From positions 52,390,001-52,454,000 of the forward strand of contig OZ024742.1 of the NCBI GenBank assembly GCA_964016885.1: a stretch of DNA of 64,000 nt, written 5' to 3'. Numbering within the stretch: position 1 is the stretch's first letter; every line of letters begins with the position of its first letter. The translations under genes were made by a program, and so were the position numbers. Below the pieces are notes generated by a model that saw nothing but the letters and a program-made list of their open reading frames with translations, did not search any database and was not told the DNA's origin. Origin of the DNA: Eledone cirrhosa (taxonomy: Eukaryota). This document shows, piece by piece, positions 1 to 64,000 of this stretch.

Positions 1-329
1 ATATTCTTATATAAAGAAATAGAAGCACACTAACATTAGCATCGCAGTTTTAGTTCATCCATGTGAGATATTTAATCACCGAGAATGAACAGAAACTCAA
101 TGCATATTCTGTTCTATGATTTCGGTGATGGTTTGTCGTTACAATAACACCGAATTGGCAGGTCGCTCCTTAATCGAATCTGTCCTTTATTTTCTATTCT
201 CTGTTCGCCGTAATCCTGTCTTCTTATATAACAAATTCTGTATAGTGTTTTCGCAGGATACACATTTCAAAGAAATCTCCAGTCCGGTTTTCTGTTGTTT
301 TTAATGTATACACACATATATATAATAGA

Positions 330-690
330 ATTAGAATTTTGTTTCTCGCCCTAGCACTCCTGATATATAAATGTAGGTATGCACATGTAGACACACACAC
401 TGGCAAGGCCTGCCGTAACTGGCTCGGTATGCAAATGAGGCTACTCAGTCAATGTGTGCTTAAGAAAATAATATATATTTTCAACCGTTCAACAGATTGG
501 CAGAGGTATACAGTCCTGCTGAAGGGTAATGACCCAGAAACATGTTGATTGTTACTCGAAGCCAGTGTTGAAAAAACAGGTGACGATCGATCACCGGCAC
601 GGAACAGCTTCAAATCGGGCGGTTTGTTTATAAACGAATGGAACATTATTATTAATGTTCCATATAACCCATACGTATGTATGTGTGTAT
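330..690 (+). repeat. Diverged copy of hammerhead-bearing repeat family A
   Basis: Colinear similarity to 7090-7360: ATGCAAATgaggctactcag, cgttcaacagattggcag-ggtatac, cagtgttgaa, tgtttataaac, cattattattaatgttc, ccatacgta. Confidence 0.7.
511..551 (+). ncRNA. Minimal type I hammerhead motif with core mutation (CTGCTGA)
   Basis: cagtc-CTGCTGA-a gggt aatg accc a-GAAA-catg-TT-gattg. Stems I and II pair and loop III is palindromic; A6>C probably inactivates it. Confidence 0.6.
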
Positions 691-799
691 GTATATATAT
701 ATATATGTGGGGGGGGGGAATGTTTGTGCGTGTGTGTGTAGATAAATATATATCTGTGTTTACGTGTTCATACTTATATATATATATAAATATAAATTA

Positions 800-3595
800 G
801 CGAGAATCGTATTTCAGCTATTGGAAATTAGCAAAACAACAACTTCCGAGATGTGTGATATATATATATGACTGAAATTCACACCAACACCACGATACCC
901 TAACCTCAATGAGATAAAGACAATATTTCACACTTCTGTAGAAAATCACGTCTAACAGAGGAATGTTTTGACAAAGAGATTAGCCATGAATCAATTGTAC
1001 GGAATAAAAGCAGCTACAATCCCCAAAAGGGCAGGAATAGAGGTTTGGAAAAATTTTGTGACAACATATCAACTTTCCCATACCATGAACTACCATAATC
1101 TAAGCCCAAACCCAACAAGAGTCGAAGAGAATGGAAGATTATCCATGAATTAAAAAGAAATACTGACATTATAATTAAGGAAGCGGATAAGGAAGCACTG
1201 TCGTCATTATGGGTGCTGAACATTAAAATAAAACTCCATATTCTATCTCTTACAAGACACTTGCTACTATTAACGGGTAAACAACTACCAGAAATCAGAA
1301 TCGATGACCAGATTAAATGCATTCATTTGTCAATACCAGAAAGGCTTAACTAAAAAGGAACGCAATTACATTTTGAATGCAAAACCAGCAATCTTTATGG
1401 ACTTCCGAATATCCACAAATGCAAAACAATTAATGAGACCTGTAAAGAATTCACCCCAACCTTCGTAAACATACAACGCTCCACTGACCTTAAATTAAGA
1501 CTAATTGTAGCGGGCCCACACTATGAAACACAGACTAGGCAAATTTAAAGACATACTACTAAAACCAATTCTCAAACACATACCAAGCCTTGTAAGAGAC
1601 GACCTAGACCTCTTAAACCACCTCCTGAAATGTGTCAACAACGACACTATTATTGTATCTTTCGATGTAGTGAACCTCTACACGACGATCCCACACCAAT
1701 ACGGACAAGAAGCAATAGGATTCTGGCTAAAAAAAAAACCTTAGTGAGATCCTGGAAAGAATAATAAAAAACCGTCATCACCGATGGATTCAAATTCATT
1801 TTACAAAACAACATTTTTGATTACGATGGCAACACTTACAAACAAATATCGGGGACTGCGATGGATACAAACGTCGCTCCAACTTACTTTATGGCATACT
1901 TGGAAGGTCAGATATATGAACATTCCAAATTAAAATACGGTTTGAACTTCCACAAATATGTTTCTCACACACACGACCACCTAAATGAACTTAAACATTT
2001 TAATTAACTGCATCAATAACCATATACAATTCACAGTGGAATACAGTCAAGACCAACTCCCATTTCTAGACATCTTAATCATAAAAAGACACAAATATTG
2101 AAACTGACATCTACTACAAACCAACAGATTTCAAACAATACCTGCTATTCACCTGCAGCCATCCAAAGCACACGACGACGAACATCCCTTTTAATCTAGC
2201 AAGAGGAATTTGAACAATTGTCTCCAGTTATGAAACGCGGAATAAAAGACTCCAAGATTTTAAAAGTTTCTGCTCGAAAGACAGTATTTAAGACGTTATT
2301 AATAGATAATGGAAAAGAAAAGGCTAAAGCAATAGACATTGAAGTATTACGAAAACTGAAACAAATTCAAAGTACGTTCAATATTCAATAATATATCTCA
2401 ACACAACCCAAGGAATACGAAAGTACACAAAATAATCTAAAGCAAAAGACAACCTAAATCAGTAAAAATATTAGTCACCAATGACGAATTGTCCACCAAA
2501 AACCAAAAACCAACTGACAAAAAATACGGTCGCTCTAATTGCGGAACTTGCACTCAACTCATTGAAGGCACAATGTATACATTTCAATCAGGACAAAATT
2601 TTGTTGTAAAAAATCATTTCACTTGCTCATCAAAAAATTTACTTGATGCCATTAAATGTAAAGGGTGTAATAAAGATTTTATAGGGCAAACTAAACCCAC
2701 CCTCAGAAACAGAATGACAAATCATCGCCAACAATTACGAGACCCTACCACGAGATAGATACTACTCAGTGAACATCTAGACATATGTGCAAACAATAAA
2801 ACACCCAAATTCCAAGAGTTCCCATTTTATCTTCGCACTGACAATACAACAGACCAAATATGAATAAATAAGGAAAGTATGGTCATTCAAAAATATACAC
2901 CCGCATTAAATATAGTTTAATATACGTTAAGTTAACACAATAACATGCTAACAATCCACACACATACATGCATACACACACACTCACACACACTCCCACA
3001 CACACATAACACCCTTCTCCACTTCTACCAATGGAATCATTTTCATTTCTATTATAAAGACCATAAACCGCTTTGCTACACACACAACTAAAAATATATA
3101 TTTCTCTTTACTACCCTGCCACTACCACTATCGACACAAACATTCAATTTATTTCAATAGAAAGTTTGAATTTTGACAACTCAGCACGACATCAGCCTTA
3201 CTGACTGAACCAGAACTATTTACCCCCTCCCATTTCCTGACCATTATCTTTTGTTGGCACAAAACTTTCTATGTCAGACCATCCTTTTCTGGCACCTATA
3301 TTATATGGCCAATCATGTGACAGTCATCAACCAACCAACCAAATTAAGCAGCAAATCGAGCCGCTCTTTCCACATAAAACAGAGAGAACATTTGAACACG
3401 AACCAAATGCGAGACAAACCACAAATCATCCATCTCAATTTTACTTTTGAAAAGCATTAGAACTGTGAAACCGGTAAAGGAAATAAATAGATATTCTTAA
3501 AAAGATTCCAGTTACATTTTCGATTTCTTTTGCTTATGCTTTCCCCCGTGTAGTAGGACATATCGTTTTTTTATTAAAACGACCCTCATTTTCTT
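800..3595 (+). mobile_element. Degenerate Penelope-like retroelement (Neptune-type; RT plus C-terminal GIY-YIG), 5' truncated
   Basis: Frameshifted RT motifs (IIKEADK, DILLKPILKHIPSLVRD, SFDVVNLYTTIP, FLDILI, TDIYYKPTD, IPFNLARGI). Linker/endonuclease NCGTC...IKCKGCNKDFIGQT...RMTNHRQQ at 2489-2758. The 3' region has an HHR-like motif and ends at (TA)n. Confidence 0.9.
3439..3484 (+). ncRNA. Minimal hammerhead variant (UUGANAA core) in PLE 3' pseudo-LTR
   Basis: tttactt-TTGAAAA-gca ttagaac tgt-GAAA-ccgg-TA-aaggaaa; palindromic ACCGGT stem/loop III; stem I has one mismatch. Confidence 0.6.
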
Positions 3596-3607
3596 ATATA
3601 TATTTAT

Positions 3608-3680
<73 letters not shown>

Positions 3681-4138
3681 AGGGGCACCGAACGGGCGAC
3701 TGCGCATTAACACACATAAGAGCGGTCACTTAGATGGAACTACCCGTAGCAAAAGTACAAGGACACGTAATCGCCACCGTAACGTCCTATGGTTCCACCC
3801 CACCCCCCTACTCTCGGAGTGTGGCCTCCAACATACCCCGGATGTTCTTCGAAGCCTTAGAGAAGAACTTCCCGCCCAACCATAGGTATAGAAAAATTCT
3901 TAATAGGAACAATATAAAAATATCCTTCTCTACTACTCCTAACCTAGCAGACATCATAGGAACAACGAACCACAGTAAGATCACCAAGACACAGCACCTC
4001 GACACAGACGCACCTACACCTGACAATAACTATATCGGCCTTAACAACTCCCTGGCAGCATCCAATAGTGTTGGCAACGGCATCCGCAGACGCAACCAGA
4101 ATGACCGCGAAATGACTGGTTAACATGCAGAACATGAC

Positions 4139-4705
4139 GTGCAGAATAACAATCGCACCACCCCGCGTGATGTGGGTTGTAATTGTGCTAACAACAGCTG
4201 CGGTAGCGTAGGTAACAACGTAGGCAGCAACAATGATAGCCTTACCGTGGGAAATAGACGGAACCGCGACAGAAATTGCAACTGCCGCGACAGAGGACGC
4301 TGCCCCCTTAGAGGATACTGCTTGACTGATAGGGTTATATATAGATGCACTATTACTAGCCACAATAGCGTTAAACATTATATAGGGGCCACCTCCGGCC
4401 CGTTCAAAATTAGGTTTCGAACACATCTCCACTCTTTCACAAATAGAAAACTTAGGCACTCCACTTCGCTTGCGGACTACATCACATCACTAAAGGACTT
4501 AAACATCAGCTTCTCCACGCACTGGGAGATTGTCGGCAGGGCTGCACCGTACAACTTCAAGAGGAAATGCGATCTTTGCCTCATGGAGCTCTACCACATC
4601 ATAACTGCACCCCACGAGCTCATCAACAGCAGAGCTGAAACAGCGATAAGTTGTACACATCGCTTAAAAATATCCTTCTTCAGATGGGTTAAGGATGAAG
4701 AGTGA
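4139..4705 (+). CDS. GIY-YIG endonuclease domain of PLE (fragment)
   Basis: CNCRDRGRCPLRGYCL...VIYRCTI...HYIGATSGPFKIRFRTHLHSF...WEIVGRAAPY...CDLCLMELYHI...INSRAE...CTHR. Confidence 0.85.
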   Translation: MQNNNRTTPRDVGCNCANNSCGSVGNNVGSNNDSLTVGNRRNRDRNCNCRDRGRCPLRGYCLTDRVIYRCTITSHNSVKHYIGATSGPFKIRFRTHLHSFTNRKLRHSTSLADYITSLKDLNISFSTHWEIVGRAAPYNFKRKCDLCLMELYHIITAPHELINSRAETAISCTHRLKISFFRWVKDEE

Positions 4706-4995
4706 AATAGTACACTGGATCTCCCTGCAACAAGTCTTAACACCCCGGCGGGCAGGCGCTGCAAAATAACACCCAGGAAACAATCCTTGCATACCAGACC
4801 CAGCCTCAGACAAACGGATGCGGCAAAAAAAAAAAAAAAAAATTGTCCGGGAAAGACTGCCCTAACACCGGCCAGAGTTACCTCCCTTGACCTGCTGCAA
4901 AATCAAAACAAGATATTTTTGCGAGCAATGAACCTTGATGTGGATTTAACCCCAAAAATTCTTTCCGAGGAATATAAGGAACACTTGTGATTATT

Positions 4996-5040
4996 TATGC
5001 CCTTGAGAAGCCCAACTGGGCGAAACGTACGTAGGTGATA
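4996..5040 (+). ncRNA. Minimal hammerhead variant (U3-A8 core)
   Basis: tatgccc-TTGAGAA-gccc aact gggc-GAAA-c gtac g-TA-ggtgata; perfect stem II, palindromic ACGTACGT, eroded stem I. Confidence 0.65.
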
Positions 5041-5136
5041 TTTTAAATAAACATGTTTTAACGGTCTATTCTCCGATTTTTTACTTTTTACTTTCCCACG
5101 TATATATATATATATATGCACACATATATATATGTA

Positions 5137-5990
5137 CACTGGGCAGTATAATAAATGTTCGGTGAACAATAGGTAATTTTACGAAAGTTAAAATTTTACT
5201 GTTCCCCTTAATCCTCTTTTAAGTAACAGAAACACGGGGTGTGCATAATTTCAGCTCAATCGGACAACTTGTAGGCGAACCTCAAACGCTTTGAATTTCG
5301 AACATATATACACAACCATTATTTCTGTTCAAAAGTGACCATTTTCTTTCTTCTTCTTAGAGAAATTTATGTGGACACATCCAGGCAACCCCAGGAAATG
5401 TTTAAAAACGTTCTGAATCAAATTTACCATTAGTTAATTTGTAAAATTCTTTAAATAACATGAAAAACTTAAGTAATATTAGGTTTTCTTAATAAAGCAC
5501 ACAACTTCTATAAGAGAAATGCATTTTTATTTACAACAATAATTTCTATAGAATCAAAAACATAATGTGAACACTGAACACTGAATATTGAACATTATTT
5601 TTGCATAAGAGAGGATTTAGTGGCAGTTGGGAATGTTTTAAAGTTTTCGGTAACGATCTGTAAAACAAATTGTTTCCCATTTTCATCTTTTGTGAGAATG
5701 TTATTGTAATCCTGAATGAGTTTGACACCTCTTTCTGAAACATCATTCAGACAACTGTCTTCTCAAGTTTTTCAAGACCACTTTTGTAACCATGATCATC
5801 CTTCCATGTTGAAGAGTTATTGCTGAGGAAATCGGTGCTGATGGAAAATCCCGTGAAGAAAAATGACGAAACCTCGATGTTTATAAAAGAAGAAAAGTCA
5901 TTTTGGGGCAGAATGTACCTCTTCTGTTGATTTTTTTTCACCTTTGTCTGCTTCCAGCATAACTTGTTTTCTCATTGTTCTACTTGCTCG
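5137..5990 (-). mobile_element. DNA transposon 3' end with hAT-like transposase C-terminus (pseudogene)
   Basis: Minus strand, across a frameshift: FFFTGFSISTDFLSNNSSTWKDDHGYKSGLEKLEKTV/NDVSERGVKLIQDYNNILTKDENGKQFVLQIVTENFKTFPTATKSSL (VNDxxERGV motif). TIR-like CACTGGGCAGTATAATAAATGTTCGGTGAA at 5137. Confidence 0.7.
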
Positions 5991-6161
5991 CCTGTTCTCT
6001 TTGCTCTCATTACTCTCCTTTTCGCTTTGCTATTCTTGCTCTCCTTGCATCCTTGCCCTCCCTTTCTCTTTGTATCTATGTACTATATGGAAATGCAATG
6101 AGAAAAGGGGAGCAAGGAGAAATATGAGAGAAAGGATAGTAAGGAAAGTATATGTATACAT

Positions 6162-6204
<43 letters not shown>

Positions 6205-6465
6205 AGAAAAAATGAAACGAAATTTCATTTCTCACTCTTAGTACGGCTGTTACTTAAATATAAGTATGTATACGTACATACATATATGTATACAGACGTA
6301 CAGTAGAATGTATATATATACATACATGCACACATATATATATGTACGTATGGATTCACCGAACATTTATTATAATGCTCGGTGTGTCTGTAAACAAATA
6401 TCCCGAATTAAGCCGTACAGTGTCTAGCAACCATCGTTGCTCATTTGTTCAACACTGACAAAGGA

Positions 6466-6508
6466 ACGCTGTACTAGTTTCAAGCTTATTAGCTATCGTC
6501 AGCAACGT
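6466..6508 (-). ncRNA. Minimal type I hammerhead ribozyme (family A)
   Basis: Minus strand: acgttg-CTGACGA-t agct aata agct t-GAAA-ctag-TA-cagcgt; canonical core and palindromic loop III. Confidence 0.85.
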
Positions 6509-6732
6509 ATACCTTCCTGCCAGATGATTGAACGTCTGAAAGTATATAATTTCCTTATGCATATTGACGGCTGAGCAGCCTAATTTGCATATCGAGTGAC
6601 TTAATCGGCCGGGGTAGAGAAAAAGTTAAACTGAAAAATGAAACGAAATTTCATTTCTCACACTTAGTACGGCAGTTACTTAAATATAAGTATGTATAGG
6701 TACATACATATATGTATACAGACGTACAGTAG

Positions 6733-6773
<41 letters not shown>

Positions 6774-7622
6774 GCACACATATATATATATGTACGTATG
6801 GATTCACCGAACTTTTATTATAATGCCCAGTGTACATATATATATGTGTGCATGTATGTATATATTTATACATACTACTGTATACTACGTATATATACTA
6901 CTGTACGTATATATATATATATATATATACATACTACTGCATGTATGTATGTATATATATATACATACTACTGTACGTCTGTATACATATATGTGTGTAC
7001 GTATACATACTTATATTTAAGTAACAGCCGTACTAAGAGTGAGAAATGAAATTTCGTTTCATTTTTTCCGTTTATCATTTTCGGTACCCTGGCTGATTAA
7101 CTCACTCGATATGCAAATTAGGCTGCTCAGCCGTTAATATGCATAAGGAAAGTATATACTTTCAGACGTTCAACCATCTGGCAGGAAGGTATACGTTGCT
7201 GACGATAGCTAATAAGCGTGACTAGCACAGCGTTCCTTTGTCAGTGTTGAACAAATGAGCAACGATTGTTGCTAGACACTGTACGGCTTAATTCAGGATG
7301 TTTGTTTACAAACACACCGGGCATTATAATAAATGTTCGGTGGATCCATACGTACATATATAAATGTGTGCATGTATGTATATATATATATATACATACT
7401 ACTGTACGTCTGTATACATATATGTATGTACGTATACATACTTATATTTAAGTAACAGCCGTACTAAGAGATAGAAATGAAATTTCGTTTCATTTTTCCG
7501 TTTATCGTTTTCGGTACCCCGTTCGATTAACTCACTCGATATGCAAATTAGGCTGCTCAGCCGTTAATATGCATAAGGAAAGTATATACTTTCAGACGTT
7601 CAACCATCTGGCAGGAAGGTAT

Positions 7623-7665
7623 ACGTTGCTGACGATAGCTCATAAGCTTGAAACTAGTACAGCGT
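7623..7665 (+). ncRNA. Minimal type I hammerhead ribozyme (family A)
   Basis: acgttg-CTGACGA-t agct cata agct t-GAAA-ctag-TA-cagcgt; the copy at 7193-7233 has lost GAAA. Confidence 0.85.
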
Positions 7666-7783
7666 TCCTTTGTCAGTTTGTCAGTGTTGAACAAATGATC
7701 AACGATGGTTGCTAGACACTGTACGACTTAATTCGGGATGTTTGAAAGCACAAGTGAAGCCATTTTTTCTTCCCCCCTGTCTT

Positions 7784-7816
<33 letters not shown>

Positions 7817-7905
7817 TTATATATGTATATATGTATATATATATATTACTCAATACCGAATACTCATCTCTCTCAGCTGTCAACCACATACGGATATATG
7901 TATAT

Positions 7906-8263
7906 TAGGGTGGCCCTTAGCAATAGCTAATTTTCCAGGAGTTAAAATTTTGCTGCTCCCACAGCGGAAAATGCCTGCGCTCTGTCCCCTGCTTTGAAAG
8001 TGCCTTGCCCTATTATATTTATTGTCACTTATCCTTCTAATACCAAGAATAAGACTAAACAAGTTTTTAATTTAAAAGAAAATTATATAAGAGATAAAAA
8101 GTTTTTAGCTGAAATAATGGCGAAAAGTTGAGAATTTCACGTACGATGAGAGTCCCCTTGCATTACTCCGCTTGAGCCAAGGTTTTGCATAGATTGTTAA
8201 TTGAAACAAGATAAGGGGGTGGGAGCTAAACTTTTAGAAATTTGTAAAATAAGGGCCACTCTA
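7906..8263. mobile_element. MITE with TAGGGTG-type TIRs (hAT-like)
   Basis: TAGGGTGGCCCTTA ... TAAGGGCCACTCTA (14-bp TIR, 1 mismatch); imperfect 8-bp flanks atgtatat/ctatatat; no ORF. Confidence 0.7.
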
Positions 8264-9355
8264 CTATATATGTGTGTGTGTGTGTGTGTGTGTAATTGGG
8301 ACCGTTAGTTGCCTTAACTAAAATGGAGACATCTCTAAACAATAAAACGAACTGAACAAAACTAAAAAAAATTATATTCCCACAATCAGCCGTACCCACC
8401 AAATATATACGCCACAAGTCAGAAAATAAATCCCCCCCCCTTCCCCTGCCAGTAGAACAACAACCAGACAGCATCAATTACTGGTATGTGGTGGCGACAT
8501 CATCTTTTTGCAGCCATTGCAATATGTATGATAGTTTCTATAAAATTCTTTTAATCATTTGTTTTGTTCCGTTTTATACGTACTAAACAGTGTATTATTA
8601 TCAAGAACAAACTTTTCTTCAACGCATGTTCCTCATCGAATAACACATTGCCTTATATTTCCTTTGTTTATATAAGCAGGTAAATTTATGTATATTCAGA
8701 CGATTTCTATCGTACCCATTCTAATAAATTTCTTTATATTAATCATAACGTATTTGTCAAAACCATTTTGATTAAATTGCAGGACATTTGCTCCTTTTGT
8801 TGGTTTCATATATAATTTCTATTTCATATAGCTGATACCTATTTTACATCTTTACGTATCAATTGTAGTATTGCATAGTTATTTATATATCAATTACTTC
8901 TATCGAAATTAAAGAACAACATTTTGACCAATCGTGTTCTGTGAGATACCATACTTGTATGGATTTAGAATTATCCAGACAAAAATGTTGGCGCCAGAAT
9001 ATATTAATCTAAGTGAAACAAATAGCACCAGTACCAAAATAAATATAGCTGAAGTGTTAACTGTAATATATTGTCAATATATCCGAATCCAGCAGAAATG
9101 TAGAATAATTTTGTAAACCAGTCATATTAACAATGTACTGTATGTGCGTGTATGTACATATATATGTATACATAAAAACACACATCCACACACATACCCC
9201 CCCCTATATTTATAGAAAGAGAAAGAGCCTGACCAACGATGCAAGAATAACATCAGCTTGCATCGGGAAACTCCTAGCATCTATAAATGTATATATATAT
9301 ATATAAAATGGTAAACAACCAACATATACTCAAAATATAAATACATATATGTATG

Positions 9356-9407
<52 letters not shown>

Positions 9408-9902
9408 AGAGACAATACAGACTATAAAATATCTCCTAGTGTGCGTATATATGTGTTCCCGTGCCCAATTTCCAACCAAGGTGATCCATGTCTCTCGCAC
9501 AACTAAAGATAAAACCCCCTTTTGACCCTCTGGTTGGAGATCTAATAAGCGATGAATATTATCATCGTTTAACATTGTTATATTCATGAGGATATAAAGT
9601 TTCATTTAGTAGTGACAATCTACCTCACACGTATTTTCTAGATACATATTTGTGGGTTATGGCATTTAAGCACCACATTGGAAAGCCATGTGGTTGCAAC
9701 AGTGTATTTTCACAATCCTGAAATTCAAAGAACTCCAGCTAAGTCAGTCATCTAAAAGTTGTGTACATTTACCATATGTCGGTTCTGATGTTTCCTGTTG
9801 ACGGTAGTATTCACCCACTCTCTATTAATCAATGATTTTTTTATATATATGTATATGTAATATATTATTATTTATATATACTATTTCATAATTTAATACT
9901 CA

Positions 9903-10189
<287 letters not shown>

Positions 10190-10226
10190 AGGGTGTTAAA
10201 GTTTGCTTGAAGCATTGTGAAATGTG

Positions 10227-10520
10227 TAAAATACGTAGTTTAGAAAGCCACAACAATGCAGAGGAATTTCCTGTTTAACGACATCACAACTTTCTCCGCT
10301 TAGCCTGTTCCCCCCCCCCCCCCCCCTTTTGGAACTTTCCCCCGTTGATGGGCGTGAGCCCGAAATATTGGGATTAAATCTCCACTACGGTAAACCTTCT
10401 ACCTTTGTTTTGTTTTCATCTTTGTCTCTCTCAATTTTCACTTTATCCTATTTCTCCTATCTATCATTCACTTCCTACCTCGAGATTTCCCTCTGCATTG
10501 TTGTGGCTTTCTAAACTACG

Positions 10521-10527
<7 letters not shown>
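10227..10527 (+). repeat. Short element with ~43-bp terminal inverted arms and a degenerate HHR-like core
   Basis: taaaatacgtagtttagaaagccacaacaatgcagagg mirrored at 10484-10527; internal gggc-gtga-gccc-GAAA-tat-T-ggga at ~10340-10375. Confidence 0.6.
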
Positions 10528-10572
<45 letters not shown>

Positions 10573-10922
10573 TTTTTTAATTTGTTTTACAAGATTTCTT
10601 ATCTGATAACGTGTGTTGAAATAGATATTGTTATACTTTGGGAGGGCCATGCTGCCAATAAAAACACATGTATCTGTGGAGTCACTTCAGTATCGAACCA
10701 ACCAACCAACCGGAAATTTCTAATAATTTGAAGTGAAAACCAACAGGTGCGTTATTATTGGGAGCATGACCCTCCCTAAGTATAATATATATATATATGT
10801 TTATCCCAGGTTCAATCGGAGGTAACCACAATACGTAAGGTACTCAATACATAGCAGAATATAAATATTTAATATAGAAATTGCTTCTACAAGATTAGAA
10901 CTGTTTCATACGGGAGAAATAA

Positions 10923-10990
<68 letters not shown>

Positions 10991-11243
10991 ATTTAAAATA
11001 CACACTATATTTTTGGGGTCTCATCACCAGTCTGAAGATCGATAATGAAGTAGTGTCCATAACTTCTATGGGTGGACCCGAGCCAATCCTCTGCGAACCG
11101 CACGTAATATCTTGATACATAAAAAATATCTGAATACATGTAAACGAAACTTTTTTCTGTATATATACACACTCTGACTGTGCATAGAGTGCTTGTTTTG
11201 GAACCACCACCAGTAATCCACTGAATCACCCACACTATATATA

Positions 11244-12041
11244 TATTGTTATATTTGGGAGGGTTAAGCTGTCAATAAAAGCACATACTCCTGTTGGTTT
11301 TCACTTCAATTTATTATAAACTCCCAACCGGTTAGTTTAATAACCTGATAGGTTTATATTTGTTGAGTTTTCAAAGCTCTTTTGTTACACATTATGTGAC
11401 CTCCTCAGTGACTACCTTTGCTATTTTGTGTCTCTCCTTTGTTCTGTCCTACACTATCTTCTTTTCATGAGCTTTGTGATGTGTATTTAAGCTGCATCTG
11501 CGTTATATTCAGGTTTGTGTGTGTGTGTGTTTATTTATTGATTAATACGTTTATTTAATTATCACTAGTTGGTTGTTTCTACTATATGTGTATGTCTTCT
11601 TATCTGCCTCTGTAGGTATTTATCTTTTCCAACATTACTAGTTGCGATTTTGCTTTATACAATCATGTTTTCTGTTTAGTTTTGGTTACTTCTGTAATTT
11701 TTCGGAGCATTGTATCTGTTCAGTGCGTGCGTATGATTTTTATCTCAATATTCTCTTATATATATGGCTCCATTCTGGCATGCTGTTGGAGTACTGACCG
11801 TCTGAGGCGAACTAGCTCAAAAGGAGGTCACAGAATTTGTGATGTAATTGCTTTGACAATCAACAAATAAAAAACCATCCGGTTATTAAACTAACCGCAT
11901 GGGAGTTTATACCAGATTGAAGTGAAATCCAACATGTGCGTGTGTTTGTACTAGCAGCAGGATGACCCTCCAAAATTATAACAATATCTGTTTCAACAAA
12001 AATGTTCAAATAGAGAATCCTGCAAAAAATACAAAAACGAA

Positions 12042-12045
<4 letters not shown>
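11244..12045. repeat. Diverged inverted repeat pair (pLTR-like family; related pieces at 10570-10785 and 24985-25060)
   Basis: 11244-11410 is similar to the reverse complement of 11820-12030 (gatattgttata..ggagggtca, ttcacttcaat, taaactccca, ggttagtttaataacc). Confidence 0.65.
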
Positions 12046-12130
<85 letters not shown>

Positions 12131-12135
<5 letters not shown>

Positions 12136-12282
12136 TATGACCCCGACGGCAGAGCTCAAGCCGTTTCGACGGCTATTTTTGGACTAAATTAGAATTGTTA
12201 CCCTATTTCTCACTCTACTACCCTAAGTATTGAGTACTCTGGTGCGTTATGGTCCATCTGGTTCCTTACCACATTTCCTTTG

Positions 12283-12285
<3 letters not shown>
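12131..12285 (+). repeat. Family C short fold-back element (hammerhead-derived)
   Basis: Shares atgaccccgacggcagagctcaagccgtttcgacggcta and the 3' tail ctaagtattgagtactctggtgcgttatggtccatctggttccttaccac with 26226 and 63170. Confidence 0.8.
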
Positions 12286-12319
<34 letters not shown>

Positions 12320-12685
12320 ACTGGTCAACACATCACAGCAGATAGATATCTATGTGCTCTGATGCGTTGACCAGTTGTAAACAATGTATTGGAGGTCGAT
12401 TGATGCAGCCTCAAGCGGTTAGCGAACTCTAGACACATCTGATCAACGAAACAATTGTCAGCACTTTAAATAAAACCCTTACTGTACAGCCTACCATGTT
12501 ACTCTTCTGTCTTTCACTATTATTACTCCAAGTATAACCTGCACAGAAATTACCGCGAACTCGCTGCATAGCTATGAAAACATCTTGTTGAGTCAATCAA
12601 AGCCGTACATTAAAACTATCCACGACGCGGAATACTGTAACTGAATCACCTCTAACTGGATTACCTATAACGATAACTTATTATC

Positions 12686-12780
<95 letters not shown>

Positions 12781-14468
12781 TTTCTTTATTTACCATAAAG
12801 GCATAAAAAGAAGGGACAAATACAAAGGGGGAGTTTACATATAATCGAGTAAAAAGGGTGTAACATGAAAATAATCGAAAATAACCTCAAAAGGGAGGGG
12901 ACGTGATGGGGGTTGTACACACCCCCGAAAAAGTGTGCAATCCTTTGCCCGGGGAGCACATGGAGAAGGTGCTCCCCTCTCCTTTACTTCTTTACCTACA
13001 GGATGGTATACAGAGAAGGCCCATTTACACGAGCCATTCTCGCCACTATCACCCACCTTTCATAAAACTGCCTGTGGCCAAGCACCTCTCTCTCCATTCT
13101 TATCCTTCTTCCGAAGTGATATCGGAAGAAGTAGACTAGACTATGGCCAGAGAGGAAGTTGCCTGACCTCAGACCTTTCAATCGTGTCCACCAAACAACC
13201 TCTTTCAACATGGCTATTACGCACAGAAAAACCGCCTTTGCTTCCTTTGTGAAGAGGGGAGGCGGTTTGATTGTCATCACGGACTCGGCGGTCAATTTAA
13301 TCGGCGCCACCCGCGACAGCAGTCGTTCGGCGTAGCCCCACAGCTCAGCCACGCCCGGACATTGCACCAATGCGTGCGCAACGGTTTCTTCGTGACGCAC
13401 GCATCTAGGGCAAATCTTTTTTGAGGGATCCCTGCCCGGGCGCCCGTGTCTGTAGAGCCTCTCTCGAACGGGTAGAGCCCCTCGGTAGCACTGCCAGGCC
13501 AGTGACTTCTGGAAGTTGTCCATTGGTCCTGGGCCGAAAGTCCTACCGAACAGGCTGGCCAGTTCGTCTTCTTCCATGTCCAGCGACTCTCCAAGGGTGT
13601 CATCGCCCCTGCTAGCCACCAGCCCTCTATAGAATGATGAGGTGGATTCTCCACCGATGGCCTGGCCCGCTTGCCAGAGAGCCCTGAGCGCCTGAGCACA
13701 CTCAGTGTGCCAGTCTCCCAGTTTTCCGGATCTTTGCTTGACCCAGGACTGTAGCTCGGTGGGCGAGACCAGTCTCGGAAAGGCTCGTTTCACGAACGGA
13801 GCCCACACCGGTTGACCAGTGAGGAATACCTGTAGGTGCCGTAGCCTTAATGCGTGCCTACGCATCATCAACCACGGCATCCCCAGCCCTCCTTTCGAAG
13901 GTTGTTGGCAGCAGATGGATCTTCTCACCATAGGAGGGCGCTTCTTCCAAAGAAATTGGAAGAGCATGCGTTCCATGGTGGTGAGTGTTTCCTTAGGGCA
14001 AGGCACGACAGTCAGGCGTAGTAAGTGACGGACGCTATGTAAATGTTCGCCACCTCCGCCCGGCCTTTTAGGGACAGCTTACACTTGGCCCATTTCTGGG
14101 TTAGTGCAAACACCTTGTTCGTAACCTCGTTCCAGTTCTTTTCCACCTGGAGGTCCGGTCCAAACCAGACCCCAAGCAACTTTACCGGGCCCTCCGTCCA
14201 GTGTCCGACGACACCGTCAGGAGGCATCGGTCTGCCTCTCCACGTTCCGAGTTGCAGCCCGATGGATTTTTCTCGGTTCAATTTCGCTCCTGACAACCTT
14301 TCGTACTCCTCCAGTAAGGTACCGATCGCCTCGATCTCCGAGTCGGTCGATACCATTACTGTTACGTCATCGGCGTAGGCCGTCACCGCTTTGCTCAATC
14401 CTGGTTCCAGGGGGATACCCTGCAACAACTCCAACTTCCTCAGTAAAGGCTCGAGAGTCAATACGTAC
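12781..14468 (-). mobile_element. 5'-truncated Tx1/L1-clade LINE (RT C-terminal half plus zinc knuckle)
   Basis: LYVLTLEPLLRKL, AYADDVTV, SGAKLNREKS, LLGVWFG, LSLKGRAEV, GGLGMP, CPRCVRHEETVAHALVQC; 3' end abuts (GA)n. Confidence 0.9.
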
Positions 14469-14479
14469 AGATTTTTGAT

Positions 14480-15446
14480 CCATTGGTAGAGGTTCATATC
14501 CCGAACGAGGGAAAAAAACGTCCTGTTTTCCGCAGATTCTCTACAGACGCAGAGACAGAAACGACTCGAAGCCGTCGGTTACCGGAGAAGAAACCACTGG
14601 GATTTTCACCAGAGCCTCTTTTGCCGGGTTGTGGCCCTAATACCGCTGGGTCCCAGATCAATCCGCCTTGGGTGGCCCTACGAGGAACAGAAGTTCCCGA
14701 CGGCATAGTTCTGACACTAACCGTTGCCAACACCCTGCCACGTTGAGGAGGGGTTGGAGTCCTTCGTTCACCTGGGCTCGACAGTGGTTCCAACGAGACA
14801 GGGCTCAGCCGAGGTCAAGCGTCGCATAGGTGCTGCCAGATCCGCTTTTGGGCGCCTGCGGCGGTGTCTGTGGGATAGAAGAGAGATCACCTCGGAGACC
14901 AAAGGGCGAATCTACCAGGCCGTCGTTCGCACTATCCTTCTCTATGGCTGTGAAACATGGCCTATGAGGGTAGTCGATCAACGGGGGATGGAGGTCTTCG
15001 ATAATGACTGTCTCCCCCGCAATCTTCGCTGCCGGCGCGTTGATCGGGTACCTACCACCAGTCTTCGCCTTTGCTTGATTCTTCGACCCCTTCCTTCAGT
15101 GCTTCTGCAACGGCGCTTGAGATGGTTTGCTCACGCAGCTCGGCGCCCGGAGGGTGAGCTGATCCGCGATGTCCGCCTCCCACCTCCACTCCCTAACTGG
15201 CGCAAGCGCGTTGGCGGGCAGCTGAAGACCTGGGCAAGGACGATCAAGGAGGACGTCTCCGAACTCTCAGGTCCGCAGTTGGTCGGCATGCGCCGATGGA
15301 ACCGTCACTGGCTCGCTATCTCCAGTGACATAGCCCGGGACCGTCGTGCGTGGGCTGCCATGGTTCGGGATGCCGTCAGGACAAGGGAAGAAGCCGACTC
15401 AACCCGTCCAGGGTGAATATCAACACAAGTACAAGTACAAGTAAGT
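14480..15446 (+). mobile_element. Internally deleted RTE-clade LINE (5' non-coding part fused to RT C-terminus)
   Basis: LESFVHLGS...EVKRRIGAARSAFGRL...TKGRIYQAVVRTILLYGCETW...RRLRWFAHAARRPEG; 3' tail of (CAAGTA)n repeats. Confidence 0.85.
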
Positions 15447-16105
15447 ACGTTAAAACTATCCACGACGCGGAATACTCTAACTGTATTACCTCTAACGATA
15501 ACTTATTATCCCATAATTATATATATATATATACAAAGGTGCTGTCTGATAAATATTATCTAGAAAACGTAAAAGAAAAACAAACAAAAGGACAATTCCC
15601 GCTCTTCAGCTGTCAGATCGTGGTATTGTCTTTATGTTTGTGTTTCTTTTACGTTTATATCTATCTATATATGTGTGTGTGTGTATGTGTGTGTGTGTGT
15701 GTGTGTGTCTGTCTGTGTGTGTGAGTGTGTGTGTGTTTGTATGTGTGTGTGCGTGCGTGTGTGTGCAATGTCAACGGGCAAAAGCACAACAGACTAACAA
15801 TACAATACAAAGGTAATATATATTAGTTCAACGCTTGATACAGTAGGAACTTGTGAAGCAGTTTTAACGTTTCGGACCTTAGTCCTTTATACAGAATAAA
15901 ACGTCGAAGAAGAAATAGAAATTTAGACGAGTGTAAGAAGAGGAAGATACGGATTTTTACAGGCGGAAGTAACGTGTGTGTTTAGTTAGATGTACATATA
16001 TACGTACGTGCATGTATACAGATATAGATATGTATAATTACAGAATATAAAAATATAAAGATATACACACACACGCACATATAAATATATTTTATATATA
16101 AATAA

Positions 16106-16169
<64 letters not shown>

Positions 16170-16172
<3 letters not shown>

Positions 16173-16510
16173 TATGTACACGTACATACATATATGTATA
16201 CAGACGTACAGTTGTATGTATATTTATATATACATGCACACATATGTATATGTACGTATGGATTCACCGAAAATTTATTATAATGCTCGGTGTGTTTGTA
16301 AACAAACATCCCGTATCAAGCCGTAGTGTCTAGCAACCACTGTTGCTCGTTTGTTCAACACTGATAAAGGAACGCTGTTCTAGTTTCAAGCTTATTAGCT
16401 ATCGTCTGCAACGTATACCTTCCTGCCAGATGATTGAACGTCCGAAAGTATATACTTTCCTTATGCATATTAAAGGCTGAGTAGCCCAATTTGCATATCG
16501 AGTGGGTTTA
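16170..16510 (-). repeat. Family A copy with mutated hammerhead (16372-16414)
   Basis: Near-identical to 6260-6600; core reads CAGACGA and GAAACTAGAA on the minus strand. Confidence 0.85.
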
Positions 16511-16539
16511 TGTATATATATATATTATATATCATTATT

Positions 16540-16850
16540 CAGTATCGCTAGAGGGTTGGGCGCCATGTTTTCTAGCATAGTTACGTCCCGAGTTCAAATC
16601 CCGCCAAGGTTAACTTTGCCTTTCATCCTTACGGGGTCGATAAAATAAAGTACCAGTAATATACTGGGTAATTGCTAGCCTTTTGCCTAAAGTAGAAACA
16701 ATTATTATATATCAATCCCGCCGAGGTTAACTTTGCCTTTCATCCTTACGGGGTCGATAAAATAAAGTACCAGTCACGCACTGGATTCGATTTAATCGAC
16801 TTTCCCCCTCCCCCCAAAATTGGTGGCCTTGTGCCTATATAAAAATCCAT
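16540..16850 (+). mobile_element. Two tandem partial tRNA-derived SINEs (octopod type)
   Basis: B-box-like GAGTTCAAATCCCGCC followed by ggttaactttgcctttcatccttacggggtcgataaaataaagtaccagt; (ATT)n tails. Confidence 0.8.
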
Positions 16851-16933
16851 TATTATTATTATTATTATTTATAGAGAGAGAGAAAGAGTTACATGTATAT
16901 GAATGTATGTATGTATCTATGTATGTATGTATG

Positions 16934-17316
16934 TAAGGCAGAATTCTAGGAGAAGGAAAACTCTGATATAACACCTGCAACCCTGATGGTATCCAATGAT
17001 GTTGACTTGTTCTTCTTTTTGGTAAATATCATCTTGGTTAAGAGAGTGGGACTGGCTTTGTGCAATGCCTTTGCTCACTATAAAAGATTCACGGCACCGG
17101 CATTGCTTTATATCTGGAGATCTCTGATCTTGTCGTCACATGGTACCATGACCCCAGCACTATGTGTCAATAATTGTCACAAGTGTAGTGTTTGTACCAG
17201 AGTTTTCAAGTCGCTGGCTGGACTAAACAATCACACTCGTTCAGCGCATCGGTAGGGGTTCTCCTACATGGATATAAAGTAGTGGCCGTACTCGAAAACG
17301 AGTTGGCAGCCACCAT
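16934..17316 (+). mobile_element. Non-autonomous RTE derivative (5'UTR motif plus 3' C2H2 end)
   Basis: ctaggagaaggaaaactctga; ends with CSVCTRVFKSLAGLNNHTRSAHR* and an (ATGT)n tail; second copy at 56053-56436 (-). Confidence 0.7.
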
Positions 17317-17871
17317 GTATGTATGTGTGTGTATGTATGTATGAATGCATATATGTATGTTAGCACATATTCACGTATCTATGTATATATGTATCTATGT
17401 ATGTATGCTAAATGTTAATTCAATGATACTACTGAATTACCAAATATTCTTTTGCATTGGCCAATATTCCTAGTCTGATAGGTCCAATTGAATTTGTTTC
17501 TTATATGTTTTCCGAAATTACTGGCATTATAAGGCCTGGGGAGAATCTATAGAAATCTGCAACTATAAAAGTTATTGCATAGTCTACTCATAGCGAGTAA
17601 ATATAAGTAAAGGGAGGGTGAAGGAAATAAAAGAGAAGAAACACCAGTTGCAAAAGAACAATCTCATTCGTCTTGGGATATTTCAGGTGAAATTGCTTTT
17701 CACTCTATACTGACATATGAAATTTCTCTATGAAAGGAAACTAATATTTAGAATCTAATTCTTACTGAGTGTCTCTACTTGTTGTTTTGATTGCCCTTAT
17801 TGATGTTGTTCTTCTTCCTACAGCTGTATTGTTGTTGTTGTTATCATCATCATCATCATCAGTAGTAGTAG

Positions 17872-17902
<31 letters not shown>

Positions 17903-18027
17903 AGTTCCGTTTCTATTCATAGTCTACTGTTCCCCATTGCTTGGCATTTTATCTAGCTTTATTTGATGCATTATTTATTTTTTAAATGTTTGGACTTTTT
18001 TATGTTTCAGTGTAATCTGGGTTGTAA

Positions 18028-18064
<37 letters not shown>

Positions 18065-18270
18065 GTATATATATATATTTATATATATATACACAACGCT
18101 GAATTTGTCTATCTTCTATTCAGGCTATAAAATGTAGGGTATGGAAACCGCATATTTGACTACGCATATTACTGAGCTAAGTTATTTTAATCGTTCTATA
18201 TTGTTAAAAGTCTGACCTAAAATACAGCTGGGATTCAAAGGAGATTTAATTTGCTAAAGATAATGGTAAG

Positions 18271-18379
<109 letters not shown>

Positions 18380-18399
18380 CGTGTGTGTATGTATATATA

Positions 18400-18980
18400 A
18401 GTTTGATTAAGACAACAATCGATCGGACAGGTCATGTAACATTAAAGATTTATTGTTGCAAAAACACTATATGTATTTCCATGACCAGGTTATGTAAGAT
18501 CCTGGCCACATCATCAGGCCGGGATTGTATAAAGACTTAAACAATAAAGGAATTACGGCTTACACAGAGAAAGTATAGGAAAAATATCGAAAAATATTCG
18601 ATTCAGATATGGCCTGTGACCTATCTATTATTCTTGTCACAGACCATCCTTATTTGCGTGGGATGTGGCATGATTTATTTTTGTCAGGATGTCTGGAGGT
18701 TGCTTCGTAGTTCAGGTACCGGCTTTTGAGCCGGCTCTCGGACATTCAGGTATATGTACAGGTTTCAGTTTGGTGATTCTGGTTGGTGGAGGTCACCTTT
18801 GTTTGATATATCACAGCTGGAGTGTTGCACTGTTGATCTAGTGGGAATTTTTCTGGCCTTCTGCATGAGAATCCGTAATGTGGAGGGCTTTTCCATTTGC
18901 CAGTGATGTGGGTTTTAATGTTACTGATACAAGAGTAGAATATTTTCATTGTACCAGTACCATTAAAACCTACATCACCA
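18400..18980 (-). mobile_element. Degenerate Hydra-type PLE remnant with 3' hammerhead-like motif
   Basis: KIFYSCISNIKTHIT...CRRPEKFPLDQQCNTPAVIYQTKV; downstream CTGATGA-tgtggccagg...cctggtcatg-GAAA at ~18462-18522 (-), stem I not evident. Confidence 0.65.
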
Positions 18981-18987
18981 ATAATAA

Positions 18988-19205
18988 TGGTTTCTTATAT
19001 AGGCACAAGGCCAGCAGTTTTGGGGGATGGGAAAGTCGATTAAATCGACCCCAGTGCGTGACTGGTACTTTATTTTATCGACCCTTTAAGGATGAAAGTC
19101 AAAGTTAACCTCGGTGGGATTTGAACTCAGATCATAAAGGGCCGTAACTCTATGCTGCAAAGTATGGCGTCCGACCCTCTAACGATACTGCCAATCCACC
19201 GCCCT
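18988..19205 (-). mobile_element. tRNA-derived SINE (near full length)
   Basis: Minus strand gggcggtggattggcagtatcgttagagggtcggacg...gagttcaaatcccaccgaggttaactttgactttcatcc; same family as 16540. Confidence 0.8.
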
Positions 19206-20209
19206 TATATAGTCTAATAATAATAACAGAGCATATAAGCCCCCCCCCCCCATAACGGAAATACATAGGTATGCATAGATAGATAAATAGATAGATAGAT
19301 AGATAGATAACAAGAATTAAAACAATTAATGACTATTGAGAATATACGAAACACTGGGTTCTTTGTAAGTTGTTTTTGTTCTCTACCTATTTGTGAATGT
19401 CAGTATACGCCATTTACAAACAGAGGGAAATATAAATATTTGATAGAAAACTGAACTTACTAAACCTTTGCAACTAGCTTTGCTGTGGCCATCTTTGTCC
19501 TATACACACATTGACCCTGGCTACATTAAATAGAAGTATTGGAACGGTGCCTACAAAATGGTTAGTATAATATAAATAATTCGCACGAACATATACGAGA
19601 TCCGTTCCATATAGTAAGTTAATATATTCTTAAAGCTTTCCTTATGTTTATACTGGCAAGAGGAAACACAATACTTCATTCTTTACTTGACTTTAAATTC
19701 TCTTTAGAATTTTATATTTCGATGGCTGCAATACTTAAGGCTTCAATTGGAACATTAATGCCCATTAATAATGTCTGTGGCATCAAGAAATGTATGTTAA
19801 TATCTTTTATGATGCCATAAGTGAAGAGCTATAGCTCATAAATCTGTGAATATCTGGCCAAATATTATTAGCAAGTCCCTATGCATTACATGAGATCTGC
19901 CAGCAGTAATAAAGTTTACAACTGGCTTTATCTGCCAGCTTTTGCTACAATGGCATAGCCGTTCACTATACTGTGTATTGAATCTCTAGAGACATTTGAA
20001 TTCGAAATATGACACTATTCAGCATATCTTTTCAATTCTCTTAAATATAATACAGGCGGCAATTAAATAATTGTTAGCTTAAATTATTATTAACATTAAC
20101 AAGAGGCAACTTTTATGTTATAAAAGAGACCATTATAATTATTATTGTAAGCATGCGCCCTTGTGTCTAATAAAGAAAGTATTATTGTTATTACTATTAT
20201 AATCATCTT

Positions 20210-20345
20210 AGTTACGTCCCTTTACGATCTGAGTTCAAATCCCGCTGAGGTTGACTTTGCCTTGCATCCTTACGGGGTCGATAAAATAAAGTACCAGTAA
20301 TGCACTGGGTAATTGCTGGCCTTGTGCCTAAAGTAGAAACAATTA
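20210..20345 (+). mobile_element. tRNA-derived SINE fragment (more degenerate copies near 20735-20900, 51770-51910 (-), 52165-52300 and 63690-63812 (-))
   Basis: gagttcaaatcccgctgaggttgactttgccttgcatccttacggggtcgataaaataaagtaccag. Confidence 0.75.
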
Positions 20346-21811
20346 CTATTATTATTATTACATCCTCTGTTTTTTTGTTTTTTTACACGCAGAAATGCCG
20401 TTTTGTACCGTCCTGTATTGTCCTGTACTGTCCTTAATTTCTACTTTGTGTAAACCCTTGTGGTTAATAAAGAAAGCATTATTATTATTATTATTATTAT
20501 CCTTATTATTATTATTATTATCGCTTTTCTTATCCTTGTCGTTTTTATTGTCGTATTGCCATAATTTTATTGATGTTGCTTGATTTTGAAATACAAATGG
20601 TTTCGCTTGATTTTGTCTTCAGTATTTGGAAGGTTAATATGGAAGGAGAATAACTAAATACATTAGTTGTAGGCCATTAGTGACACTTGTTTTATTGCTC
20701 TATAATATCTATCTAATTTGCTATCATGAAACAGTTGGAAAGGCAGCGAATTGACAAAGCCATTAGAACGTCGGTTTGAAAGCTTGGCGGTATTCGTTGT
20801 AAATCCCTGCACTCAAAGTTCACATCCGGCTAAGATTGATTTTTGCTTACATCTTTTCGTGATCGAGATCGATAAAAGAATATAACAATCCAGTAGTGGG
20901 ATTGCTGCTTTCTTATAACTCTCTCTTTTTTGACTCCATCTCTCCCAATCTTTTCGCTAGAAGAAATAGGCTTTGATCAGATCTATCCAGGGGATGATCT
21001 CTGCTAGGCTTAACATCCTTAAGATACGCTGTATTTCACTATTGTGCGCCAATGTCTCTATCAAGTGTTACATATCAAGTCCATACGTCTATACATAAAA
21101 GTTCGAATTTTAGCGGTTTCAACGGATTTGCTAGTAAAATATTGACATTGTTTAAAACAGTTACTTGCCTAGAAACGACTAGAGAACTGACCAGCCTGAT
21201 AGATACTACGGAGTTATTTGTTCAGCTTTAAAAAGATAGCTTAAACATTGACATAAATTGCCAAAAAATACATTCATTCTCTGCTATACTCGAAATATCC
21301 AAAATAAGATGGTGGACTTGGCTGAAAAGCCATTACAACTGAAAGGTCCTTCAAATATATCGTATCTGAATCCAAATCCATCGGTTGCATGGGGTCTTTC
21401 AATGTTATTATATTTGTACATTAATCGTTACCTATTAAGGACGGTCGGGTATGAATGCCTTTATTTTGCCTTTCCATAATTCAGTGTTTAGGTGGTCACA
21501 TCACGCCAGTCACCGTATTGGTATTCATCATAGACAAACGAGGTCTAGGTTTTTATTTATAGACGGCCTTTATTCGCTTTGGCGAAGCTAGATCACTGGG
21601 TTGTGAGAGTTTTCTTGTGAGCTAATAGTACCACCATTGCCCCATATCTCCTAGCAGTTCACCGCTGTTGCTCCCGAGTTGCTTCTTCATCCGTAAGGAG
21701 CCCGCATATATCGCAAATAACCATCATATCTGGTGGCCTTACGTATCACTATCCGCCATCTCCAACCTGTTCTCTTGCAGAACAGCTCTGCCGAGAATAT
21801 GATAGTTGATT

Positions 21812-21938
<127 letters not shown>

Positions 21939-21989
21939 ATATATATATAGAGGAGGGATAAAAGGCAAGAAAAAAGAGAGGACATTAAC

Positions 21990-22190
21990 AGAAATAGGCT
22001 AAAAGCAAAATTCTTCTTCTTAGTTGAAGAAAAGTTGTATTAAAAAGGCAACACATTTATTGAAGTTCTAGAGTGTAGTGTTGAAATTTCTGATTCCTGA
22101 ATACTTCATAAATTGGTTATAATGACTTTAGAGTGGCCTTGTCATGACAATAATAACCCACGTATGATCTATTTATGTCCTAAGGCAACA
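21990..22190. repeat. Unclassified dispersed repeat (second copy ~39210-39415)
   Basis: ctgaatacttcataaattg..tataatgactttagagtggccttgtcatgacaataataacccacgtatgatct..tcctaaggcaaca occurs in both copies. Confidence 0.8.
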
Positions 22191-22240
22191 TACTGCATAT
22201 GTACACACACAAACACACACGCACACACACTCACAAACAT

Positions 22241-22283
<43 letters not shown>

Positions 22284-22300
22284 AGAAATGAATGGATAAA

Positions 22301-22355
<55 letters not shown>

Positions 22356-22493
22356 AGAGTTAAACAAGATTCAATGAATACATCATAGAATGAGTTTTAC
22401 AATAGATTGGAAGCACTCTACAATAAAAAAAATATTTTCCAGAGTTATTATTATTAATACCAAATATTAACAAAATAGATATTGTTGTGATCA

Positions 22494-22568
22494 ATTATAT
22501 TTTATTATACATATTTCAGAGGTACTGAATTAAGTTCAACGGTAAGTCCTCATCAGATAAAATAAAAT
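22494..22568 (-). ncRNA. Type I hammerhead motif at the end of an AT-rich element (22450-24078)
   Basis: Minus strand: attttattttat-CTGATGA-ggact...agtacctct-GAAA-tatgta-TA-ataaaatataat; 11 of 12 bp in stem I; stem II imperfect. Confidence 0.6.
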
Positions 22569-24075
22569 GATACATGACATACCCTGACATGGTAGATGGT
22601 TAAGATTTAATCAAGGTAGTGATTAACCTATGACAAAACTCAATATTTATACCCTAATATTGAGAACATGAGAAAACGTAATACAATCAATAGAGAGAGT
22701 GTGAGTAATATATTTTAAGAAATACATGGCATCAATATAACAGTTATAGAATTTTTTTAAATTTCAAAACTACTCGAGAAATAGGAGGGAGAAGAAAGCA
22801 TAGAGGAAGAAGTAGCTGATGTTATAACTTATTTAGTATTTAGCTTGAGAAGACAGATGAAAGATGATTAAAGAGAGAGAGAGACAAAGGGGAGTAATTT
22901 ATGCTCAGGTTTCTACACACACATATTCATATATAGTTGGCGGTTAATTTTCAAAACATTTAATTTATGTTATTCCAGGGTAAAGAATCAAATTTTAGGT
23001 TTTAAAAGTTAATAGGTATTTGTATTAATATTATAATATAATTATGTTAAATTTCTAAAATTCAAATTTTATGAAGACAAATTTAAAGGATTTACGAAAC
23101 CCGCGAAAGTAAGAAGGTAATCTTTACCAAAATTACTTATAATATTGACAATAGTTTCTATAATATAATTTATTGGATATTTATAGTTATAACTATTAAA
23201 GAATTTATTGTTAAATAGTTTGAGTGCCTAAAGTATCAACAGGTCTTATAATTAAACTTAAAGAAGTCAGAATGTTCAGCTATATATATATGTATTGATC
23301 ATAATATACCAAGATTATAGTTTATTATTTGTTCATATATTGTATTAAGTAAATGATTATATAAGTTCGACCTTCCAGGGTAAACCAAACACTTATAATA
23401 ATGTCATTTGAGTGTTTAAATTATTTATACATGTAACTACGATTATGTTATTACACTAGATAAAGATATTTGTACAAACTATATATAGATATAATAGGTA
23501 TTAATGAAACGGTATACATTTAATAAAGAATAATAATTATAGTCATTGTTAGTAGTTTTACCTCCAGTTCAGTGGAGAAATAGACCAATATTTGTCAGCT
23601 ATTATGGTTTATTAAATATACATAAAAAAGCAAAGTGCAAATCCAACTTTCTGAGACCCCAAAAACCATCTCAAAAAGAGTAAAATATATATATATATAA
23701 ATGTGAAAACGCATGAATGATCCACAGCTCAAATTATAATCAGTAAATTTACAAGATAGATATCTAAACTATATATTTAAAATAGAGACAGAAAAATAAA
23801 GATCTGAATCAAAGTTAAAAATATCTAAAAAATCATAGGGTATGCATATCTATCAAGTAAACAAGTTATCAAACAAGTGTCATTTATTCAAACATTAATT
23901 CCATTATAAATGATTAGAAGATAAAGCATTACTAAAGTTTTATAAACCGTTATGATTTATATGTTCAACAGTTGATGATAGACGTCGAAAATCAGGGTTG
24001 ATTACTTACTGTTTTTCCCTGACATTTTGCGAGGCTGAACTGGAGGTAAAACTACTATTTTGTTAATATTTGGAA

Positions 24076-24456
<381 letters not shown>

Positions 24457-25490
24457 ATTAATGTTACGGTTATATTATCTATATAGTGAACGATAGTACC
24501 GTACAGTAGAGCGGAGGGTAAATTATGGTATGAAAGGTAGTATTTAGTGGGGTACATAGTTAGAATTTCCATCACATGGAACAGAATAAAAAAAAAACGA
24601 TATAACGTACACAGAAGAAAAAAAAACAATTAATGAATAAATGCAAAAACACATAGAGTACATATATGCAAAATGAGAAAGATGATCAATATGATTGTCA
24701 ATTTGTCCATGTATAGATTGAATTGAGGGGGATTCTGTTCAAATGCGATTTGGTGCAGGAAAATAGGGGTTTATCTTTGTTTTTGTTTGCGCGTATTTAT
24801 CCTGCCGAAAGGTATTATTATATCCGTCCAGTATCAGGGATTTCCATCCCCATGGTAGGGGGGATTTCCGGGTGTAGCTCGTGGCTGGTTCCTCTGTTCT
24901 CCACCATATCGGTTACATCATAGAGCGCTCAACTAATTGGGGCTAAATTCTATATTCTAATATATATATATATATATATCGTTTCTGAATTTGTTTAGCA
25001 AGATTCTTTATCTGAAAACGTGTGTTGAAACCGATATTGTTATACTTTGGGAGGGTCATGTCTGTGGAACTAAAGACTCGTTGATAAAGCTTTTCTTGTT
25101 CCTCTCTTCTCTATAAGCCTTATATATCTTTTATTGGGCTGATAGTGTTCAGATTAAGGAATTGCAGAAACCCAAGAAGTTAGATTTAACATCATTCTAG
25201 CGGATCCGGGTAAGTTTTACATTCATTTAATTTATTAATTTATTGATATTTTATTTGAGTGACCCGAATCTTCCTGGTCGTTTATTTTCGGCTGCATGGG
25301 TGATTTTAGGCATGACCTCTATGTGTTGGTATTTTAACGATGGTTATAGCTCTGATTTTTCCAAATTATTGAGCCCTCTGCCACATATATCGGATATTGT
25401 TTATCGTGATTTCGTGGCGGCTGAAATTCCGATTCTCGATTATTCTACTATATAGTTGAAAATTGCAAACTCGACTGTCACCACATATCA

Positions 25491-25529
25491 TGAACCTGAA
25501 GATTGCGAAAGCATGAAAGTACTTGTTCA
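25491..25529 (+). ncRNA. Minimal type I hammerhead ribozyme (39 nt)
   Basis: tgaac-CTGAAGA-t tgc GAAA gca t-GAAA-gtac-TT-gttca; perfect stem I, GNRA loop II, palindromic loop III. Confidence 0.85.
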
Positions 25530-25700
25530 ATTAACACTTAGAATTTAATATTCTATCATACTATTTCATTATAATACCATATTATATTATATATATTTTA
25601 AAGGATTGTAAATAAAACGAGTAAATCAGACAAAGTTGGAATTCCTCTTATTAATATAATCTTCTATACACAATCATACACACCCGTGTATATTTACCTA

Positions 25701-25750
<50 letters not shown>

Positions 25751-25819
25751 CACAAACATACATATATATATATATTTATTATATTATTATCATTATTATT
25801 ATTTTATATATAGAGAGAA

Positions 25820-25887
<68 letters not shown>

Positions 25888-25903
25888 TTATACACAAATA
25901 TAC

Positions 25904-26015
<112 letters not shown>

Positions 26016-26225
26016 AAGAGAGAGAGGGGGCGGGAAAGGGAGAGGGTGAGACAGAGAGGTGGTGTGGATTGAACTTAAGTGAAAAGAAATTCATCAACGT
26101 TGTTAGAGTCGTATATTAAAATATAGTTCCGCCTATACGAATCAGCTTTTGCGTATAAATGTATATGAATGAATAATTATACACACACAACTCAGTTATT
26201 CATAATCGCTGTTATATATATATAT

Positions 26226-26360
26226 AGGAAAAGGTATGACCCCGACGGCTTGAGCTCTGCCGTCGGGGTCATACTTTTTCCTATTTCCCACTCTCCTACT
26301 CTAAGTATTGAGTACTCTGGTGCGTTATGGTCCATCTGGTTCCTTACCACAGTTCCTTTG

Positions 26361-26361
<1 letters not shown>
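26226..26361 (+). repeat. Family C fold-back element
   Basis: ggaaaaggtatgaccccgacggc-ttgagctct-gccgtcggggtcatactttttcc hairpin plus the family C tail. Confidence 0.85.
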
Positions 26362-26420
<59 letters not shown>

Positions 26421-26567
26421 CTGTGTCTGTGTGTCGGTGATAACCGTTATACAAAAGTTGTGACTTCATCTGACAACTAGAAGTTGAACAAAAAAAACCC
26501 AGAAAATAAGGAAGAAGAAATAAATATGCCTCGGACAGATATTTGGTGTTGCTTTCTCAAAGCACCG

Positions 26568-26602
<35 letters not shown>

Positions 26603-26669
26603 GTATGTCTATGCATATATATATATATATATAAACGTATGTCTATGCATATATATATATATATAGGTC

Positions 26670-26741
<72 letters not shown>

Positions 26742-26769
26742 TATATAGAGAGAGACGTATACATATGTG

Positions 26770-27147
26770 CTTATTCACGTGACTGCATCAATCAATCAAA
26801 TTTCACTTATATATGAAAAATCTTAGCCGCCCCCCTTTTTTTTAAAGGGAAATACAATGAGAACTTTGTAACGCGAACTGGCGCGAAATTTATTATACTT
26901 ATTCACGTGACAGTCATCAACCAACCAAATTTCTTTTCTAAAGAAAAAAACACCATTTTGAGCCATTTTTTTTATCCACGTAAGACAGAAGTAACATTCG
27001 AATACCAACCCGATGCGAGATAAACCACAAACCCTCCATCTCAATTTTATTTTTGAAAGCATAAGAACTGTGAAACCGGTAAAGGAAATAAATAAATATT
27101 CTTTAAAATATTCCAGTTGCATTTTCGATTTCATGTAATTTCCTTAC

Positions 27148-27150
<3 letters not shown>
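26770..27150 (+). repeat. Solo pseudo-LTR of the 800-3595 PLE family
   Basis: Matches 3310-3530 (gtgacagtcatcaaccaacc, atgcgaga-aaaccacaaa, agcat-agaactgtgaaaccggtaaaggaaataaata). Confidence 0.8.
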
Positions 27151-27203
<53 letters not shown>

Positions 27204-27285
27204 GTTATTCCGGGTTGAATCGGAGGTAACCACAGTAAGTAAGGTACTCAATACATAGCAGAGTATAACAGTTTTAATATAGATG

Positions 27286-27336
27286 AGATTCTACAGGACT
27301 AGAACTGTTTCATTCATTAGAAATCATCAGGAATCT
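27286..27336 (-). ncRNA. Type I hammerhead ribozyme
   Basis: Reverse complement of 27756-27806. Confidence 0.8.
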
Positions 27337-27755
27337 GGGTATCAAAAAATAAATATGGTATTTATAGGTCTCTACAAGTGGTAGGAGAGGGTGGGGAGTG
27401 GGATGGGTGCAGGTCATTGGTTGATAGAAAAGGGAATTCATTAAAAGCTAATTCTACAAAGCTATAGTTAATTTTTATTTTTATTTATATTTATATTTAT
27501 TTATGTTTTTAGAGTAACAAAGGCAGACAGAATTCTATAAACAGGTTCCGGATGGCATACCATTCCTTGTCAATAAGTTAACAGATGTCTATAAAATCAG
27601 TGGGGGGTCAGTCATGCTCGATAGAGTCAGCTTTGTAGAATTAGCTTTTAATGAATTCCCTTTTCTATCAACCAATGACCTGCACCCATCCAACTCCCCA
27701 CCCTCTCCTACCACTTGTAGAGACCTATAAATACCATATTTATTTTTTGATACCC

Positions 27756-27806
27756 AGATTCCTGATGATTTCTAATGAATGAAACAGTTCTAGTCCTGTA
27801 GAATCT
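27756..27806 (+). ncRNA. Type I hammerhead ribozyme
   Basis: agattc-CTGATGA-t ttc taat gaa t-GAAA-cag ttctagtc ctg-TA-gaatct; 6-bp stem I, 4-bp stem III, GUA site. Confidence 0.8.
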
Positions 27807-27890
27807 CATCTATATTAAAACTATATATATATATATATATATCGAACTTTTACGCACAGAATAGGCTCAAGGCCACCCATATGATTTATT

Positions 27891-28011
<121 letters not shown>

Positions 28012-29862
28012 AAATATATAGATAAATACGTTTGTATGGAATCGGGTCCATAAATGATATGGGTGACCTTGAGCCTATTCTGTGCGTAAAAGTTCGATAC
28101 ACAATAACAAAAAAAATACATGTACACACTGTCTGTGCATCGAGTGCTCAGTTTCATACCACCATTGGATCACATACACTATATATAACTCCCTATTTTC
28201 ATATATATATATATATATTCCAACTCGTGTGCTCCTTCTCCACATTTTATTATTATTATTTACTCTCCCACACGAGATACAGAAAATGCCTCCTAAAACA
28301 AAAACTGACTCTACTCTCATTAGCATCAATCAACAGATACTCTAAGAACTACAAAAAATAAACTCTAATTTGTCAATACTCACCAACAAACTTAATTCTA
28401 CAAGTGAAGAAACAATCCCCAAATACACATGCTATGAAATCAACGACAATATCAACAACTTATGTGAAACAATAAAAACACACCTGAATAATAACACAAA
28501 TCCTATTCAAGCGAACGAAAAAACACATGACACTAATGCACTCACAACTTACCAAATAAAAAACAAATTAATACCACAATGGTACACATCTCTTAAAAAC
28601 AGGAAATTCGCCTTTTGGAAGATGATACAAAATAATAACAAGATCTATGAAAAATGGATTAACTCATCCACATTAATCATTCCCCGCAAACTACAAATTA
28701 AATCCATCCCAAACGAACCCGAGACACAAAGACGCCTCAGGGAAAGAATGGCACTTGATAACATAAAAACCGAAATTGAACTCCTTAAATTGAGAGCCCA
28801 AGCAAATGAAGATAGGATCAAATCAATCGATGATGAGATTTATCAAGCAATGATCAATAAAACCAAAGACACCACCCTAGAAAATATTTCAAAACTATGG
28901 TTAGAGGACTGTAATAAGGAAGAATTAAAATCCCTTCAACGTTTGGAAATAAACGAAACCTGGTTCTCTAACTATGAAACACTTTTCCAAAAAGAACATA
29001 AATCCAAGAACCCCTTCATTAAAACCATAATAACAAGAAAATCCAATCACCACCCAAACACCACACAACAACCAACAACAACAAAAAAACAATACCTCCC
29101 CACATACCAAAAATAGAAGGCATCACCTCGCCCCTACCTCCTACACCCACGACATAGCTACCAGACGGATTCCCAAGCAACAAATATAGTAATAGAGAAA
29201 CATCACCTACAAGATAGACACTACAACTTCTCTCCCATCAGGAGAAACCATAGACCCCCCCCCCCCCCACACTTACAACCCCTCTAAGATCCCCACACAA
29301 CAAACCCACAACCATCATTACTTTCAACATAGAACCCAAAATACACAACTACCACACATGCCACATAGGGTCTCACAACCACACACCAACTATAAGGAAA
29401 CCCTAATCTACCCTCCACCACTAACCACATCCTACTACAACACCAGCAGCGGGCAATACAACCACACCATACAACAACAACAGCAGGACTCAATATAACC
29501 ACACAAGACAACCCTACTACAACTACCACCAACACTAGACACCCTACAACAACAGCAGGGTTCAACACAACCACACGATACAACCTAACTTCAACAACCA
29601 CCACAGCTACACACCCTCTAACAACAGCAGGGGCCAATACAACCATAAGAGACATCCAAACTTCAACAACCACCACAACTTCCGTAGTAATTTTTTAGAC
29701 ACAGCACACAGACACAGGGTAACAAGATAACACAAAACACAGGAGACAGAAAATGTAATAAAAATCGTTAATTTAACCTCTAAAGAATTAACAGACCAAA
29801 TCAACATACTCTCCAAAGGTCTGAAATTTACACCAACTCTCCAACGACCTAACTACCCCGAA

Positions 29863-30978
29863 ATGAAGGAAGATATTGCAGAATGCTGTAGAAAACTAAG
29901 ACCCAGCGAGCAACTATACGACAAATACAATGAGGATGACTCAATACCCAGGAATAGAAGCAACTACACCCCACCAAAAGGCAAGAACAAATTCCTCGAT
30001 CAATTCTGCGAACACATTACTAATTACCCATACCACCACCTACACAGACATAAACAAAAACAAAACCTAAGCGAAAAAGAATGGACTGGTCTTAACAGTC
30101 TAAAGAACGACAAAACCCTACCGATCAAAGACGCGGATAAAGGGAGTGCAGTAATCCTTATGAGGACAGATTACTACACGACTCTAGTACTCTCAACTCT
30201 AGAAAACCAAACATATTACGAAAAGGCCGCCAAACACTACACACAACAGAAAATAATGAGAAACCTAAAATCCCTACAACCCTTTACAAAGAAGGCCTTA
30301 CAGACATGGAATACAACTACCAATTTCAAAAGCAGAACCAGACTCTTCTACGGTAACCCAAAGACACACAAAAGCGAAGTAATAGGCAGGGCCTGCAAGC
30401 AAGCCACAGACATTTACATCAATATACCCCCTCCCGATGATCTTAAATTAAGACCCATAATAGCAGGTACCACATGTGAAACCCACCGCCTAAGCAACTT
30501 CCTAGATATTCTGCTTAAACCTTTACTAAAACACATAAAAAGCTTCATAAGGGACGACTTTGACATGCTCAATCACATCCAAACAACACTTAATAACGAA
30601 CATACCCTACTAGTAATCGTTGATGTCATCAATTTATATTCCAATATCCCACACAACCTAGGTATAGAGGCAATACAATTTTGGTTTGAAAATTTCCCTA
30701 GTGAATTTCTACAGCACATCCCTAAAGAATTTGTGTTGGAGGGACTCATCTTGGAAAAGAACTTCTTCGAATTCGATGCCAAATGCTACAGACAGAAACC
30801 TGGGACTGCCATGGGCACGAAAGTAGCCCCCTCATACGCCAACTTTGTCAATGGATATTTGGAAACCACACTCTACAGCAAAGTTCTAGACAAATACGGT
30901 AACCACTTCTACCTACACATAGAAAAAACTGGAAGAGATATCTGGAGCACTGCTTCATCCTCTGGCATGAAAGTATAG
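29863..30978 (+). pseudogene. PLE reverse transcriptase fragment
   Basis: DKG, PKTHK, RPIIAG, DVINLYSNIP and GTAMGT motifs; frameshift before the catalytic DD region. Confidence 0.9.
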
Positions 30979-31199
30979 ATAGACTGATTGAGTTTAAAAC
31001 CCTTCTAAATGGACTCAACTCAAACTTACAATTCACAATGGATTACAGCCAAGAACAACACCTTTTCCTCGACATCCTCATCAAGAAAACAAACAACAAA
31101 ATAGAAACAGACATATACTACAAACCCACAGACTCCAAACAATATCTTTCATTCAACTCGTGCCACTCTCGCCATACCAAAATGGCAATACCTTTTAAC

Positions 31200-31704
31200 A
31201 GTATTTCGAGAGTTAGTCACCAATTTGATAGATAGAGTGTTGTCACCAATTTAGTGGAGGAGTATTTAGAGAGTTGTAATGTTGCCACGAGTAACCACCA
31301 GTTTAGTAGAAAGATATGATAGGAATATCGACAACGACTTTAGCTTGTTTTTACATACTTTATTAACCAAGGTTAAGAAGTGAATTAGGCTGGCATGCCA
31401 AGAGAAATGAAACAAATCAATTAAGATTACAAGAGAAAATACGGGCGACTGGCTGAAAGCGTTTGGCCAGGCTCGTAGGTAATGTTTTGTCGTTACATAT
31501 TGTTTGTGCTTGCGGAGCAAAAGAACAAGCGTGTTTTACCTCAGCATGGTCCAGCTGCGAGTGATAGCGTCCTCAAATCTTTGCGGGTTATTTCTCCCTC
31601 AGAACGCGTAGGGATACATCCTCTTCTACTGGCGCTGATTGGCTGAGCTGAGCCAAATAACGCACAGAGAATGTATGTGAGCCCGCGGAATGTAGGTCAC
31701 TACA
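31200..31704. mobile_element. ~505-bp insertion interrupting the PLE ORF; contains a possible solo LTR (31275-31704, TGTA..TACA)
   Basis: Splits IPFN|LARRIC; flanking duplication accttttaac (31190-31199) / accttataac (31705-31714). Confidence 0.65.
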
Positions 31705-31883
31705 ACCTTATAACCTAGCCAGAAGGATCTGCACAATAGTTTCAGATAAATACACATGCTACACACTAGAAGAATTAAAGAACACACTTATCAGCAGAAA
31801 CTACCCACCATCCCTAATCAACAATGGATTCCAACGTGCCCTAAAACTCAACATCCAGGAACTCAGACACCCCAAACACAGGA

Positions 31884-32522
31884 ATGAACCGCAATAGAAA
31901 ACTCTACCATACATCTCCATACACAACCTCCTCAACAATGAGGCATTCGACACCATCCTCCAGAACATTACTAAAAAGAGACCCAAGAATGAACAAAATC
32001 CTCCAAACACACATCATAAAGAGCAAAAGGCAACCTAAATCCATAAAAAACATCCTCACACAAGCCAAAATCCAACCAACACTCACAATGACCCCTACAA
32101 TAAAAAAAAAATGCGGAAGGCCTAACTGTGGCATATGCATAAATCTAATAGAAGGTTCAACATTCCATTTTAAACAAGGACAACATTTCACAGTTAAACA
32201 CAACTTTACATGTGCATCTGAAAACCTAATCTATGTTTTGACATGCTCAGTTTGTCAAGAGCACTACATAGGACAGACAAAAAACAGCCCCCGACAACGT
32301 ATGACCGTCCATAGATCACAAATCAAAATACAAGAATACAGAAAGATTGCTTTTAGTGAACATATCGCCAATTGTATACCTAACCAACATCCAAACTTTA
32401 AAATTTTCCCCGTTTACAAATTCATAGACAACGCTTTTTTCATCCATCGTACCAATAAGGAAACGTACTTCATTAACAAATTCCAACCTCTAATTAATGG
32501 ACTAAACTTCGGACTAAACTAA
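31884..32522 (+). pseudogene. PLE zinc linker plus GIY-YIG endonuclease
   Basis: KRQPKSIKNILTQAK...CGRPNCGIC...FTCASENLIYVLTCSVCQEHYIGQTK...RMTVHRSQI...EHI...KETYFINKFQPLIN. Confidence 0.9.
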
Positions 32523-33236
32523 AACTGGAACGAACAATGAACCAAAACCAAATCCCTATGTTCTCTAAAGAGTTACCTCCCTCACACCCTACCTCATCCT
32601 TTTTCTTATATAAATGAATTACCCCCCCCCCCTCATTTCTCTCTCCCCCACCTGACCACCCTGAATTACCTCTCCCTGCATATTAACTCTCTAAAAAGGG
32701 AAATCATATCAAACCCCAGTCCACCATTTGCCTCCATCATGGATCAACTAAGCACTCTTGCCATAATAACACATTTTGAACTGCTTATCTTCAAGAACTA
32801 AGCCTCTAAATAATATTAGTTTTACTTTCCCATTACCTTATAATGTTCCACATTACCTCTTTTTTTACTTTACACTTCAAAAACCTTGTTTGTAAATAAT
32901 ATTATTCTTTCTTCACCATTTCCTTAACATGTTCAGCATCACCAACATTTTACACCAATACAAATTCCCCCTTTGATAATGCATAAAATGCTGAAACCGG
33001 TAATAGACAATTATTAAATATATAAATATATAAATAAATGCCATTCTTAATTAATAAATAAATGCCATTCTTAATTAATAAATAAATTAACTAATACCTT
33101 AACACTTCACACAAAGTAAAATATTTTGTTTTAAACATTTTCTAACCCAGAAAAAAGAGAAAAAAATAAAAAGAAAAACATATATTTTTCTCCCTAATAA
33201 TCGTCTTTTTCAGTCTATTTTAATATATATATTATA

Positions 33237-33294
<58 letters not shown>

Positions 33295-33464
33295 TTATTT
33301 ATTTATTTATTTGTTTATTTATTCCGGGCGAGAATTTGCTGTCAAAACTGCCAGAGTTCAAACGTCGGGCTCTCTACGATATTTACACACTACTATCATA
33401 ATTACCCAGTACCCAACTACATAGTGCTCTTACAAGTATAACCTGGTAACATTCTGACACCACT

Positions 33465-33585
<121 letters not shown>

Positions 33586-33600
33586 ATAGATAGATAGATA

Positions 33601-36600
33601 AATTTCTATTTATTGCCACGAGGGCTGAAAAGAAGGGGACGATAGAACAGGGGTAGTTTACACAAAAGAACGAATAAAAAACAAACAACAAATATAAAAT
33701 TAACAATAAAGTCCTCAAAAGGGAGGAGGTATTTGGGGGTGTCGCCCCCCCCCCCCCTCCAAGAAAAAGTGTGCAACCCTTCTCCTCAGCAGCACACAGA
33801 GAGAGGGTGCTCCCTTGTTCTTCCATCTTTTTCACCTACAGGCTGATATGGAGAGAAGGCCCATTCACACGGGCCATTCTCGCCACTTTCATCCACCTTT
33901 CATAAAACTGGCTGCGGTGGAGCACCTCTCTCTCCAGTCTGATCCTGCTTCCAAATTGATATCGGAAGAAAAGGACCAGTTGTTGGCCGGAGAGAAAGGT
34001 GCCCGACCTCAACCCTTTCAAACGCGTCCACCATACAACCTCTTTCGCCATGGCTATTACGCACAGAAACATCATTTTTGAAGGGAGGTGGCGGCTTGAT
34101 CGTTATAATGGACTCGGTGGTCAACCGGATAGGTTCCACCCGTGACAGCAGTCGTTCCACGTAGCCCCACAGATCGGCGACGCCCGGGCAGTGTACCAAT
34201 GCATGCGCGACGGTTTCCTCGTCGCGCACGCATCTGGGACAGATCTTTTTCGAGGAGTCCCTACCCGGGCGCCCATGTCTGTAGAGCTTTTCTAGAACGG
34301 GAAGCGCCCGTCGGTAGCACTGCCAGGCCAGGGACCTCTGGAAGTTTCCCATAGGTCCCGGGTTATATGTCCTACCGAACAGGCTGGACAGTTCGTCTTC
34401 CTCCATGGCTAGGGCTTCTCCGAGGGCGTCGTCGCACCTGCTGCGCACCAGCCTTCTATAGAATGTCGAGGTGGAGTTTCCACTGATAGCCGGGTCCGCC
34501 TGCCAGAGAGCCGTGAACGCCTGGGCACACTCGGTGTGCCAGGCGCCCAGTTTTCTCGGTCTTTGCTTGACCCATGATTGCAGCTCGGTGAGGGAGACGA
34601 GTCTCGGAAAGGTTCGTCTCACAAACAGAGCCCACACCGGTTGACCGGTGAGGATTACCTGGAGGTGCTGTAGCCTTAATGTGTGTTTACGCATCAGTAG
34701 CCACGGCATCGCCAGCCCTCCTTTCGAAGGGTGTTGACAGCAGATGGATTTCCTCACCAAAGGAGCCCACTTCTTCCAAAGGAATTGGAGGAGTGCGCGC
34801 TCCATTTTGGTGAGCATTTCCCTTGGGCAAGGCACGACGGACGCTATATAAGTGTTCGCCACCTCCACCCGACCTTTCAGGGATAGTTTGCACTCGGCCC
34901 ACTTCTGGGTCAGTGCAAACACACTGTTCGTTACCTCACACCAGTTCCGAACCAGACCCCGAGCAACTTCACCGGGCCCTCCGTCCAGCGTCCGACGACG
35001 CCATCGGAGGGCATCGGTTTGCCCCTCCACGTGCCGAGTTGCAAACCGATCGACTTGTCCCGGTTCAGCTTAGGCACTGTAAACCTTTCGTACTTTTCCA
35101 GTAAGGTGCCGATCGCCCCGATTTCCGAGTTGGTCGACACCATTACTGTTACCTCAGTGGCGTAGGCCGACACCATTTTCCGCAATCCTGGTTCCAAAGG
35201 GATGCCCTGCAACAACTCCAACTTCCGCAGCAGTGGATGGAGGGCCAATACTTACAGAAGGGAGGAGAGGGCACCCCTGTCGGATGGACCGCGTGATTTC
35301 GAACGGCTCCGAGAGGTAGCCGTTCACCTTGACTCTAGAGCAGATGCCGCTGCTGTGCATGGTAGTGATCCAGCCCCTGAAAACGGGTCCGAAACCTGCC
35401 GCTGCTAACACCGCATCCAGGTAACCATGGTCGACCCTATTGAACGCCTTAGATTGATCCAAGTTGATCAGGGCCCCACCAAAGCCGGGTTCGTTCCCAA
35501 CCCTCTCTATGATGTATCGCATAAGGTGGAGGTTGTCGTGGATGGAGCTGGACGGGATAGCACATGTCTACGCATCTCCCACCAGGTTGCCCACGACAAG
35601 CGCCAACCTCTTTGCTAACACCTCGGCCAAAATCTTTAACTCTGTATTTAGCAGTTATGGGCCTGAAATTACTTATTTTGTCCCCCTTGTTCTCATTCTT
35701 CTTCACTAGCGAGACTACGCCTTTGGTCACAGAACAGGGAATTCTCCCGTTATGTTGCCAGTTGCAGTAGACCGCCTCGAGGAGATCAGGGAACAAGTCC
35801 GGCATAGCTAGATATAGTTCATATGGAAGACCATCGAGACCCGGAGATTTGCGTTTTCCGCATGGCTCAGCAGCTGAAATCGGCCCCTCGGACTTCGCCT
35901 CCTTGTCCGAAAGACGCAGCAGGCCGCCGAGGTATGGACCGAAGTCCACATCCCCATCAGGCCTACCACCCCTCCCGAACAATCGGGCAAAGTGCCTTTG
36001 AAAGGCCTCACACATCTGCTTAGGTTCAAGGATCACCCGTCCTTCCTGGTCTCGCAAAGATCGGATAGTGGATCTAATCCCTCTCTTGGCTTCTGTCACA
36101 CGGGTCCAGCTAACAGCTTTGGTCCCCTCGTTTATTAGAGCACGTATTTTGCTTCGGACAACGCAGCCTTCGTGCTTCGCGTCAAAGAACTGGCCCAAGA
36201 CCGTTCTCGACGCTAGCATTCTGGCCACGTCGCCGCTTCTAATTGCCTCTTCTAGACTATCTACCAACTCCCTTTCCTTCCTATTTCTATCTGACGCTAC
36301 CTCCTTCCTAAATCCTATTGAAACTACTCTAATCGCTCTTTTGAGAGATTCCCACCACCTGCTGTTGACCGTCTCTCCCGTCAACCGATCCTTAAATAAA
36401 GTACTAATCCGGTCTCTGTACACTTTACTTGCGGTAAGAACAAGTTCAGTTTCCAGTAACCGATCCCTGTCTATGGGTTCTATCAAGGTTGAGTATGCAG
36501 ATCACTAATTTGTGATCCGAATAGCCAACCATGAGCATCTCTGGACAGCTTAAAAGGTCCCTATCCTTATTTCTAACTAGGACCCTATCTAGGTACGACC

Positions 36601-39161
36601 TAGATGGTCCGCTCCAGTTTGCCCAAATCCAGGTTGGCGCAGTCGGAAAATCTAGTCGATATCTATCGGCCAGGTCAAATCGGCCGATTAACTCATTGAG
36701 GCTGTTACACCCCCCTCTATCGGGACATGCTCCTAGATAGCCCCAACGTGCATCTAGGATACCATTCCAGTCACCCACTAAAAGCAAGGAGCGGGACGTC
36801 CCCAGAAAAGTCTCCAGACGTTGGAAGAAGTCCGGCCGCGCTGACCCAAAAGGGGCGTAGGCGGCGACCAGCCTAAAGACTCCGCCTTCACCACTGCCAA
36901 CGTCTAAAACCACCAGTCGACCCTCCGGGTCCAGGTGTACCGTCTGTGCGGCGAGACCCAGATGTTTTTGCAGCAGAACGACAACCCCACCCCCACCACC
37001 GGGCTGACAGAGAGATGCGTGCATCTCAAAGTCGTCAAAGGTGGTGGCTAGCTGGCGCACGGTGCTGATCCGGGCCTAGCAAATGACTATCATATTTATA
37101 CAGCGTGACCTGAGGTTATTTAGAAGTTTTGCTTGCTTCCAATATGAGCCCAGGCCACGCGTATTTAGACAAGCCAATTTCAATACAATTTTTCAAGAAG
37201 ACTCGATTCAATGGTTTTACACAGGGGGGGTGGGGGTGGGGGGAACGTCCTCAGGAAAATTGTCTTTTAGTTCTATATAAATGTCTATCGGAGTTTTAAT
37301 CATTTTTAAAGAGGGGTTCTTTGTGTCCCTCGTGAAATTTGGCCCTTCGGTGCAAACCGAAGGGGTTTTTTTCAATTTTGTTTACAAGTTTTATATTTTT
37401 TGTGTTGAAGTATGTGTATAGCTGTGTCTGTCTAATTTTTGTTGGTTTTTGTTCTGTATTTTTTGTGATTTGTTTTGGGGAGGGGTTATGTTTCTTTGTG
37501 TGGGTGCGGTGTGTTTTCTTTTTTTCGCTTTATTTTTTGGAAAGGTTCCCCCTCGTCTTCTGACGTTAAGGGATCCTCTTCCATGCTGGAGGGGAGGGGT
37601 ATATTTTGGGGTTTTGTTATGTATGTTGTTGGAGTTGTTTTAGGTAGGGAGGGGTTCGGTGAGACCGTGTTCAGTTTTTTTTTTACTTGTTGCGTTTGTT
37701 GTTTTTGGGGTAGTGGTGGTGGTCATTGTGTTTTTGTTTGTGGAGTTGTTTTGGGTGTGGAGGGGTTGGTGGGTCCATGTTCAGTTTTTTGTTGACTTGT
37801 TGTGTTTGTTGTTGTGGTGGTGGTGGTGCTGTTGTTTTTGTAGGTGTTGGCAGTAAAGGTTTTGTAGTTTGTTGAGGACAGGCAGCCCTCACAGAGGTAG
37901 CAAGCGGGCCGCCTACCCTCAACTGCAATATTCATAAATTGGGAGTCTTCCAGGGACACTCTTTGGGGTATCTTTGCGATACGTTCTGGTTTCATTCGAA
38001 CCAGAACCTGTATGCCTATACCGCCAAAGTGGCCCTGGTGGCTTTGCCTATATCAAGGAGTTCATCTTCGTCGTCCAGTATCCCTCCTAGTATCCACCAC
38101 ATATTTGTATTTGGGTGTATACGGGAGATTGTTATTTTTTTAGTTTTCTTCCCCATATAGGTGGAGAAGAAAGTGTACTGTTTGGACACAATTGGCGACA
38201 CCGATTATTTTTGGGCCACCAATTGGTCCTTCATCAAAATTATCAGACTCCCATATAACTACCCTCCCCAATAAAAACCATGTCCTTCAACGCGTCTTTT
38301 AACACCAGCTCAATTTCTCTATGCGATAATTGAGCTGATTTTTTCGACGTATTTGATATAGTTCTAAAATTATTTGTCCTTAGGACCGTGTCTCTTTTAA
38401 TATCCTTAGGGGAGATTATGGTGAATTCACCGTTTTCACCAAACCTCACCTGTTTTCCCCCCTCTTTTAGCAATTCCGCTGCATTACTGATGTCAACTAG
38501 GGTGAAAGTTTCGGTCTCCTTAACGACCTGGGCAAAGGATATTCGTGTAGTGGGGTCTTTTTTGTGTGTGTTTCGTTGCTGTTGTTCTTGTTTTCTTGGG
38601 TGTTTGCGTTTTGGTTGTCATTGTTTGCGATACAGTTATTTGGGTTTTCACCCATTTTTTCGTGTCTTGAATTCACATTTATGTTGTTTTCTTTGACATT
38701 GTTGCTGCTGTTTCCGCTTTTGTGTGTGTTTGTGTTATTTTCTTTGTTATTTGTGTTGGCGTTGTTGGTGTCAGTGTAATTTATACATTCTTTCAATTTA
38801 CTGTTTCTATTGTTTGGGTTATTACCCAAGTTTTTACAATTGTTCTCCAATTCCACTTTCATACTCGCATGCGAAGGCCAGAGAAGGGAAGCTTCAGTAG
38901 GTTGAGTTACTTGTTCCTCTTTATCACTTTCCCTGGGGGGCGTGGCATTGGTGTTTTCATGTATGGTGTCCATTATAGTAAGGTGTTATACAATTTTTTC
39001 AAAGTAGGTTTCACCCCCCCCCCCCCCCAAAGGGGTAAAAATAAAATAACCACCCGTCTGCAAGTCACACAAATAAAACAAACGAAACATAAACTCACAG
39101 TCGAAAACGTGATGCATATCCAAAGAGGCTGCAGCCGAAGTAACACACGTCTACTAGCAGC
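33601..39161 (-). mobile_element. Full-length, decayed Tx1/L1-clade LINE (ORF1 remnants ~37300-38970; ORF2 APE-RT-ZnF ~33836-37190)
   Basis: LACLNTRGL, GGVVVLL, LVGDWNGILD, SYLDRVLV, YSDHKLV (APE); KSPGLDGLPYELY, NFRPIT, LDQSKAFNRVDH, SIRQGCPL (RT); CPRCVRDEETVAHALVHC; flanked on both sides by (GATA)n. Confidence 0.92.
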
Positions 39162-39462
39162 GATAGATAGATAGATTTAAGCACCAGAAATTAAAATTAA
39201 ATGCAATACCAGAAGAGCACTGCAGGAAATGAAATTGTTCTTGATACTTAAGCCATAGTTATTCTGAAAAAAAAAACACTTTTATTAAAATTCTAGAGTG
39301 TTGTGTTGAAGTTTATGACTTCTGAATACTTCATAAATTGTGTATAATGACTTTAGAGTGGCCTTGTCATGACAATAATAACCCACGTATGATCTATATT
39401 AGTCCTAAGGCAACATAATTTATATATATATAGATATATGCATATATATATTTTTTCATATA

Positions 39463-39539
<77 letters not shown>

Positions 39540-39599
39540 CATATATACATATATAGACACATACAGAGGGAGGGATAAAATGATTGAGGTGGATACAGA

Positions 39600-40885
<1,286 letters not shown>

Positions 40886-40920
40886 ACCGCATATATGTAT
40901 ATATATATGTATATATATAC

Positions 40921-41053
40921 AAAAGTGACACAGAGGAGACTGAGGTTGGCTGGACATGCTCACCGACATCCAGAGTTGACATTGCACTCAGTGCTCCTTT
41001 GGGAGCCCCTACATGGACACACTAGAAGAGGAAGACCAAGGTTAACATATGTT
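40921..41053 (+). mobile_element. RTE-clade RT C-terminal fragment
   Basis: [44 protein letters not shown]. Confidence 0.75.
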
Positions 41054-41556
41054 GAATTTAGGAACAGTTTAGGTATGATACATTTTATTACTAATTATAT
41101 CTAAATGTTTCTTCTCTCTTCATAATGTATTTTTAACTCTGATACTGGTTCAGTCTGGTTCAAACTGAATTGATCTGTCCCAGTCATTCATTGAGCAACA
41201 TCGGTGAAGTTGGCACCCTTAACTCACAGTTGGGTGCGGATGCATTCATGTATATATGTGTGTGTCCGCATGTATCTGTGTGTTTCTAAATATATTAATA
41301 ACTCCCTCTGGTCGAGCAATCTTTGAAGTGTGGGGACAACTGGAAAGCTTCCATTACTCATACTTCTCGCCTTCTTCACTACCTCTTCTACGGCCTCGAT
41401 ATGAATACCCCCTCCGCCTCCGTGGTATTTTCTTCGTGGTTATAAGAGGCTTAGCTCTGTTTCTCGACCGTTATATCGCGTGACTGTCTCCCCCTCCGCC
41501 TTTTGGGATTCTTTCTCACGTCGTGTAGACGCGTTCTTGAGACTAGTAAAATGAGG

Positions 41557-41648
41557 TATCCTCTTGATAAGTCGGCAGACCTCGCAAGGACTCTATATCT
41601 TTGATATATTGTTTTTGTTTATGCCACGAAACTACGTAGTCGAGGAAT
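41557..41648 (+). ncRNA. Type I hammerhead, U3-A8 variant, long loop II; predicted cleavage after C41641
   Basis: tcctc-TTGATAA-gt(c)ggca...tgccac-GAAA-ctacgtag-TC-gagga; palindromic ACTACGTAGT stem III, GUC triplet. Confidence 0.8.
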
Positions 41649-42147
41649 TTAGGAACAGTTTAGGTATGATACATTTTATTACTAATTATATCTAAATGTT
41701 TCTTCTCTCTTCATAATGTATTTTTAACTCTGATACTGGTTCAGTCTGGTTCAAACTGAATTGATCTGTCCCAGTCATTCATTGAGCAACATCGGTGAAG
41801 TTGGCACCCTTAACTCACAGTTGGGTGCGGATGCATTCATGTATATATGTGTGTATCCGCATGTATCTGTGTGTTTCTAAATATATTAATAACTCCCTCT
41901 GGTCGAGCAATCTTTGAAGTGTGGGGACAACTGGAAAGCTTCCATTACTCATACTTCTCGCCTTCTTCACTACCTCTTCTACGGCCTCGATATGAATACC
42001 CCCTCCGCCTCCGTGGTATTTTCTTCGTGGTTATAAGAGGCTTAGCTCTGTTTCTCGACCGTTATATCGCGTGACTGTCTCCCCCTCCGCCTTTTGGGAT
42101 TCTTTCTCACGTCGTGTAGACGCGTTCTTGAGACTAGTAAAATGAGG

Positions 42148-42239
42148 TATCCTCTTGATAAGTCGGCAGACCTCGCAAGGACTCTATATCTTTGATATAT
42201 TGTTTTTGTTTATGCCACGAAACTACGTAGTCGAGGAAT
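42148..42239 (+). ncRNA. Type I hammerhead, U3-A8 variant; predicted cleavage after C42232
   Basis: Identical to 41557-41648. Confidence 0.8.
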
Positions 42240-42306
42240 TTAGGAACAGTTTAGGTATGATACATTTTATTACTAATTATATCTAAATGTTTCTTCTCTC
42301 TTCATA

Positions 42307-42359
<53 letters not shown>

Positions 42360-42436
42360 ATGTATGTATATATATATATATATATATGTGTATGTATGTA
42401 ATGTATATATATATATATATAATATATATATGTGTG

Positions 42437-42539
<103 letters not shown>

Positions 42540-43119
42540 ACGGTAAGCATTGATGCAATTCAAGTCAAGCATTCTATGTACCTTTTCCACATAGGAATGA
42601 CAGAGTATATCTAGAATAAGAAAATGTTAAAGTTCTTTATTGATAAGGCTGTGATACATATTTCAATGACAACAGTGGTCACGCGATTCTGCCTAACGAG
42701 TGCCATGAACTCATCAGACAGTTTCTTACATAATAAGGTTACGGTCTCGAGGCAATCCAAATTAGAACGAAAAGGAAACGTACAAAGATGATGATCTTGA
42801 AGCCTTCTCTCGTTCGATATTTCTCCTAAATGAAATGACTATGCAAGTACACTATAGTTTTCAAGATCAACTCTATGCAAACTTCTGATCAAAGATATTC
42901 TGGCCACGACCATACATAATTTTATTTCAGCTTTATTTTATGTAACCCTATATTATACTATGTAGTGTTTCATTACAATCATCCTGTAATTGTATGTAAT
43001 ATGTTCTGCAATTATATCTATAACCACATTATCTAAATGTTACTTTCTTTTCTTAAGAAGGTAGTTGTGGTAAATGCTTGGCCCTAGCTCGTCTCTGATC
43101 AAATATATTCAAGTTATGA

Positions 43120-43470
43120 TCTTCCTGTTCTGCAGTGGTAAACCCCATATCTGTGATACCACATGCTGCGAAACATTCTCTAGCGGCAACCTGGTGCAGT
43201 CTATGACTAACCCAGGCTCAGCTGCACATCGGGCTGAGGAGGGTAAACTCTCTAAATATCGGTCGCTCTCTGACATGTTTGTGGTCGAGCCCGTGTCAAT
43301 GAAGACTTCCGGTGGCCATGGCCCTAGAGCCACCTACCTACTTACCACCATAGGCACAGAGTTGGCTACCCGCATGTGTGAGCCTTGTGAGCTGGAATGG
43401 TTCCTCCAGTGCGTCTCCCTCGTCATCCTCCGGGGAAACTTCTTCTTCATTCCGTCCACCGGGTCCGCAG
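43120..43470 (+). mobile_element. CRE-like non-LTR retrotransposon C-terminal (restriction-like endonuclease region) fragment
   Basis: GKPHICDTTCCETF...PGSAAHRAEEGKLSKYRSL...PVSMKTSGGHGPRA...EPCELEWFLQCVSLVILRGN. Confidence 0.75.
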
Positions 43471-44292
43471 GGTGGCCAGTGCATGGGCCCCAATTTGCTC
43501 ATAATAGTGAGAGATGGGTAGAGCGGAGAGGCTCAAGCAGTAACTGTGGAAGCATGGTTCTTTTGAGTTCAGACCTTATGTATATGTATATGTTTAACGG
43601 ACACACACTCATGTATGGATTGTCATTTTTGTCCTTACCTTTTAACATGTATTAGTTCTCTCAGTAGCGTATTACATCGAATAATATTTCAATCGTATTA
43701 TATCTAAACAAAACAACTCTAGTTATAACACTCTCTCACTCCATCCGGACCCGTATCATTTGGGTAAAGATGTTGAGCTGTAATGTTGTTGAAAGAGTGA
43801 CACTGATCTCCAGATCTAGGTATAACTATGTACTAAAACCTAGAACATTTTCGGAAATAGATAAATAAAATAGTATATCATATCTCTTCTATAATTTATA
43901 TAATTAGTTACGTTGTAGATGTTTTCGATGGCAGGGAGAATGTTAAATTATTGCTACATCATTTAGTAGAGGATCAGATCGATTGTATTGAAGTATTAAA
44001 CTTCCATAACAATTATATTCTAGTACAGGAATAGTTTAGAAATGTATTGAGTTGTATTAAATTAGTACCAAACTAAAGGTGATTTAAAAAAAAAATTCAA
44101 GCGAATATTAAATGCTTTTGTTGCTATAGACAACGATATCGGAAAACTAGAATTGACACATTGATCTATATATTTTAATAACACTATCCCATATATTTTT
44201 GTATCTTTATGCATATTTGTATCTATTGATTTATCTATCTATCTATCTATCTATCTAACTTTGTCTCTGTCTCCCTCATTATATATATAAGA

Positions 44293-44335
<43 letters not shown>

Positions 44336-44469
44336 GTGTGGGGGGGGTGTATGTGTGTGCGTGTGTTGTATGTATGGGTGTGTGTAACTGGAGTTGCATA
44401 TTGAATCAAATACATGTTCATGTAAATAAACAGTTCTATACCTTTGCTATGAATTTTAGAAGTGGTATG

Positions 44470-44534
<65 letters not shown>

Positions 44535-44549
44535 GAAACTAGTAGATGC

Positions 44550-44586
<37 letters not shown>

Positions 44587-44715
44587 GAGATGGAGAGATG
44601 TATAATTGCATATATATACAAAATATACGTAATGTATATATATATTTCTATGTATATATATGCACATACATATATATAAACAATGAGTTATATGCTTTGT
44701 TGATGAATATAATAA

Positions 44716-44811
<96 letters not shown>

Positions 44812-44926
44812 TATAGTAATAATGATAAAAGTGAAGACTAAAATCCAACGAGGGCTCGATAGGGATAAATATATATCAAATATATAAGAACCATGGAGTA
44901 AATATTTATTAAAATAACAGATTAAA

Positions 44927-44985
<59 letters not shown>

Positions 44986-46047
44986 AATTAATATATCTAC
45001 CGACATATGTATACAGATGCATACCTATGCCAGCAAATATATATGTTTTGTCTTAGTAACTTTGTGGTTCCATGCAGGGGGATGCAGAACAATTATATGA
45101 AAGACGTAAATAAGAAAGTTATGAAAATTGACTTACTTACTAAAATTTCACTCCAACTAATTAGTTTCTGTAAGGGGATAAATATAGTTACGTAATAACC
45201 ATAGAGAAGCCTTACGTCATCAGGAAGTCTATTCTCAGCTAAGCTTCCAGGCAATGCGGGGACACTGGGAACTTATATAAAAATAATTCAGTGGATGGAA
45301 AAAAGCGAGCGGGGCTAGATTCCAAGACATTGAAAAATTCACTGCCTTCTTGGTCAAGTGGCAAATTCAAAAGAATCAATCACGTGACACTGAGGTTAAC
45401 CAGCTTGGAGTGGGGGTGCTATTAAGACAGAGCCTAGCCACTACTATCAGTCATAGTAGTAATTTCAGCAAATTTTGCTCAACAAATAATTTGGAGATAA
45501 TTATAAAAAATTAATATATCTACTGACATATGTATACAGATACATACCTATGCCAGCAAATATATATGTTTTGTCTTAGTAACTTTGTGGTTCCATGCAG
45601 GGGGATGCAGAACAATTATATGAAAGACGTAAATAATAATTCTTTATAATTATCTCCAAATTATTTGTTGAGCAAAATTTGCCGAAATTAGTACTATGAC
45701 TGATAGTAGTGGCTAGGCTCTGTCTTAATAGCACCCCCACTCCAAGCTGGTTAACCTCAGTGTCACGTGATTGATTCTTTTGAATTTGCCACTTGACCAA
45801 GAAAGCAGTGAATTTTTCAATGTCTTGGAATCTAGCCCCGCTCGCTTTTTTCCATCCACTGAATTATTTTTATATAAGTTCCCAGTGTCCCCGCATTGCC
45901 TGGAAGCTTAGCTGAGAATAGACTCCCTGATAACGTAAGGCTTCTCTATGGTTATTACGTAACTATATTTATCCCCTTACAGAAACTAATTAGTTGGAGT
46001 GAAATTTTAGTAAGTAAGTCAATTTTCATAACTTTCTTATTTACGTC

Positions 46048-46052
<5 letters not shown>
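44986..46052. repeat. ~523-bp unit with partial tandem copy (45509-45635), followed by an inverted copy (45638-46052); pLTR-like
   Basis: aattaatatatctac at 44986 and 45509; 45638-46052 is the reverse complement of ~45097-45512; contains a degenerate CTGATGA-cgtaa..ttacg motif. Confidence 0.85.
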
Positions 46053-46097
<45 letters not shown>

Positions 46098-48529
46098 TAT
46101 AGAGAGAGAGTATGCGGTGCTGAGACCGGGGAGAACACTAATCATGGGAGTACTCACTTAATGCATCGTGTGGTGCGCAGTATGTATATAGATGAATAAA
46201 TAACAACCGCAGTGCCAAAAGGTTTCGGCTCGACGCGGCGATCGGGATGTTGCATATCTCTCTCTCTCACTCTTTAAATATATATCTATATGTGTGTATG
46301 TGTGTGTGTGTGTGCGCGCATGTGTGTGTGCGTATGTGCGTGTGTGGGGGGGGGGTGGGGGGGGGGGTGAAATATCGGTAAATAAGGAAAAGGTAAAAGA
46401 AAGCAGTGCACGATCAGGAGCTTTCTTACAAAGTCGGTGGATTATCTACCAGAGTACATTATTTTCTGATCTAAATTTGGATTTCAGCTTAACCTTGAAG
46501 TTCTCCCATTCCTTAACTTTGAACGGCTTTACTCTCTCTACAATCTTTGTAAGTCTCCTTCTTTGCTGCGAAAGCAGGTTGGTGTGGTATCGGAAGACAT
46601 ATTATTTATTTATGTTCATATACAAAAGTGCTACCTAAAGTTCCAAGGGCCAGTTATCTTCCCAGTTTGTGCATGGTGGTGCCGAATGCGTGGAAGAGTG
46701 ATCATTCCGGTGCCTGATGACTAAGTCATGAATTTGATCACTGCTCCATGCATTTTACACCACTGTGCACAATCTGAGAGATTACCATAACTGGTCCTTA
46801 ATATCTAGAGTTTTTTTTGTTCTCTATATGAAAATAAATAATATTACATTATATTATATAATGTATATAATATATATATGTGTATATATATGTGTGTATA
46901 TATATATATGTGTGTGTATGTGTGTGTTTGTGTATGTGTGTGTTTGTGTATGTGTGTGTTCGCGTGTGTGTGTTTGTGTGTATGTGTGTGTATATATATA
47001 TATATAGAGAGAGAGAGTGATGCATATATATATATGAGATAGATTGATTGGTAGTTAGACGAATAAAATTATGTCGGTGAGCTATTTAGATGTGCATATG
47101 TGAGTTTGTGTGTATGGCCTTGTGGGTGGGTGTTTTTCTGTTTCTTTGTGTGTGTGGCTTCAATTCATATGAATTATTAGCTAGATCGTTTATGAATGCA
47201 TTTCGAATAAACATTGACAGTTATATAGCGCCATGGATGTAAGGTAGTGATTGAGAGGTAGGCTGTTGATGTTATGAAATAAAATTGAGAGACATACTGC
47301 GCTAGAAAAAATAACATATATAACACCTTCACAAATGTCATACTATCTAAAATAGTTTTCCAAAGCTATGGCAGAAAACAAAATCAGAAGCAATAAATAA
47401 CATAATATAAAAACATGTGACTAGAAAATGAGAGAGAAATTTAGTTTTTAAAGAATGTGCAAGAAAAATGTATTTTAAAAATATATGAAAATTACCCCAA
47501 AAAGCATATGTTTTAATAAAATAAAAACATATGAAGGACGTTTGTTGACTGAATTATTGTGCGACTAAATTGTGAATAATGTACATTTACTATATATTTA
47601 GTTTTTTCTTTATGTTTATGAAAAATATTTTGATTTTATGTTTCTCCTAAATTGTAATTCAGTCTTATTGTGAAGATTACTTTATTTATATAACAGAAAA
47701 ATATTGATTTCTCTTTACCCATGAACGAACCCAGAATTATTTCGTAGCGAAAGTAAAATTTGAGTGGTGACGTGCCTGTCTCTTCTTTGAAAGATTCTTA
47801 ATATCAGTGAATGTAAATTACAAAAATGGAGATTCAAATCCGAGTTATGGAACAACACTATTTACATTGCTTCGGTTATTGTTATTGTTGTTGTATTTGT
47901 TGTTGTTATCGGTTGTGTTGTTGATGTTATTGTTGAATTTCTGGCTATTGTTGCTATTGTTGTTATTGTTGTTGATGTGTTTCTTGTAACTATAATCAGA
48001 AATGTTCCGGCCATGAACAAGCATAGTCTACATTCGATCACCTTATCCAACGAAGGCTTTTTTTTTTCTTTTTTGTAAAAGAATCAGAAAAATGGCTTTA
48101 GGGATTTTACTGCTACCGTCAGCAGATCCGACAACGACTTAAACTATATGTGTTACATGAGCGAGCTTTGACACATTTTTTAGATGTAGATGGATCGCGT
48201 AGAAGCTGCAGAATTGGTCACATTGTTTCGTACCGTGTGTTAGTGTCATAGTATAGTAAGAACAAGGTTTATACATACCTGATTTAAAAAAAAGACAATT
48301 GTTAAGAGAAAATTGATTTACTTATCTTAATTATAAATTGGTCAAACAAGCAGAAAAAGAAAGTATGATTGGAAAGGACTATAAATGTCATAAATAAGAG
48401 TAAAAGGGTGGCAAGAGAAAAGACCTATTAGACAAAATAAGAAAGAAGAGGAGAAGGTGACAGATTCTACACCTAGATCAGAGCGGTGTTTCGGCTGCGC
48501 CCCACGGACAAAATAACAAAAACATTTCC

Positions 48530-49245
48530 ACAGACAATGACCAGCGAGACCAGCTGCAACTGGCACCCCACATCGTGGGGCCCCTATCTCAGATGGGCTG
48601 CTACTAATCCTATTTTACGGAGAAGATCAGATGCCATGTGTATGCTGGATGTTCCGTATGAGAGTTGAACAATAGGGAATAGTGAAGGGCCTTGTCTTAG
48701 TCACGTCTCTCGATTGAACGCATTTCTCATGTCCAGCTCCACTAGGAGATGGGGTGATAAAGGAGGAGTGATCTCTATAAAGTGTCAGCCCGCCTTACGA
48801 CCCCATTTGACTCTCACTCAAAGCTGGACAGAGTTTAGCGCATCGCTCAGGCGATCTTTGATTGACTTACAAGCTATCTTGCCTGCAAATAGTTGGTAGA
48901 CGTTGCCCACTACGATCGGACGGACGTCTCCGTCATTCTTTCTCAGAACGGTCAGACTGGCTGAGTAGAAAAGATCGCGGGCATGGAATGGCAGGTTCGC
49001 GAGGAAAAGACAGTTGGTGAGAGCTGGGATCGATTAGAGCACGCATGCTCTTGCCTCAGAAGCGTGTGGCGATCTAAGGTGTCTGAGGTGGTTGGGTCGC
49101 GGACCGTCCATGCCACTACCCCTGCTACTTGGGAAGGATCTCGGCGCAGCTAATACGTCTTCACTTGACGCGGTAAAGGAAAGGCTACTTGTCGGGAATT
49201 CGATTTCCCTGATGACGGCTTGGGTCCGAGTGTAAAAGTTCAAAT
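48530..49245 (-). mobile_element. CRE-like non-LTR retrotransposon RT fragment (decayed)
   Basis: SFPSSRGSGMDGPRPNHLRHL; LFYSASLTVLRKNDGDVRPIVVGNV; QMGS..; LDMRNAFN. Confidence 0.75.
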
Positions 49246-52200
49246 TCTATTACCTGGTTACATCTCTGCACGTTTCAATGGGGATTGCATGTGTAAAATG
49301 TTTCTTTTATGTTTTATATGATTTTTTTTGTTTCATATGCTAGTTTATACTCTTCATTTCACGTGAAGTCAGTTGAGTACCAGCATCAGTTGAGGTTTAT
49401 CCCTGTGATGGACATGCTTCGTGCGCAGAAGTTTGGGGAATGATTGTACTCTCATTCGCTTAAACTTCAAAGAAACCGCAATAAGATCTGGCTTCTTCAT
49501 CATCAGCTCCTTCATCATTATCCTAATCTTCATCATCACTATCATTATTCCTATCATCATCATCATCATCACCACTGCCACCATCAATGTGATGGAGGCA
49601 CTACGTCAGTTACGACGATGAGTGTTCAAGTTGATCCGATCACCGAACAGCCTACACGTGAAATTAATGTGACTGAGCATTCCACAGGCACTCATACCCT
49701 TTAGGTAGTTCTCAGAGAGATTCAGTGTGACACAGCGTGTGAAAAGGCTAGCCCTTCGAACTACAGAGACAACTCATCAATGTGATGACTGTCACAGATA
49801 CTGCCATAAAAGTGAAGTTCACAAACCACCATGGAGGAGAGTGCGAGGGTATTTCGATTATTTCCAAAGAAATTAATTTATCAGGAGGAGCAGAGAGTGG
49901 TTTCCACATAAGCCTTACTGGAACTGTATATGAAAACATACGATTTATTTTTTTATATAATATACATACAAGAGCCTCACTATAAGCTGTAGTCACGGCA
50001 TATATACTGCTAATAAACATACATGTCTAAGGATTCAATAAATCTGTTCGTGTCTTTCTGTGGCGGCATGGTAGCACCACTGCCTACCAGAACCCATGGA
50101 AGAAAGCATAGCTATACTGTCTCAATAATGTTAATCTCTGTACAAATATTTACATCACATAACGCAACGATAGCCTCCCCTGAATATTGTTTTACTGGCA
50201 ATGTGTGCGAACATTCACAGAACTGACATGAAAGAGAAATAGCTCATATAACATCGGGAAACTCGATTTTTCTTTCTTTTGTCACTTTAATTAATCTAAT
50301 TAGTTGGATTTATTAGATTAATCAGAGTGAATGGAATTATCATTAAATAGAAAATGTAAGTCATAATTCAGCCGTTAAATCGCTCATCTGAGACGTTTTG
50401 ACTGCTGTACCTCCATCAATTCCTTATCAATCAGTGTATATTGCCGCCAGGAGAATACTAGTGGCAAATCGATCTGGTTAAACAGTTAAATCTAGTTGTC
50501 AGTGATTCGGTGATCTAAAGATTGCTTCATTATTATCACAATCAATATTGTACTCATAATTTGCATCATCATCAGCATTATCATCAGTACTATCATCATC
50601 AACACCACCAACACCATCATCTTCATCATCATCAGCATCATGAACAATATCGTGGTCATACCATATAGTCATACATTTTAATTGTTCTCCTCATACAAAT
50701 GTTGAATTCTCACTAGAAGCAGAGGTATAAGTGTAATAAATGTTATGAGAAGCCAGCCTGAACGGGAGTCTTATAGTACAAGAATAGCTAAATAAATATC
50801 TATCTATCCGTTGATATAGTACAAGTAGTACACCTTGCCATCATATGAAGTGAAGATATGTACAGAAATTCCGGCGATACAGGTTGCGGCGACAGCGTAG
50901 ATAACCAAGAAATGATGTTAACGATGACGACGGTGAGGAGGGTGTCAGTGGCAATGACGATGATGACGACTACGACGACGGGTTTGATGATGATGATGAC
51001 GTTGAGGATGTAGGCGATGTCCTGATATAACCAAAGTGTTATGTTTCTTGACAAAGCAATAATGGCAGAAATATCTTAAATATCCAATACTGTTTGTATT
51101 TGTAGTTTAATGCTTGGCAACAATTTTTATACATCAGTGCAACTGTTGCTATATTTGATAGTCGTAAGGATAAACCTGCTTCCATTTGAGAGACAAGAGA
51201 AGAATATTGATTTCAATGTATATATCCGCAAATTTTAGATGGATCAATGACGAAATAATTCCAGCTGACAGGAAAAGGAGTATTGGAAGTTTGTTATTGT
51301 CTCAACATGGCAGTCTCCGTTATTCCAAAAAATCTTAAGATGTGAGGACAGTGACAAAAGAAAATGGAGACAACACTGATCTGAACAAGAAACAAAAGTC
51401 GTATCTTGCATTTCTTTTTCCTCAACTTAATTCAGGATGATTAATTAAAGATAGGAATCGTAGCAGGAAGAATTTAACTTCTACAAGCAATACTAAATCT
51501 AGTAGTTGCATGTAGATTTAATCCGTCGCCTAGTATAACACCGCTTCGTTTAACAGCGGCGCAATCTCACCAGCGGAGATCACACTCTCCTGTGCATTCG
51601 AGCGTATCCTGTTTGCAGATACCTCACTTCTTCTCGGTCCTCATTCGGGGTTGTCCTGAAAATGTTCGATAGTTGCTGCCCTTCCTTTCCTGATTGAATC
51701 GTAAAAAAAAGCACAGATCACATTTTCCTTAACAAGTATTTCTATTTGTGGGAAGAAAAAAAGATTGTATGACTGGTATTTTTATCGGCGTCGGAAAAGT
51801 GAAAGGGATAGTTGAAACACGGCATGATTTGAACTTCGAATGTAAAGAGCCATAATAAACACAAAACATGTCGTCTGACGGCTAACATTTCAGCAAATTC
51901 GCTGCATTTTTCTTTCAACAAATTTTACATATTGTATAATGGAAACTTCTTTTTTTTTTAAATATAGTGATGATACTTTTTATACCAATGCACCTGTGGT
52001 CACCTGTGCTATTTTATATCAACAATGAAGAATCGTTTTTAAATTGTAGACAGCTGAAATTAAAACATTCCTTGGTGATTTTAGAGCAAAATATAAAACA
52101 AAACTTGTTATGTTCTCGACACCGGCTTAATGCAGAAACGAATGTTGCTACACTATATAATATAGGCGTCGATAGAGAACGTCGGGTAAAATGCTTTGCG

Positions 52201-53212
52201 GAATACGTTCCGTCTCTCTACGTTCATAACCCGCCGAGATCAAATACTCCTTTATTTTTTTAGGGTCGATAATAAAATACCAGTCCAGTACTGTATTCGA
52301 TTCTTTCCCTATGTCTCTTTTTTATTAATTTTCTATCACTCTCCCTCTCTGTCTCTCTCCCTCTAGGGAAAATCAGCTGGGTTCAGATCTAGAGAAAGTC
52401 TGGGCTCCGGCAGGTTTATGATGTCCAAGAAACGCCGTATGTTACTACGACGCTCACTATAATTCCATCAGAAGTTAAGAGTCTACACAAACATACATAT
52501 ATACAAACATACATACATACATATGGACATGCATGCATACATACAAGATGGTTGCAAACTTTGCCAAAAGAACTGCAATTGCTTGTCAGATTATAGAATT
52601 TGGTGCACTTTTAGGCTACGGCCAGTCACACAAACCTGTAACATATGCTTAACAAGCAATGCTTGCGCTTTAAAGGTTGTTTTAAGTGGGGAAAGGCTTT
52701 GCACTCGACAAATCCCACTCTCTGAGCATGGAAAATACTACGCGAAAAAGAGAACTGGTCAACATCATCGTAGGCTTCTGAGGCCGCAGGTTTTTTTCAG
52801 AGTTTCCCTCTCTGAGAAATGTGTTGTGACAACAACTGGGGGCCTTTCACTCCGAGGTGGAAAAAAATATACTATTTCGATGGCCATTGACTCTGCTGAG
52901 TTCCTCCACTCTTTGCCAGGTCTTGTATTTCATCCGCAGGGTACCAAATATCACCCTCCTCACCAAGCAAGCTTAGTGGGGTTGCATACATATACAAATA
53001 CATACATACATACTATCCAGGCACCGGGCATGATGGAAGCATATCTGAACTGGTGGTTCCAAATTTATAGTGATTAGTTCAGCTCTTTACATTCTAAAAT
53101 CGTCAGAACACTTCGATATGCTATAATCATATACATAGATTGTAGCACATATCCAAATAAGTGTGTGTTTTGGTAGTTTGGGGAGAAAAACATTATTATG
53201 GGGGGGGGGATC

Positions 53213-53243
<31 letters not shown>

Positions 53244-53274
53244 TATATACATACAAATATATATATATACATAC

Positions 53275-53312
<38 letters not shown>

Positions 53313-53316
53313 ATAC

Positions 53317-53383
<67 letters not shown>

Positions 53384-53403
53384 CACATATATATATATAC
53401 ACA

Positions 53404-53439
<36 letters not shown>

Positions 53440-53725
53440 CATACATATATATATACATATATATACATATATATACATATATATATATATACATACATAC
53501 ATATATATATACATACATATATATATATATATATGTATATATATACATACATATATATATATACATATATATATATACATATATATATATACATACATAT
53601 ATATATATACACATATATATATACATACATATATATATATATACACATATATATATACATACATATATATATATACATATATATATATATACATATATAT
53701 ATATACATATATATATATATACATA

Positions 53726-53785
<60 letters not shown>

Positions 53786-53801
53786 GATATATATACATAC
53801 A

Positions 53802-53847
<46 letters not shown>

Positions 53848-53868
53848 GATATATATACATAGATATAT

Positions 53869-53940
<72 letters not shown>
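53213..53940. repeat. (TA)n/(TACA) satellite
   Basis: Direct reading. Confidence 0.95.
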
Positions 53941-53945
<5 letters not shown>

Positions 53946-54630
53946 ACGAAACTACGTAGTCGAGGAATTTAGGAGCAGTTTAGGTATGATACATTTTATT
54001 ACTAATTATATCTAAATGTTTCTTCTCTCTTCATAATGTATTTTTAACTCTGATACTGGTTCAGTCTGGTTCAAACTGAATTGGTCTGTCCCAGTCATTC
54101 ATTGAGCAACATCGGTGAAGTTGGCACCCTTAACTCACAGTTGGGTGCGGATGCATTCATGTATATATGTGTGTGTCCGCATGTATCTGTGTGTTTCTAA
54201 ATATATTAATAACTCCCTCTGGTCGAGCAATCTTTGAAGTGTGGGGACAACTGGAAAGCTTCCATTACTCATACTTCTCGCCTTCTTCACTACCTCTTCT
54301 GCGGCCTCGATATGAATACCCCCTCCGCCTCCGTGGTATTTTCTTCGTGGTTATAGGAGGCTTAGCTCTGTTTCTCGACCGTTATATCGCGTGACTATCT
54401 CCCCCTCCGCCTTTTGGGATTCTTTCTCACGTCGTGTAGACGCGTTCTTGAGACTAGTAAAATGAGGTATCCTCTTGATAAGTTGGCAGACCTCGCAAGG
54501 ACTCTATATCTTTGATATATTGTTTTTGTTTATGCCACGAAACTACGTAGTCGAGGAATTTAGGAGCAGTTTAGGTATGATACATTTTATTACTAATTAT
54601 ATCTAAATGTTTCTTCTCTCTTCATAATGT
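53941..54630 (+). mobile_element. Second locus of the 591-bp retrozyme-like element (1.17 units)
   Basis: GTC sites at 53961 and 54552 (591 apart); same 3' end (ctctcttcataatg|tata) as 42309; embedded in (TA)n. Confidence 0.85.
54468..54559 (+). ncRNA. Type I hammerhead, U3-A8 variant; predicted cleavage after C54552
   Basis: tcctc-TTGATAA-gt(t)ggca...tgccac-GAAA-ctacgtag-TC-gagga; differs from 41557 only at the bulged base. Confidence 0.8.
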
Positions 54631-54686
54631 ATATATATATATATATATATATTGGAAAATGTGTGTAATCCTTGGTACAGTTAGGT

Positions 54687-55469
54687 ATATTAAGACAGGG
54701 GGGAAGAAAAAATGGCTTCACTTGTGCTTTCAACGAATTTATTTTCTTCACAAAATCCAAAAAGAATTTTTTTCGGGATTAGAAAAATTATTTTTTTCTT
54801 AAAAAAAATTATTTTATAAATTAAGTTGTTGGTTGTTGGTTAGGTCTTAGGAGTTCTTGGTTAACGTAGGAGGTATTGTTTCGTTTTTAGAACGACCTTT
54901 CACGCTGAGGTGCGCTTGTCAAACTGATGTGTATGTGGTGTGTTGTTCTATATATAGGGATTTAACATGTCTGTGGTGTGGTGGGGGTTTCTTTTCTCCC
55001 CCTTTAATAAGTGCATGGGTGTAGCTGTGTTGAAAAAGTGTTAATAGCAGTAATGAGTTGAGACGGTGAGTAGGGTTGGGTGGGGAGAAATGTAGCAAGT
55101 GCGGCCTGCCCCGGTCATTCTCGAAAAATTCCTTTATTCAAGGGAAAAAGCTTTTAGTATTTCTTTTGTGTTGAGAATGGTCACAGGCAAATCGCACCTG
55201 TCAAGTTTGTAAATAATTATTTTTTTCTTTTTTTCTGAAGATATTTTCTACGTCCATCCCAAAATTAGTCCTTTGTTCAACACACACATATGTGCGTATA
55301 TACGTACATACACACACGGGCATATGTAGGAATATATAGGCACACACCATCAATCACACACCCATGTACAAATACATCCACATACATACACAAAAACATA
55401 TAGAGACACATATAAAAACACACATACACATACGTACACACACGAATATGTACTCATACCTCCACATGG

Positions 55470-55508
<39 letters not shown>

Positions 55509-55559
55509 CATACATATACATATACACACACATACACACACACATATATATATACACAC

Positions 55560-55594
<35 letters not shown>

Positions 55595-55789
55595 CATACA
55601 TATACATACATACACATACATACATATACACACATAAAGATACATAACTAAATATACATATATACACATACACGCACACATAAACACACACACACACACG
55701 CACGTGTATACACACACAGACACACACACATATACATATGTCCGTATATATACCTCCGTTCACACATACATGCATACACACACACACAT

Positions 55790-55820
<31 letters not shown>

Positions 55821-55884
55821 CACATACATACACATACAAGTACATCCATACACACATACATATATACACATACATATACATACA

Positions 55885-55934
<50 letters not shown>

Positions 55935-57024
55935 CATATATATACACATACACACACATACATACACACATACATATATACATATATATATGCGTACACA
56001 CGAGCACATAAAGACACATATATACATACACATATATATACACATACATCTAAATGGTGGCTGCCAACTCGTTTTCGAGTACGGCCACTACTTTATATCC
56101 ATGTAGGAGAACCCCTACCGATGTGCTGAACGAGTGTGACTTTTTAGTCCAGCCAGCGACTTGAAAACTCTGGTACAAACACTACACTTGTGACAATTAT
56201 TGACACATAGTGCAGGGCCCATGGTACCATGTGACAACAAGTGCAGAGAGATCTCCAGATATAAAGCAATGCCTGTGCCGTGAAGCTTTTATAGTGAGCA
56301 AAGGCACTGCACAAAGCCAGTCCCACTCTCTTAACCAAGATGATATTTACCAAAAAGAAGAACAAGTCAACATCATTGGATACCATCAGAGTTGCAGGTG
56401 TTATATCAGAGTTTTCCTTCTCCTAGAATTCTGCCTTGACAAAGGCTAAGGGGTCATCTCTCCCGGAGTTTTCCTTCTCCTAGAATACATACATACATAC
56501 ATACATACATACATACATACATACCATGCATACATACATACATGCATACATACATACAAGCATACATACATACATACATACATACATACATACATACATA
56601 CATACATACCTGCATGATGATGGCTGCCCCCTCGTTATCGAGTATGGCCATTGCACGAGGAGAAAGAAAAAAAAAATAATAATAATAATAAATAAATAAA
56701 AAAAAATAAAATAAAATAAAAAGAAGGGGTCATCTCATACATAAAATAAAATAAAAAGAAGGTGTCATCTCATACATATACACATACAGAAACATACACA
56801 TATGTACACTCATATATACATATATGCACATACATACACACACACACATATATATAGGTACATACATATACATACACACACATATCAACATATATATCTA
56901 TCCATACATATATATACATATATACACATATATATATACAAACATACACATACATACATATACATATACATATATATACACACATACACACATACATATA
57001 TATACACACATACACACATACATA

Positions 57025-57064
<40 letters not shown>

Positions 57065-58057
57065 TACAAACATACACACATCCATACATATATATACATA
57101 CACACACACACATACACACACCCACATACATATAAACCCACACGTACATACATCCATACATACCTACACACATATATGTGTGTGTCTCACCGTTCACTCA
57201 GATATTCATGTGTATACATAAGAAGAGGGGGGGGGTAGTGGAATGGAATTTTACCTCCGAGTGTTAATTCATTTTTTCGTGTTCAGTAGTGGTTTAAATT
57301 TTTCAATGAAGAATTATTCTTTATATCTGCGGAAATGTTCGTTATCCGACCATATCTTGAAGAAAGGGAAGGTTGTGAACTTTCCCTTCCCGCATGATGC
57401 AAAGTGTGCGCTACATGTGGTATTTCTGACTGTGAGGTCTTTAATTTGTTGTTTATGTACCCGCACTCTATCATGTAATCCCGTTCTGGTTTCCCCAATG
57501 TAATACTCTTTACACTGTCGACATGTTGCGCAATATATTAGGTTTTTCGTTTTGCAGATCATGTTAGCATTGACCTTGAAATTATCATGGTTTTTGAAGG
57601 ACAACTGTTTGCCCTCTTCGATGAGTTCACAGGTTCCACATCTAGGGTCCCCGCATTTCGTCACTTGCATTGATTCCATGTTGGTCGTAAATTTTGCCTT
57701 GGTAATTAGTTTTTTAAGGTTGGGTGCTTGGCGTCTGCTATAAATTATCTGTGTGTTTTTTAAGAGTGCATTCATTTTGGTAGATTGCTGTAGAATCGGG
57801 AGATACTGCTTAACAGTTTTCACAATGTTGATGTTCCCTGGGTTGTGAGTAATGACAAAAGAGATAGCAGGGTTTTCTTTTTTATGTTGTGGGTTTGGTT
57901 TTCTCAGTGTTGTTATTGGGATGTTCTTAGACTTGGAGATGGCTGTGTTGATGAGTTTCATCGGGTATTCTTGTTTTTTAAGGAATTTTTTCAGGTCACA
58001 TAATCTTTTTTCTTGTAGTACGGGGTGTGTTGCTATAGTGCATATATACACATACAT

Positions 58058-58120
<63 letters not shown>

Positions 58121-58207
58121 CATATATATACGCATACATACACATACATACACACATACATATATACATATATATATGCGTACACACGAGCACATAAAGA
58201 CACATAT

Positions 58208-58282
<75 letters not shown>

Positions 58283-59058
58283 CATGTGGAGGTATGAGTA
58301 CATATTCGTGTGTGTACGTATGTGTATGTGTGTTTTTATATGTGTCTCTATATGTTTTTGTGTATGTATGTGGATGTATTTGTACATGGGTGTGTGATTG
58401 ATGGTGTGTGCCTATATATTCCTACATATGCCCGTGTGTGTATGTACGTATATACGCACATATGTGTGTGTTGAACAAAGGACTAATTTTGGGATGGACG
58501 TAGAAAATATCTTCAGAAAAAAAGAAAAAAATAATTATTTACAAACTTGACAGGTGCGATTTGCCTGTGACCATTCTCAACACAAAAGGAATACAAAAAG
58601 CTTTTTCCCCTGAATAAAGGAATTTTTCGAGAATGACCGGGGCAGGCCGCACTTGCTACATTTCTCCCCACCCAACCCTACTCACCGTCTCAACTCATTA
58701 CTGCTATTAACACTTTTTCAACACAGCTACACCCATGCACTTATTAAAGGGGGAGAAAAGAAACCCCCACCACACCACAGACATGTTAAATCCCTATATA
58801 TAGAACAACACACCACATACACATCAGTTTGACAAGCGCACCTCAGCGTGAAAGGTTGTTCTAAAAACGAAACAATACCTCCTACGTTAACCAAGAACTC
58901 CTAAGACCTAACCAACAACCAACAACTTAATTTATAAAATAATTTTTTTTAAGAAAAAAATAATTTTTCTAATCCGGAAAAAAATTCTTTTTGGATTTTG
59001 TGAAGAAAATAAATTTGTTGAAAGCACAATTGAAGCCATTTTTTTCTTCCCCCCTGTC

Positions 59059-59065
<7 letters not shown>
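54687..59065 (-). mobile_element. 5'-truncated Neptune-type PLE flanked by ~785-bp inverted pseudo-LTRs (54687-55470 / 58280-59065)
   Basis: GIY-YIG at ~57250-58035 (-): [53 protein letters not shown]; the arms are near-perfect reverse complements. Confidence 0.9.
56053..56436 (-). mobile_element. Non-autonomous RTE derivative nested in the PLE 3' microsatellite
   Basis: Reverse complement of 16934-17316; extra short pieces at 56466-56486 and 56610-56655. Confidence 0.75.
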
Positions 59066-59122
<57 letters not shown>

Positions 59123-59327
59123 TATGTACACGTACATACATATATGTATACAGACGTACAGTAGTATGTATATATATATATACAAACATGCACGCATATG
59201 TATATATGTACGTATGGATTCACCGAACATTTATTATAATGCTCGATGTGTTTGCAAACAAACATCCCGTATTAAGCCGTAGTGTCTAGCAACTATCGTT
59301 GCTCGTTTGCTCAACACTGACAAAGGA

Positions 59328-59370
59328 ACGCTGTACTAGTTTCAAGCTTATTTGCTATCGTCAGCAACGT
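59328..59370 (-). ncRNA. Minimal type I hammerhead (family A)
   Basis: Minus strand: acgttg-CTGACGA-tagcaaataagctt-GAAA-ctag-TA-cagcgt. Confidence 0.75.
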
Positions 59371-59550
59371 ATACCTTCCTGCCAGATTGTTGAACGTATA
59401 TACTAACCTTATGCATATTAACGGCTGAGTAGCCCAATTTGCATATCGAGTGGGTTAATCGGCCGGGTGCACCGAAAACGATAAACGGAAAAAATGAAAC
59501 GAAATTTCATAAGGTAAGTATATACGTTCAACAATCTGGCAGGAAGGTAT

Positions 59551-59593
59551 ATGTTGCTGACGATAGCTAATGAGCTTGAAACTAGTACAGCGT
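59551..59593 (+). ncRNA. Minimal type I hammerhead (family A)
   Basis: atgttg-CTGACGA-t agct aatg agct t-GAAA-ctag-TA-cagcgt. Confidence 0.8.
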
Positions 59594-59856
59594 TCCTTTG
59601 TCAGTGTTGAGCAAACGAGCAACGATGGTTGCTAGACACTACGGCTTAATACGGGATGTTTGTTTACAAACACATCGAGCATTATAATAAATGTTCGGTG
59701 AATCCATACGTACATATCTATATGTGTGCATGTATGTATATATATATATACATACTACTGTACGTCTGTATACATATATGTATGTACGTGTACATACTTA
59801 TATTTAAGTAACAGCCGTACTAAGAGTGGGAAATGAAATTTCGTTTCATTTTTTGC

Positions 59857-59904
<48 letters not shown>

Positions 59905-59906
<2 letters not shown>

Positions 59907-60835
59907 GTTTACATATATATATATGTGTGTGTGGTGTGTGTTTTGCAACGGGTCACTTTGTGGCTCAATGAAGAATTAATAAATTAAATAATCAGAGCTA
60001 TATATCATAAAACATGTCTATAGAATCACCAGATAAAATATATACCGTTTCCTCTCCCAATTAGCATAATTAACCATATAAAAAATTGATTAGACCAAGC
60101 TATAAAATAACCGAAAGCAGCCCTTCCGGCATGGGACGGAGTATTTCGACAGCCTGTGTAAATCGACCAGATTTTTACACCAAACATAATTAGGTGTAAA
60201 ATAAACTAGGAGAAAAGTGAACATATTTAGTTACCTCTACCATGGTTTCCTCCGTATTTTAAGATATTCGATAAGATCGGACATCTCGAGCATCAGACTC
60301 TTCAGGAGTTAGCTCAAATTTAGACAATTAATTTTCCAAAGTGATCGCGCCAAGAATACATTAAACAATGGCTAAGAATCGTGACGTAGCAGCGATCAGG
60401 TTAGAAAGAATGTGATTAGTTGCTTACGGTTGGTGGCTTTTTGCTAGAAAGCGCAGTCCAATACAGCCAAAATTGTATCTCAACCTAACGGGAGATTATT
60501 ACATATAAAGTTTTATACATATATATATATGTGTGTGTTTTGCAACGGGTCACTTTGTGGCTCAATGAAGAATTAATAAATTAAATAATCAGAGCTATAT
60601 ATCATAAAACATATCTATAGAATCACCAGATAAAATATATACCGTTTCCTCTCCCAATTAGCATAATTAACCATATAAAAAATCGATTAGACCGAGCTAA
60701 AAGAATAAAGGCTTCTATGAAGAAATCTCCGATAAATAACCGAAAGCAGCCCTTCGCGGCAGTTGCAACGGAGTATTTATCGAGTATTTCGACAGCGTGT
60801 GTAAATCGACCAGATAGACAGTCAACCAAACAGAT
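59905..60835 (-). repeat. ~600-bp unit in 1.5 tandem copies with a hammerhead (retrozyme/pLTR-like)
   Basis: ttttgcaacgggtcactttgtggctcaatgaag at 59941 and 60538. Confidence 0.8.
60231..60311 (-). ncRNA. Type I hammerhead motif with long loop II
   Basis: Minus strand: taactc-CTGAAGA-gtctg...cggag-GAAA-ccatgg-TA-gaggta; palindromic ACCATGGT. Confidence 0.65.
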
Positions 60836-63169
<2,334 letters not shown>

Positions 63170-63362
63170 AGGAAAATGTATGACCCCAACAGCAGAGCTC
63201 AAGCCGTTTCGACGGCTAATTCTAGTCCCGAAATAGCCGTCGAAACGGCTTGAGCCCTGCTGTCGGGGTCATATATTTTCCCATTACCCACTCTACTACC
63301 CTAAGTATTGAGTACTCTGGTGCGTCATGGTCCATCTGGTTCCTTACCACAACTCCTTCGTT
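63170..63362 (+). repeat. Family C fold-back element with ~110-bp palindrome
   Basis: ggaaaatgtatgacccc..ccgtttcgacggcta-attctagtcccgaaa-tagccgtcGAAAcggc..gTCggggtcatatattttcc plus the family C tail. Confidence 0.85.
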
Positions 63363-64000
63363 ATATATATATGTATATATATATATATGTATACATTGAT
63401 TTATTATGGCTATTGATGAGCTGTGTTACTCTCAAGTTTCACCTGCGCACTCTCAAGATCAACAGTCATGCCTAATGATCCTGTAAGTACATAGGTACCC
63501 AGAGTAATAAGGCTCATCACCTTGCCATAATAAATTAATATTTAAACTTTACTTCGGTATTGGGTTTTCCTTCTTACATCCATCAATAATTCACGTACTC
63601 CCAGACCTATTATTTTATTTTACATTAAAATAAAACATTATAAACAACAAAAAAGGAGCATTACATGAAATCCTATATTTACGGACGTAAACGATTACCG
63701 TCCTATTATTTGAGACCCTCGGCGGAAATTGAAATCAAAACGTAAAGGACCATAGCTCTATGCAGAAAAGCATATTGTCTCTTGCTCTACAGCCACGAGC
63801 AATCCCCCGCCCTATTGAGGTTAATAAATCTGATCACATTCAAGACAACAGTAAATGGTTTCGAATGCATATTTCTGCAGACCAGAAGGTGGATGATGAG
63901 GCTGAGCTGCAATAGCCTGTGGCTTATGTTAGAAATTTCCTGTGTGCACTTGTCTGATGATACAATATTTGTGTGTGTGTGTATGTGTGTGTGTGTGTAT

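Follow-up and report, generated by a model that had tools for sequence, protein, structure and literature searches.

A hammerhead repeat of Eledone cirrhosa that is probably copied into TA microsatellites by Penelope-like machinery from a circular template

How does a non-coding retrozyme enter DNA, and why do the inverted copies of Penelope-like elements (PLEs) carry a tail at one end? A 591-bp hammerhead repeat from Eledone cirrhosa bears on both questions. Rolling-circle copying by PLEs has been proposed, without demonstration, in the available text of PMC7229834 and of the preprint 10.64898/2026.07.22.740005. The repeat has thousands of young copies, whose footprints can be counted: mixed pairs of ends, a single template, and identical editing-like marks. 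The family is, with little doubt in our minds, an animal retrozyme that works like a non-autonomous PLE. We also think it likely that the hammerhead repeat RNA is copied into TA microsatellites by a borrowed PLE enzyme, probably from a circular template of unit length.

Two insertions of the unit lie in the window, by which we mean the whole stretch of 64,000 nucleotides that was analysed (Table 1). The earlier note had reported an exact 591-bp period with few substitutions across copies at two loci, and this is correct: the units within the array are 1 substitution apart, and the unit at the second locus differs from the window unit at 7/588 positions. The longest stop-to-stop frame inside the unit is 86 aa. 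The two loci were also said to stop at the same base. They do stop together, at unit position 77-80 after C41641, and then run into (TA)n; what that claim missed is a second fixed end (+243-247), which is absent from the window. The start of the array 3 nt past the cut site is likewise real, and it is uninformative, because 5' ends scatter over the whole unit and the GA at the junction is shared. In 3/3 other copies of the flanking repeat, which is RTE-like by its motif, the continuation of the repeat has this 2-nt GA too. The scattered 5' ends and the GA overlap rule out a 5' end defined by the cut site for this array, and its start looks like chance. A single arm, as seen here, would mean that the other arm was too short to see or has been lost.

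Table 1. Features of the 591-bp unit and its surroundings in the window.
Feature	Position	Strand	Remarks
Single-armed insertion	41054..42309	+	unit positions 4-591, 1-591, 1-77 = 2.12 units
One complete 591-nt unit	41642..42232	+	runs from one cut site to the next; predicted monomeric or circular RNA
Type I hammerhead	41559..41646	+	predicted cut after C41641
Stem I, first hammerhead	41559-63 with 41642-46
Hammerhead core	41564-70		U3..A8/A9
Bulged stem II, first hammerhead	41571-77 with 41622-27
Stem III	41631-40		10-nt palindrome
Second hammerhead	42150..42237	+	identical to first
Fixed 3' end A	42306..42312	+	+77 to +80; joined to (TA)n via shared TAT; putative RT start site
Position of fixed 3' end B	41884..41888	+	+243 to +247
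(TA)n target microsatellite	42310..42431	.
Fragment of another repeat	40920..41053	+	2-nt overlap with array 5' end
Second insertion	53940..54630	+	1.17 units; TA both sides; end A; full hammerhead 54470-54557

The family is large and dispersed. The 3.0-Gb genome contains 7,696 exact copies of an 18-base half-site of the ribozyme (control, 0). For an unbiased sample we took 47 loci in order along C1, of the 48 that lie behind the first 100 half-site matches; the 48th (L020/L021) was already in our sample. The ratio of loci to matches in this set gives an estimate of ~3,700 loci genome-wide. Unit copies that are 98-100% identical occur on several chromosomes, the median identity to the window unit in the C1 set is 97.6%, and the longest arm that we saw has 11 units. 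Target-site duplications are not readable in (TA)n targets. The description of the family as non-coding, young, TA-targeting and moved in trans holds genome-wide. There are also two older subfamilies of the unit, ~80% and ~70% alike to the window unit, with periods of 587 and 594 nt that were each seen at single loci. Together with the young unit, they represent at least three waves of spread. The older copies (L197-L225 and L239-L268) are free of ORFs and have the same two ends as the young unit.

The second fixed end, which the window lacks, is used by about half of the arms elsewhere in the genome. In the unbiased C1 set (n=76), 35 of the 3' ends are at ~+78, 34 are at ~+243, and 7 are elsewhere; 67/76 run into TA. 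Furthermore, the two kinds of end are combined in a regular way. This set has 26 head-to-head pairs, of which 21 join one +78 arm to one +243 arm and 5 have an odd end, while none joins two arms that are alike. One of the mixed pairs is a segmental duplicate, hence 20 are distinct, and such an outcome has a chance of ~1e-6 if the ends are independent. Mixed pairs similarly accounted for 17/18 in the top-scoring set and for 3/5 and 6/7 in the older subfamilies. In a set selected because its 5' ends fall on the cut site they were 12/15, the other 3 pairs (2 distinct loci) having two +78 ends.

The 5' ends of the arms are scattered over the whole unit, with no sharp pile-up at one start site. We considered classic twin priming, in which the first cDNA stops at the second primer, and rejected it, as neither +78 nor +243 has a pile-up of 5' ends. 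Arm lengths correlate weakly (rho 0.46, p 0.04, n 20). As a separate observation, unit positions 320-415 (window 41961-42056) have about twice as many 5' ends as expected (39/111 against 18%), an excess seen in every pass. The region was picked after inspecting the data, and the excess could be due to pausing of the reverse transcriptase (RT) or to transcript starts.

Both arms of an insertion were copied from the same template. Opposite arms of one insertion differ at 72/17,119 sites (0.42%) and units within one arm differ by 0.45%, as compared to 3.75% between loci (median 2.1%). At the 53 head-to-head junctions where the arms meet, 10 have inserted bases, and 19/43 of the remainder overlap by at least 3 nt, versus 6% at random (these overlaps were taken from BLAST ends and may be inflated).

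Could that template have been processed by a ribozyme? A descriptor for type I hammerheads matched at 41559-41646, 42150-42237 and 54470-54557, and it gave one weaker unrelated match in the 64-kb window. In 20 block-shuffled controls there were 2 loose matches and 0 at the stringency of the three unit hammerheads. The proposal of a type I hammerhead in each unit thus stands as to the three sites; its 5' strand of stem II, read as gtggca, was wrong and is gtcggca (gttggca at the second locus), with one bulged base. Rfam gave 10 matches at E<=10 for 41400-42300, none of which is a hammerhead, and for the whole window microsatellite matches dominate among the best 150 of 292. Folded by itself, the 106-nt motif is no more stable than its shuffles (z -0.52). 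Because Rfam is blind to the motif, and because the motif alone folds at chance level, the case for a ribozyme is a comparative one.

Between the young and old majority sequences, 0/25 motif positions outside the selecting pattern differ, versus 114/543 positions elsewhere in the unit. Across 21 aligned copies, 94.8% of stem cells pair, as against 28-52% in slid controls, and both partners have changed in 5/16 base pairs, of which stem I and the stem III palindrome hold two each and stem II holds one. As the 21 copies fall in three related groups, the compensatory changes amount to a few events; these are present in all three stems and across three subfamilies. The palindrome served to pick the oldest set; we had first met it, unselected, in L108. 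By these comparisons, the motif appears to be a ribozyme under selection. The stem III palindrome is predicted to form no hairpin alone but to form a duplex between two copies (-12.9 kcal/mol), which would fit with dimeric cutting. The circular unit has a predicted fold of -170 kcal/mol, versus -133 +/- 8 for 40 dinucleotide shuffles (z -4.8), and the predicted whole-unit fold hides stem I (pairing probability 0). Copies L188-L194 have deletions inside the ribozyme, and since some of these recur in the second arm or the second unit, templates with a damaged ribozyme may still be copied.

If RNA were cut and then copied as linear monomers, cDNAs should end at the cut site. Genome-wide, the C that precedes the cut site is missing from only 38 matches, and in 30 fetched loci ~19 arms truly begin there. 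This gives ~24 cDNA starts at the cut site versus 7,696 read-throughs, with ~13 expected from a background stop rate of 0.0017 per base. As cDNAs hardly ever end there, cut linear monomers are not the usual template.

The alternative that survives best, although we consider it unlikely, is that the template is an uncleaved linear multimer: a PLE would make the same two-site, two-arm insertion, the hammerhead would be idle at this step, and the arrays would have grown earlier by DNA-level change or template jumps. Uncleaved RNA is indeed the dominant in vitro substrate of the anole PLE, according to the available text of PMC11167929, and the hidden stem I would suit a multimer, as would the enrichment of 5' ends at unit 320-415 if these are transcript starts. 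A multimer would not, however, be expected from the lack of a sharp 5'-end pile-up at a single start site, or from a ribozyme that is retained, with compensatory changes, over ~30% divergence.

Editing-like changes provide another way to distinguish a circle from a multimer. Of 111 loci considered, 94 were used for this test (loci without an arm at >=96.5% identity were dropped), and three short variable stretches of the unit were excluded. Private changes that are common to every unit include 12/31 that are A>G (on the RNA strand) and 3 that are T>C, while changes in one unit only include 3/102 that are A>G and 18 that are T>C (Fisher p 1e-6 for the A>G contrast). The contrast is also found in the unbiased set (11/21 for all-unit versus 2/30 for one-unit changes) and without the two richest loci (5/22 versus 2/98). 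At L184, 7 A>G changes are present in all 7-8 copies and in both arms. This pattern is as expected if one A-to-I-edited unit was read as G on each pass around a circle. A multimer that was edited unit by unit would not give it, as per-unit editing predicts A>G changes that are specific to units. The 5' neighbours of the A>G sites show no significant bias (1/18 with G, p 0.07). The lean of one-unit changes to T>C (18 vs 3, p 0.017) is, we infer, due to copying errors with G opposite U.

A monomer circle does not explain two other patterns. At L096, a T>C change is found only in the first full unit of both arms, and a register-matched change of this kind would suit a linear multimer; at L093, one change is found in 3/13 copies. 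Also, the shared A>G marks could have been inherited from a parent array outside our sample, which covers 94 of an estimated 3,700 loci. Taking these sequence patterns together, a circular template is the most likely route for the 591-nt retrozyme, and probably the actual one.

Which enzyme might do the copying? Retrozyme copies have 5' truncation, an inverted 5' arm, a tail at one end, and a microsatellite target. The same genome contains a young autonomous PLE with a 927-aa ORF and with a hammerhead in both terminal repeats, which has a U3:A8 core. The ORF has the motifs RWK, DKT, CxCx5C, CxxC and CxH, which define the Hydra clade in the available text of PMC8557442. Pfam did not recognise the endonuclease fragment of this element, so the clade assignment rests on motifs that were read by eye; homologues of the protein had no informative names. 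The 3' ends of this Hydra-clade PLE are at +60 and +220, and its two-armed copies have one end of each kind in 9/9 cases (41 loci). The identical pairing rule in an autonomous element ties the footprint of the retrozyme to PLE machinery.

We did not find a clear partner PLE in the two families that we sampled (30 loci each), a minority of the PLE families of the genome. The tail of the Hydra element aligns marginally to the unit (score 90.5 versus a shuffle maximum of 85.0), and a profile search of all sampled loci did not match that tail. We also sought a partner with the same stem III and a shorter stem II; of the 8 pattern matches, 7 are deletions of the 591-bp unit. No ORF was found when the older subfamilies and a related repeat were searched for one.

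The window has a 5'-truncated copy of the Hydra-clade PLE (3734-5100, +), which ends at +60 and has a U3:A8 hammerhead near 5003-5033; a first look at this very abundant family gave 61,416 candidates with ORFs of up to 927 aa, and the best 150 of these have 94-98% identity once the copy in the window is set aside. A decayed Neptune-like PLE (28346-33220, +; 17,897 candidates) retains RT and GIY-YIG pieces, and its 3' region, which runs out into (TA)n, has another U3:A8 hammerhead-like motif near 32973-33002. Because the U3:A8 core is also found in this family, the core does not name the Hydra element as the partner. Other Hydra-like families (L158:2226-2260, L072, L100 and L138) have canonical C3:G8 hammerheads and a different palindromic stem III.

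Given these similarities, the unit might be an ordinary pLTR of an autonomous PLE and the arrays might be 5'-truncated debris, which we regard as very improbable. The end geometry and the U3:A8 core do match the terminal repeats of PLEs in the same genome, and Xenopus retrozymes are homologous to pLTRs in the available text of preprint 10.64898/2026.07.22.740005. But 30/76 arms of the unbiased C1 set are longer than one unit, and all sampled arms that were long enough ran into the previous unit and 0 into an ORF, nor was there an ORF upstream of the older-subfamily units in 30 and 30 fetched stretches. The earlier note had named genomic copies that mostly sit 3' of a PLE ORF as the sign of an ordinary pLTR; among the sampled copies, none was placed 3' of an ORF with RT and GIY-YIG. 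Least probable of all, to the point of being hardly credible, is that these are DNA-level satellites that spread by unequal crossover or extrachromosomal DNA circles without an RNA step: some mosaic patterns fit later local duplication (L030), and the available text of preprint 10.64898/2026.07.22.740005 proposes local amplification of solo pLTRs, but fixed 3' ends with random 5' ends and head-to-head arms are signatures of an RNA step, as is the strand bias of the changes, towards A>G where all units share them and towards T>C where one unit has them; DNA recombination gives none of these, and the strand bias already refutes the reading for the most part.

We therefore return to copying from a circle by a PLE enzyme, which might proceed as follows. 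The units would be transcribed, as the strand-biased A>G scars suggest. By analogy with known retrozymes, two hammerheads would then likely pair via the palindromic stem III and cut weakly, and a host ligase would close the monomer. A dimer of the PLE protein may nick both strands of the (TA)n target, whose 3' ends would prime at the internal sites +78 and +243. That insertions have these two ends, and combine one of each, is observed; the dimer is our explanation for it. Both RTs would copy one template for up to 11 units and would pass the cut site almost always; the identity of the arms and the read-through of the cut site are observed, and a circle would account for them. Lastly, the two cDNA ends may join by short microhomology, giving head-to-head arms with the overlaps that we see at the junctions. 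On balance we favor, with somewhat less assurance than its circular template taken singly, the full account in which these loci are a genomic record of rolling-circle retrotransposition, with a PLE dimer, one edited RNA circle, two start sites, and joined cDNAs. If so, a two-site PLE dimer on one circle would explain the inverted repeats and tails of PLEs generally. The footprints point to the RNA sites, the target, and the enzyme clade for direct testing in vitro.

Much of this has precedents: the class of element, the link to PLEs, the tail, the two start sites and the U3-A8 core are already in print, as far as the available text of the papers cited here goes. Animal non-LTR retrozymes, for which rolling-circle cDNA is the proposed model, are described in the portions available of PMC7229834 and 10.64898/2026.07.22.740005. 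Like the family studied here, they are dispersed as short arrays of a tandem unit that encodes no protein, has one type I hammerhead and is below 50% GC; they also have a strongly self-paired predicted circle and co-occur with PLEs. The 591-nt unit exceeds the 170-400 nt of PMC7229834 but is within the 51-972 bp of the preprint. Coral and axolotl retrozymes differ from it, as the U3:A8 core and the hidden ribozyme fold belong to the 591-nt family. Expression and circles were shown for the published animal retrozymes, and the 591-nt family is described here from genomic DNA. The pair of fixed ends, the strict pairing of arms and the editing scars of this family have no counterpart in those portions of the papers. 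The plant LTR retrozyme, with a type III hammerhead in its LTRs and a 4-bp target duplication, is not matched by the type I order and tandem layout here.

The PLEs with an endonuclease (EN+) of the Hydra and Neptune clades share features with the family, to judge from the available parts of PMC8557442 and PMC3846280: a (TA)n target, 5' truncation, partial tandems, an inverted 5' copy, a one-ended tail, and a hammerhead in the repeat. Unlike them, the 591-nt family has no ORF, and its tail is 165 nt rather than 30-40. Also, the tail is optional in EN+ PLEs, while here ends with and without the tail pair one to one. The anole Poseidon PLE, in the in vitro work as available in PMC11167929, likewise starts reverse transcription at two internal sites that lie downstream of the hammerhead; both strands of its target are nicked and extended, and a dimer is predicted. 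No strand difference in its start sites was observed, however, and it primes without homology. In the 591-nt family, each arm of an insertion has a site of its own, and both ends are at short TAT/TA motifs of the unit. The minimal hammerheads of PLEs, including the U3-A8 variant of the Schistosoma Cercyon elements (PMC4209133, as far as available), similarly have a U3-A8 core, a bulged helix II, and a palindromic helix III that suits dimers, but the palindrome of the 591-nt family is longer, at 10 nt, and its loop II is structured and 44 nt long. PLE-type hammerheads cleave poorly in vitro according to the same text, and 1/9 Xenopus hammerhead dimers cut according to that of preprint 10.64898/2026.07.22.740005. 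In the open-access literature available to us, we found no description of the 591-nt family, and neither strict arm pairing nor editing scars as evidence for a circular template; supplements of PMC7229834 and PMC8557442 list further hammerhead families, which may include it.

The unit is also found in 20 sequencing runs from 16 studies and 17 organisms, and 12 of the runs have half or more of its words. No RNA run is listed among them, which has no bearing on expression. We examined four of 24 in detail and left out runs with shares <=0.23; contig depth in these runs does not give a copy number. Runs X1, X3 and X4, from three organisms, have one unit contig each, with 3-5 differences from the window copy, and longer pieces of the older relatives are absent among the pieces shown. 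Run X9 has a mixed population of units, like the Eledone cirrhosa genome. The alleles of X1 and X3 at the compared sites are the common alleles of that genome, and the combination of alleles in X4 was found in 0/63 pieces; trace DNA, close relatives and transfer are not told apart by these alleles. The closed unit contigs of X1, X3 and X4 do not speak for an RNA circle, because tandem DNA yields the same joint. JGI metagenome contigs and IMG/VR had no exact match to the 3' half of the ribozyme. In general, the unit may be in these runs as trace DNA, because of close relatives or RNA runs, or by horizontal transfer. Because near-identical units occur in other organisms' runs without the older relatives, recent movement of the young unit across species can be entertained, but we think it doubtful; that such a crossing and the rolling-circle record are both real is more doubtful still. 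If the unit does reside in other organisms, this would mean that a ribozyme element without coding capacity passes from species to species.

Other repeats of interest were noticed. Another hammerhead repeat (L038:3080-3420, -, and L269-L298) has a U3:A8 core, a long loop II, periods of ~140 and 323 bp, and 1,700 first-look candidates that are ~85-89% alike. Directly after the second locus in the window is a 1-kb inverted pair (54630-55664 and 58073-59118, 91%) that surrounds a GIY-YIG-like fragment (57317-57900, -); this pair probably marks a further PLE insertion with two arms. Between TA runs there are more non-coding repeats, either palindromic or inverted, at 6199-7744, 16065-16511, 45094-46056 and 59062-59939. 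Among 111 window frames scanned, there were no host genes, except for one C2H2 zinc-finger match, which is weak and below the curated cut-off (frame at 16950-17252, +). Two decayed LINEs (12996-14578 and 33900-37075, -), which are 77% alike, have matches to zf-RVT, RVT_1 and endonuclease domains.
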